Shown here: positions 1-64,000 of the stretch, piece by piece
How positions within the stretch are numbered: the stretch's first letter is position 1
Layout of the letters: every line of letters starts with the position of its first letter
NCBI GenBank assembly: GCA_004431415.1
Contig: QPMI01000122.1
Location: 62,001-126,000, forward strand
DNA from: Cyanophora paradoxa CCMP329
Taxonomy: Eukaryota; Plantae; Glaucophyta
Length of the DNA stretch: 64,000 bases
Reading direction: 5' to 3'
Made by a program: the position numbers and the translations under genes
The notes under the pieces: model-generated
Told to the model about the DNA's origin: nothing
Databases searched by the model: none
The model's input: the letters and a program-made list of their open reading frames with translations, nothing else

Positions 1-10
1 CCGGCACCCT

Positions 11-49
11 GAAAGCTTTCATGAAAGCTTTCTGAATTCGAAAGCTTTC
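11..49. repeat. Three copies of the palindrome GAAAGCTTTC; 11-32 is a perfect 22-bp palindrome
   Basis: gaaagctttc-at-gaaagctttc-tgaattc-gaaagctttc, read directly. Confidence 0.8.
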
Positions 50-706
50 TGAAAGGATTGCTCCCATCATGGCATACAAGGAAACCTTGCCCAGCGAAAC
101 CGGAAATATTCTGTTTCAAGCAAGCGTCCAGACACAAGTCTATGCTTTCCAATGTCATCTCCAACTGCAATCTGAAAGCCCGCATGGCCCTGTTGCGCCA
201 AGTTTCAGTGGAAGAGGGGGTACAGCTCCGGAGGCGGCCAGGCGCCACCTTCGAATTCCCCAGCGGCCCCCGCCCTTCCACAATGTCATGCAACCGTTTT
301 CCCCGTATGGCATTATGCTTTGTTGCACTCTCAGAGTCTAGCTTGCTCAAATCCGTCGTTTTCCGCATGAAACTCCGTCGGAAGCCTTGAAGGCCTGCTG
401 TAGGGGGCCCCTGCATTTTTTTCCGCCGCTCGCAGCGGCTACGATGCGATATCGATCACACCTATACGAGGGCGCATGCAAAGAATCGCATCTTACAAAA
501 ATTGCTAACACAGAAAGTACGCTGCACCAATTCACCAGGGCAGCAACTTGGCAAAAGAGGGGGTACCCCCCTTGCAATCAATATCTACATTTGATTTCAT
601 GTTCAAAATCTATATCGATATCGACTATATAGCTATGCGCCAGGTTATAATAAGACGATTTTACACGTTGCAGAACGATGAATGCACCATTGCAACTAAT
701 TCAGAT

Positions 707-1568
707 CTAGAGCTTCACTTGCAAGATCTGACCAAGACTTGAAATTTGGAATGCCCGTCCTGTTTTATCGCTATTCGTGGACTGAATGCGCACGAAGAAT
801 TTTTCACTGTCGGAAATGCCGAATGTAAGGTCGTAGCTGAGCTCGCTCAACGTCTTGTCAACCAGAGCTCCGAGAAGCTGGTTGCTGATGAAGTTCAGAA
901 CCGGTCCATCAGTAATCTGCAGCCCGCCCCATCAATCAGCAGCGGCCAGGCTGCATGCATGTTTAAGGAGTGCACCTCATCCATTGGGGCGATAGTGTTG
1001 ATGGTTTCGAGAGTGTTGGCTATGGTTCCAGCCATCTGCTGGGCCGTGCTGAGATCTGCATAATGCAAAAGCATAAGCACCTGCACATTGACCTTTGTCC
1101 ATGCAGGCACGTACTTGAGCCGAGGCCAACCAGCCCCTCGAGGCGTTGCTGGCGCATCCCCAGACGCCACCAGTCGCCAATGCCGAATACGGCGTACCGC
1201 TCAGTGTGCGGCTGAATCGTCCCGTACTGCCTCTCAATCTCGACAATCTGCGCAATGCCGTTCAGGCCCCCAAATCCACCAATTGCGATCGCGCTAGCTC
1301 GAGAACAAACCTTTCCCACATCGACGAAACTCAGGACGGAAGCGAGAGGCTTCAGGATCTTGACATTGCCGATCGCTTCGAATTCCCGGACAGATCCCTC
1401 TGCCTTCAGCACGCGGTGCGTGGAGAGCCCGTTTTCCCCGCTGTAGTTCTCTTTGAACTTGAGGTGATTGACGATCCCGTTCAGCGTGAATGCGGCCTGC
1501 GATCGTGAGGATCTCAGCGTGATCCGACGTCGACGAGCCACGGTTCAAATTGCGCGGTGGCTCACCAT
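707..1568 (-). CDS. Hypothetical protein (4 exons; first coding exon is the ATG alone)
   Basis: ATG|gtgagc..cgcag|GCC GCA TTC gives MAAFTLNGIVNHLKFKENY... Two further GT-AG introns (~1059-1113, ~917-975) restore the frame to ...ITDGPVLNFISNQLLGALVDK...LGQILQVKL*. No family recognised. Confidence 0.65.
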
Positions 1569-2018
1569 GGCCAACTGAATGGCCTGAGCTGAGCTGAGCG
1601 GCGCTGAGCCGAATGGCCAACGAATTGCGGCTTAGCTGAAAGAGTCCAACAGCGTTGTCTTGTGCTTCTGGAGTGCACTGAGGGCTGCATAGTTGGACCT
1701 CCCACCGGACCTCAGCCAACTCAGTTGAACTCACCTGAGCTGGGGGTACTTGACCAGGTCAATCGACCCAGTGGGGGAACGTGAAGCTGAGGCGATGGAG
1801 AGTCTAAAGTGCGGCCAGGTGACAGTCAGCTCGAGTGGGAGCTTAAGGCCTCGGCCGCCCTGCCCGGCTACTGCGGCGTCAGCTTTCGAGGCCACCGGCG
1901 TCAGCTGAGAGTCAGCCTGAAGCCGGAAATCGGAGTACAAAGAGCACAGAGACTCGTCAGACTCTCATTTGCAAATAGTGCACGTTGAGCCATCCGCAGG
2001 CCTGAGCTCTTCGAATCC

Positions 2019-3354
2019 ATGGGGCAGAAGCAGGTGCGTGCGTCTTACTCGAAGTTTTCTCCTCCGGAGCTAATCTTACTCGCAGTCAACGGCCGCGCAG
2101 CCGGAGGTGAAAGTCGGCGGCGTGGAGGTGAGCGAGGAGGCAACAGCAAATGCCGGCGAGACACTCGCCGCTACGGGCGTCAAGGCCGACGCAGGCAAGG
2201 TCGCCGCTGACAAGGCCACCGCCGACAAGGCCACCGCCGACAACGCCACCGCCGACAAGGACGCCGCTGACAAGGACGCCGCCGACAAGGCAGCGAAAAA
2301 GCGCGTCGTGGATATCGAGACGATCGTGACGGATCAGGACGGGAAGTCGGGCTTAGAACCATTTCTGAGACATTTGTCAACATTCTTCCTGGCGCTGCAC
2401 AAGGAACACCAGCCGGGTGACACGGCGAAGATTGCCCTCGCCATGACGGGTCTTGGAGCGCTATATCGGCTGATCAAGTTGGCGCTGGACTATATCGCAA
2501 CCGGCAACAAGCTCCACAGCAGCATCGAGGCCGCTGTGGATCTTCATGGAGATGGCGCTGTAAGGGAGCATTACATGAAGGAGCTCGATCCAGTTGGGAA
2601 GTGCGTTGTTTATGATCCAATCTTTTTGTTGCTTGCCATGTCTGATCCTTTTCCGTAATCAGGGAGCTCGCTGCCATAACAAAGGATTTGCAAGCATTAT
2701 GTGCCAAGCTGAAGCAGTCATGCCAAGTGCAGAAGCTGGAGGCGATGGTGCGTTGCGATCTCGATGCGATGGAGAAGGAGATGACAAACATCCGCGAGCG
2801 ACTTGAAAAAGCGGCCAAGGACATCAGCACCCTTCGCACAAAGGTCGAGGCTCACAAACTCAGTGCCCAGCTTCGGCAGGCTGGTGTCGGAGCTAGTGCA
2901 GCTCTCGGCTTTGGAGGGGGCATCGGTTCAAGCGTTGCAATAGGTATCCTCGTCCCGGTTCCAGTTGGCCCTGCCGTGGCTGTTGCTTCCGGGTTGGTTG
3001 GAGTGTCTGTGGGCATCTACGCCTCAATCCTCGCCCATAACCTTGGCAAGGTACAATCATATATGAAATTCCGTTGGTTATTTCACTCATTCTCTTCAGC
3101 AGATTATTAATAACCTCAACAGCGTCCTGGAAGAGCTGAAAGGCCAGCAAGCTAGCCAGGTATGCCCGCCCCTTGCCACATATGCATGCTGCTTTTCACA
3201 GAGGGGAAACTCATCGCTTTTCTTGCAGGAGGAGTTGAAAGGTGCTCTGTTGAAGCTGGCGGACAAGGTTGGCGACATGAAGACGACTGGAGAGGCCTTG
3301 TTTGCGGCATTTGCGGCAGGGCAGAATGTGAGTACTCCAGCGGCTGCTGCTTGA
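2019..3354 (+). CDS. Putative N-myristoylated coiled-coil protein with a Gly/Ala/Val-rich hydrophobic hairpin (ApoL/alpha-pore-forming-toxin-like architecture)
   Basis: Splicing of 4 GT-AG introns gives MGQKQ|STAAQ..., then heptad coiled coil, then AGVGASAALGFGGGIGSSVAIGILVPVPVGPAVAVASGLVGVSVGIYASIL, then coiled coil, TGA at 3352. Confidence 0.65.
2203..2292 (+). repeat. 15-bp coding tandem repeat (ADKAT/ADKDA x ~6)
   Basis: gccgacaaggccacc-type units. Confidence 0.85.
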
Positions 3355-3859
3355 TCTGTTGAAGCTTTGTCATCATCATCCAGCTTTCATGTATCGTCGG
3401 CTTCACTCTGTAGATGTACATAACTATTGCCGTAGTGCTGACATGATGCATGAAGCGTGTTTTAGCTGTGCACGATATCTGTGTAGTACAAGATTGTTAC
3501 CTTGAATGCTAGTTCGAATTTTCTTCGATGCTGAGGTATTGCATCACGGCTTTCTGCCGTCAGGAGCCGGTACTGCTAGCTTCTGCAGCGCCTGCGCAGA
3601 GTGCTCTCATTACACCCCCACTACTTTTCATGTACCCCGTTCCGGGTCCTTCCCCCGGGCAACGCACTTGTACCCGGGCACTTGCTCTTGCTCTCAGAAT
3701 CATTGAATACTAGCTCTGCTCGCCCTAACTCGTCTGCATATAGATGCTATAGATGCAAAAATGATGAAAACGATCGCGATCGCAAGTTTCAAGATTGCGA
3801 CCCCAGAATTCGAATCCGATCATCGGATCGCGATGATCTCTAGCTATAGCTAACTATAG

Positions 3860-6703
3860 CTACCCCCTTCGGGACTGGGAGGCTGTGCGGGGCAGGGCGG
3901 CGGGGCGGACGGGGGGCAGCTTGACCCCCCCCGCGGCCGAGGCGCGCAGCTCGCGGTACGCCGCCTCGGCCTCGGCTTCGGGCGAGGCCGGCTTGGCGCC
4001 GCCCCCCGCGCCCGAGGCGGGGCGGGCCTCGGGGCCCGGGCCCGGGCCGGGGGAGGGGCCGGGGGGGCGGGGGCTGGGGCCCCGAGGTGCGCTCGAGAAC
4101 GAGCTGGCGGCGGAGGTCCTGGATGGTGCGCACCAGCGCCGCCCGCTCCTCGCACTCGTTGTGCACCGTCATCTGCAGCGCCTGCCCCGCCCCCTCAGCC
4201 GGGGACAAAGCCGGGGTCGGGGCGGGGGTGCGCCTGGATCTCGGCGTCCTTGCGGCGGACGAGCTCGGAGAGGCGGGCGAGGTGGACCTCGAGGCCCTGC
4301 ACCGCCCGCGCCGCCGCCTCCGCCTGCCCCGCCCCCGCCCCCGCCCGCGCCTCCTCCAGCGCCCCCGCAGCGCCTCCACCTCCCCCGCAGCCCCCGCGCC
4401 GCCTCCAGCTCGCCCCGCGCCGCCGCCGCCTCCTGCTCGGCGGCGGCCCGCGCGGCGCGCTCGTCGGCGAGCTCCGCCTGCAGCCGCGCCTGCGCGAGCC
4501 GGTGCCGCTCCGCCTCCGCCAGCGCCCCGTCGTCGCCTGCCGCCCCCGTGAGCCCCGCCCCGCCCGGCCCGCCCCGGCCCGGCCCGGCCCCGGGCGCACG
4601 AGCTGGAGGCGGCGCTCGGCCTCGTCGCGCTCGCGGCGGAGCTCGTCCCGCAGCTTCGCCTCCGCCTCGCCGACCTCGGCGCGGTGCAGCGAGTCCACGT
4701 CCGCCAGCTTCTTCATGAAGCTCTCCTGCAGGTCCGTCAGCTGCCCGTTGTGCGCCCGGTTCCGCTGCCCGCTGCCCCCGCCCGTCCGTCAGTCCCCCGC
4801 CAGGGTCCGGCCGGCCGGCGGGCGGGCGGAGCGGACATCTCGGCGTTAAGGGCTGCGATCTTGGCGGCGCGGGCCTGCAGCTCCGCCTCCGCCTCCTGCA
4901 GCCGCTCCCGCCCCCGCGCCTCCGCCTCCCGCCCCCGGCCCCGCTCCGCCTCCAGCGCCGCCTCGGCCGCCGCGAGGCGCTCGACCAGCTCCTTGCTGCC
5001 CTTGGCGGCCCGCAGCTGCTGCAGCTGCTCCTGCGCGGCGCGCAGCTCCTTCTGGGCCCGCCCCAGCTGCTCCGTCAGCCCCGCCGCCTCGCGCTGCAGC
5101 CGGGCCAGCTTCTCCCTGTCGTCCCCCGCCTGCCCCCGCGCCCGCCCCGCCGCCGCCTCGGCCTCCTCCAGCAGCGCCCGCAGCCGCGCCGCCTCCTTGC
5201 GCGCCGCCTCCGCCGCCTCCCCGGCCTCGCCCCGCCGCGCCGCCGCCAGCTCCGCCTCCAGCGCCCGCACGCGCCCCTCCAGCTCCCCGGCCCGCCCTCC
5301 GCCTGCCGCCGCTCCTCCCGGCCCGCCGCTGCGCGTCCGCCCGCAGCGCCTCCCTGCGCCCCCGCCGCCCTCGGCCGGAGCCGGCGCCGCGCGCCCCGGG
5401 GCCGCGCGCGCACGCTTTGTGGAGGTCGATGCGGAGGCCGTCGGCGTCGCGCTGCGCGGCGGCCGCCCGCTCCGTCTCCGCCCGCAGCTGCTTCCTGCGC
5501 CCCCGCCCGCCCTCGCCCCGCGCCCGCCTTCCCGGGGCGGGGGGCGGGGGCGGGGCCGCACCGGAGGCGCTCGCGGTCGGCGAGGAGCTCGGGGACCTCC
5601 TTGGAGCCGCGCGAGCGCTCCAGCGACTCCACGCGCCCCTGCCAGTACGCCGCCACCTCCGCCGCGTGGCCCCACAGCGCGCTCATGTCGATCGCCCCCC
5701 TGCCCGGGGGCTCGTCGGCGCGCGCCGCGCGGGGCGGGGAGGGGCCCGGGGCCGGCGGGGGTCCTCACATGTTCACGACCTCGACCTTCGTCTCCTGTAG
5801 CCCGCGCCGCAGCGTACCGCACTCCAGCTTCAGCCGCGAGAGCGCGCTCCTGCGCGCGCGTCAGCCGACGCTGGCACGGGGCCGGCGGGCGGGGCGGCGG
5901 GCGGCCGGGCGCCTGAAGCCGTGGAGCCGGCTGCGGAGGTCGGCGCGCTCGGTGGTGAGCTCGCCGATGCGCGCCTCGGCGGCCTCCGAGGCGCGCTCGT
6001 GCTGGCGGACGGCCTCGCGGAGCGCCGCCTCGCGCGCCGCGTGCACCTCCTCGACGCTCGAGAGCTGCGTCTCCAGCATCGCCGCCCGCTCCCGCCACCG
6101 CTGGAACTCCCTCCGCACGTCATCCGTCGTCCCGTTCGCGTACAGCGCCGCGTCCTCTTCCAACCTCAGCACCTGCGCACGCCGCCGCCCGCTGAGCTAA
6201 AGAAGGGCCGCGTCTGGCGGCGCTCCTGCGCCCGGGCGGAATCGCAGAGGCCGGCGTCTCTGAGACAGACACGACCTAAACGGGTGCGGCAGAGCAACGC
6301 CGAAGCCGGCAGCTAAAGAACGGGCCGGCAGCTAAGGAGCGGCTCGGACGGAGGGGGGAAGAGCGCGCAAGCGGCTGTCGATGCTCAAAGGTGCGCTGGT
6401 GCCCCGGCACAGGCTGCTGACAGCGCCGCTAGCCCAGGAGAGCAGCAGCTGAGGCTGGAAGCTGCGCACCTTCTCCTGCAGGAGCTTGACCTCCTGGTCG
6501 TGTAGGCGGCTTCTCCCGCAAACCCCACAGCCGTCCTCGCTGCCGGGGAGGTCGTACATGGGTCCCTGCCGTCTCGTTTGTCCGATACCCCCTTCCTTCG
6601 CACTCTTGTACCCGGCTTCATTGTACCGAAGCGAAGATGACAGGATGCACCGGTACCGCGCCCGCGTTTCTCGAACATCATCGCACAAGGATTCGTCCAG
6701 CAT
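3860..6703 (-). CDS. Long coiled-coil protein, LEKR1-like (multi-exon; ends approximate)
   Basis: N-terminal CGVCGRSRLHDQEVKLLQEK and C-terminal TVHNECEERAALVRTI resemble conserved LEKR1 motifs as recalled; E/R/A/L-rich heptads between them; apparent frameshift in a G/C run near 4050. Confidence 0.55.
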
Positions 6704-7720
6704 CTTCAATGGACCGTCTTCCCCCCGTTTCCGGTGCGGTCGTTGCGCTTAGTGATCGCGTGGCCCGCGCCGCCCATCGTCCGCGCTGACTCAGCTTGTT
6801 GCGCAGCACGCACAGGTTTCGCTATGCGTAAGACAGAGCGTCCGCGGGCTTCGTTCGCGCCTTGTCAGGCGCGATCGCGACTTCGCGACGGGCCACTTCG
6901 CGAACGATCGCGCGCCTCTGCGCCCTCCGATCAATCGCCTCGACCTGTGGAGCACCTCGATCGCCGCAATTGGTCCTCCTGCGGTGAGTGGCACCGCGCA
7001 CGCGGGTCTTTGGGGGGCAGTTAAGTCTAGGCCGTGATTACCCTTATCTCGTTCGGCTGAGTGCCCACCAAGCGCGACCCACAAGAGGTGTTGTGCAACC
7101 TAACTATGACGACGCAATTTTTTCACCACCCGTAGAAAATGAGCCTAGACTGCCCTCCCCGCCTCTCTCCAGTTCTCATTCCTTTGGAGCGACGTCTGAC
7201 CGCGCTCCACCGCCGCAGGTTTTGGCGCGCGCCCTTCGCTGGACCCTGACAGCGCCCGGCGGCCTGCCGAGGCTTTTCATATCGATCGCCACAAGAAGAC
7301 CACAGACAAGATCAGTTTGCGCTCGTCCGCGCTGCTAACGCTCCCTGGCCGCAGAGAGCGACTCGACCGAGATGCTTGCCCTTCGTCGTTGGATCTCTTC
7401 GAGTTAGTTGTAAGCGTAGTTCGCTTGCTAGGGCAGCTCTGTGCCCTAGGGGCTCTTCAATGACTTGTATCCGTCGAATGAAAATTGGGTTTTTCTCGTC
7501 GATTGCCGATTCTCTGCAAATTGCCGTGGGGAGGTGCAGCAGGGCGTGTACACGGTTGCGGGGCGAGCCTCGACTCTGCGAGCTCGCAGGTCGTGCGCGT
7601 GCAGTGTTCGGAAACGTGTTCCTTTGTCCGGACGACTCTTAGATTCCAAATTTTTCGAGGAGAACGCTACGTACACCTGGCGCGCTGTGCGATCCAAGTG
7701 GCCGCACGCGGGCCGGGCGG

Positions 7721-10700
7721 CTAGTCGTCGGCGTCGCGGCCCTTGCCGCCGGACTTGCCGCCGCGGGCCTTCTTGGAGGAGCGGATGCGGGCCGCCGTCT
7801 CCTGCTGGTAGCGCCGCTTGCGCCGTTCCTTGTTCGAGGCGACGTGCTTGGCCTCCTCCTTCTCGACCTCCTTGGTGCGGCGCGCGAGGCGGGCGCGGTT
7901 GGACTCCTTGCGCTTGCGGGCCTTCTCGTTGCGGATGGTGTTGATCTGCTGGATGAGGGTCGCCACCTTGCGCTCCTTGGGCTCCAGGATGCGCGCCCGC
8001 CCCACCCCGAGGCTCTCCGCCAGCGCCGGGATCCCCTCCGGCGCCTCCCGCTTCCGCTTCGCCCGGTCCATCTTCGGCTTCGCCGCGAACGGCAGCGCCG
8101 CCTGCAGCGTCTTCGGGATCTGCGCCCCCCCCCCCCGGGGCAAGCGTCGGCCACGGCAGGGCGTGGAGCGGGGGCGGCGGAAGCGGGGGCGGGGGCGGGC
8201 CCGGGCGCACGCGGAGGGGGTTGAAGCGCTTGGGCTCGCGCTCGATGGGCTTGTAGAGGGAGTCGCCCTTGAGGGGCACGGGCAGCGCGCGCTCCCGCCG
8301 CAGCTGTGCCACCGTCTTCATCGCCATCGCCTTCTGCCACGCGTCCCCCGTCGACGCCGCCGCCCCGCCCGCCGCCGCCGCCGCAGGCGCCGCGCCCTCC
8401 CCCTCGCTCTCGCTTCCCGCCGAGACGCCGGCGGCCGCCGCTGCGGGGGCCGCCTGTGCCGGGGCCGGGGCGGGCGGGGGCGCGACGAGGCGGGAGGTGA
8501 CGGGGTTGTAGAGGCGCGGGGGCTCGACGGGGGTCCACGCCCGCAGGAAGACGATGTCGGACATCTGGATCTTGTCCTCGAAGGTCGCCCGGAAGTCCCC
8601 GTCCTTGCTCTTCAGCGCCTTCTTCACCTGCCCGCGCACCCCGGAGACCGTCCGCAGCCGCGCCCCCTCGAACTTGGCCACCTGCGAGCCCGGCCGCGGC
8701 CTCAGCGCGCGTTGCAAAGGCGGCGGGAGCAGGGGCGGGGGCCGGGGGCGGGCCTCGAGGGGGGAGGTGAACATCTCGCGGATGAAGGCGGTGTTCTTGA
8801 AGACCTTGAAGGGCGTCCCCGTGAGCTTGAGCTTCTTGACGACCCTGACGCTGCGGTCCTGCTCGAGCAGGGTGCCCGTGGCGGAGACGCGGAAGCCCGG
8901 GGCCGCGTTGGAGAGGGACTGGAAGGCGACGAAGCCCGTGTTGGGGGGCGTCACCGGCCCGAAGAAGACCCCCAGGCAGTGCATGTGCTCCGGCGTGTAC
9001 TTCAGCATCCGGTGCCGCCCGTTCGTGTCCTGGATCGCGTAGATCGGCACCGACTGGAAGCGCCGCCAGCCCAGCGAGAAGATCAGCGGGTCCCGGTTCT
9101 TCAGCGTCCGCCTGCGCCGCGCCTCAAGAGGGAAGAACGGGGAAGAAGCGATGCGCGGAAGGGGGGCGCGGGGGAGGTTCGCACTTGAACCAGCGGTGGC
9201 GCTTGATGCGGGCGGTGAGGAAGCCGAAGCCGTCCTCGGCCGCGTTGAGGCCCCCGAGCACCAGCGGCAGCCGCGGGTCGAAGTGGCGGATGAGCTCGCA
9301 GGGGACCCCCGGCGCCTCGACGCGCACGTACTGCCCCGCCCGCACCCCCAGGTACTGCGCCTGCGCCCACGCGTCCTCCTCCGCAAACTCCGCCTGCGCA
9401 ACGTCCCTCAGCGGCGCGGGGCGGGCCAGGCGGGGCGGGGCGGGGCGGGGCGGGCCTTGTTGAGGGCCTCCTGTGCCTCGACGCGCTTGCGGGCGGCGTC
9501 GACGGCCGCCTCCTCCGCCGCCTCCTCCCCCGTCGCGCCCCGCCGCTTCTTCCGCTTCCCGCCCTCCTCCCCGCCCTCCCCGGGGGCACCCCCGGGGGCG
9601 TCCCGCCCCCGGTCCCCCTCGTCGTACGCCGCGTCGAACGCCTCCTTCGCCCGCGCCTTCCGCGCCCGGATCGCCTCCTGCCGCCCCCGCGCACCGTCAG
9701 CGTCACCGGGAGGGCCCGGCCTCCCCTATCCGTCCGCCCGCTCGCCCGCCCGCCCGCCCGCGCGCACCGGGTCGTCGGGGTCGCCGCCGCCGCCGCCCTC
9801 CCCGTCCTCCTCATCCCCCTCGCCCTCGTCCTCGTCGTCGTCGCCGCCGCCGCCGCCGGCCTTGGGCTTGGCCTTGCCGGGCCCGAAGGCCTGGCCCGTC
9901 TCCAGGTCCTCGAAATCCCCGTACAGCTCGTCCCCTGCCCGCCCAGCGTCGGCCCGGGCCGGGCCGGGCCGGGCCGGGCCGGGATGGGCGGGGCGGGCCG
10001 CCCGGGGTGCGCACCCTCGCTGCCGCTCTCGTCGAGCTCGGCGCCGTCGGCACCGGCCTCGCCCTCGCCCTCCTCGTCGTCCTCGCCCCGCTTGGACCAG
10101 TCGCCCGTCACGAACTTGTTCCGGATCCGCCTCCGCACCTGCCGCGCCGCGCCCGCCGCTCAGCCACCGCGCGCTCGAGCGGGCAGAGACCGGCGGGGGC
10201 TGCGGCTCGCCTCGGGGTCGTCCCAGTCGTGGAGGGCGGTGCAGCGGGCGGCCGGGCCGCGCTCCCCCGCGGCCTCCTCGCCGGCCTCCTCCTCGAGGGT
10301 CAGGTCCGCGAACCACTTGGAGCTCTCCTCCACGTCGAGGTCCCCCTCCCCCCCCCCGCCCTTCGCCGCCCGCCCCGCCCCGGCCCCCCGCTTCGCCGGC
10401 TTGAAGAACTCGTCCTCCGAGTCGCCCCCGCCCCCGCCGCCCCCGCCGCCCGCCCCGCCGCTGCGGTCGTCGGCCCCGCGGAGCAGCGGGCCGTAGATGA
10501 TGTCCATGAAGTTCGCCCGCCTGCCCCCGCCGCTTTGTTAGGCCGAGGGGGCGGGGCCGAGCGGCGCCGAGCGCCCCGCGGGGCGGACCGGCGGAAGCGC
10601 TTGGCGGCGTTGGCGGCGACCTTCTCCTTCCAGCGCACCGCCGCCTCCTCGTCGCCGCTGCCCGCCGCCTTCTCCCCCAGCAGGTCCTCTTCCCCGTCCT

Positions 10701-13110
10701 CCTCCATCGCCGCGCCCCCGTCCTCTTCCCCCTCCTCTTCCACCTCGCTTTCGCTGGCCTCCTCCTCGCCGCCGGTGCCGTCCTCGTCGTCGGCGGCCTC
10801 GTCCTCCTCCCCGCCGAAGACCGCCCGCCGCCGCACCCGCCCCGTCCCGTCCGCCTCCTTCCGCTCCGCCGGCCCTGCCCCTCCGTCGGGCGCCCGCGGC
10901 GGGCGGGCGCGGGCGGGGCTGGCGGGGCGCACGGCGGAGGCGGTCGTGCTTCTGCTTCCTCGTCTCCCGCTCCTCCTCCCCGCTCCCGCCCTCCTCCCCC
11001 TCGCCCTCTTCGTCCTCCTCCTCGCCCTCGCCCTCCTCGTCGTCGTCGTCGCCGCGGCGCGCGGCGGCGAGGCCCTCCTCCCACTCGTGCGAGGCGACCT
11101 GCACCCCGCCGGCCCGGCGCCTCAGCGGCCGCTCCTCGGCTCAGCTGTGTGGGGCGGGGGTTGGCGGACGTGGCCGGCGTCGGGGAAGATCTCGAGCGAG
11201 CTGCTCTTCAGCTTCTCGTCCATCCCGAAGCGCGCCCGCTGCAGCCCGATCACCTGCGCCCGTGCGCACGTCGGCCGGTCAGCTGCGCAGGGGGCGGGCC
11301 AGAAGAGAGCGCGCGCCATGGCCTCGCCGGGCCCGGCGCCCTCGGGGAGCTCCCCGTCGGGCCGCGTGAAGGCCACCGCGCTGTCCGGGATGTTGATGTA
11401 CACCTGGGGGCCCCCCGTCAGGCCCCGCCCGCGAGGAGCAAGGGGAGGGGGGGGAGGCGCACGGCGTCCTTGTCGTAGAGGATGTCGCCGAGGTCGGCCA
11501 TCGGCGCGTACAGCAGCTTCTCTTTCTGCGGCCGGCCTCGCACCCTTCCCGGACGGGGCGGGGCGGGGCGGGGCGGGGCGGGCCTCGTTGAGGGAGCGGC
11601 GCTTCTTGTTGGGGTCGGTGTTGGGCGGCGGGCACGGGTCCGGCAGGGGCGCCACGTTGCGCGCCGTCACGTCACCGACCCCGCACAGGTGCGCCCGCGC
11701 CCCGGGCCGCATCCCTGCCGCCCCGCCTCGCTCAGACCCGCCGCGGGCGAGGCGACGCGGGGCGGGCGGGGGGGGCGGACCGGTGCCGCGGGCGTAGCCG
11801 TAGAGGGCGACGGTGCGGGGGCAGGCGGGGTCGGCCTGCACGAGGGCCGGGTCCGTGACGTCCTCGAGGCGGTCCACGAGGAGGTACGGGTGCGTCGTGC
11901 GCCACGAGAGGGGCCGGAACTTGAGCACGGAGATGAAGCGCGCGAGGTTGTGCACGTCCGTCTTCGAGTAGCGCCCGTGGACGAGGCCCGAGAGGTAGAA
12001 GAGCTTGGCGCCCTGGTAGATCTCCGTCCAGAAGCGGCCCTTGAGGCGCTTCTTGACGCGCCGCAGCTTCTTCGCGTCCTTGAAGCGGTCCAGGTGCGTG
12101 AGGACGCCCATCACGCGCGGCATCCCGTGCGTCTGGATGATGTTCAGGAACTCGAACGTCTCCTGCGCCCCGGCCGGTCCCCGCTTCAGCGGCGGGGCGC
12201 GGGGCGGGTCGGGGCGGGGGCGGCGGGGCCGGCGCGCCATCTCGAAGCCGAAGGAGGCGTCGATCATGAGGAGGACGAGGTCCGCCACCTGCGCCCCGCC
12301 CCGCGTCAGCCGCACGCGGGGGCGGGGGGCGGGGGGCGGGGCGCGCCTTGCCGATGTCGATCATCGAGTTCAGATCGTTCGGGCACTCGACGAAGGTCAG
12401 CCGCCGCTTCTTGCCTGCGCCGAGGGCGCGCTCGGGCGGGGGGCGGGCGTTGGGGCGCGGGGCGGGGCGGGCGGACCGGAGATGACCGTGATGGGCCCCT
12501 TGACTTCGCTGATGTTCTGCTTCGTGTAGTTCTTCACCAGCGAGCGGATCAGCGTCGTCTTCCCGACCTGCGCGCCCCCGTCAGGCGCGCTGCGGCGGCC
12601 CGCCCGACCGCGCCCCGGCTCGCCTGCGGGGGCCCCACGACCGCGACGATGTACGGCGCGGGCACGTCCGGCGTGCGGTTGACCAGCGGGACGTGCGTCC
12701 GCTTCTGGCTGATGTCCGCATTGCGCTGCTGCGCCTTGATCGCTCGCCGGCCCGACGAGGGCGCGAAAGCCTGCGTACGAAGCGATCAGCGATGCACGGA
12801 CGCAGAGCCACGTGCGCGAGGGGCCCCGATCGCTCCCCGCTGCCCGCACGGCCCGGCGACCGCCACGCGCACGCGATCGCACGGGCGATCAGAGCTCCGG
12901 ACTCTCGGGGAGCGCGCCAGGGGCTAGCTATAGTGTCCTGTGCGTGTGCCTCGCGCGCCTAGCGCCCGCAGGGGCCTCCAGACCCCGGCAAACCTTCTTG
13001 TTGTGGGTCTTCTCATCGACGCCGCGCTTCTCCTTATCCCGCTTCTTCTTGCGCTCTGCCTTCGGGCCCGCCTGCGGCTTCCTATGCGCCTTCGCCTTCT
13101 GGTCGTCCAT
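7721..13110 (-). CDS. BMS1: Ribosome biogenesis GTPase BMS1 (many short introns)
   Basis: GKTTLIRSLVK, DLVLLMIDASFGFEM-ETFEFLN, VMGVLTHLD, RFWTEIYQGAKLFYLSG, IRNKFVTGDW, GWRRFQSVPIY, RMLKYTPEHMHC, FEGARLRTVSGVRGQVKK, QIPKTLQAALPF. Confidence 0.97.
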
Positions 13111-15041
13111 CGCTGGACGCGGGTGTACCCAACGAGGCTTCCTCAAGCCGCAGCGGCTTGGAGCCACCGCTCACCCGACTCGCCTGACAGGCAGCTGAGG
13201 CGCTCACCGTTCTGATCATGGTCATGAACTCCAGACCCGCTCACTTCGTTTCCCTAGCCAGCAATCTTAGCCGTCTTGCTAGCTTGAATAGTTCTAGAGT
13301 AAGCTCGGTCCGCGCTGTCTTGTCCGCGGTGTCCGCTTTCGGCGATCGATCTTGGTAAGCTTTTTCAGAGTGCCAGATATAGAGGTATAGAAGTGGTACA
13401 CGTGTAAGCGCAGGTCTTCTTGATGAAGGCGCTTGGGGTTTTTATCATCCTCTCCTTCTCCTCGGAAGCTGAACCGCGGCACGTGGAGACAAACGACGGA
13501 GCAAAGACAAATATCACGACCAAGAGAACAAGGATCAAGCAATACCGCCGAGAAGTTTGTGCGGACCGTCACATATGCATTCGCATGCATTTTTGCAAGC
13601 CTGAAACTGGTGCAGGTGGCTGGGTTATCTTTGCTGGCCGATCTGTGGCATTCCTGAACATAGACATCCTTCAAGCTGGGGCTGAAATTAAAGCCAGGGC
13701 GACCCTCATGATCAGGTGCACAGACCCCCCCCCCCCCTCTTTCCCGTTGCATTATGAACCAAGTATAAAGCAGGTCAAGACTGGTTTCGCGGTCACATTC
13801 CGTGCAGCATCGCAAGGTGCGTTGGCGTCTTCCCGTCGTTTTCCCCCTCATCGGGGTCCGCATGCTCAGATGATTGATTGATTGATCAGCAGGGCCAGCC
13901 ATGGCAGACGTCAATGATTGAAAAGGCAAACGAATGTTTTGAACGTCATCTCATTTATTTTGCTCATCAAGTGCACAATCGCAGGTCTTCCGGGGACACA
14001 TTCTTCTGACACGTTCAGGGAGCATTTATCTGCTCGGTATTAAATCGAAGGAAGTTTGCTAACTCTGAACTCTGTTCTCCATCTTGGTTTGGAAGAGATG
14101 ATGCGCCCCTTGCAATTGTGATGCAACGCAGTACAAAGAAAACCGGGCATAATTACATTCTGTAACTTTCATCATCGAAAATTGATATCATGCATTGATA
14201 AATGTACAATTTCGCAAGACATATTTCCAATTCCCATGCAATGCACCCCCCTTTCTCCACTCCATGGCCATACAGCAATATCGTCGACGTCTCGATCGCG
14301 ACGGTCGACATCATGGCATCGCTGAATTGTTTCGTATCTTCATTTACAGTGTTGTAATTTATATGCCTTCGTTTTAATCGAATTCAATTGCAAATCCAGG
14401 TCTCGCACTGCGGCATGCGCAAGTCTAGCTATAGTCCGCTGGGGCATTGAAATTGTTTGTGTCAAATTCAAATGCTATGCCATGATGATATCGATATCGA
14501 TTGGATTCCCCGGATATGGATCAGGGTTTATCTCACTAAGCCAACGTTCGGAGCAGATCTAGAGTTAACCGTTACTAAGTTAAGTCAGGCTGGTCATGGC
14601 ATGGTGAGACGTCGACATGTGATCATGACGGATCACAAGTCATGATCATGGCATGCACCGCATCGATATCATGGCACTGCGGCATGCACAAGTCGCCATT
14701 GACCGTCGACGTCGGACCCCTAGGTATACGTAAATCATTGAATCTCAGGCTCAGTGGTTCAAGTTTATATATTTGAGCTTGACGTCGACTCTCAGTGCAC
14801 GGTGATCCATGGCCAGGTCTAGATCATCCGGATCATAGGACCAGATGACATAGTCTAGATCTAGAACTAGAGCGGCTGCCAGTCTGCTTATACTTGTGAT
14901 TGCACTGTGGCACTGCTGCATTGATAGAAAAGACACATAATGCTTATGAAAGACCATATATATGCATTTTCAGAGATGATGTGATACAACTATTATAAAT
15001 CAAAACGAACTGCTCACAAATCTTCATTCTTTGTTCCTGAC

Positions 15042-16567
15042 TTAAGGCGAGTGGACTGCAAGCTTCAACTCTACGCCAGCACGCTTGCAAGGCTCCAGTG
15101 TCTCTTCCAAGAGTCTCCAGGCCACATTTCGCGCCGCCAACCAGTACCTTGTGAATTCAGGGGGGTCACAGAGATTGAAGTACCAGTTGTCCGGGTCCCA
15201 CTCCGGCTCCTCGAGCTCCAGCGTGATCTCCGCACGTTGGAGCCGCTGGCAGCCAGCCACCGCCCTCAGAACCGACCAAAGCGCCGGGGTGGCGTCTGGA
15301 GCCCCGAGCTTGAGCCGGACTTCCCGGAGCACGCCTTGGGCTCCCTTGATGAGGGACGCCAGCTCTCGCTTGCGCTCTTCGCCTGCGTAGGAAAAGGAAT
15401 GAACGAGAGTTCAAATGGACACGAACGGCACAGAAGCATGCACCTTGGACGCGATTGGCCGAGAGGGCCAGCTCACGTAGGGCGGGGGCGAGGGGAAGCG
15501 ACTCGGCGAGGCCGCGGGAGCTCTCGGCGCCCGTGACTTCGACCCCAACGGAGCGTAGCCTGGGGAGGCCCGACAAGAGCCTCTCGGCGTCCCCTCTCTC
15601 CTCCAGCTGCGTGTGCGTCAGGACTCCGGAGGGCAGTGAGCAATGCAGCTTGCGGATGGAGCCAAGGGATCTCGGGGCAGTGCGCACCCGAACCGTGTCC
15701 CCGCAGCGCTCGAGGAGGGGGAACCGAAGGAGGTCGTTGACGCACGCTTCGGGGCCCCCGAGGCGGAGCTCGCGGAGGCGGGGCCCCAGGCAGTCCGCAA
15801 TCGCTCCCAGGCAGCCGGGGTCCAGAAGGGAAGCTCGCCCCGGCAGGGCCAGCCGCTCGAGGTCCGGGAAGAGGGGCAGGGCCGCCCGCAGAATGTCGGA
15901 GAGGCGAAGGCCCCCGAGGTCCCCTTCCTCCTCCGCGCTGACCTCATCTCCCGTCCGATTGAGGTCAACATCGATGGCGAGGCTGCGCAGCGGGCTGGTC
16001 GATGCAGCTGCGGCCGGCCTTAGCGCCTCTAGCACGCGAAGCAGGCAGAGGTTCGAGCGTCCCCGGTTGCCGGCGAGCTTCACGCGCAGGTCGGCCTCGC
16101 GCAGCCTCCAAGCGCATCCGGGCGCTCCGGCCAGCGCCGCAAGCAGCCCGGCCAGCGCCGCAAGCAGCCCAGCCGGCTGCTCCTGCGGCCGATCCACCGG
16201 CAGCTTTTCCGCGAAGGCCGCCCGCAAGTGCAGGTCACCACGGACCCGCAGCCGCCCGTCCCGCGCCAGCGCCGTTACGCGAGCCGCCTCCTCCTCGCCC
16301 CGCACCTCAAGCTCGAAGGGTGACCAATCCACGCCCTGCGCGGCCTCCTTCCACGCGCGGCTGACACGCCGCAGCCGCCACGCCGCGCGCGAGCCCGCCA
16401 GCTCCAGCACGCGCGCCAGGAGCCCGCCGGGAAGACGCTCGATTGGAAACTGCGGCCTCGAGACTACAAGAAGCAAGCGAGACGTGGTCAGCCGGAGCTC
16501 AGGCAGGCAAACAAACGGTTTCGATTCATGGCATGCGCACCTTCATGCGCGTGCAGCTGCGACGCAT
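15042..16567 (-). CDS. F-box/LRR (RNI-like) protein
   Basis: F-box-like FPIERLPGGLLARVLELAGSRAAWRLRRVSRAWK followed by LxxLxL repeats (LRSLAI, LERLAL, LRELRL, LRELAL, LREVRL); start predicted via a short first exon. Confidence 0.7.
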
Positions 16568-17864
16568 TGAGAAAAACGATCTCCGTCATTCGATGAGCTC
16601 AAACGCTAACCGATGAAGCACTGCACTGCACTGACTGCACAGAACAGCGGTGGAGCTACGGGTACTGTCAGGTCCGTCAGGTGACACTCATCTGCGAGCG
16701 TCGCGCTTGATCGTGAACCCCGCGCGCGGGTCGGTTTGGAGTCCGCCGGGCCTCATGATCACGCGTACCGCGAGCTCGAGTGGCATGGCCATGGCCGGTG
16801 CTAGCCGTTCCTTTTCGGTGCCAGCCGTTTCTTCAGGGAATATATATATATATAAATTTGATCGATATATATCGATATCTGTGCATGCGCAACGTTTAAC
16901 GATTGGAATTGCAACTTGGAACCGTTATAATTAACGTTATACCTTGTTGTACGTTGCAACTGACACATCGTCTCGATCGCTTTGCAATTGTACAATATTT
17001 CTGGTGCAAGCTAGCTGCCATGGCCATGCCAGGCTGCGCATGCGGCCGATTAATATTTTTGCAATTCGTGCTCATGCGCATGCCGCCAAACGTATACGTA
17101 CGGGCGTTGCTCCGATGATCCGATGATCTTTTCTTTGTTCTTGTGATTGCGAGGGATATCATCATCAGTCCTGTCGACGTCCAGGAACAACATGCAACAG
17201 CTGCGCATATGCATGCGAGCTAAGCCTTGAAGGTGAATGCAATTGCAAAATAACTTTAGTAATCCGATGATCCGATGATCAGCTCCAGCCTGGCCATGGG
17301 CAGCTGCACAGGGATGATCCGATGATCATGAACAGCGCCATCAGTATGCGCTAACAGCGCTAAAATTTCAAGTTTGAAGGGGTTCATGATCATCGGATCA
17401 TGATCACTTTTCCGATTCAAAGAACAATCATTGACTAGTACTGGCACAATATCAATGAGGCTCGCCGAGTCGACGTCGGAAGGAATTCGAAGTGGCCCAG
17501 TACTAGTGGGTGAATTCATGATCAATTGCAATCCACACACTCGAAACTTCACTGAGTCGGCTGCAGACACATTCTAGATCTATACGTACGCGTGAATTCG
17601 AAGGTTCAATTGCTCTAGGCATTTATGAAAGTTCGACGGTTGCAATTGATCTAAGAAGACCGTTGGACCCGTGACCATCGGATCAAGAGCCACTCATGAT
17701 ATACGTAGTTAGCACACTCATCACTAAGTCATTAGAACTTCGGCCAGTTTACCCCAGGGCCGCCTTTTCCAAGCCACGATGAGCCACGATAGCGAGATTC
17801 CTGCGAAGCAACAGGAAGCGAGGCTTCCAGGAGAGCCGTGCATAGCAGCAGAAAATTCGAGTCC

Positions 17865-18872
17865 CTAGATGCCAGACACCTGGATGACAGCCGTGCGCGT
17901 GCGGGGCCCGTCAAGGTCAATGAGCATCACGCTCTGCCACGTCCCCAGGGCCAGCTTCCCGTCGAATACTGCAGCAAGAAGGTCGGTCAGGGACGTGGTG
18001 GGCTGGCACAATGGGCGGGTGCAAAGAGGACCCGGGATGGTCTCGGACTGGGAGAGGGTCATGGCCTGCAGGTGGGACTGCGCGTTGATGGGCTCGTCCT
18101 CGGGGATCCCTGGCCGCAGGTGCAGGCTACCGCCCCAGGCTCATGCTCAGCGGGCCAAAGCCAGTTGCTTCAGGAGCCTCGGAGAGGGCAGGGGACGCAC
18201 TCGTTGTGGAGGTAGTGCAGGTCCTTGGGCGAGCCTTCCGCGCCCTCCTCCGGGGCGAGCTTCCGCAGGTACGCCTTGATGTCCACCAGAAGCCGTTCCT
18301 CGTCCTCGTTAATGTACACCGCCGTCGTCGTGTCTGGTGCCAACGGAGCGTGAGGGCCATGGGCGGGCTGGAGCCGCTGAGCGAGGGTTCCGAGCACACG
18401 GCGGCTGAAGACCGTGGCGGTGCCGTTCTTGACGCCGGCCTCCTCCAGCAGCTCCTTAACGTATGGCGTCAGGTTCACGTACGATCTGCGCCGGGTGCGC
18501 GCGACGCGTACGGTCAGCTCGACGTTGACGGCGAGCGCGGCTGGCAGGAACTATACACGCGCATTTGGTCGTCCTTGCCCGTCTCTAGCGTCAGGACCTT
18601 CGTCGCTACCTTGTACTCCGCAGCTGGCCTGCGGTTGATAAGCTTGGCGTGTGCCTTGCGCTAGAGCTCAAGACGCACGCGGATGCCCTCACGGTGGCAT
18701 CGGCCGCCGCAAAGAAACGCGGCCGCGCCGCATTGGCCTCGAACCGGGTCGCGCGCAGCCTCGAACTCGAGCCCCCAAGCCGGCAGACGAGGCTGCGGCT
18801 CGACACGGAAGACGAACAGACGAGCGGCGCTGGCACGCCTGCGCGGGCGGGGAGGCTCGATACGAAGGCCAT
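17865..18872 (-). CDS. YjbQ/UPF0047 (secondary thiamine-phosphate synthase family) protein with plastid transit peptide
   Basis: NLTPYVKELLEEAGVKNG, TTTAVYINEDEERLLVD, NAQSHLQA, GKLALGTWQSVMLIDLDGPRTR; Ser/Ala/Arg-rich presequence MAFVSSLPARAG. Confidence 0.9.
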
Positions 18873-19028
18873 ACCACCAGGCGCTTGGTCGCTCAACCCC
18901 CCTGGAGCTCGGAAAAAAAGAGCGGCGGCGGCAGACGGTGCCGCGATGCGCAGCCGAAATCGATCAAGCTGAAGAGCTAGAAGCCTGTCCGTTGAGCGTG
19001 CTGCCCCGCCGGCCCCGGTCCTCGCAAC

Positions 19029-22000
19029 ATGGAGGGCGAGAGCCTCGCGGCCAGCGCTCAGCCCGCGGATCGCGAGCTCGCGTCGGAAGGAGACTCAGAA
19101 CCTGAAATCGAAATAGAGACCGATCCACGCGACGCGCCCGCAATCGCAGCGTTGGTGTTCAACGGCGACCTGGAGCTTAGGACAGCGGACGAGCCACCGC
19201 GTGACGAAGCGAATCAGCAGATGCACGATTGCGCTGAACGGGAGACGCCAGCTGAAGCGCCTCAAGCGCTCGATGCTGCCGGCCAACCCACGCCAGCAGG
19301 AGCGCTGGATGCTGCCGACCAGCCCATGCGCGAGGGAGCGCTTGATGCCGCCGACCAGCATATGCCAGCTGAAGCGCTCGATGCTGCCTACCAGCTTATG
19401 TCTGCCGAAGCGCTGGATGCCTCGGACCAGCATATCCCAGCAGAGGCGCTCGATGCGGCCTACCAGCTTATGTCGGCCGAAGCACTAGATGCTGCCGATC
19501 AGCATATCCCAGCAGAGGCGCTCGATGCGGCCTACCAGCTCATGTCGGCCGAAGCACTGGATGCCGCCAACGAGCAGATGCCAGCCGCAGCGCCAGGGGA
19601 GCCTGCAGGCCCGCACGATTCAGGCCCGCCGCAAGCGTGCGTATACGTCGAGATCGACGAGCCCGCGTCCGGCGGCGCGGCCGAGGTGTCGGCCGCCAGC
19701 GAGCAGGGCGCAACCGCAGCTGCGCACGATCCACCTGCAGCCGGGGGTCCGGACGAGGGCCCCAGCGATGGGCGGGAAGCGCACTCAAAGGAGGAGGTCG
19801 GCACGAGCGGCGGCGTGGCCGACGCGGGAGCCGGCGCGGCGGAGGGGCCCCCGTCCCCGTCCCCGGCGCCGGGGAGCGGGGCGGGCGGGGCGGGCGGGGC
19901 GGGCGGGGCGGGCGGGGAGGCGGCGCGGGTGGCGCACGTCGTCGACCTGGAGTCCATCGCGCCCCTCCTCTGGAGCTTCGTCCCGGCGCCCCCGCCCCCC
20001 GCCGCGTCCTCCCCGGCCGCCGCGCCCCGCGCCTCGGGCCCCCGCTGGTCGTCCCCCTCGTCGTCGCAGCGAAGCCCGCGCCCGGCCGCCCGAACCTGCG
20101 CGCCGCCTGCAGGGCCCCGCCGAGCAAGCCGGCCCCCGTCCCCGCCGCCGAGCGCACCCCCGCGTTCTGGCGCGCCCCGCCGCCGCCCCGGCCGCCCCGG
20201 ACGCCGCTCACGGGCTCAGCGCAGGCTGGCGGAGATGGGCAAGCTCGCCCGCATCGCCCTCCGCAAGCAGGGCGCCCCAGGCTCGCCCCCGCCCCGCCCG
20301 CTCCTGCCTCTCCCCTCTTACGCCGGCGGCCCCGCAGCGCCGGTCTGCGCGCTGTGCCGAGGGACCTCCGAGGTCGCCCTGACCCTCGAGGGCCGCCGCC
20401 GCCGCTTCCTCTGCCGCCCCTGCCGCCTCGCCCGGCCCCCAAGCGGCCCCGGCCCGCCCCGGCGGAGCTGCCGGCGGCGGCGGGCGGGCGGGGTGGGAGC
20501 TGCGCGTGCTGCGGCGGGCGGCGGGGGAGGAGGCGGTGGCGGAGGCGGCGCGGGCCTTCGCCCTCGCCGCCGCCCTCGACCCCGACGAGGCCCGCCCGCC
20601 CCTTCCCCGCCCCCGCCCCGCCCTCTGACGGCCGCGCCCCGCAGGCCGACGCGGTGGCAGAGGCTGCCGCCGCCGACTACGCCCTCGCCGCCGCCCGCCC
20701 CGTCCCCGCGACCCCGGCCCCGGCCCGTCCCCGGCCCCGTCTCCGACACGCACGCCGGAGCCGGCGCCCCTCCCGCCACCCATCCCGACCCCCGCCGGAC
20801 CGGCGGGGTCCGTCCCAGCCCCCCTCGCGGGACCGTCCTTTCACACGCCGCCAGCCCCCGGACCCGCGGCCCCTCGGCCATCCTCTTCAGCACTTCCCTC
20901 TCCCTCGGAGCCTGGGGCCGCCGCCGCACTGTTCACGCCCGTACCCCCGGCCCCCGCGCTTGTCCCCGGGTCGGCCGGCCCCGCCGCGGCACCACCTTCT
21001 GAGGCCCCGTCTCTCTTCACGCCGGCACCCCCGCCCCCCTTCGTTCGGCCCGCACCCCCTAGCCCGCCGCCAGGCGACCACGCCGCCCCCACCGAGCTGA
21101 TGGAGATCGAATTCGCCCCCGCCGCCCCCGGCGGTCCCACGCCGCCCTCCTCCGTATCTCCCATGGACCCTGCTGCTGCCCCGCCCGCCGTCGCGCAGCC
21201 GTCGGCCTCGGCTCCCCCAGCGCCCTGGGCCTCCTCGCCCGCCGCAGCAGTGGATTCCAGCGTCCCGGCCCCGGGCGTCCCCTCCTCCTCCTCCTCTTTC
21301 GAACCGGCGCCCTCCTCCTGCATCTCCGAGCCCCCGCCATCGCTCGCGCCGCATCCCCCCGCAGCCGCCGCCGAGCCAGCTCCCGGGCCGGCGCTCCATC
21401 CTCTCCCCGCGGCGACCGCCGGGCCGTCCCCCATGGAGCTCGACGCGCCGCCCGCCCCGCCGCCGCCCCGCCGCTGCCGCCGCCGCAGGCGGTCGCGCCG
21501 TACCTCTCCGCTGCGGCGCGGCGGGCCCTCGCCCTACCGGCGCCCCGCGAGGCGGCCTGCGCCGGCCCGCAGGCCCCGCCCCTCGCGCGCGTCCCCCGGG
21601 GCCCCCGCCCCTCCCGCTCCTCCTCCACGTGCCCCTCTCCCCGCCGAGCGCGCCGCCCTCCTCCACGCCGCCCCGCGCTGCCCCGCGCGGCCCCGCCCCT
21701 CCTGCACCGCCCCCGTCCGCCGCGCCGGCCGCCTCCTGCCCCCGCCCGACGCCGTCGACTTCGCTGCGGTGGCGGCGCGGATGCCCGGCCGCAGCGCCGC
21801 CGCCCTGCGCCGCGCCTACGCCGATATTCTCGGCGGGCCCGCCGTCTCGGGCCCCGAGCCGGCGCTCCTGCTGGGGCGCCCCGCGGCGCGCTGGGAGGCC
21901 GCCGACGCGGCGCGCCACGCGCGGCCGCCCTTCGCGCACGCCGCGCCGCCGCCGCGGCCGACCCTCAACCTCGCCGCCCTCCTCCGCGCTCGCGAGCTCG

Positions 22001-24450
22001 GCCTGCCCCGCGGTGCGCGCGCCCGCCCAACCCCGCCCCCCTCGGACCGAACGCTCGCCGAGCGGCGGGGCGCAGTGCCGGTGCCGGCGCGGCTCGCGCG
22101 GGGCCCCTCGGGCGAGGCCGGGGACGTGGCGGAGCCTTTGCCCCCGGTGCTTTGCCCCTCCCCGGCCCTGGCCTCGCTCGGAGTGGACCGTTCTCTGACG
22201 CTGCGCGGGGCGGGCAGCGGGGGGAGCTGGTGGAGTGCGGGCTGGACGGGCCGCGCGCGGCCCCCGTGGCGCACGCCGCGCGGGGCGCCCGCATCCGCTC
22301 CCTCACCCTTACCTCCCAGTCCACCCAGGTCCCCGCCCCGCCCGCCCCGCGCCGCCTCCCCGCTCGCCCTCACGCCCGGGCGCAGCTGACGGGCCCCGTG
22401 CGGGACGTCAAGATGCACCCCGACGACGACGCGCGCCGCCCGCCCGCTTGGCCTCCGCCCCCCGTCTGACTCGCCCGCAGACGCTCGTGCTGGCGACGTG
22501 TATGGCCAACGACGCCGCGCACTTCAAGCAGGCGCGGGGCCCTTTCTCTCAAGAGCGCGGGCGCTGCGGCCGCTGAGGGGGGCGGGGGGCGGGGCGCAGG
22601 CGGCGCTCTTCGACCTGCGGCGGCGGCGGCACGCGGTCCTCGGCGGCCTCTCCGGCACCGTCGTCGAGGCCGGTCCGCCCGCCCGCCCGCCCGCCCGCCC
22701 TTGCGATTGTGCCTTCGGCCTCCCGCGCGCCTTCTGGAGCCTCACGCGGCGCGCCGGCAGGCTGGACGGCGGACGGGGCGCGCGTGTACGCGGCGAGCAG
22801 CGACGCGGTGTCGGGGCGGCACGCGCTGCACGTGTACCCGTACGACGGGCGCGGCGGGCTGGGCGCGCCAACAGTCTTCCGGCTGCACGAGCAGGGCCTG
22901 CTGCGCGCCCGCTCGCACGCCGAGCGGGAGGCCGCGGAGGGGACGCCCCTCGCCGCCCTCATCGCCACCTGCGCCCGCGACCGCGCCGTCTGGGTCCGCC
23001 CGCCCCGCCTTGCCCTCCGGCCCCGCCCTCCGGCCCCGCCGGCCCCGCTGAGCCCCGCCGGCAGGTTGTGAACGCGGAGACGGGCGCGCGCGCCTCCCTC
23101 GACACCGCCCGCGAGCGCGTGCGCCCCCGCGGGTCGCCGCTTATGATCCCGCCCCCGCCGGCTCTGAGGCGCGCGCAGAAAATGGGGAGGCCGCCGCGGG
23201 CGGGGGCAGGGGAGCGGCACCCGTTCATCGAGCTCGAGTTCCGCCGCGGGGCGCGGGCGCACGAGCTGCTGGCGGGGGCGGACAACTGCGGGGCGGCCGA
23301 CCCCGGCGAGCCCGAGGAGCGCCGCGCCGCCCGCCCCGCCATCGTCCGCTGCTGGCCCGCCCCCGCTCCGCCCCCGCCCTCCCGCCGCTTCGCCTGAGGG
23401 CGGGGCAGGGACCTGGAGACGGGGGCGCGCATGTGGGACCTCAACACCGCCCGCCTCGCCCGCGAGGTCCGCCCCGCCCCGCCCGCCCCGCCCGGCCCTG
23501 CCCCCGCCTCCGACGCGGCGTCCGGCAGACGGGGGAGGGCCCGCCGATGGTGGCGAGCCTCGGGTGCGGGGCGCGGGGCCCGCTCTTCGCGGCGGGGCTC
23601 GTGGGCGCCGCGGGGGCCGGCGCCGCCTCCTTCACGGGCCTCGCCCTCCTCGACGACCGCGGCCTGGGGCCGGCCGAGGCGCCCCGCCCCGCCGCCCTCG
23701 TCCGCACCGGCCACGAGGACCTCAACCTCGTCGCCCTCCGGCGCGTTCCCCTCTTCCTCTCTTCCTTTCCCCTTCCCTCTTGCTCACGCCGGGGCAGGGA
23801 GGACGAGCTGCTGCTGCTGGCGGCGGGGGTGGAGGTCCTGCGGCGCGCCCCCGGCGAGCGCCGCACGGGCCGCGGCCTCCTCTACGTCTGCGACGCCCGC
23901 CTCCCCTCCCGGCCCCTCCACGTCCTCCGCCACGACCGTCCGCGCCCCGTACCCCCCCGCCGCTCCCCCCCGCTGCTCGCCTCATGCGCGGCGCGGGGCG
24001 GCAGGCGTCGACTTCGTGCCGCGCGAGGACCTCGACGGCATCTCGCACGCCGCCTGGCGCGCCCCCTCCCGCCCCCCATTTGAACGGGCCTTCCTCTTAC
24101 CGCCGGCCCGGGGCAGGTCGGCGTGCGGGTCGTACATCGTGACGGCGGGCGACGACCGCTCCGTGCGCGTGTGGGACGTGCGCGGCGCCACCGCTGACGC
24201 CCTCGCCGCCACCCTCCGCTCCCCCCGCTCGCACACCTCGGCCTGCCTCGCCGCCGCGGCGGGGCGGGACCTGCGCCACGTCGTCTCGGGCGGGGACGAC
24301 CAGCGGCTGCTGCTCTGGCAGGCCCGCCCCGACGCCGAGGAGGCCGCCGGCGACCGCGAGGGCGCCCCCGGCGACGCCGGCGCCGCGGCGCTGCTGGAGC
24401 CCCCCGGGGCGCTCTCGCTGGGGGAGCCCATCCCCCGCACCTTCGACTAG
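19029..24450 (+). CDS. WD40-repeat DCAF-like protein with acidic repeats, a CxxC..CxxC motif, a Myb/SANT-like segment and an H-box
   Basis: CALC..CRPC (~20345-20425); VDFAAVAARMPGRSAAALRRAY (~21750-21820); LNLAALLRARELG (21964-22002); WD repeats ending ALFDLR, MWDLN, IVTAGDDRSVRVWDVR, VVSGGDDQRLLLW. Could be two genes. Confidence 0.7.
19266..19580 (+). repeat. 39-bp coding tandem repeat (13 aa, ALDAAxQxxxAE, ~8 copies)
   Basis: gcgctcgatgc(t/g)gcc..cag.. units inside ORF 19029. Confidence 0.85.
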
Positions 24451-24488
24451 CGCCTGTTCCCTTGCAACAGGCCCCCGCGACTAGGCGG

Positions 24489-25620
24489 CTAGTCGCGGCG
24501 CAGCGAGGCGAAGGCGGCCGCCCAGGAGGCCGGCGGGGCGGCCGGCGGGGCGTCGGGGGCCCGCTGCACGAGCTCGAAGGTCGTCCCCGGCGGGCACGAC
24601 GCGAGCGCCTCCACGCACGCCAGCGCCACGTCCTGCGGGGCCCCGGCGTGGGCGGGCCGGGGCAGGGGTACGGGGGGCGGGAGGGGGGTACGCGGGTGCG
24701 GACCTCGCGGGAGACGCGGCCGTTGATCTTGTCCCCCTGGTCGAGGACGAGGGCGGGGAGGCCCTGCGAGGGCTCCATCTGCGGGCACCGGCGCCCGGGC
24801 CCCTCGGGTCAGATGCGGGCGGGGGCCTGGGGCGTGCTTGCAGCTGCGCATGCGGACCGTGAGGCCGCCGGGCCGGACGATGACGTACGGCACGCCGCTC
24901 TTCCTCAGATACGCCTCGCCTTCGCTCTTCCAGTGCATCACGCTGGCGGGCGGCGCGGCAGCAGACGTCAGCGCCGCGAGCCGGCGAGCTTGGGCGAGGA
25001 GGGGTCGGCGCGGGCGGACCGGCCCATGAGGGAGTTCAGGAGGATGTAGATGAAGGAGCTGGGGCGGGTGATGGCGAGGGTGCTGACGAGGACGAACTTC
25101 TCGACGCGGGCGGCCTTGGCCGCGTCGACGAGCGTCTTCAGGCCCACGTACTCGACGTCGTACGAGCTGTTGCTCCCGAAGAAGTCCCAGCCGCTGCCGC
25201 CCTGGGCGCACACCACGTACTTCGCCCCGCTCATCGCCTTCGCGACGTCCGCCGCGTTCTGCGAGACGCCCTCCTGCTCCCGCGCGCGCGTGCGCTCGTC
25301 GGCCGAGACTCCGGCAGGAAGCGCGCTCACTCAGCGCACGCGCGCGCGCACCACAATCTCGACGTTGGACGCGGCGGGGCCCAGCGTGCTCGAGGCCTTC
25401 GCCGCCGAGCGGGCAAAGGCGCGGACTGCGAAGTTCTTGGCCGCCAGCTGCCTCACCGCGAACGCGCCTGCAGCGCAGCGCGTCATTACGCATGACGGAT
25501 CGCCGCAGCGGTCGCGCGCTATATAGCTATGCGCCGGGTCGCGGCGCGGAACTCGGACCCGTCGACACGCGCACCTGTCCGGCCCGTCGCGCCGACGACG
25601 AGGACCTTCTCGGCTCCCAT
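24489..25620 (-). CDS. Atypical SDR / NAD(P)-binding Rossmann protein (Tic62/SDR_a5-like)
   Basis: KVLVVGATGRTG, VEYVGLKTLVDAAKAARVEKFVLVS, WKSEGEAYLRKSGVPYVIVRPGGLT, GRVSRE-DVA. Confidence 0.9.
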
Positions 25621-25921
25621 TGCGGTAATATGATAGCGCTTATCTGCTGCCACCGATCGCGAATGCGAAGTCGTGCCGACGAGCACGTGCTCAGCTGCCG
25701 CAAAATCACGTACGCGTGAGGCCGATCGATTGGCTTCAAGCTTACAGCCTTGCAGTCGTCGCGCAAACCGTGGCACCCTCAGCCTCGCAGCACAAGCCAA
25801 GAATGCGCGCAGTCAATTCGGTTCTCTCTACACGCAAGCTACGAGACGGCGGGCGACACTACACGGGGGGGAAGTTCTATGGAGCGCTCTCGCGGCGCGT
25901 ACTTAGGTCCGGGGGACGGCT

Positions 25922-28900
25922 CTACTGTTGCGCGTAGGTGTACTGCGCCTGGGTGGCATCGGCCGGCTGCGCCTCGGCAGCGGCGGCCGCCTCCTGCGGC
26001 TGCTGCGCGTACTCGGCGGCGGGCTGCGCCTGAGCGTACTCGGCGGCGGGCTGCGCCTGCGCATACTCGGCGGCCGGCTGCGCCTGCGCGTACTCGGCGG
26101 CCGGCTGCGCCTGGGCGTACTCGGCGGCCGGCTGCTGGGCGTAGGCGGCCTGCTGCGCGTACTGCTGCTCGGCCGCCGCCTGCTGCTGCTGCTGCGCGGC
26201 GGCGTACTCCTGCGCCTGCTGCGCCGCCGCGTCCTGCTGCGGCTGCTGCTCGTGCCCGTAGGCCGCGTAGGCCGCGTACTGGGGCATCCCCTGCGGGGCC
26301 GCCACGACCACCATCGGCACGCCCGACGCCGCCTGCGTCGTGTCTGCCCCCCGCGCGTCAGCGGCGGCCGCGGCCGGCACACAGGCGGGGGCGCACAGTG
26401 GGCGAAGCCGGCGGTCATCTGCTGCTGCACGTGGCCGCCCGCGTGCTGCGCGTAGTGCTGCTGCTGCTGCTGCTGCCACTGCGCTTCGGGCTGCGCGGGC
26501 CGGCTGGGTCAGCAGGGGCCGGCGCGGCGGGGGTAGGGGGGCGGAGCGCACGTGCTGCATGTGGCCCTGGGCGACGTGACCGGAGTAGCGCTGCAGGCCC
26601 GAGGCCTGGGGCAGGGGCGCCGGGCTCGAGACGCCCATGTTCTGCTTCGGCTTGCGGCCGGGCTTGCGGCGCAGGTTGGCGAGGCGCTCGCTCTCCTTGA
26701 GGTTGGCGTCAGAGTGCTCCTTCGCGTTTCTTGCCAGGTACGCCACCACGTGCCCGTCGATTTGGCCCCAGCGGTCTGCGCGCGAGGGCTCGGCCGGGGC
26801 GCGGCACACGGTCCGGGCCGGAGGGCAGACGCACGGGTGGCGACGCGGGCCTGGATCTCAGACTTGATGGAGAGGATCCAGCCGAAGAACATCATGACAG
26901 CCTCCTCGTACATCGAGAGCGCCCGCGCGTGGTTCCGGTGGAAACGCTTCATGTGCATGTCGAACTGCGCCGGGGAGGGTCGGTTCGGGTGGCGCCGGCG
27001 GGGCGGCGGCGGCCCGGGGCGGGGGCGCACGAGCTCGTAGGCGGAGCGGCGGCGGCGGCGGGAGCCGGAGCCGTCGCCGTCGTCCATGTCCTCCTCCTCC
27101 TCCATGACCTCGTGCTCGACCTGGTGGTGGTGGTGCATCATCTCCATCTGGCCCCCTCCCACCGGCTCGATCGGCTGCTGCATCCCGTCCGGGCCCATCT
27201 GCACGGCCCCCGTGCCGTCGTCCCCGCCCATCTCGCCCATCTGCATCGAGGACGCCGTCGAGCGGCGCGGCTGAGGCGGCTGCGAGATGCGCCGCGGCGG
27301 CGGGTGCGGGTCCTGCTTCGTCGACGTGTTCATCGTGCTCTGCACCGGCGAGTCAGCGCCGCTGGCGGGGGCCGGGCCGGGGCGGGGCGGGGGCAGGCCT
27401 TGCGGCGCTCAAGATCGTCGCGCTTCTGGTTGACGACATCCTTGGCCTTCTGGAAGTTGCGAAAGAGGGTCTTGTACTGCTCCATGTACTTCCAGTACAT
27501 CTCCTGCAGGTTTTCGTTGTCCAGCGACTGGATGTACTGCAGGAACGACTCGTACGCCGGCCGGTCGTCCCCCATCCCGTCCTCCCCGTCCTTCATCCGC
27601 CGCGACCGCTTCCGCATCGCCTTTCCGTCCGACATGTCCGACGAGCGGCCGGGGAGCGTGAGGGGGCCCGGCGCCATCAGCGTCGGGAGGCTCTGGATGG
27701 TCGCCGTCCAGGACGAGGCCGGGGCGGCGTAGGTCATGGTGGCGGCCGGCACGGCGACGGTCATGTGCGCCTGCTGGTGGTGGTGGTGGTAGGCCGGCTG
27801 GACGTGGCCGTGGGCATGCGCGTGCGCCGCCGGGTCGTGCGCGACGTGCCCGTGCTGCACCATCACGCCGCCCGAGGCCGCCACCTCCTCCATCGGGTGC
27901 GCGTGCGCGTGCGCGTGCGCGTGGGCCTGCGCCTGAGCCTGCGCGTGGTGCATCGCAGCCGGGTCCACTGGCATCGACGCCTCCGGCATCTGGTACTGCG
28001 GCGGGGCGTGCATCCCCATCTCCTCCTCCTTCTTCTTGGCCGAGCGCCGCTTGCGCGAGCCCTTGCCGAAGTCATCGTCGTTCTGGTCGTCCTCCTCCTC
28101 GCTGAGCTCGCCCGCCTCCTGCTTCTTGCGCGACGCACGGCGCTGGCGCTTGCCGCTCACGTCGCCTCCATCCGCGCCCGGAGTCGGAGGCGGAGCGCCG
28201 TGGCTGATCGGCAGCGGAGGAGCGTGCTCGGCGTGCTGAGGCATCGCCTGCTGCACCTCCTGCGGCACCTCCGGCTGCTGCTTCTGGCTCTCGTCATCGG
28301 TCAGGTCGGACTCCTCCAAGACACCGTTGTCCACGCCGATGATACGGCCGGGGAGCGGCTTCAGGGTGCCAGTGGCCGCCACGTACGTGCTCCTGCGACG
28401 GAGTCAGGAGCTCCGGCAAAAGGAAGACGATAACTAAAAAAGCTTTCTGATAAGAATGGTACGCATGGAACACGCACCGGCAGAGGAAGGAGAGGTTGTC
28501 CTCGGGAAGGATCGGGCTGGGCTCGTCCGGCTTCAGGTGGTAGATGGCCACCTTCTCGTGCGCACTGGACAGGAGCAAATTCAAATTCAAAAGCGTTACG
28601 GAACTACAAAGCACGCTACCTCTCCGCGGGCTGGCCCTTCTCACGCGACTCCGAGAAGAAGATTTCGCGGGGCTCAGCCGGGTGCGGAAGGCCGGGCGCA
28701 TCGGGCGTAGGAGCGGGCTGTAACACAATTAGAGCTCGCAGAGAGCATTGGCGGAAGCGCGCCGACCTGGTACGCATGCCGAGGGAAGAAGTACCACCTG
28801 ATGTCAACAAGCACGGCGGCGGGGTTCTCATCTGTCGGAAAGGTATCGGAATTCAATTAGGAACCCGGAAAAGCGCATTGGAGGCGCCCCCGGCCGGGAA

Positions 28901-29218
28901 AGAGCGGCACGGACCCCTTGTGTAAATCTTCTCGATGGCAGCGACGTGCTTCTCGTGCCCGATGTCGATATAAGTCACTTCGCCCATATCGTACTGCACG
29001 CCACCGAGCAGAAACGACCGGTACATCCTCTTGTTCAAGTGCCGGCCTCCCATCCCGATTGACTCGCCGAGGACAGTCGCGACCCGCTCCGCCACAACAG
29101 CAGTGACAGGTGCCTGTTTCCGTAGCGGAAAACCCAAGTGAGGCCCCGTGAGACCACCGCGAGGACGAAAAAGCGGCGGACGCACGGCGGCGACCTGCTC
29201 CGCCGCTTGACCCTCCAT
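25922..29218 (-). CDS. BAH-domain chromatin protein with His/Gln-rich regions
   Basis: YRSFLLGGVQYDMGEVTYI..VAAIEKIY..VDIRWYFFP..EPREIFFSES..FLCR-STY is a typical BAH pattern; basic NLS-like runs. Confidence 0.75.
26003..26135 (-). repeat. 27-bp coding tandem repeat (PAAEYAQAQ x ~5)
   Basis: Visible in ORF 25922..26809. Confidence 0.85.
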
Positions 29219-29510
29219 TCTGAACGAACTGCGGGGCCACCCGAAATCCCGAGGCTGGGCGAAGCTTCAACGACCGGAACTTTTGAACCCCGTGAAACGG
29301 GGCTACGTTGCCAAAGGATGGCGGGGCTACGCGCACCAGCGAGGGCTACGAAGAAGCAAGTTGTGGGGGGTAAATGTTGTAGGGGGGTACATCCATTCCT
29401 ATTCGCCGCATCGGTTATCCAGGGCTCCGTTCGGGCGGAGCGCCGAGCGCACCCCTTCAGAGCTAGCTTTGTGCGGGCGGTTGCAGCCAGCTCGGGCGCG
29501 CCGGGCCGAG

Positions 29511-32500
29511 ATGTCGCACGCCGCCGCCGCGGCGGTCCCTGCCGTCGAGGGGCACGGGACGGGTCACTCTTTCGTGTCGGCCTCCCTCGCCGAGTACTGC
29601 CTGGCACGTATCCCGCTCCCTCGGGCTCGGCGCCCCTTAGCTTAAACTCGAGGCGCAGCAATACGGCACCTTCGCGGTGGTCTCTTTTGCTAGCAGTCGG
29701 TTTGCGATCCTGTTCCCGAAGATCAAGCTGCCTCTCATCTCGTGAGCCCGCGCGCTCGGATCGAATCCCAGCCGCCCGCCGAGGAGCCCGAACCTGCTCT
29801 CGCAGCGGTTATCTCATCGCGGGAATCATCGTCGGCCCTTTCGTGCTTAACATCGTCGAGAAGTCCGCGCTGCCGCACCTCGGCTTCATCACGTAAGCTC
29901 AGCTGGAAGCGGCGCCCGAGCTTGCGAACCTGATCCTGCTGCCCCGCGCCGCGCAGTCAGTTCGCCCTAGCTTTCATTTCCTTTTCGGCGGGGGCCGGTG
30001 CGAACGTCCCGCCTCTGTGTCCTTTCCCGCGCTGATGCGGCTCCTTATCGCCATCCGCCAGAGCTCTACCTGCCCGGTGAGCCCTTTCCGGCAGGGATGA
30101 GCCGCGTCCAGTCGGCGCAGCGACGGGGGAGCGCTGGTCGCCGCCCGCGGCCCAAGGGCTGACGCTCGGACCCGCGCAGAGCTGCGGGAGTTGTTCAAGC
30201 AGATCATATGGATCACGGGCTTGATTGGGGTTTTCACGTACATCATCTCGACCTTTGTGGTCATGGGGCTCTCCTCGGGCGGCCTGTGCGCCCCGATCCC
30301 GCCCCCCACCCGCCGCCCCGCGCGCCGCCCCGCCGCCCGCAGCCGACCGCCGCGCCGCGCCCGCGCAGGCTACCGTCCATGGTCGGGCAATCGACGTCGT
30401 GCAGTGCGCCCGGCGCCGCCGCGTGTCGCGCCCCCTCGCCGCGCTGAGGGGCGGCAGTCTTCGGGGTCTCGCTGGTCGTGGCATCGATCATGGTCGCCCG
30501 ATCGCCCGCCTCCGCCATCGCCATCGTGCGGCCCCCCGCGCGTCCCGTCGCGTCGCGTCGCCGGCGCGCTGACACGTCGCCCACGCCCCGCCCCGCCCCG
30601 CCCCGCCCCGCCCTTCCCCGCCCCTGCCTGCAGGTGAAGGAGCTGCGCGCCAAGGGCCCCTTCACGTCCGCCCTCCTCGGCGTCACCGTCGTCTGTGCGC
30701 GCCCCCGCCCCCTCCCCCGCCCCTCCGGGGTCGCATGCGCGGCGACGGTGAGACGGGGCGGCAGGCGATGTGGTGGTGCTGATCCTCTTCGCCGTCTCGA
30801 TCGAGGTGGGGCGGACGAGCTGCTACCCCGGGAAGAGCTTCAACATCATCGCCCTCTGCGTCCTCGTCCTCGAGCTCGCCCTCGCCGTCGGCATCGGCTA
30901 CTGCGTCGGCAAGCTCCTCATCTGTCCGCCCGCCCCGCCCCGCCCCGCCCCGCCGCTTCAAGGGCCGACGCGCCGGCAGTCTACCTGTGGATCCCGCGGG
31001 TGCCGGCGGAGTTCCTGATCCTCCCGACGGGCTTCATCCTCTTCCTCATCTCGAACGCCATCACGAACTACACGGAGGAGCACTTCTCCTACGAGATCAA
31101 CCTCGAGCCCCTCCTCATCTGTCCGCCCCCGCCCCCCTCGCCCCGGCTCGCCCTCCCGCGCCCCCCCCTCCGCCCGCCTGAGCCCCGCCCGCCCGGCAGG
31201 CATCGTGGGCGGCTACATCGCGACCAACCAGTCGCTGAACCGCAACAAGTTCCTCATGCTCATCTCCAAGTCCGGTGCGCCCCGCCAAGGGCCCGCCGCC
31301 CGGCCCCGAGCCCCGGCCCGACGCCGGCTTAACCCCGACGCGCAGGCCCCTACATCTTCATCCCCTTCTTCACCCTCACGGGCGCCGCCCTCGACCTCGG
31401 CGTCATGTTCAAGGCGCCCCCGCCCCCCGGCGTCCCGCGCGCCCGCGCGCGCCCGCGCGGCGGCGGCTGAGCGCGGGGCGCAGTCGATCGCGTTCGCGTG
31501 CATCCTCTTCGCCGTGCGGATGATCTGCATCTTCTTCGGGTCGTTCCTCGGGGGCGTGATGGCGAAGAGCCCCAAGTCGCACAACCTCCACATGTGGATG
31601 ACGATGCTCACCCAGGCCGGCGTCTCCCTCGGCCTCGCCCTCAAGGTCGCCACCGCCTTCAAGGGTCCGCCCCGCCCCGCGCCCCGCGCCCCGCGGTGCC
31701 GGCGGCCGGCCGACGGGGGCGGGCGCCGGGGCAGGGTTCGGGGACTCGCTGGCGACGTCGGTGATCGCGGTGGTCGTGATCAACCAGCTGGTGGGCCCCG
31801 TGCTCTGCAAGGTGGGCATCAAGCGCGTCGGCGAGGCCCGCTCCCTCGCCGAGGCCGCCCTCGACATGGTCGGCGAGGGCCGCGCCGTGCGCCCCGCCCG
31901 CCCCTACCCTTCCCTCTCGCCCGCGCACGCCCCGCCGCCGCCGCCGACGCCGCCGATGCCGCTGGACGCAGGGTGTGATCAACCGGGTGCTGATCCTGGG
32001 GGCCGAGCCGGACGCCTTCCCCCTCGCCGTCCGCCTCCTCCGCGACCACTACCACGTCCGCCCCCGCCCCCGACCCCGCCCCCGCCCGCCTTCGCCTCCG
32101 ACGCGAGCCGCCCGGGGCCGGGCCCCGCAGGTGGTCGTCGTGGACTTCGACCAGGAGAAGCTGGACCGGATGACGGAGCGGCTGACGGCGGCGGACAAGT
32201 ACATGCGGGAGAAGAGCCTGCTGCGGGCGAAGCGCGAGGAGCACGGCGGGCACGGCGGGCACGGCGAGCACGGGGCCCCCGCCCCCGCGGCGAAGAAGGA
32301 GGCGGACGTGGAGGCGGCAGGGGCCGGCGAGAAGAAGGAGGCGGCGTACCGGGGGGCGGTGGTGCACGAGCTGATCGGGGGCAAGTTCGAGGCGCGGCAG
32401 CTGGGCGTGCTCGAGGGGGGCGACCTGGAGCGCGTCGGCGTGCTCGTCGAGAGCGCCACGCTCGACCTCGACAGGCACAACACCGTCGCCGCCATCGCCT

Positions 32501-33183
32501 GCTTCGAGAACGACCGCCTCAACTACATGGCCTGCAAGCACATCGTCCACCAGCTCAAGCTCGGGCGCGTCTGCTGCCGCCTCACCAACGCCGAGTGGCG
32601 GGAGACGCTGGTGGCGCTGGGCGTCTACCCCATCTACAACCTCTCGCTCTGCGCGCACTACGCCTTCCAGACGCTCTTCACGGCGCCGCACCAGAAGTTC
32701 GACTTCCTCTTCCTCCCCGTCTCCGCCCAGGCCGTCGGCTCCGTCATCGAGCTCTTCGAGCACGACTTCTTCCTCGCCGGCCTCTCCCCCGAGCAGCGCG
32801 ACGCCTTCGCCGCCCAGCACCCGGGGCCCTACGAGTCTGGCCTCATCGCCCGCCCCTCCGAGGCCGCCGCCGCCGCCGCCGCCGCCAACGCGCAGGCCGG
32901 CATCGGGCGGCTGCTGGCGGGCGGGGACGGGATGAAGGAGCACGAGCGGTCCGAGTTCCTGGACCACCTGTGCATGCGGGAGGAGGACGGGGCCCGCATC
33001 GAGGCCGAGGAGAAGCGCGTCCTCGAGCTCCTCGCCTCCGGCTCCTCCCTCTCCTCCCTCCGCGCCGAAGCCCCGCGCCCCGTCCCCCCCGGCTCCGTCG
33101 TCCCCTCCGACGCCCCCCGCGCCGGGCCCGGCGGCGGCGGCGGCGTGCCCCTGCCCCCGCTCCCGCCCCGCGGCAACTCTTAG
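29511..33183 (+). CDS. CPA2-family cation/H+ antiporter with C-terminal TrkA-N/RCK-like domain
   Basis: KLPLIS-GYLIAGIIVGPFVL, FALAFISFSAG-ELY, IMVARSPASAIAI-VKELRAKGPFT, PFFTLTGAALDL, MLTQAGVSLGLA, INQLVGPVLCK, RVLILG..VVVVDFD. Confidence 0.88.
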
Positions 33184-33562
33184 GTAGGACCCGGGAGCGC
33201 CCCCAGCTTCGACCGTACCCGTAGCTATCTATAGTGATTCATCGTTCATCTTACGTATGGCAGGTAGAGAGTCAGGCAGGACCGCGTGCACAGTTCTAGA
33301 GTTTGGATGCCTTTACTGCCTGGGCCCGCGCCCAGCGAGTTTCAAATACATCGATTGATCATGAAGCATGCGTGGAACAGAAGAGCGGCGAGTCGAGCGG
33401 GGAACGAGATCTAGAGAGGGCGGGGTAGGAGAAGGTGCCGGGCCCCGGAAGGGCGGGGAGCCGGCGCCTAGGCCTGGCCATGGGGGCGTGTCGGAGGATG
33501 GGACACCGGGAGGTGCGGATGGATGGGATGCGCGTGGGGCGGGGCGGGGCGGGGCGGGGGGC

Positions 33563-34275
33563 TCAGATGGCAGTCTTGTTCATGAACTTCTTCTTGCTGA
33601 AGGCCATCCAGTGCTTGTTGGGCTGGCCCGTCGCAAAGACCAGGTCCGCCACCCGCCGCGAGCACTCCTGCCGCACCTGCCGCGCGTACTCCCGGAACAG
33701 GTCTGCGCCCCCGCGTCGCCACGCGGCGCGGCTGGGCGCGCTGGCGGCCGCCGGGCGCGTCGAGCGCACCGCCCTCCGCGGGGTCGGCGGGGTCGGAGAA
33801 GAGGCCGCCGAAGGGGAATCCGGGCTGCCCGGGGATCGGGAACTCCTGCAGGGCGAAGACGTTCACGGCCTGCGCGGGGCGGGGGTTGGCTCGGCAGCGG
33901 CGAGGGGGGCCGAGCTCGGGCGGGCCTTGTGGGCCTTGTCCTTCGTGTCGCATCCCTCCATCTTCTTCAGGCAGATGTTGATGAAGAGCGTGAGGTACAT
34001 GAGGAGCCTGTCCGCCGGGCCCTCGATCGAAAAAGTGCGAAACATGATGTTGGGGCGGAAGAGGTCGATGGCCTCGTCGATGATGTCCGGCTTGTCTGCG
34101 CGCCCGCCGTTAGCTACGCCGCTCCAGCGTGCGCCGCGGCGCACGCGCCTGGGTCCGCGATGTTCGCCCGCTGCCCGCTCTTAACGACGACCGAGTTGCC
34201 GAGCTTCAGCGGGAGCAGCAGGCAGCCGCACGCCTGCTTCGCCTGCACGGCGTTGAAGCTACTGTGGTAGACCAT
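33563..34275 (-). CDS. ARPC3: Arp2/3 complex subunit 3 (p21-ARC)
   Basis: MVYHSSF..DIIDEAIDLFRPNIMFRTFSIEGPADRLLMYLTLFI..FPIPGQPGFPFGG..RQVRQE..NKHWMAFSKKKFMNK. Confidence 0.97.
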
Positions 34276-34504
34276 CAATGGCGGTCTGCGCTGCTGCGCC
34301 CCTGTCCTCGACGCGTCGTTTCAAAAAAACGAGCTGGCCAGGCGCCGCGCGAGATGCTGGCTGCGCCTACGCGATGCGATGGACCCTTCGGACGTGCTGG
34401 TGCAGCGGCCGTTCGAGTCGGCGGCAGCTATTAGATAGAGTGTACCCCTCCCGGCCCTTCCGTCAGGCAGCACAGCGACCGCCACGGGATATGTACAGCA
34501 GATT

Positions 34505-37500
34505 CTATCCCGTGACAGAGCGTACACTTGCCCACAGTCTGCGGCGGGCCACCCCCGCGCTACCCCCCGCCCCTGAGGGCCGCGACCTGGCGGTGGAAGA
34601 CGGGGCGCGGGGGGCTCGCGAGGAGCGGCGTGGAGGCGCCGGACACGGCGGCGGAGGAGGGCCGGCCCGGGGAGATGACGCCGTGGGGGGGCACGCCAAC
34701 CGCCGCCCCCGCGACCACCTGTCGGGCCAGGCGCCTCAGCGGCGCCTCGACGCGAGTCGGGAAGGGCGCGGGGCGGGGCGGGCGGGCGGGCCTGCTTGCG
34801 GAGGGCGGTGAACTGGGCCTCGACGCCCTCGAGGTGGCGGCGCTGCTTCTCGGCCTCCGCGGCGCGCGCCTTGACCGCCTCGGCCAGCACCGCGTGCAGC
34901 TGCTCCCGCTCCGCCTCCGCCGCCTCCAGCGCCCGCCGCTCCCGGAGCCGCTCCTCCATCGCCGCCCGCAGCTCCTCGCGGAAGGTCGCCCGCCGCTGCG
35001 CCGCGCGGCACGCCGCCAGCCGCGGCTCCCCCGCGAACTCCGCCTCGTAGAGCTCCTCCAGGTCTTTCCCCGTCACCTGCACCTGCTCCCCAGCCCCGCC
35101 CGTCAGCCGGCCGGGGCGGGCGGGCCGGGGCGGGGCGGCCTGGAGCTCGGCGACGAGGGCCTGGACGCGGGCCGGCTCGAGGCGGCGGGCGAGGCGGAGG
35201 AGCGCCCGTACCAGCCGCCCGCCTGCGCCGCCTCCCGCCACGCACGGAACGCCCGCGCCCGCCTCCGGAACTGCACCACCGCCAGCACCTGCCCCGCCCC
35301 GGCCCCGCCCCGCTCGCGCCGGAGCGGACGAGGCGAGGGGGGAAGGGAGGGGCGGGGGGCGGGCCTGGGCGGCGGCGGCCTGCTCGGCGACGGCGGCGAG
35401 CTCGGCGCGGCGGAGGGCCTCCACCTCGTCCCGCACCTCCGCCACCCGCGCCGCCAGCTCCCCGTCGTGCCGCAGCCGCCACGCCCGCGTCCCTCCCGCC
35501 ACGCCCGCAGCGCCCCCCGCATCGCGCTGTCGCCCCGCGCCCTCAGCCGCCGCGCGCGGCGGGGCGGGGCGGGGCCGACGGATCGACCCGGTGCGCACTT
35601 CTCGCGGGCGACGCGGCGGAGGCGGGCGGTGAGGCGGGCGTGGCGCGCGGCGGCGCGGGCGCCCTCGCGCCACTCGTCGAACGCCGCCCGCACCGCCGCC
35701 AGCTCCCGCCTGCGCCGCCGCGTCGGGGGCGGAGGGGGCGGGGGCGGGGCGGGGGCGGACCGGCGGAGGAGGGTGCAGCCGACCTGGCGGTGGGCGCGCT
35801 GCTCCCGGAAGGTCCCCGCATCGCCCCGAACGCGTCCTGCGCCCCGCGCGCCCCCGTGAGGCGCCGGGGCGGGCGGGCGGGCGAGGGGCGGGGGCGCGCG
35901 GGGCGCACAGAGAGGAGGCGGCGGCGCTGCGTGCGGGCGACGACGGCGCAGAGGCGGCGGCGGTCGGCCCCGCAGGCGCCCACAGCCGCAGCGCCGCGAG
36001 GGCCGCCGCGAGGCCCCGCCGCGCCCGCCGCGCGTTCATCTCCGCCACGCGCCCCTCGATGCGCAGCTTGCGCCGCACCACGTCCCGCCACGCCCGGAAC
36101 GACTGCCCCGGCGTCAGCCGGCGCCGGCGCCCGCGGGGGCCCCGGGGCGGGGCGGACGAAGGCGGCGGTGCAGTGGAGAGCGAAGGCGCGCTGCGTCTCG
36201 CCCCAGCGCTGCACCGCCGCGCCCCGCTGCCGCAGCTGCCCAACCCCCGCGCGCTCAGCGGGGCTCAGGGGGGCGGGGCGGGGCGGGGCGGGGCGGACGA
36301 GGCGGTCGGCGCGGGTGGCGACGGCGGCGTGGCGGGCCTCGGCGGCCTGCGCGGCGGCCTCGGCGTCGACCCGCAGCTGCGCGATCGTGCGGACGCCCCC
36401 GAGTTCTGCCGCTCCAGCCGCGCCGCCTCCGCCGTCGCCGCCGCCAGCCGCCCGAGAGCTCCTGGCCCGAGGCCCGCAGCGCCCGCGCCTCCGCCTCGGA
36501 GGCCGCCGCGCGCTCGCGCAGGCTGGCGGCCTCGGAGCGGGCGTCGGCGAGGGCGCGCTCGGCCCTGGCGCGCCCCGCCGACTCGGACTCGAGCTCGGAG
36601 GAGAGGCGCTCGACGTCGGCGCGGAGGGCGGCGCGCTCGGCGAGGAGCGCCGCCGCCTGCTCGCGCAGCGCCTCCAGGTGCTCCCGCATCTTCCCGCCCG
36701 CCTCCGACTCGGCCTCCGCCGTCGCCCGCATGGAGGCGTAGTGCCGCTCGAGGTGCGTCTTGAGCGACGCCGTCGCCTCGAGCTCGCTCTGCGCCTCCCG
36801 CAGCCGCCGCTGCGTCTCGTGCAGCTCCGCCCGCAGCGCCCCCGCCGCCTCCGCCTCCCGGTCCCGCCCCTCCAGCGCCCCCTGCAGCTCCCGCCGCAGC
36901 CGCGCCCCTCCGCCTCCAGCCGCGCCGCGCGGGCCGTCTCCGCCTCCAGGCGCCCGCCGAGGTCGGCCGCCTCGGCGCGCAGGCGGTCCGCCGCCTGCTG
37001 CTCCTCCTCCATCACCGTGCGCGCCGCCTCCGCCTCGGCCGTCAGGCGCTCCTTGGCCGCCTCCAGGCCGCCCCGCAGCCGCAGCTCGGCGTCCAGGCGC
37101 CAGCGCAGCTTCCCGATCTCCGCCTCCAGCGACTGGCACCACTCCTGCGCCACCTGCCGTGCCTGCCGGCCCCCGCGCGCCCGCCCCGCGTCGGCGGCCC
37201 GCCGCGGCAGCGCCAGGCGGCCGCGCCCCGCGCACCTTGACCTCGCACTCGAGCTGGTTGCGCAGGAAGGCCTCGTTCAGGGGGCCCGAGGCGCCCGCCT
37301 GGAAGAGGCTCATGCTCACGCCCGACGCGTCCAGCTGCGGCTCCTCCTTCCCCATGCGCGCCTTCTCGCAGTCCTCGATCGTCCTGCGCGGGCGCGGCTC
37401 AGCGGCGGCCCCGCCCGCCCGCGTCGTCCCCGCGCCCGGCGAGCTCCCGCAGCGATCCCGTCACTCACTCGATGAGCTTTTCGATTGCATCGAATCGGGT

Positions 37501-37827
37501 GGACTCGTCCCCCTCGTAAAGGCTCTTCTCCAGGTCCTCCTTCAGCGCCGCGCGCACGGGCGGCGTCGCCGCGATGATGCTGGACAGGAGCTGGAAGGCC
37601 CTCTCGGCTTGCTGCGAGGCGCTCGCTTCTGAGGAGCCCAAGCCGGACCCCCAGCTATGCGGGGCGACTCACCTCATCAGCCACCTCCTTGCTCGTCGCG
37701 CGCTGGAGCAGCACGTCGAGCGGTCTGAGCAAACCCCCCGCGTGAGCAAGCGCGATAGCAGTGCAAGAAGGGGAGCCCCGAACCCTGTGGCCGCTGGCCT
37801 CGCGGACGTGCCCGCAGAGGCGACCAT
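34505..37827 (-). CDS. Coiled-coil protein with Sfi1-like (centrin-binding-type) F/L-xx-W repeats
   Basis: Long heptad region, then SFRAWRD, AAFDEWRE, ALRAWRE, RAFRAWRE; many short introns. Confidence 0.55.
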
Positions 37828-37988
37828 GGCCCGGGGCGGTCCGCGAGCTAGTTTTTAGACTCAGTAGATCCCGCAGATGCAGGCGGAACGCTTATCGGGC
37901 CACTGGCGTCGTCTTCAGCGGCTAGTTGAGAGTTTTGCGGTAGCCCCCCAATAACTGCCCTGGTCTGCCCACGAAGAGCAGCGCGAAG

Positions 37989-40497
37989 ATGGGCACGCGC
38001 AGCGCGCTCCTGGCGCTGCTGGCGTACGCGCTAGCTTTCTCCATCGTCGGTGAGGGCCCCCGGCCGGCGGTTCGAACCGCGCACATCCGCTGCGGCTAAC
38101 GCACCGCCTTCGCGCGGCCGCAGGCGCGGCGGAAGAGAACTCGCTTATTGCCGATGCGGGTCGCAACATGGCGGTCACGCTTCCGGCCGAGAGCGTGAAG
38201 CTGTACGGGAACGGCGGCTACGGCCCCGGCTTCCACGGCGAGGGGATGGAGTACCGCTGGGAGCAGGCGAGCGGGCCTGCCGTGCAGGCACAGGGCACGA
38301 ACGCGCGGCAGCTCGTCCTCTTCCCCGTGGAGCCTGGCCGCTACGTCTTCCGGCTAACGGTTGTGGACCCCGAGAACGACAACGCCGCCTCCGACATGGT
38401 CGAGGTCGTCGTGACGGGCGGTGCGGCCGGCCGGGCGCGCGTGCGCCGCCGCCGCGGGCCCGGGTTGAGCGGGCGCCGGCAGAGAGCGGGGCGCCGGAGG
38501 TCGACGCCGGTCGCGACGTGACGGTTGTGCTGCCCACCAAGTCCGTGCAGCTCGTCGGCCAGGCCCGCGACCCCAACAGTGCGCCCCGCCGCCCCTTCCA
38601 CGCGCCGGGGCGCCGCCGAGCGGGCCGGCAGCGCCGATGACGTACCTGTGGAAGTTCGAGAAGGGCCCCGGGCTGGTCGGCCTCGCCGGCAAGGAGTCCC
38701 GCACCCTCCAGGCGCGCCCGCCCCGTGCCCCGCGCCCCACCCGCCCCGGGCCCGCCCCGCCGATCTTGCGCGGTCCGACCCGGCGCGCCCGCCCCGCAGG
38801 TCATGTTCGTCAACCCGGTCGAGGGGTGCGGCCCGCCCGCCCGCCCCGCTCCTCCCGCCCCGCCCGCCCCCCGCCGGAGCCGACGCGGCGGCGGGCCGGC
38901 GTGCGGGGCGCAGGGTGTACGAGTTCTCGTTCACGGCGACGGACGCGACGGGCCTGGCCTCCACCGACACCGTCAACGTCGTCCTCCAGCAGTGTACGGC
39001 CCCGCGCCGCCCCCTCCGCCACCGGGCCCGCCCCGCCGCGCCCTGCCGCGCCCTGACGCGGCGGCGGGGCGCAGCGAACCGGGCGCCGAGCATCGTGCCG
39101 GCGGCGGCGGTGACGATCATGTGGCCGCAGAACGAGGTGCAGCTCTCCGTGGAGGCGTCGGACGAGGACGGGCGCGTCGCCTCGTACGCGTGGCGCCAGG
39201 TCGAGGGGCCCCCCGCCGAGATCGCCGGCGCCGACTCCCCCACCGCCTCCATCCGCCTCCCCCGCACCGTCCGCCCCGCCCCGCGCCCCGCCGGCGTTCA
39301 GGAGCGTTCGGGCGCTGATGGGGGCCCGGGGGCAGGGGAGCTACGCGTTCAACGTGACGGTGACGGACAACAACGGCGCCTCCGCCGAGGAGTCCTTCCC
39401 CGTCTTCTGCGGCCAGCGTCCGCCCCGCCCCGCCCCGAACCCTCGCCTCCGCCGCTGCTGAAGGGGGCCCCCACTTGCGCAGCGCCGGCGGTGGTGCTGC
39501 AGCCGGACGTGTACGTGATCTGGCCGCAGGACAGCGTGAAGCTGGTGGCCCAGGTCAACGGCGCGGCGGCCGGCACCGAGTACCTCTGGCGCGTCGAGTC
39601 GGGCCCGAGCGTCGTGGGCCTGGGCGGCAAGTTCTCGCCCACGCTCGACGTCTTCAAGCTGGTGCGGGGCACGTACGAGTTCAGCCTGACGGCGACGGAC
39701 AAGGCGGGGATGAGCACGAGCGCCCGCACCACCGTCCGCGTCGTCGAGCGTGCGCCCCCCGCCGCTTCCCGCCCCCGCCGCCGGCGCGCGTTTTCCGGGC
39801 TGACGATGGCGGGGGCGCCCCGGGCAGAGCTGCTGCGGCCGCGCGTCTCGGCGGGGCCCGACGTGGACCTGCCGTACCCGCAGAACTCGGTGCAGCTGCA
39901 GGCGCGGGCGAGCGACGAGGACGGGCGCGTGTCGCGCATCGAGTGGGCGATCGAGGGCGGGCCGGCCGGCAAGGTCAAGATCGCGGGGCGGGACTCCCCC
40001 GTCCTCACCGTCGCCGACCTCGCCCAGGGCACCTACCTCTTCTCCGTCACCGGTAACCCCCCTTCCGCTCCGCCCCTCCCCCCGCCCCGCCCCGGCCGAG
40101 CGGGCGGCGCGCAGTGTGGGACGACATGGCGCTGAACGCGACGGACGAGGTGCTCGTGCGCGTGCGGGACGCCCGCGGCGAGGTCGCCCCGCTCCAGTCC
40201 CGCCGCTCCGCCCCGGGCGCCGACGAGGCGACCGGGCCCCGCGTCGGCCGCGCCGGCACCGTCCTCGTCATCGTCCTCTGCGCCGTCCTCGGCCTCGGCG
40301 CCGCCGCCTGCGTCGGCGTCTTCTTCTGGGAGCGCCGCCGCCGCGCCCAGGAGGAGGCCCGCATGCAGGCGCAGCGCGCCGGCGCCATGCCGCCGCTCGG
40401 GCGGCGCGGCCCCGGGGCCAAGCCGACCTCCCCGGGCCCCGTCTCCGCCAAGGAGGCCACCAGCTACAAGCCCTTCACCTTCTTCGACAACCTGTAG
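37989..40497 (+). CDS. Type I membrane protein with 4-5 PKD-like repeats (KIAA0319/AAVR-like architecture)
   Basis: Signal peptide MGTRSALLALLAYALAFSIV; repeats AGxDVxxxxPxNSVxL..DxDGxxxxYxWxxxxGP..GxYxFxLTxTD; TM GTVLVIVLCAVLGLGAAACVGVFFW followed by ERRRR; tail YKPF. Confidence 0.85.
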
Positions 40498-40682
40498 CCC
40501 GGGGGGCCCCGCAGGCCCCGTCCACCCCCTTCCCCGCCCCCACTCTGCCCCCACCCACACCCCTTCCTCTCCCCGCTCCGCCCCCACCCCGCGTGCTTGG
40601 TCAACAGTGGTTTCATTCGTGCACGAGAGCGATAGTTGCGCGCGCGGCTCCCGGCGGCTCCCGGGGAGCGGCGGGGAAGGGC

Positions 40683-43283
40683 TCAGCGGGCGGCGCGGGC
40701 GGCGGCGGCGGCGGCGGGGTCGCCGGCAGAGGCCGTCCGCTCCGGCTTCGAGTTGCGGAAGTGCAGCTTGGACTCGTAGTACGCGATCACCTTCATCGGG
40801 TCCCGCTGCACGCTGGCGTCAGGGCGGACGCGGGGCGACAAGACGGGCGCGGGGCGGCGGGCGCTGTGACGGGCCTTGGCGACGTGGAGGGAGGGAAGGG
40901 CCTCCTGGCGGGTGCTGCCGTCTGCCAAAGTGTACTTGACGACCAGGTTGATGGTGCCGTCGGGCCCCTTGCGCGCCGTCACGATCTCCGTGATGCTCGA
41001 GTCACTCCCCAGCTCCTGCGCACGGCCCCGCCCGCATCGGACCCGCGTCCCTCCGGCCCGGCCCGGCGTGTCGCGCACGGGGTGCTCGAAGGTGGGGGCC
41101 GTCTGGACGGAGGTCGAGCGCAGGTTGTTGGACTTCTCGAGGCTCGTGCCGCTGATCGAGTTCGGCTCCGGGGCGCCGTCGCCCCCCGTCACGTCGAAGA
41201 CGACGTCCCCGCCGCGGGCGGTGTTGTCTACGGCCGCCCGCGGGGACTTGCCCTTGTCGATCATCACGCCCACGCTCCCCGCCGGCTCCAGGCTGCCCTC
41301 CTCCTCCGCCCGCGCCCCCCCCTCCGCCCCCTCCACCTTCACGCCGCCCGCCGGCGCGGGCGCAGGCGTCGAGTCCTCGCTGAAGATGTCTTTAACGAGG
41401 ATGGCCGTCCCCTCCGCCACGACCTGATCCTCGGCCGAGGGCGCCGGGGGCGCCGCCGCCGCCCGCTGCTGCTGCGCCTGCTGCCCCGCGCTGCCCGCCG
41501 TCTGCAGGCCAGCGGAAGGCACCGATTGCGGCGCCGCGCGGGCCGGCGCCTGCGGCGCAGGGCGGGCCGGCGCCTGCGGCTGGGGGATGGAGCTGTTGCG
41601 CTCGAGGGGCATGTTCGACTCGCCGACGACCTTGCCGCTCTCGTCCACCTCCCGCACGCGCGTGTGCTCCCCGAAGCTCACCTGCGCGCCGGCGAGGCGG
41701 TCAGTCTCGGGGCGCCCCGGGCCCCGCATGGCGGCCACGCCGCGCACCCGCGAGCCGCTGCCGGACTTGGTGAGGCTGGAGGAAGGGGTGAGGGGCGCCG
41801 CGGGGGCGGCGGGGGCGCCGGTGCCGTCTGCCTCCTCGAAGACGCCCTTCTCGCGCAGGTCCGGCAGGCCGCCCGCCTTGCCGCCCGCCTCCGCCGCCGC
41901 CGCCTCCGCCGCCGCCGGCTGCGCGCTGCCCGCGGCGGCCGCTGCGCCCGGCGCTCGGGCTCGAGCCTTCAAGTTCCGCGGGCCACCGCCGGCGGTGCCC
42001 CCGCCGAGGGCCGCCGGGGCCGAGGCGGAGGAGGTGACGGGTGCGGCAGGAGGGGAATCGCGGGTGTGGAGGGGACGGCGGGGGCCGAGGAGGCGGGGGC
42101 CTGGGCGGGCGCCGGGGCCGGGGCGGGCTCCGGGGCGGCGGGGGCGTGGGCGGGCGGGGCGGGCGTGAAGTCCTCCTCGGGGGCCGCCGCGTCGCGCATC
42201 TCCGCGTCCGCCTTCGCCTCCGGCCGCGCCTCCGCCCCGCGCCCTTCCTCGCCCTCCTCGCCCGTCTTCCGCCGCTTGCCGCGCTTGTCCGACAGGCCCT
42301 CCGACACGGGCTCCTGCGAGTCGCGGAGGCCGTGCCGCTTCCCCTCCTTCTTCTCCTCCTTCACCTTGCCCTCCTTCTCCTCCGTCTTGGCCTTGGGCGG
42401 CCGGCCGCGGCCCCGCTTCGCCGGCTGCGCCGGCTTCTCCTCCTTCTCGTCCTCCTCCGTCGCCCCCCCGTCCTCCTCCTCCTCTTTCGCCTTCTTCGCC
42501 TTCTCCTCGCGCTCCTTTGGCTTGGGCTTCGGCTTCTCGTCGTCCTCCGTCTCCTCATCGTCCTCCTCCTTCACATCCTTCTTCGACGCGCGCTTCGGCT
42601 TCTTCTCCTTCTCCTCCTCCTCCTCGGACGACCCCTTCTCGTCGTCGCTCGCCTCGGCCGTCTTCTTCCTCTTGTCCTTGCCCTTCTTCTCCTTCGACTC
42701 GTCATCACTTTCCGAGGCGCTCTCCTCGCCGCCGCTGGACGCGCCCTTGCTGCCACGCCTGCCCGTCTTGGTCGCGCCCTTCTCGGCCTTATCGGCCTTC
42801 TTCTTTTCCTTGAGGGCCTGCTGGAACTCCTTGAACACCTCCAGTTCTTTCACGTGCGACAGGGGCTCCCATGTGTTCGCCGATTCGGGCCAGCCCTCCC
42901 ACTTCACGAGGTACTTCTTCTGGCCCTACGCTCGGAGTGAGCGGCGAGCGGGAGGATCAAATGTCGCGCGTCCGAGTCAACCGATGCCGGCAGGCGACGC
43001 GGCTGCGAACCTTGACAGTTCTCACTTCCACGATTTTCTCGACGACGTACTCTGCCTCCTGCTCAGAATCGCTGTCGTCCGCATTCGACCCGCGCTTCCG
43101 CTTGCCAGTCTCCGCCGCTTTCTTTCCGCGGCCCCTCTGCAAGGGCGCAACGACTTGATAAGCGAGAGAGCTAACCGTACACGCGCGCTCGGGCAGATCG
43201 CTTGCCTTCGTCGGCTTCTCCTCGCCATCTGAGCCGGAATCCGACGCCGGATCCTCCTTTGATGCTTTCTTGCCTCTCGCCAT
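40683..43283 (-). CDS. HP1/LHP1-like protein: chromodomain + AT-hook + chromoshadow-like domain
   Basis: EYVVEKIVEVR..KYLVKWEGWPESANTWEPLSHV (aromatic cage present); KRGRGRPPK; ITEIVTAR..LVVKY..DPMKVIAYYESKLHF. Confidence 0.85.
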
Positions 43284-43511
43284 GGTGTTTGTCCTGCGAA
43301 TCGCGCGCGTCAGACAAGGTTTGGTAACTGGCTCCGTTGAGCGCGTTCGCGGCGGGAAAGTCGAGAGGCGCCGAGGTTTCTAATGCGTTCGCTGGCTTCG
43401 AGCAGATAATAGGCCTTAAAGGAGCTTCGAGACGAATGCGGCCGCCGCGCACGCCCGGTGCCGGATCACCGCCGACGATGACAGCGGAGACCGGACGGAT
43501 GCCTAACGTAA

Positions 43512-46500
43512 AGCGCGTCTATCCGTATCACGTAGACGTAGGCCAGCACGCACACTCGCGCGAAGAAAGAACGCTTGCCGGGGGTGGACTACTGTGGGGG
43601 TAGAGTGCGTTCCTGGGGTCGAGGCCACAGCGGCGCAGGCGGGATGGAGGCCACCGCGTTTTTGAGCTCTGCGATAGCGGTTGGTACCGGACGTTCACGG
43701 ACGCTGGCGGGCGCGGATGCCGGGACGATTTGTATCTCGACGGACGCGACGCCGTTGAGGTCGTCCGGAGGCTCGAAACATCAGCGCACTTTCTTTTCTG
43801 GGTCAGCGGCGGCGTCCCTTTCCTGGTTGCCGAGGCGAGCTGGCGCGAGCCGACGAATCCCCGCTGCGCCTGTGTCCCTGGATGCGGTCGCCTCTGGAAC
43901 CCGTCCTAGAGCAGCTCGGGAGACGGGAGAGGAACCACGGAATCGCGCGCGCAGGGCGCCGCGCGTGCCTGCTGCGGGCCCGTCCACGTCGTCCGCCCAG
44001 CCAGCGCAGCGCGGGCTGACGGACAGGCAAGTCACCACGTTGGTGCGCCACTCCTCGCGCGACCCGCGGCAAAGCCCGCGCGCAGCGATGCGGGCCTGAC
44101 GAGATTCCGGGCCAGATTCGATCGGCGGCGACTGCAGAGGCGGCGCTGGGGGCGTTCGAGCTGCTCCCGCGGGCCGGCAGGAAGAACAACCTCATCCACC
44201 ACAACGCGCTCCTCAAGGCCCTGGTGCCCCGCACCGCCGCCGCCCCGCCCCCACGTGCCGCCCCTCGGCTAAGCTCCCGCGCGCAGTGCGGGGCGCGCGC
44301 GGTGGACCGTGCGCGGGACGTGCTGGAGCGCATGGAGGCGGCGGCCGGCGGGGGCGCCGGCGCGGCGGACGCGTGCGCGCCCGACGTCCTCTCGTACAAC
44401 ACACTCGTCGCCGGTGCGGCCGCCTCCTCTGCCCGCCCGCCCGCCCCGCCCGCCCGCCGGCGGCCGGGTCCGACGGGGGCGGGGCGGGGCAGGCTACGCG
44501 AGCGAGGGGCGGGTGGAGGAGGCGGAGGCGCTGGTGGCGCGCATGCGGGCGGCCGGCGCGGCGCCCGACGCGGTGACGTATAGCACGCTCGTGCACGCCT
44601 GCGCCCGCGCCCTCCCGCCCCGCATGGACCTCGCCGAGAAGGCCCGCCCCCCCGCCGTCCCTTTCGCCCCGCGCCCGCCCCGGGCTGACGGCGGGGGCAG
44701 ACGGTGGCGGAGATGCGGGCGGCCGGCGTGCAGCCGAACCTCGTCACCTACAACGTGCGCCCCGCCTTCCCGCCCCGTCCCTGCGCACCGCCAACTGGCG
44801 GGCGGGCGGGCGGCAGACGCTGGTGCACGGGTACGCGGCGGCGGGAATGGCGGCGGAGGCCCTCGCCACCCTCCGCGCCCTCGTGCGGCCCGGCCCCGCC
44901 CCCGCCCTCGCCTCCGACCGCCGACGGGCCTGGCCGGGCAGGAGGGCGAGCTGGGGACGGACGTGACGACGTGGAACGCCTGCCTGCACGCCTGCTTCCG
45001 CGCCGCCCGCCCCGAGGCCGTGCGCCCCAACCCGCCCCGCACCGCCCTGGCCGGGGCCGCCCGCCCACGCCCCGGGGCAGGCGCAAGCGCTCTTCGACCG
45101 GATGGAGGGGCGCCCGGCCGCGGGGCCCGCCGCGGGGCCCGGCCCGCCCCGCCCCGCCCCAACGCCGTCACCTACAGTGCGCCTCTCGCCTCGCTCGCGG
45201 CCCCGCCGTGCCGCGCCGGGCGGGGCCGACGGGGCGGCAGGCACGATGATCGGGGGCCTGTGCGACGCCGGCGCGCCGGGGCCCGCCCGCGCCCTCCTCC
45301 GCCGCCTCGTGCGCCTGCCCGGCCCGCCCGCCCCGCTCGCCGCCAACGCGCCGGGCGCGCAGGCGGCGGAGGGGGCGCCGCGGCCGCTCCGCGCGGCGGC
45401 GACGACGGCGCTCCTCGACGGCCTCCGCCGCGCCGTGCGCCCCGCCCCCGCCCCGCCCCGCCCCGTCCCCCGGCCTCCCCTCCTCACCCGCGGCGCAGGG
45501 GCGGGCGGAGGAGCTGGCGGAGGCGTTCGAGGAGGCGGAGCGGGCTGGCCTGGCGGACGCGCGGCTCTACGCGGCGGCGGTGGCCGGCCTGGCGCGGGGC
45601 GGGCGGCCGGCGGCGGCGGAGGCGGCGCTGCGGGAGATGCGGCGGCGCGGGCACGCCGCCGGCGAGGCGCTCTTCGGGGCCGTCCTCGACGCCTTCGTCG
45701 CGGCGGGGGACGGCCCCGGGGCCGACCGGCTCCTCGGGGCCCAGCGGGAGGCGGGGGTGCCGTGCGGGGACGCCGTGCGGCTGACGGCGGCGCTGCGGTG
45801 CGGCGTCTCGCACGGGCGCGCGATGGAGGTGTTCCGGGACCTGGGCGAGGGGGCGGCCTGGCTCGCGGCCCTCCGCCCCGACGCCCGCCTCTACACCGCG
45901 CTCCTCGAGTCCTGCGCCCGCGACCGCAACGCCCGCGACGCCCGCGCCGTCTTCGCCGCCGCGCCCCGCCCCGACGCCGTCCTCTGCGGGCCCGTGCCCC
46001 CTCCTCCCCCTCTCTTTCCCCCTCCCTGCGCCCCTGACGCCCCGGCGCAGGGTGATGATGCGGGCGTACCTGCGCTCGGGGCTCCCGCGGGAGGCCCTCG
46101 CCCTCTTCGACACCCTCCGCCGCGAGCGCCGCCTCGCCCCCACCGCCGTCCGCCCCGCCCCGCCCCGCCCCCGTCCCGGACTGACGGCCCTCTCTGTCTC
46201 TCTCTCTCTTTCGGCGCAGTCGTGCTACGCGGCGGCGGTGGACGCGGCGACGCGGGCCGGGGACGGGGCGCGGGCGGCGGGCCTGGTGCGGGAGATGCGG
46301 CGGGCGGGCCACCGGCCCTCGGCGCGCCTCTACAACGTGGCGATCCAGAGCCAGGGGGCCCTGGGCCGCGCCGACGCCTGCTTCGAGCTCTACGAGGAGA
46401 TGCGCGCCGCCGGCGTCGCCCCCACCGCCCTCACCCTCTCCTCCCTCATGGCCGCCTGCGTCCGCTCCGGCGAGCCCCGCCGCGCCCTCGGCCTCCTCCC

Positions 46501-48099
46501 CGCCGTGGAGGCCCTCCCGCCGGCCGAGCGGCTCGACACGCGCGCCTACAACGGCCTCCTGCGCGCCCTCGCCGCCTCGCGCTGCGGCGCCGACGAGGCG
46601 CTCGCCCTCCTGCGGCACCTCTCGAGCCTCGGGGCGCGCCCCGACGAGGAGACCTGCGCGCTGCTCGTCGAGGCCTGCGTGCAGGCCGGCCGCGCCGGCG
46701 AGGCCCTCGCGGCGCTGCGCGAGATGACGGCCGCCGGCGTCCGCCCGACGCCCGTGACGTACAGCAGCCTCGTGCGGGCCCTCGCGGGGAGCATGCAGCA
46801 GGAGGCCGCCTTCGGCCTCCTCGCCGACATGCGCGGCGCGGGGCTCGAGGGCGACGCCCGCGCCGCCCGCCGGGCCTACGGCGCGCTCGTCGAGTCGTTC
46901 ATCGCGAGCGGCGAGCCGCTGCGGGCGCTGCTGGGCCTGCGGGAGATGGAGGAGCGCGGCCTGCCGCCGCCCCGCGCCGCCTTCGAGCGCCTCATCGACG
47001 CCTTCTCCGGCTCCGAGCGCGTCGACGAGGCCTTCGCCGTCTTCCGGTACCCCCCGCCCGCCCCCCCCCCCTCCCTCTCTTCGGGCCTGACGGGGGGCGG
47101 GGCGCAGGATGATGGAGGGGGCGCTGGGGGGCCCGACCCCGCGGGCGTACGGGGCGCTGATCGAGGCGCTGGCACGGGCGCGGGAGCCGCTGCGGGCGAC
47201 GCTCGGGCTGCGGGAGGCGGAGTCGCGGGGCCTGCGCCCCGGGCTCCCCACCTACGACCGGGTGGTCCAGCGCCTCGGCGAGGCGCGCGAGGTCGACGCC
47301 GCCTTCGCCGTCCTCGGCCGCATGCAGGCCTCGTACCCCCGCGCCCCCGCCCGCCCGGGCGCCTACGCCGCCCTCGTCGAGGCCTGCGCCGGGCGCGGCC
47401 TGCTGTTGAAGGCCCTCCTCGGCGTCGCCGAGCTCCAGCGCGCCCTCGACGCCGGGGTCGGCGCCGCCGCCCTCCCGCCCGCCGCCGCCGCCGCCGCCGG
47501 CGAGGGGGCCGCCCCGGACCGGCACCTGCGGCGGGCGTACAGCGCGGCGCTGGCGGCGCTGACGGAGCGGGACGCGGGGGACGGGTACGAGCTCTACCGC
47601 GCGGTGCGGCGGCGCTGGGGCCTCGAGCCCGACGACGCCGCCCTCGCCATCCTCCTCTCCGCCCACCTCGACGGCTCCCCGCTCCTCCGGCCCATCCCCC
47701 CCCCCCCCCCCCCCGAGCGGCCCCCCTCCCCGGCGCCCCTCCTCCTCCCCGCCTCCGCCTCCCCCCCCCCCGGGGACGAGAGCGGCCTCCTCCTCCCCAC
47801 CGCCCTCTTCGCCCCCCGCGGTCCCACCCCCGCCAAGCCTTAGTGCTGCCCTTTCAAAGGTCCGGTTGGATGTCGTCCCTGCAGCATCGGCGCACCCGCT
47901 CATCAGGTTTTCAAGCCCTCGTGTGTCTTTTACAACTTTCAAGCTTTTTGCATATTGTGTGTCCGATGAATCATGTACCTTTGTCTCGGGAGATCTAGAG
48001 GAATAGATTAGACCTTCAGGTAGTGTGTGTTGCCATGTCGTGTGCATGTCACCCTTGCAGTTATGATGTTTTTTTTTTTTTGAATATTTCAACTTGCTA
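43512..48099 (+). repeat. Segmental direct repeat, copy 1 (PPR gene plus flanks)
   Basis: Aligns to 53705-57825, from agcgcgtctatccgtatcac to caacttgcta. Confidence 0.93.
43644..47843 (+). CDS. Organelle (probably plastid)-targeted pentatricopeptide repeat (PPR) protein, intact copy
   Basis: Presequence MEATAFLSS..; 35-aa motifs PDVLSYNTLV, PDAVTYSTLV, PNLVTYN, DVTTWNACL, PSARLYNVAI, PTPVTYSSLV. Confidence 0.9.
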
Positions 48100-48215
48100 G
48101 GGCTGAATTATGAACGGCACTGAAAACTTCCGATGACCTGATTACGAGCACATCGGAGCAATCATAATGAAAACATTATGGGTCATTACGCCACAACGCG
48201 CCTTCACCTTGAGAG

Positions 48216-50019
48216 TTAGGCAAAAAGTTGGGAGAGAAACCCTAAAATACCGTCGAAAGAAATACATGCTGTGTCCTCAGCATCAGATGTATCTTCTGCA
48301 CCTCCAATCACGCTGGCGCCTTCAGAACAAGCACTCTCCACTTCGCCACCCCTTGCCACAGATCGCGGGGCCGCCACGCCCGCTGCTGCAGCCTCGCCGC
48401 CCGTGGACCCGCCATTGCCCCCCGCCTCTGCCCCATTGCCGCTTGCCGTTGATCGCGGGGCCGCTACGCCCGCCGCTGCAGCCTCGCCGCCCGTGGACCC
48501 GCCATCGCCCCCCGCCTCCGCTCCGCTGCCGCTTGCCGTTGATCGCGGGGCCGCCACGCCCGCCGCTGCAGCCTCGCCGCCCGCGGACCCGCCATCGCCC
48601 CCGGCCTCTGCTCCGCTGCCGCTTGCCGTTGATCGCGGGGCCGCTACGCCCGCCGCTGCAGCCTCGCCGCCCGCGGACCCGCCATCGCCCCCCGCCTCCG
48701 CTCCGCTGCCGCTTTCCGTTGATCGCGGGGCCGCTACGCCCGCCGCTGCAGCCTCGCCGCCCGCGGACCCGCCATCGCCCCCCGCCTCCGCTCCGCTGCC
48801 GCTTTTCGTTGATCGTGGGGCCTCCACGCCCGCCGCTGCAGCCTCGCCGCCCGTGGACCTGCCATCGCCCCCCGCCTCGGCTCCGCTGCCGCTTGCCGTT
48901 GATCGCGGGGCCGCCACGCCCGCCGCTGCAGCCTCGCCGCCCGCGGACCCGCCATCGCCCCCGGCCTCCGCTCCGCTGCCGCTTGCCGTTGATCGCGGGG
49001 CCGCTACGCCCGCCGCTGCAGCCTCGCCGCCCGCGGACCCGCCATCGCCCCCCGCCTCCGCTCCGCTGCCGCTTTCCGCCGATCGGGGTGCCGGGGGGCT
49101 CGTAGGATCCTCCGATTCCGAAATGTTTTTTTCAGTTGCCTTGGCAATTGCCTCCTCGTACCCGCCTGTCGATGGGCCCACGTCCAACCTAACGAGCGGT
49201 TTTTGCTCGAGATCGAACTGGCGGTGGCGTTAAAAGGGGAGGCTTGAATAGGAAGCGTAGCAGAGGCGCAAGGCACACGTGGTTGCGCTGTTTTGCAATC
49301 CCCAGACCGTGAGTAAAGCTCTGCAGCCCGCAGCGCCACGTGCAGCAACCGTCCACAAGCACTCGCGCGCCAGGATCTGCCCTCACTCCTGTCCGACCCA
49401 CCTCGTGCAAGTAGCAGCGTCTCACCTGGGCGCACATTGAAAAAATAGAAAGATAGCGAAAATATACGGCCAGAACCTCGCAAAGAGCTGCCTTCTGAAT
49501 CCAGATGGCTTCTCCGTCACATGGGCCCACGTCGCAGTTCTCGATAACAGCACGCGCGCCCGTGCCGCCCTCGATAATGACTGCGCTGGTTCGGGGCGCG
49601 GATGCTTGCAGCCGGCACCGAGTGATCCGAAGCTCGCCTTCCTCAGACTCGCTCCAACAAAGAGCGCCTTTTACGAGAGCATCCTTTGGTATGCGGACAT
49701 CACACCGATCGAAAATGCATTTGCCGGCGCGTACGTTCAGTTCCGCGCCGCCGACGATCGTCAAGTTGACAAAAGTGATTGTGCTGCCTGTTCCAGCACG
49801 CAACTCAATGGTCGGTCTGGAAAAGTCGTGCGAGCGTATAGATGCATTACGGCCTACAATCGTAAGCTGAGCTTCGGCCGGAATAACCGCCGAGACGTTT
49901 GCATCAAGCTCGCCGACCACTACGACGGTGCCTGCCCATCCGATCGCTTCGCCTGCAGCATCCAAGCTCTCGTACGCGTTGTCAAATTGGTGCCGAGACA
50001 CCAAGACCAGCGCTCTCAT
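48216..50019 (-). CDS. Right-handed beta-helix (pectin-lyase-like) protein with a Gly/Ala/Ser-rich 30-aa repeat tail
   Basis: ITFVNLTI, CIFDRCDV, LRITRCRL, AVIENCDV, VRRCYL, VLVDGC beta-helix rungs; two GT-AG introns (~49426-49476, ~49218-49279) splice in frame into the repeat ORF 48216..49187. Confidence 0.65.
48361..49085. repeat. 90-bp tandem repeat, 8 near-identical copies
   Basis: gatcg unit starts at 48361, 48451, 48541, 48631, 48721, 48811, 48901, 48991 (partial at 49081). Confidence 0.97.
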
Positions 50020-50057
50020 GAATTCAATTGCATCGGTACCCCCTGACGACACACCTC

Positions 50058-50129
50058 AGTGACACCTGAGTGACACCTAAGTGACACCTGACACGGTGTC
50101 ACGGAGGCTCGTGTCAGCCGATCGTGTCA
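50058..50129. promoter_or_regulatory. TGACAC motif array in the divergent promoter (4 forward + 3 reverse copies)
   Basis: AGTGACACCT(G/A) x3 at 50058-50090; TGACAC at 50089; GTGTCA at 50096, 50111, 50124. Confidence 0.6.
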
Positions 50130-50277
50130 GTCAGCTGCTGCTCAGCGGCAATCGCATCGACAGATCGGGGGTCGACTGGTTGTTGTTTGCGGCAAGCGCT
50201 GCGGCCTACAGGTGATCGTAGATGCACGCAGGAATGATCGCTTTGAAGATTATCGCAAAGTATGACACAAACCGTAG

Positions 50278-52427
50278 ATGGCGGGCGCTAAAAACTCATA
50301 CGTTGTGAAAAGGCAGCTCGACTTTCTGGAAGACGATGCCATCTATGCGCAGTTACAGCAGTGGATCGGATTTCCGTGCGCATGTTGTGTTTGCTATTTG
50401 CTTCGTAAGCACTGTGTTGGTTATTTTTCTGACAAAGCGCTAGATTCACGTTTTCAAAATTGTACGAGGCATCGAGCCTCAACAACACTGTTAGCGGACC
50501 AGCTTTCCATTCGGCTTGCGATAATAAAGGTCCTACGATTACTATAGCTCGTATGGGGACTGGTCACATCATTGGCGGATTCACAATGCAATGCTGGGCA
50601 AAAGTGCAATTTCATTTCATCAATTTCCTGTACTGAATTCGAATTTAATTTTGGAACTGCATTTCGTAGGGTGCAACTGTGAGTGGAAGTTACTCTTGTG
50701 GCGAAGATCGACTTGCGTTTATTTTTGCTCTTTGTGGTGCAAATGGCCTCATGAAACCGATTCTGGGGCGGATCAAAGAGGCGAACTACAAAACAGCCAT
50801 TTTGCGTGCAGATAATTGTGGACCAACCTTTGGTCTTCCGCAAGCAAAGGATTGCTACAGCTATCCTGATTTAAGCTCTGTTGATCTTTCTTTCTTCAAC
50901 AATCAGTGGAAATTCACTGCACGTTCATTTTGTTATTCCATTCCTGCAAACACGTTTCCTCCTGATGGTACTGTGGTGGAGAGACTGGAAGTTTACAGTG
51001 TTGAACTTTCCCTGGATGGTGGTAAGTTGTGGTGGCTTTAAGATGGTGGTACTAGTGTGGTACAGCTGACAGCTTGCAGCTTCTCTTGATTTTAGCCAAC
51101 TTGAAGTTTCGACTGGCCCAAAAGTAAAGCTCTGGCAGAAGCTATCATTCAATGAGAAGTCTGCAATTTGCCTCCACTTCTGTGTGGCCTTTACTCAGTC
51201 TGCATCAGGTCTCGAGACGAGCTGCTTGCAAAACTCCGTTCTCGCAAACCCAAGGGTGCTGAAAGGCTGCATGTACCCGCATATAACATTCTTCTTTTCG
51301 CTGGTGTTGGTGCTGGTTTGCCCCTTCTTCCTTCCCTTCTCCATTCCCGGCAACCAACCACCGTGAACAGGAAAATCATCATTTGTCAACACGCTGGACA
51401 CTGCACTGCGTGGGCGCCTGTCTTCTATTGCAATGGTTGGAAAGGGGTCTCGATCCATCACTTCAATTCTTGCAAAGCGCCGCCTGCACTCGACTGCTGC
51501 GATCAACCTTTGGGATACAATGGGTGTGTTTGATTTTCTGCTCATTTTTTTCATTTATCCACCAGGATGCAACAGGATTCACGGTAGAAGTCGAAAAGAA
51601 GATGGAGTTTACTCAAATGTTTCACTATCTTGTAAGTGGCAATCTTGTGGATAACTTCGACCTGTCCAAGTTTGTATTGCTCTGGGTTTCAGTTAAATCT
51701 GTTTTTCTTCAGTAAAAACTCATGTTTTCTTCTGCACGCAGGGAGATTTTGGTTGACACCCCTGGCATTGTATGATGTCTTCTGAATTTGAAACTTTTGC
51801 ATGTCTCTGAGTCACTTGTGTGCCTCACAGAATCTGGCTCCAACATTGGCCGACCGGGTGCATATTGTTGCACTTCTGGTCCCAGAGGAGAGTGCTTCAG
51901 ATGATGTGTACATGGGGCGACTTTGCGAGTTTTTAAAAATTACAAATAAGCCTAACATAGGTGTGTTGGTTGCTTGTTTTAGTTGCTTGCACGATTGCGA
52001 GTCGAACTCTACTTTTTTGCATAGCCAAGGTGGTGGTTCTCCTGAGCAAGGTGGACAGGGCAGACCCAGCTTTGCTTGAGGATGATCTTTCGAAGGTCGA
52101 CTCCAGTGCTCGTGTTGCTGAACGGCGAAAGCTCATCGCACAAAAGGTGTAAATGTCGCTGTTCTATTTCCAAAGAAGCTTACCAAGAAGCCTTTAGGTC
52201 GGTTTACAACCATTTATGGTTATCCCTATTAAGAACTACTATGAGGAAGGCTCTCCTGATGTTGCTGTGGATGTGCTCGCTTTGGATGCGCTCTGGTGCA
52301 CTTCTTCCCTGCCCTTGGACCCAAATGCATGTGTTTGACGGTGTGAAACAGGCGTATGCTGGATTGTGCAGACGATTTCTTGGTAGAGCAGGCACGGATC
52401 ATGGGTATCAAAATTGATGAAGACTGA
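50278..52427 (+). CDS. IFI44/IFI44L-like protein (N-terminal TLDc + C-terminal P-loop GTPase)
   Basis: TLDc: KLYEAS..FHSACDNKGPTITI..IIGGFT..AFIF..GPTFG..LEVY. GTPase: NILLFAGVGAG|KSSFVNT, LWDTMG, PTLADRVH, VVVLLSKVD, VIPIKNY, LDALWRMLDCADDFL; about 10 introns. Confidence 0.9.
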
Positions 52428-52519
52428 TGTTGAATGCCATAATGCAAAAGTACATTACATGTACATGACTGCACGCTTGGAGAAAAGTAAAAGTAAACTT
52501 GGTTAATGCAAAATTTGTA

Positions 52520-53552
52520 TCATGATGCGTATCGAATGAGCTGATCTGCAAGGTCGCCAATGAGTTTTTTATTCTGTTCAGCAGAGAGCAAGGTCGCAGG
52601 AGCTATGTCATCAAACACGGCATCAAATATATGGCCACATCGTCCACGTCCTTGAACAGCTGCAAGAGCCTCCGAAACGTATCCCTCGCACTGAAATCTG
52701 GATATTACGCAGGATAATCTGAAATCGAGATCAGTAAAAGATACCTTGCCCTCGACTGGACTGCTCTGCCCTTCAATTGCAACCTGGTGCATGAAGACCA
52801 CAATCCGCGCTCGGGCATCTGAGAGAGTCATTAAGCTCATTTTATGCCGAGTGTTCGAACGATAAGTACCCTGAGAGACTTGTTGAAGGCGCAAGGTGAC
52901 TTCCTCTGGCTGAATTCGCGACTCAGAACGGTAGAAGAGGATAATGGCATCTGCTGATGCATCCGACGTCTGTCCTTCCCCATCGAGCAAGAGCTCCACT
53001 TGACGATCCAGCAGGATACGCCGAACCTCTGCCATAAGAACACGAGTGACGTCGGTTCTTTTGAATTCAAGCGTCCCACGGACAGCAGTGCGGACTTGAA
53101 CTGCGACAGAGTAAGAGAAGAGACAACAGCCGAGCCAAAACAGTGCCAAACCTCTCTTCAATCTCGGTGGTGGCACGGGCGGAGCTGAGAAGTGCCGATT
53201 CTGTGCGCCCATCCGAGGCGGTACCAATTCCGGTGCAGAGCACAACGCCCGCACGGAAGAGCTGTAAGGGGCAATCGGCATCCTGCTGTCTTGGCGCAGC
53301 TTATCGATCTCGTCCATGAGCGCTAGAACGAGCTCGCTTAGTAGCGCATCCTGTTCACGTAGCGCTTCAAGCGCTCCATGAAAGCTGAACTCTGATCGAG
53401 TCTGCGAGAGCCGTCGCTCTCGCAAAATTGGGGCCAATACACAACATTTGAACCTGGCGGAGCGTTCTGATAGCCCAGGCGATTGCCTCTGGAGTGCGCG
53501 CTTGTCTGCGATGATCTGCCTCGACACCTGGTCGACTGCTGCTTATGCCCAT
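52520..53552 (-). CDS. Putative N-myristoylated protein: short coiled coil, Pro-rich linker, TIR/flavodoxin-like alpha/beta domain
   Basis: Spliced start MGISSSRPG..; PPVPPPR; ADAIILFYRSESRIQPEEV..ARIVVFMH..IFDAVFD..LLSAEQNKKLI. Confidence 0.6.
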
Positions 53553-53704
53553 CTCTGTCTGCCCACGCATCGGATGTCTTATGTGATCTTATATCTGCAT
53601 GCGTACGTTTGACGGACTGCTAGCTGCGTCAAAAAGGCACCACGTCAAAGGCACGACGACGAGCAGCTCGTTCATCAGCTAGCTCAGCAGCTAGTCTAGG
53701 GTAC

Positions 53705-56700
53705 AGCGCGTCTATCCGTATCACACAGACGGGGTGGGCACGCACCATATGTACACGCGCGAAGAAAGAACGCTGGTCAGGGGGGACTACTGGGGGGTAG
53801 AGTGCGTTCCTGGGGTCGAGGCCACAGCCGGGCAGGCGGGATGGAGGCCACCGCGTTTTTGAGCTCTGCCATTGGTGCTGGACGTTTGTGGACGCTGGCG
53901 AGTGATGCCGACGCAATGAGAACAACCTCATCCACCACAACGCGCTCCTCAAGGCCGTGGTGCCCCGCGCCGCCGCCGCCCCGCCCTCACGTGCGGCCCC
54001 TCGGCTTAGCTCTTGCGCGCAGTGCGGGGCGCGCGCGGTGGACCGGGCGCGGGCCGTGCTGGAGCGCATGGAGGCGGCGGCCTGTGGGGGCGCCAGCGCG
54101 GCGGACGCGTGCGCGCCCGACGTCCTCTCGTACAACACACTCGTCGCCGGTGCGGCCGCCTCCTCCGCCCGCCCGCCCCGCCCGCCAGCGGCCGGGGCCC
54201 GACGGGGAACGGGGCGGGGCGGGGCAGGCTACGCGAGCGAGGGGCGCGTGGAGGAGGCGGAGGCGCTGGTGGCGCGCATGCGGGCGGCCGGCGCGGCGCC
54301 CGACGCGGTGACCTACAGCACGCTCGTGCACGCCTGCGCCCGCGCCCTCCCGCCCCGCATGGACCTCGCCGAGAAGGCCCGCCCGCCCGCCATCCCCGCC
54401 GCCCCGCGCCCGCCCCGGGCTGACGGCGGGGGCAGACGGTGGCCGAGATGCGGGCGGCCGGCGTGCAGCCGAACCTCGTCACCTACAACGTGCGCCCCGC
54501 CTCCCCACCCCTTTCCTGCGCATCGCCGACGGGCGAGCCGGCGGGTGGACGGGCGGCAGACGCTGGTGCACGGGTACGCGGCAGCGGGGATGGCGGCAGA
54601 GGCCCTCGCCACCCTCCGCGCCCTCGTGCGCCCCGGCCCCGCCCCCGCCCCGCCCCCGCCCCGCGCCGCCGACGGGCTTGCAGGAGGGCGAGCTGGGGAC
54701 GGACGTGACGACGTGGAACGCCTGCCTGCACGCCTGCTTCCGCGCCGCCCGCCCCGAGGCCGTGCGCCCCGCCCCGCCCCGCCCCGCCCCGCTCTGGCCG
54801 CCCCGCTCACGCCCCGGGGCAGGCGCAAGCGCTCTTCGACCGGATGGAGGGCCGCCCGGCCGCGGGGCCCGCCGCGGGGCCCGGCCCGCCCCGCCCCCGC
54901 CCCAACGCCGTCACCTACAGTGCGCCTCTCGCCTCGCTCTCGTGGCCCCGCGCGCCGCGCCGGGCGGGGCGGACGGGGCGGCAGGCACGATGATCGGGGC
55001 CTGTGCGACGCCGGCGCGCCGGGGCCCGCCCGCGCCCTCCTCCGCCGCCTCGTGCGCCTCCGCCCGCCACGCCCGCCCCGCTCGCCGCCAACGCGGCGGG
55101 GCGCAGGCGGCGGAGGGGGCGCCGCGGCCGCTCCGCGCGGCGGCGACGACGGCGCTCCTCGACGGCCTCCGCCGCGCCGTGCGCCCCGCCCCGCCCCGCC
55201 CCGCCCGGCCTCCCCTCCTCACCCGCGGCGCAGGGGCGGGCGGAGGAGCTGGCGGAGGCGTTCGAGGAGGCGGAGCGGGCCGGCCTCGCGGACGCGCGGC
55301 TGTACGCGGCGGCGGTGGCCGGCCTGGCGCGGGGCGGGCGGCCGGCGGCGGCGGAGGCGGCGCTGCGGGAGATGCGGCGGCGCGGGCACGCGGCCGGCGA
55401 GGCGCTCTTCGGGGCCGTCCTCGACGCCTTCGTGGCCGCGGGGGACGGCCCCGGGGCCGACCGCCTCCTCGGGGCGCAGCGGGAGGCGGGGGTGCCGTGC
55501 GGGGACGCCGTGCGGCTGACGGCGGCGCTGCGGTGCGGCGTCTCGCACGGGCGCGCGATGGAGGTGTTCCGGGACCTGGGCGAGGGGCGGCCTGGCTCGC
55601 GGCCCTCCGCCCCGACGCCCGCCTCTACACCGCGCTCCTCGAGTCCTGCGCCCGCGACCGCAACGCCCGCGACGCCCGCGCCGTCTTCGCCGCCGCGCCC
55701 CGCCCCGACGCCGTCCTCTGCGGGCCCGTGCCCCTCCTCCCCCTCTCTTTCCCCTCCCTGCGCCCCTGACGCCCCGGCGCAGGGTGATGATGCGGGCGTA
55801 CCTGCGCTCGGGGCTCCCGCGGGAGGCCCTCGCCCTCTTCGACACCCTCCGCCGCGAGCGCCGCCTCGCCCCCACCGCCGTCCGCCCCGCCCCGCCCCGC
55901 CCCCGTCCCGGACTGACGGCCCTCTCTGTCTCTCTCTCTCTTTCGGCGCAGTCGTGCTACGCGGCGGCGGTGGACGCGGCGACGCGAGCCGGGGACGGGG
56001 CGCGGGCGGCGGGCCTGGTGCGGGAGATGCGGCGGGCGGGCCACCGGCCCTCGGCGCGCCTCTACAACGTCGCCATCCAGAGCCAGGGGGCCCTGGGCCG
56101 CGCCGACGCCTGCTTCGAGCTCTACGAGGAGATGCGCGCCGCCGGCGTCGCCCCCACCGCCCTCACCCTCTCCTCCCTCATGGCCGCCTGCGTCCGCTCC
56201 GGCGAGCCCCGCCGCGCCCTCGGCCTCCTCCCCGCCGTGGAGGCCCTCCCGCCGGCCGAGCGGCTCGACACGCGCGCCTACAACGGCCTCCTGCGCGCCC
56301 TCGCCGCCTCGCGCTGCGGCGCCGACGAGGCGCTCGCCCTCCTGCGGCACCTCTCGAGCCTCGGGGCGCGCCCCGACGAGGAGACCTGCGCGCTGCTCGT
56401 CGAGGCCTGCGTGCAGGCCGGCCGCGCCGGCGAGGCCCTCGCGGCGCTCCGCGAGATGACGGCCGCCGGCGTCCGCCCGACGCCCGTGACGTACAGCAGC
56501 CTCGTGCGGGCCCTCGCGGGGAGCATGCAGCAGGAGGCCGCCTTCGGCCTCCTCGCCGACATGCGCGGCGCGGGGCTCGAGGGCGACGCCCGCGCCGCGC
56601 GGCGGGCCTACGGCGCGCTCGTCGAGTCGTTCATCGCGAGCGGGGAGCCGCTGCGGGCGCTGCTGGGCCTGCGGGAGATGGAGGAGCGCGGCCTGCCGCC

Positions 56701-64000: not shown

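Follow-up and report, generated by a model that had tools for sequence, protein, structure and literature searches.

The question raised by this locus of Cyanophora paradoxa is whether three tightly packed genes, here called A, B and C, form an innate-immunity island or became neighbours in a more ordinary way. The genes fill a 5.6-kb interval, the unique spacer at 48100-53700, between two copies of a PPR gene, and no paralogue of any of them was found elsewhere in the 64-kb window, the whole stretch of DNA that was analysed. The first-pass annotation had read them as a beta-helix sensor, an IFI44-like GTPase and a TIR-like partner enclosed by long direct repeats. The layout that it described holds: all three genes give spliceable, intact, stop-free models, and both spacings are exact, with A and B diverging across an ATG-to-ATG gap of 258 bp and B and C converging tail to tail, their stops 92 bp apart. 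The features of the locus are as follows.

43508-48099, plus strand: direct repeat copy 1, with a full PPR gene, ATG at 43644 and stop at 47843 (blastn self-comparison, Pfam).
48216-50019, minus strand: gene A, right-handed beta-helix protein, 563 aa; exons 50019-49477, 49425-49279, 49217-48216.
48361-49093, minus strand: 90-nt (30-aa) tandem repeat of about 8 copies, coding the tail of A (TRF, 8.1 copies, 94% matches).
50020-50277, no strand: divergent spacer between A and B, 258 bp, with a cluster of TGACAC/GTGTCA boxes.
50278-52427, plus strand: gene B, IFI44-like protein with TLDc and P-loop GTPase domains, 498 aa, intact frame; 12 exons, 50278-50375, 50444-50603, 50670-51021, 51080-51158, 51209-51315, 51371-51523 (exons 1-6), 51576-51669, 51742-51769, 51831-51960, 52025-52146, 52198-52295, 52352-52427 (exons 7-12).
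52520-53570, minus strand: gene C, orphan of 262 aa, intact frame, start uncertain (53570 or 53552); exons 53570-53454, 53401-53255, 53200-53152, 53100-52870, 52818-52745, 52690-52520, with 5 introns.
53600-53698, no strand: left half of a promoter-type tract rich in CTAG/TAGCT, upstream of C, resuming at 57826-58000 beyond PPR copy 2.
53701-57825, plus strand: direct repeat copy 2, the PPR duplicate (blastn self-comparison).
58380-61413, plus strand: ATG1/ULK-like kinase outside the repeats, the control gene, whose low GC places it in one class with A, B and C.

The IFI44-like identity proposed for gene B, which has 11 GT-AG introns of 50-72 nt each, is confirmed. IFI44 and IFI44L are recognized by an N-terminal TLDc domain (PMC5614904), and in B this domain is found in exons 2 and 3: exon 2 matches Pfam TLD at E 4.4e-5 (23.9 bits against a whole-domain cut-off of 24.5), and exon 3 has its best match in the TLD-repeat protein P0001 (E 2.9e-5) and reaches E 0.03 with the NCBIfam TLD model. 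Farther along the protein, exons 5, 6, 9, 10 and 11 are collinear, in the same order, on profile A1 of metagenomic IFI44-type GTPases. Exon 11, with the C-terminal block of the family, was left out of homologue finding; it matches this profile at E 2e-5 among 1224 window segments and, by hhalign, at 92.9% (E 3.8e-7), whereas exons 7, 9 and 12 fell short of significance in the hhalign comparison with A1. The comparison was made with unnamed metagenomic relatives, L003-L006, rather than with named IFI44 sequences. These relatives, which resemble IFI44L, sat on contigs of 1-1.5 kb, and one of them, L005, looks like a fish exon. A further candidate, P0002, was discarded as a spurious cohesin match. 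A homologue search with exon 6, searches of viral contigs for B, and searches of viral and prokaryotic genomes with profile A1 were all blank.

The GTPase motifs of B agree with this assignment. The G1 motif of IFI44 is GXXXXGKS (10.1101/2020.02.24.963900), and B carries A-G-V-G-A-G-K-S across the exon 5/6 junction, a Walker A motif that departs from the strict G-x4-GKS form only at its first position, where Ala replaces Gly (A-x4-GKS). At G3, D-T-M-G is followed by Phe in the preferred splice model and by Asp with an alternative acceptor, Gln occurring in neither; G4 is represented by SKVD in exon 10 (P 7e-4). B therefore shares with animal IFI44/IFI44L (TLDC5) a similar length, an N-terminal TLDc domain followed by a C-terminal P-loop GTPase, G1, a G3 of DTMG followed by a hydrophobic residue, a G4-like SKVD and the C-terminal P-x-x-N-Y...D-[IV]-L block. 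Judged by these sequence features, gene B is an IFI44-like TLDc-GTPase and adds a non-animal member to an established family. Unlike the animal proteins, it resides in a host for which no interferon system is known. Annotations as IFI44-like are not rare among protists; no paper on an algal IFI44 was found in the literature searched. Because IFI44 genes are induced by virus or dsRNA in oyster and cnidarians too (PMC7064767, PMC13319465), an immune role for B is reasonable by analogy; how IFI44 and IFI44L work in animals is itself still little understood (10.1101/2020.02.24.963900).

The proposed part of gene A as a sensor fares less well than its fold. The beta-helix label stands, since A matches Pfam Beta_helix (PF13229) at E 3.4e-6 and 27.2 bits, above the gathering cut-off of 25.9, and its single-sequence model (pLDDT 57) is predicted to be beta-solenoid-like; the top Foldseek matches are beta-helices, none at E<0.001. 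These are features shared with right-handed beta-helix proteins in general, among them pectate lyase, tailspike and FBXO11/CASH types. However, A differs from these proteins in lacking a signal peptide or F-box and in its long Ala/Gly/Ser/Glu-rich repeat tail, and it showed no specific family match and nothing that would mark a sensor. Searches of PDB sequences, plasmids and viral contigs were blank. By its sequence, A is best described as a generic beta-helix scaffold that ends in a disordered, repetitive tail.

Gene C encodes a short coiled-coil-like segment in exon 2, a Pro-rich linker and a C-terminal alpha/beta domain. The TIR-like label given to it did not survive and is rejected as an established one: TIR, TIR_2, SEFIR and defence TIR profiles gave no match in Pfam, PADLOC, PHROGs, NCBIfam or PDB sequences (matches above E of about 0.1 were dropped), the N-terminal F-x-S-Y-type motif of TIR is missing, and the single-sequence model, made with two in-frame introns left in, is unusable at pLDDT 33.5, which renders Foldseek meaningless. 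The sole match of C is a PHROG of unknown function (E 0.013); homologue search (twice) and searches of viral, metagenome and genome contigs, phages, plasmids and PDB were blank. What C may share with TIR/SEFIR domains is an alternating beta/alpha order, predicted at low confidence to be compatible with a TIR-like sheet, and two acidic residues that open the helix following the central strand, a Glu-Glu pair that by eye lies near the position of the TIR catalytic Glu. C differs from them in having neither a profile or structure match nor the N-terminal motif, and no receptor or NLR partner.

A different relationship is hinted at by a domain (L009) in ORF1a, at 4157-4540, beside a methyltransferase and a macrodomain, of what is probably pp1a of a Chinook salmon bafinivirus. 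When exons of C were aligned separately to this domain, and positions and scores combined, exons 4, 5 and 6 each gave best alignments in order and on near-equal diagonals, which occurs in 2% of shuffles (0.7% with the same summed score), the family having been chosen by eye so that these values are post hoc. Taken singly, none of the exons reaches significance (shuffle fractions 0.08-0.92), and the comparison is pairwise with one family member, with no consensus built. The fish alpha/beta family concerned, which we take to be PTHR34488 (si:ch211-245h14.1), resembles C in how strands, helices and motifs are ordered and spaced along exons 4-6, whereas identity is very low, the conserved Cys and GTD motif are not kept, and C adds the N-terminal coiled-coil-like segment. 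No paper mentioning PTHR34488 was found. The Chinook salmon nidovirus has been described (PMC7107822), and some isolates naturally lack 4148-4628 (PMC7290303), almost exactly the stretch of the L009 domain, which is thus a dispensable accessory module. On these sequence grounds C may, weakly (p about 0.01-0.02, post hoc), be distantly related to an alpha/beta family that lacks annotation and has one copy in the polyprotein of a fish nidovirus.

The trio had also been credited with a lower GC content and more AT-rich introns than its neighbours. This is true against the PPR gene, with a GC3 of 0.99 and an intron GC of about 0.79, compared with 0.45 and 0.43 for B (the lowest GC3 among the genes measured), 0.51 and 0.49 for C, and 0.62-0.64 and 0.51 for A. 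It is not true against the ATG1-like kinase (Pfam Pkinase E 3e-16, ATG1-like_MIT1 E 0.006), 4.8 kb from the trio, where GC3 is about 0.56 and intron GC about 0.49, with the last four exon borders approximate. The trio is therefore not distinct in composition from resident genes, and low GC was rejected as a mark of a separate island or of foreign origin, although the particularly low GC3 of B is a point against a purely resident reading. Across the 64 kb, 28% of 500-nt windows fall below 60% GC, with further low-GC stretches at 1-4 kb, 13-18 kb and 58-64 kb.

The long direct repeats are present as described, but the junctions do not favour them as island edges. The PPR gene of copy 1 matches Pfam PPR_2 at E 5.7e-31 and has a transit-peptide-like first exon. 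The repeat core, 44183-48099 against 53919-57825, is 95.3% identical by blastn self-comparison, and a 5ʹ piece is 83% identical between the copies. PPR copy 2 is 5ʹ-truncated, lacking about 465 nt of 5ʹ coding region, and has 1-nt deletions in exonic G runs; the central PPR exons nevertheless differ between the copies by 12 synonymous and 0 non-synonymous changes, so copy 2 did not simply start out as a dead gene. CTA stands as microhomology at all four repeat borders (43503-5, 48097-9, 53696-8 and 57823-5). The tract at 53600 is the window's densest 100-nt bin for CTAG/TAGCT words, with 8 occurrences against a mean of 0.24 per bin, and bin 57900-57999 is the third densest, with 5; this tract reaches its highest density on either side of copy 2 and is missing from the right-hand side of copy 1. 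Copy 2 appears to split one promoter tract between C and ATG1, and it is probably the inserted piece, with the trio as resident neighbours, so that the repeats are probably not cassette borders. With copy 2 taken out, C and ATG1 would form a divergent pair about 680 bp apart, like a chromodomain/PPR pair elsewhere in the window, whose spacer is 360 bp. We infer this direction of duplication from composition only.

That 360-bp spacer also shows that short spacers are not special in this window, and tight spacing was accordingly rejected as a sign of co-regulation. Seven of the window's 17 TGACAC/GTGTCA boxes lie at 50060-50124, in the A/B spacer, in a cluster that includes an 11-nt tandem of 3.5 copies; A and B probably share a bidirectional promoter, which does not imply a common pathway. 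C. paradoxa has dense gene packing, overlapping UTRs and 34.7 Mb of duplicated sequence (PMC6704402), a gene style that the window resembles.

On balance, we consider it somewhat better than an even bet that A, B and C are resident genes of the lower-GC class, enclosed when the PPR gene was copied into the C/ATG1 promoter region, C being a fast-evolving alpha/beta domain protein that lies tail to tail with B through ordinary dense packing. The cluster itself would probably reflect dense packing and local duplication, and the island framing is weak. Like prokaryotic defence islands, the locus brings possible conflict-related genes close together; unlike them, it consists of intron-rich, host-type genes and has no PADLOC match and no mobility gene, and for want of the latter, and given the host-type introns, a transposon or endogenous virus was rejected. 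The full cassette, in which A would be the sensor, B the GTPase and C a TIR adaptor or NADase, and which would have arrived or would move as a unit, for example as a circle that integrated through PPR homology and left direct repeats, is improbable. Such integration would give the observed repeat pattern, the ends of the unique segment coincide exactly with the repeats, every gene within it is complete, the A/B spacer has its repeated boxes, and C has its Glu; against this stand the failure of C to match a TIR profile at any threshold used, the lack of a signal peptide or family assignment for A, host-like introns and GC that match those of ATG1, junctions that point to copy 2 as the insert, and a locus in which no PADLOC defence system, mobile-element signature, or recombinase or transposon part was found. 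Equally improbable is that copy 2 is an assembly artefact of two haplotypes or misjoined long reads, with A-B-C simply between PPR and ATG1 or on the other haplotype. Purely synonymous differences in the central exons are what alleles would show, and 1-nt deletions in G runs are typical of long-read error, but a 465-nt deletion, many intron indels and the 83%-identical 5ʹ piece are much for alleles, and C. paradoxa is reported to be probably haploid (PMC6704402).

Less remote, though still unlikely, is a real defence pair of B and C, with C a divergent TIR/flavodoxin-like alpha/beta partner and A a bystander or promoter-sharing neighbour. The collinear match to the L009 domain, the position of that domain beside a methyltransferase and macrodomain in a stretch that some isolates lack, and a predicted strand/helix order that is compatible, at low confidence, with a TIR-like sheet speak for it; if C belongs to a virus-captured family, two conflict-related genes may stand side by side, which would count against our preferred explanation. 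However, the match is post hoc and no exon carries it alone, the fish family has no known function, B and C converge and so share no promoter, and no recurring linkage of B and C was found. No second locus combining two or more of the three families turned up in collections in which long eukaryotic contigs are nearly absent. The queries were single exons or genomic frames free of stops, those of A and C retaining one or two in-frame introns, which lowers sensitivity, and word-based protein search is blind to full-length relatives of short exons, so that blanks are weak.

Under the preferred explanation, a GC-rich PPR gene on the left would have been copied into the promoter region between C and ATG1 on the right, so that A, B and C, intron-rich residents from the lower-GC class of this genome, look enclosed. 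B would be a cytosolic protein induced by stress or infection, and its TLDc domain may dock on endomembranes that carry V-ATPase, to which other TLDc proteins are reported to bind (PMC11066047, PMC9263379). With no Ras-type catalytic Gln, its GTPase would work by dimerising, like GBP/AIG/septin-type GTPases.

If this explanation holds, the cluster itself is ordinary, and what matters is gene B: an intact TLDc-GTPase in an alga-like protist shows that this architecture is not confined to animals and could serve as a simple setting in which to ask about induction by infection without interferon. Should C prove to be of the fish-nidovirus family, that unannotated family would gain an ancient origin and a candidate partner. 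It is a long shot that an interferon-free alga keeps an IFI44-family GTPase beside a divergent TIR-like partner as an ancient eukaryotic antiviral module, the uncharacterised partner family having expanded in fish and been captured by a fish nidovirus; if true, the pairing of B and C would supply each of the two orphan families with a function open to testing.

A single long direct repeat carrying a PPR gene is present twice, as self-comparison of the window shows, with 95.3% identity in its core and 83% in a 5ʹ piece. The copies enclose a unique spacer at 48100-53700, as the first-pass annotation had described. Three gene models lie in the spacer, all free of internal stops; their introns are GT-AG and 50-72 nt long. 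Between these models, the reported distances of 258 bp separating the starts of genes A and B and 92 bp separating the stops of genes B and C are reproduced.

Features of the spacer and its surroundings (coordinates, strand, description; GC3 / intron GC)
43508-48099, direct repeat, PPR copy 1 (PPR GC3 0.99)
48216-50019, (-), gene A, beta-helix protein, 563 aa; 0.62 / 0.51
50278-52427, (+), gene B, IFI44-like GTPase, 498 aa; 0.45 / 0.43
52520-53570, (-), gene C, 262 aa; 0.51 / 0.49
53701-57825, direct repeat, PPR copy 2
58380-61413, (+), ATG1-like kinase gene, outside the repeats; ~0.56 / ~0.49

By its sequence, gene B is an IFI44-like gene, as previously called. Searches and folds took single exons or stop-free genomic frames. 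Exon 2 matches Pfam TLD (E 4.4e-5), and a TLD-repeat protein is the best genuine relative of exon 3 in a set of 1.8 billion representatives. A degenerate DNA pattern built on gene B's own G1 and G3 motifs retrieved four unnamed metagenomic GTPases, which score as MMR_HSR1/septin-like P-loops and which we take to be IFI44-type. Exons 5, 6, 9, 10 and 11 are collinear on the profile of these GTPases (9-39, 41-96, 140-154, 183-218 and 221-251); the exon 6 match is partly circular, and independent evidence comes from exon 11 (hhalign 92.9%; E 2e-5 for 1224 segments of the window). Furthermore, the motifs A-x4-GKS, DTMG followed by a hydrophobic residue, and SKVD agree with the description of IFI44/IFI44L (10.1101/2020.02.24.963900), and the TLD match agrees with the assignment of TLDc to these proteins (PMC5614904). 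In two metagenome contigs, the IFI44-type GTPase domain is fused to LIM domains (L003:73-1545) or an SH3 domain (L004:55-1224) in place of TLDc, and the GTPase is therefore modular. In a protist assembly (GCA_028826165.1; L001:10001-17686), a RING-kinase with several TLDc repeats adjoins another TLDc gene.

The first two exons of gene A pass the Pfam Beta_helix cut-off, and its single-sequence model (pLDDT 57) is beta-solenoid-like, with beta-helices as the best, nonsignificant, Foldseek matches. The beta-helix assignment thus stands, but the proposed sensor role is unsupported, as the protein bears no sensor-marking feature; Pfam and Foldseek give no more specific family, and inspection reveals no signal peptide. 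In the tail, a 30-residue Ala/Gly/Ser/Glu unit recurs about eight times; beyond this disordered repeat, the protein ends in a short stretch of hydrophobic or amphipathic character (48216-48290), a possible membrane anchor. Seven of the window's 17 TGACAC/GTGTCA boxes, direct and inverted, lie in the A/B spacer (50060-50124) and could serve a bidirectional promoter as transcription-factor binding sites.

Gene C had been labelled TIR-like because, by eye, a central strand-helix-strand resembles TIR, with a Glu near the catalytic position. This resemblance is a lead, and the label is not borne out: exons or genomic frames match no TIR, SEFIR or defence profile in Pfam, PADLOC, PHROGs or NCBIfam and no PDB sequence, and searches of viral, metagenome and genome contigs, phages and plasmids returned no homologue. 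The single-sequence fold model, with two in-frame introns left in the query, has a pLDDT of 33.5 and is unusable. By eye, gene C also resembles an unannotated fish family with an alpha/beta domain. A pattern written for that family found one genuine member. It lies in a polyprotein, probably Chinook salmon bafinivirus pp1a, encoded by a viral contig of 27,004 nt (L009, IMGVR_UViG_2706795573_000001); the Chinook salmon nidovirus genome is 27,004 nt (PMC7107822). The full domain copy (L009:2557-2940; contig 4157-4540) lies just before the ORF1a methyltransferase, with a macrodomain also adjoining, and matches nothing in Pfam or PDB. It nearly coincides with a stretch, 4148-4628, naturally missing from some isolates (PMC7290303); neither PMC7107822 nor PMC7290303 describes a host origin for it. 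A degenerate second copy possibly lies in the vicinity of L009:3889-4239. Gene C exons 4-6, none significant singly, align to the viral domain in order on near-equal diagonals, as do 2% of shuffles (0.7% at the same score). Because the family was chosen by eye, the homology is judged about as likely as not, or a little more so.

The low GC ascribed to the trio holds against the PPR gene but not against the ATG1-like kinase, and GC falls below 60% in more than a quarter of the window. A divergent spacer of 360 bp likewise lies between the chromodomain and PPR genes. Further low-GC spliced genes without a Pfam match lie at 2021-3400 and 13420-13900; the product of one has a coiled coil and, after it, a hydrophobic stretch rich in Gly. 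Another low-GC spliced gene (~62166-63635) is flanked by a 44-nt direct repeat (93%; 61451-61494 and 63880-63922, with a partial copy near 63643) that could be a mobile-element end. Coding tandem repeats occur in unrelated genes at 19261-19593 (36 nt) and 25966-26234 (27 nt).

CTA is found at all four repeat borders. A CTAG/TAGCT-rich tract is densest directly left of PPR copy 2, recurs shortly to its right and is absent to the right of copy 1. From copy 2, ~465 nt of the coding sequence are missing on the 5ʹ side, and its exons carry 1-nt deletions; without this copy, gene C and ATG1 would stand divergent at ~680 bp. In the simplest history, a PPR copy would have landed within an unbroken low-GC stretch, in the promoter region between gene C and ATG1. 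The central exons of the two copies differ by 12 synonymous and no non-synonymous changes, indicating either that selection acted on both for some time or that they are alleles; in the last exon, 7 changes are synonymous and 10 non-synonymous. An assembly artefact is a very unlikely source of the repeat. Copy 2 (53841-57582) has lost a transit-peptide-like 5ʹ region; with translation starting at an ATG further downstream, its product may have been shorter and retargeted.

The A-B-C cluster is probably ordinary. The window's genes are in the style of Cyanophora paradoxa, for which densely packed genes, UTR overlap and 34.7 Mb of duplicated sequence are reported (PMC6704402), and packing would bring genes A and C beside gene B. 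Linkage of two or more of the three families did not recur elsewhere in the collections searched, which yielded no long eukaryotic contigs. The first-pass annotation had read the trio as a defence cassette of sensor, TIR-like protein and GTPase; its observation is confirmed in part and its interpretation supported in part, the IFI44-like call being right and the TIR and sensor labels unsupported. A real defence pair of genes B and C is unlikely, an ancient module of IFI44 and a TIR-like protein decidedly so, and the full three-gene cassette very unlikely. The reading we favour, with some confidence, is that gene B, alone or with unknown partners, is a stress- or infection-induced GTPase whose neighbours adjoin it by packing. 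Gene B also lies near an autophagy kinase (ATG1/ULK-like), which may be chance.

The GTPase of gene B would work by dimerising, and the TLDc domain of the protein might dock on V-ATPase, a behaviour reported of other proteins with TLDc (PMC11066047, PMC9263379). IFI44 genes in oyster and cnidarians respond to virus or poly(I:C) (PMC7064767, PMC13319465), which establishes an immune role outside vertebrates for animals. Gene B adds a new member to this already known family, and by analogy an immune role is proposed for it.

Follow-up and report, generated by a model that had tools for sequence, protein, structure and literature searches.

A TLDc domain joined to a putative IFI44-type GTPase in an intron-rich gene of a very GC-rich eukaryote

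The DNA analysed here, a 64-kb stretch to which we refer as the window, carries between positions 50278 and 52427 of its forward strand what we consider to be probably an intact, intron-rich nuclear gene of a very GC-rich eukaryote, encoding a TLDc domain (exons 1-3), a short linker and a P-loop GTPase domain of the IFI44 type (exons 5-12). The exons join into one frame-consistent gene, both domains are found in it, and its homology to its relatives is colinear exon by exon; the IFI44 name is one that we infer. IFI44 and IFI44L (TLDC5) constitute the vertebrate interferon-induced protein 44 family, whose cnidarian homologs have been reported to be induced in antiviral responses. Both are widely used as interferon-signature genes, and their molecular mechanism is still unclear.

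Results

The gene starts with an ATG, ends with a TGA and comprises 10-12 exons, depending on the variant of the model. A preliminary description had proposed that it is visible only as fragments in the open reading frame track and is interrupted by about ten introns. The former is indeed the case, as no open reading frame over 50278-52427 is longer than 121 aa; as to the latter, GT..AG introns that keep a single frame are present, but they number 9-11 and not exactly 10. The full model has 12 exons, and the 11 introns between them are GT..AG throughout and range from 40 to 85 nt. It gives 1458 nt and a product of 485 aa (481 aa with an alternative exon 6/7 junction; about 481-485 aa across all variants). 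Retention of an intron would introduce a stop in seven of the 11 cases. Only three of the 11 have lengths divisible by three, and since every one of these three carries a stop inside, no intron of the gene could be retained with the frame open. The window contains no paralog of the gene.

Exon 1 (50278..50375), with the ATG, 32 codons and two bases of a split Pro codon, would form the N-terminal lead-in to the TLDc domain; placed by frame bookkeeping and a GTGCGC donor, with no profile support of its own, it is the long exon of which we are least sure. Exon 2 (50444..50603) encodes the first part of the TLDc domain and exon 3 (50670..51021; 117 codons, GTAAGT donor) the rest of it. Of the whole model the linker is the most doubtful part: the candidate 28-nt micro-exon 4 (51096..51123) has good sites (TTTTAG and GTAAAG) and flanking introns of typical size, 74 and 85 nt, and a single 177-nt intron (51022-51198) in its place is also in frame. 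Exon 5 (51209..51315) contains linker sequence and the first half of the P-loop (..NILLFAGVGA), exon 6 (51371..51525, preferred end 51523) the second half, a candidate switch-I Thr (SIT) and the G3 motif DTMG, and exon 7 (51566..51669, preferred start 51576) the post-G3 region. We prefer the 51523/51576 junction, a 52-nt GT..AG intron, over that of the first model because it removes duplicated DTMGF-like residues at the end of exon 6 and the start of exon 7, the product then reading DTMG-F. The second candidate micro-exon, exon 8 (51742..51769; 28 nt, EILVDTPGI), is in frame and has good sites, yet is uncertain and can be skipped in frame, in which case exon 7 ends at 51673. The strand region PTLADRVHIVALLV and PTLADRVH lie in exon 9 (51831..51960), a G4-like SKVD in exon 10 (52025..52146), PIKNY and LALDAL in exon 11 (52198..52295), and a C-terminal helix with MLDCADDFL, followed by the TGA stop, in exon 12 (52352..52427). 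Exons 1, 4 and 8 are without homology support.

The uncertainty of the linker bears on the question whether the locus could represent two genes, or a decaying relic, in which a TLDc-only protein is followed by a separate or dead GTPase gene. Retention of intron 3 would bring in a stop at 51039-51041 and so end such a TLDc-only protein. However, no in-frame ATG precedes the P-loop in the GTPase part, a point in favour of a single transcript; exons 3 and 5 are only 187 nt apart; and all splice sites of the 12-exon model are intact and all of its exons stop-free. We therefore regard a division of the locus as very improbable and continue with the single gene.

The P-loop had been described as split by an intron, and this held: exon 5 ends in AGVGA and the first base (G) of a Gly codon, exon 6 opens with the remaining GA and KSS, and the codon is cut by the phase-1 intron 5 (51316-51370). 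The other motifs listed at the outset were all located as well, DTMG in exon 6, PTLADRVH in exon 9, SKVD in exon 10, PIKNY in exon 11 and ADDFL in exon 12, and we take the order of these C-terminal motifs to match that of IFI44. Assembled across the intron, G1 reads A-GVGA-GKS-S and fits [AG]x4GK[ST], its first position being Ala and not Gly. The residue after DTMG is Phe with the preferred junction and Asp with that of the first model, and SKVD retains the Asp of the canonical [NT]KxD with Ser in place of Asn/Thr. In the sequence, G1, the candidate switch-I Thr, G3 and the G4-like motif are all intact.

Relatives of the GTPase half were retrieved from metagenomes with a degenerate G1..G3 pattern (loci L015-L019). 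The L017 gene and its kin (P0123-P0129), found in JGI and ENA metagenome assemblies (sample ERZ25070167), are single-exon genes on contigs of ~39% GC, are multi-copy in one sample, and encode two GTPase domains in tandem with no TLDc domain in the protein or nearby. From the first domains of P0123-P0129 we built a profile of length 285, on which a vertebrate-looking exon at L019 scores 85 bits (E 1e-27). Both this exon and the L017/P0123-P0129 family are, we presume, of the IFI44 type. When the profile was run against the 1702 six-frame stop-to-stop peptides of the window, ranks 1-4 fell to exon 6 (33.7 bits, E 2e-9, hmm 40-98), exon 11 (10.0 bits, E 0.033, hmm 228-255), exon 9 (hmm 141-184) and exon 10 (hmm 185-215), exon 9 ending exactly where exon 10 starts. 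Exon 5 covers positions 26-41 and ends where exon 6 begins, exon 7 covers 94-125, its first residues DATGF aligning on the DTMGF of the family, and exon 12 (257-275) follows directly after exon 11, so that profile positions are continuous over the splice junctions (41/40, 184/185, 255/257). SKVD is aligned with TKID/THVD of the family, exon 11 with FPIQNY..LAL and exon 12 with ILRLAD(N/D)TL; exon 8 fills a gap of 11-12 residues in the family alignment and resembles a second G3 (hmm 91-98).

Independently of the profile, MAFFT placed seven exon peptides (5, 6, 7, 9, 10, 11 and 12) end to end along the family. Exon 6 is 36% identical to the first domain of L017, a domain that the fetching pattern did not select, and identity to P0129 ranges from 15 to 39% per exon. 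The GTPase domain of the L017/P0123-P0129 proteins and of the L019 exon is colinear with the gene over profile positions 26-275 of 285, with GAGKSS, DTMG(F/L), D(K/R)VH, (T/S)K(I/V)D, P(I/M)(Q/K)NY, LAL..L and LAD..L in common, whereas the tandem GTPases, the missing TLDc domain and the single exon set the L017/P0123-P0129 genes apart.

It could be objected that the C-terminal domain is an ordinary GTPase of the AIG1/GIMAP, septin or IRG type, since the natural relatives match MMR_HSR1, Septin and AIG1 weakly, the folds nearest to a model of P0129 are those of GIMAP, IRG, mitofusin and septin (TM-score <=0.47), and there are weak PDB sequence matches to septin and Toc34. The preliminary description had itself named AIG1 and septin as competing best matches, but at the exon level Pfam returned no match for the GTPase exons, and none to AIG1, Septin or MMR_HSR1 even at E<=10, with the proviso that these exons are short and that the P-loop is divided between two of them; a PHROGs search and exon-by-exon searches of the PDB likewise returned nothing. 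In addition, exon 6 alone reaches 30-34 bits on the L017/L019 family profile, and the C-terminal half of the domain (DRVH, KVD, PIKNY, LAL..AL, ADDFL) fits that family, whereas the more distant DTMGFPDPDP GTPases of L015, L016 and L018 match only profile positions 24-109. An ordinary GTPase is thus, in our opinion, exceedingly improbable, and we retain the assignment to the IFI44 type.

Turning to the TLDc half, exon 2 matches the Pfam TLD model (PF07534) over profile positions 36-76 with 23.9 bits (E 4.6e-5; cut-off 24.5), and exon 3 alone has no Pfam match. Among the same 1702 window peptides a TLDc profile ranked exons 2 and 3 first and second, again in colinear order (exon 2, E 2.6e-5, hmm 31-81; exon 3, hmm 89-139), and the exons ranked highest by the TLDc and GTPase profiles all lie on one strand in colinear order, a pattern well beyond what chance would give. 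A search of 1.84e9 (1.84 billion) representatives with exon 3 gave two matches. The better one (P0001, E 2.9e-5) is an Anaeramoeba ignava RING-kinase-5xTLDc protein that scores 263 bits on PF07534, and exons 2 and 3 align to residues 754-801 and 814-920, respectively, of the same TLDc repeat; the other, a cohesin protein, was judged spurious. Neither is IFI44, and nothing IFI44-like was found at E<=0.001 in this search. Based on the Pfam score of exon 2, the P0001 matches and the ranks within the window, we accept exons 2-3 as a predicted TLDc domain.

The nature of these matches is relevant to the possibility that a canonical TLDc domain and an IFI44-type GTPase were fused independently by domain shuffling, in which case the gene would have the architecture of IFI44 without being its full-length ortholog. 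Such a fusion would agree with the match of exon 2 to the general Pfam TLD model, with the Anaeramoeba TLDc repeat as the best match of exon 3, with the lack of TLDc in and around the closest GTPase relatives, and with the fact that the TLDc domain of IFI44 itself is very divergent, with an identity of ~15% to the TLDc domains of other proteins (PMC5614904). On the other hand, the order and spacing of the domains are the same as in IFI44 (10.1101/2025.05.24.655954), and one exon in one search has little power to trace a domain that evolves fast. We judge an independent fusion rather unlikely.

Taken together, the reading of the gene as TLDc plus an IFI44-type GTPase appears well supported by the sequence comparisons. 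The stronger wording of the preliminary description, a full-length IFI44 homolog, is supported in part: both domains do occur in one gene, as the exon-wise profiles indicate, but the TLDc best match is the Anaeramoeba repeat, and the IFI44 label of the GTPase relatives is a presumed one. None of our searches had a protein named IFI44 among its matches, and the PDB is also without IFI44; our literature search for IFI44 in algae or protists gave nothing relevant, and a full-text search of IFI44 peptide strings gave nothing.

Within the window the gene stands out strongly by its composition, with a GC3 of 0.45 and introns of 42% GC; the GC3 of BMS1 is 0.93-0.98, that of the PPR and PKD open reading frames 0.81-0.88. 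It lies in a low-GC island (48.1-53.8 kb) whose other genes have GC3 values of 0.52-0.58 and which is flanked by two 4.4-kb direct repeats (PPR-gene segments, 88-99% identical). These features could mean that the whole island, introns included, was recently acquired, either from a eukaryote of lower GC content or from a nuclear virus with introns, and intron-rich mirusviruses of protists are known (PMC12768974). However, exon and pattern searches found no donor or viral relative, the island contains no transposon or viral hallmark genes, the gene is similar to the resident BMS1 in its intron lengths and GTGC donors, and further low-GC islands occur at 1-4, 14-18 and 58-64 kb, so that the genome itself may have two classes of GC content. 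A recent foreign origin is possible, but we lean towards thinking it unlikely.

The searches for relatives beyond the metagenome loci were as follows. Exons 3 and 6 found no relatives in viral contigs, nor did exon 3 in metagenomes; the stop-free stretch of exon 6 gave one candidate and no match in a homologous-protein search; and scans of metagenomes, viruses and prokaryotes with the exons were empty, so no ortholog was found there. The G1..G3 pattern was also run on viral contigs and on prokaryote genomes, where its matches had no homology to any exon and are due to chance. A prokaryotic or phage origin we reject in view of the spliceosomal introns and the absence of prokaryotic relatives. 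As to the wider history of the gene, the IFI44 architecture may predate animals and have been kept intact in a distant GC-rich protist, or the gene may have arrived with its introns by eukaryote-to-eukaryote or virus-mediated transfer; we put this forward as a doubtful proposition.

An 11-nt tandem motif (GTGACACCT; 50051..50102), in three copies plus one inverted copy, lies 180-225 nt before the ATG, inside a divergent intergenic region of 225 bp. The three exact copies are not repeated elsewhere in the window, and the array is possibly a cis-regulatory element. The best matches of the window's BMS1 gene are 45-52% identical and come from fungi and plants; the other Pfam matches in the window, PPR, PKD, chromo and NAD-binding, are not diagnostic of the host, and no tRNA or Rfam match was obtained in it. 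The PPR genes are the one hint towards the photosynthetic protist of the preliminary description.

Discussion

The product would most likely act as a guanine-nucleotide-dependent switch, or as an oligomerising GTPase, that carries a TLDc module. It may bind nucleotide, and our best guess for its role would be stress or defence, by analogy with virus-induced animal IFI44. The antiviral effect of human IFI44 is independent of the G1 region (10.1101/2020.02.24.963900), and since G1 is not needed, GTPase chemistry may not be the point.

If the architecture does predate animals, IFI44 would take its place beside viperin, cGAS-STING and the GBPs among the ancient defence modules of eukaryotes, and a microbe would allow its mechanism to be studied; with the G motifs intact, such a microbial copy would offer a simpler system for nucleotide binding and for the suspected link between TLDc and V-ATPase. 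The locus is also a practical case of a gene that is invisible to open reading frame scanning, and it displays an extreme compositional split (GC3 of 0.45 against ~0.95) inside 40 kb of one genome.

Compared with IFI44, the gene has the same layout, an N-terminal TLDc domain (exons 2-3) that precedes all exons of the predicted GTPase; in a published comparison of TLDc proteins from yeast and human, IFI44 was the only one with this domain at its N-terminus (10.1101/2025.05.24.655954). Predicted G1-G4 motifs have been described for IFI44 and IFI44L; in this family the G3 DxxG is followed by a hydrophobic residue instead of the catalytic Gln, and the G4 guanine-specificity motif is present in IFI44L and incomplete in IFI44 (10.1101/2020.02.24.963900). 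The gene likewise has GxxxxGKS, with Ala as first residue, and, with the preferred junction, DxxG followed by a hydrophobic residue; its P-loop also comes after the TLDc domain, at residues ~244-251 as against 193-201 in human IFI44 (10.1101/2020.02.24.963900). The two differ in that the gene resides in a non-animal-looking, GC-rich eukaryote in which an interferon system is not expected, has 9-11 short introns and SKVD as G4, and has a TLDc half nearer to canonical TLDc, with its Pfam match and its best match in Anaeramoeba. In size they are similar, 481-485 aa against ~444 aa for human IFI44.

The solved folds nearest to the modelled P0129 are those of GIMAP/AIG1, IRG (IIGP1, Irgb10), septin and mitofusin (Foldseek probability 1.0, TMq 0.34-0.47, identity 11-20%), and several GTPases of this group are immunity GTPases that act via nucleotide-dependent dimerisation; the low TM-scores and the lack of Pfam matches on the exons distinguish them from the gene. 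The canonical TLDc proteins (OXR1, NCOA7, TBC1D24, TLDC2 and mEAK7; Oxr1p and Rtc5p in yeast), finally, have the TLDc signature seen in exons 2-3, but in them TLDc is C-terminal and a GTPase domain is absent. They bind and regulate V-ATPase in yeast and mammals (10.1101/2025.05.24.655954), which suggests, by analogy between TLDc modules, V-ATPase as a candidate partner that the gene product may contact.

A probable spliced TLDc-GTPase gene

The TLDc-GTPase gene occupies 50278-52427 on the + strand, with an ATG at its start and a TGA at its end, and a preliminary description was right that it surfaces among the open reading frames only as fragments, the longest ORF covering it being at most 121 aa. 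In a frame-consistent model with GT..AG introns, a CDS of 1458 nt is assembled from 12 exons, all on the + strand: exon 1 (50278-50375), the TLDc exons 2 (50444-50603) and 3 (50670-51021), micro-exon 4 (51096-51123), the GTPase exons 5 (51209-51315), 6 (51371-51525, carrying DTMG) and 7 (51566-51669), the candidate micro-exon 8 (51742-51769, EILVDTPGI), and the GTPase exons 9 (51831-51960), 10 (52025-52146), 11 (52198-52295) and 12 (52352-52427). All motif strings previously quoted are present in the spliced model, and the P-loop is indeed interrupted, with intron 51316-51370 splitting a Gly codon (G|GA) before the P-loop Lys.

The 11 introns of this model measure 40-85 nt at 32-56% GC. Retention of seven of them introduces a stop, and since all three introns whose length is divisible by three contain one, any single retained intron breaks the reading frame. 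Alternatives exist at three places: a single 177-nt intron can take the place of micro-exon 4, micro-exon 8 can be skipped in frame, and the exon 6/7 junction appears better placed at 51523|51576 (a 52-nt intron) than in the 12-exon model, because exon 7 would otherwise begin by repeating the family's DTMG(F) motif. Depending on these choices, there are 9-11 introns and the product is 481-485 aa or slightly less; the earlier proposal of about ten introns holds as regards a spliced gene, though not as an exact count. EILVDTPGI of micro-exon 8 resembles a second, more canonical G3 (DTPG) some 70 codons past the DTMG of exon 6, and could be an exon-duplication relic, an alternative exon or a chance likeness.

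Homology of the two halves

Homology searches were run exon by exon, and all scores for the gene are single-exon scores. Exon 2 alone matched Pfam TLD (PF07534) at 23.9 bits (E 4.6e-5), slightly below the cut-off of 24.5, and exon 3 alone had two matches at E<=0.001 among 1.84 billion representative proteins. The top one (E 2.9e-5) was P0001 from Anaeramoeba ignava, a RING-kinase protein in which TLDc is repeated five times; the second, a cohesin protein, seems spurious. Residues 754-801 of P0001 align with exon 2 and 814-920 with exon 3, both inside one repeat. All 1702 stop-to-stop peptides from the six frames of the window were then scored with a profile of the five repeats. E-values were 2.6e-5 for exon 2 (hmm 31-81), which ranked first, 1.9e-4 for exon 3 (hmm 89-139) in second place, and 14 for the third peptide. 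Exon 1 has no homology support of its own.

Single GTPase exons found no match in Pfam, PDB, PHROGs, viral contigs or a word-indexed protein search, and a degenerate DNA pattern (G-x-G-K-S-S-F-x-N ... D-T-M-G) returned chance matches only in viral and prokaryotic collections. Among metagenome contigs, the same G1-to-G3 pattern recovered natural relatives (L015-L019), of which L017 is a 541-aa ORF with two GTPase domains in tandem; exon 6 finds its closest counterpart in the first of these domains, although the pattern did not pick that domain. Through L017 we reached the tandem-GTPase proteins P0123-P0129, all from ENA sample ERZ25070167. Such relatives are multi-copy within that sample (L022, L023, L024), with two intact tandem-GTPase genes and at least eight profile-matching fragments in L023 (1-13100), a local array with decayed copies on eukaryote-like contigs of ~39% GC.

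A 285-position profile of the first domains of P0123-P0129 ranked exon 6 first among the 1702 window peptides (33.7 bits, E 2e-9, hmm 40-98), exon 11 second (E 0.033, hmm 228-255), and exons 9 (hmm 141-184) and 10 (hmm 185-215) third and fourth; the next match was the P-loop exon of BMS1, a ribosome-biogenesis GTPase gene. Exons 5 (hmm 26-41), 7 (hmm 94-125) and 12 (hmm 257-275) fell at their expected positions, and a MAFFT alignment in which each of the seven exon peptides had its own row placed them one after another along the family. Profile coordinates continue over introns (41|40, 184|185, 255|257), which provides independent support for those splice junctions. The L019 ORF scored 85 bits (E 1e-27) against this profile, whereas L015, L016 and L018 match its N-terminal third only; the C-terminal motifs of the TLDc-GTPase gene (DRVH, SKVD, PIKNY, LAL..AL and ADDFL) are therefore specific to the L017/L019-type family. 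The latter three loci (44-553, +; 151-1296, -; 503-1105, -) belong to a more distant second family with GxGKS(T/S)FLN and DTMGFPDPDP, L016 having an additional long charged coiled-coil-like tail, and look like metatranscriptome contigs of protists or animals.

Pfam recognised the GTPase relatives only generically (MMR_HSR1, RsgA, weak Septin and AIG1), and a PDB sequence search with them gave no close match, only weak septin and Toc34. For P0129 residues 1-290, modelled with AlphaFold (pLDDT 84.8), the nearest folds were mitofusin, IRG proteins (IIGP1, Irgb10, GM4951), GIMAP2/7, septin and EF-Tu, at TM-scores of 0.34-0.47. By the generic Pfam hits, weak PDB matches and low TM-scores, these GTPases form a distinct TRAFAC-class family with no solved member. 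L019 and the family motifs we take to be IFI44/IFI44L-type, as a lead only; L019 is a vertebrate-looking exon, but its ORF presumably differs from human IFI44 and IFI44L at many positions, and none of the retrieved contigs was considered human.

Genomic setting

GC content alternates between stretches of 75-87% and islands of 46-56% (1-4000, 14000-18000, 48100-53800 and 58000-64000), for which isochore-like structure and foreign DNA are candidate causes. The TLDc-GTPase gene has a GC3 of 0.45 and introns of 42% GC, and its island neighbours a GC3 of 0.52-0.58; conserved BMS1 (7775-12773, -), 40 kb away, has 0.93-0.98. BMS1 has several short GC-rich introns with GTGCGA-type donors, similar to those at introns 1, 2 and 11 of the TLDc-GTPase gene, and long low-complexity inserts; its identity to the best database entries is no more than 45-52%, which implies that close relatives of the organism are absent from the protein collection. 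Further high-GC3 coding pieces at 38054-40135 (+), 41972-42925 (-) and 24971-25330 (-) encode K319L-like PKD domains, a chromo domain and an NAD(P)H-binding fold.

The island lies exactly between two direct repeats of ~4.4 kb (43600-48081 and 53793-57814; 88-99% identical, spacing ~9.73 kb), each bearing a PPR-repeat gene; these PPR genes are the only hint here at the photosynthetic host of the preliminary description. Viral, transposon and donor relatives were looked for and none was found, nor were paralogs within the window; the TLDc-GTPase gene may be ancient, an independent fusion, or a transfer into the low-GC island.

Divergent from the TLDc-GTPase gene, across 225 bp of shared upstream sequence, is a 287-aa ORF (49189-50052, -; GC3 0.58) matching Pfam Beta_helix at 26.8 bits (right-handed beta-helix). 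At 50051-50102 the shared region has three exact tandem copies of GTGACACCT with an 11-nt period, one inverted near-copy of it and a GACACGGTGTC palindrome, perhaps a cluster of binding sites. A 90-nt tandem repeat of ~8-10 copies (48246-49175; 80% GC, copies 91-94% identical) adjoins this minus-strand beta-helix ORF at its 3' end and may belong to that gene. Several of its frames are open, with Pro/Ala/Ser-rich translations on + and Gly/Ala-rich ones on -. Convergent with the TLDc-GTPase gene, 92 bp stop to stop, is a 335-aa ORF (52520-53527, -; GC3 0.52) with no match in Pfam or PHROGs.

Discussion

From its sequence, we consider it quite likely that this is one spliced gene, TLDc followed by an IFI44-type GTPase. 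The earlier claim of a full-length IFI44 homolog is supported in part, by a fitting architecture and GTPase family; an IFI44 affinity of the TLDc half and the name itself are tentative. With G1, G3, the candidate switch-I Thr (SIT) and the G4-like SKVD all intact, binding of guanine nucleotides is plausible. Our best guess is that the product would be a nucleotide-controlled switch bearing a TLDc module, and that it would act in stress or defence. TLDc domains bind and regulate the V-ATPase (10.1101/2025.05.24.655954); the antiviral effect of human IFI44 did not depend on its G1 region (10.1101/2020.02.24.963900), which, by analogy, would counsel caution about a nucleotide switch.

Among the yeast and human TLDc proteins compared, IFI44 alone has TLDc near its N-terminus (10.1101/2025.05.24.655954), and it is the most divergent of TLDc proteins, at ~15% identity to the others (PMC5614904). 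G1-G4 motifs are predicted in both IFI44 and IFI44L, G1 lying at residues 193-201 and G3 being a DxxG followed by Leu (10.1101/2020.02.24.963900), and cnidarian IFI44 homologs are reported to be antiviral-induced (PMC13319465). An N-terminal TLDc with predicted GTPase motifs, as in IFI44, is also the architecture of the Cyanophora TLDc-GTPase gene.
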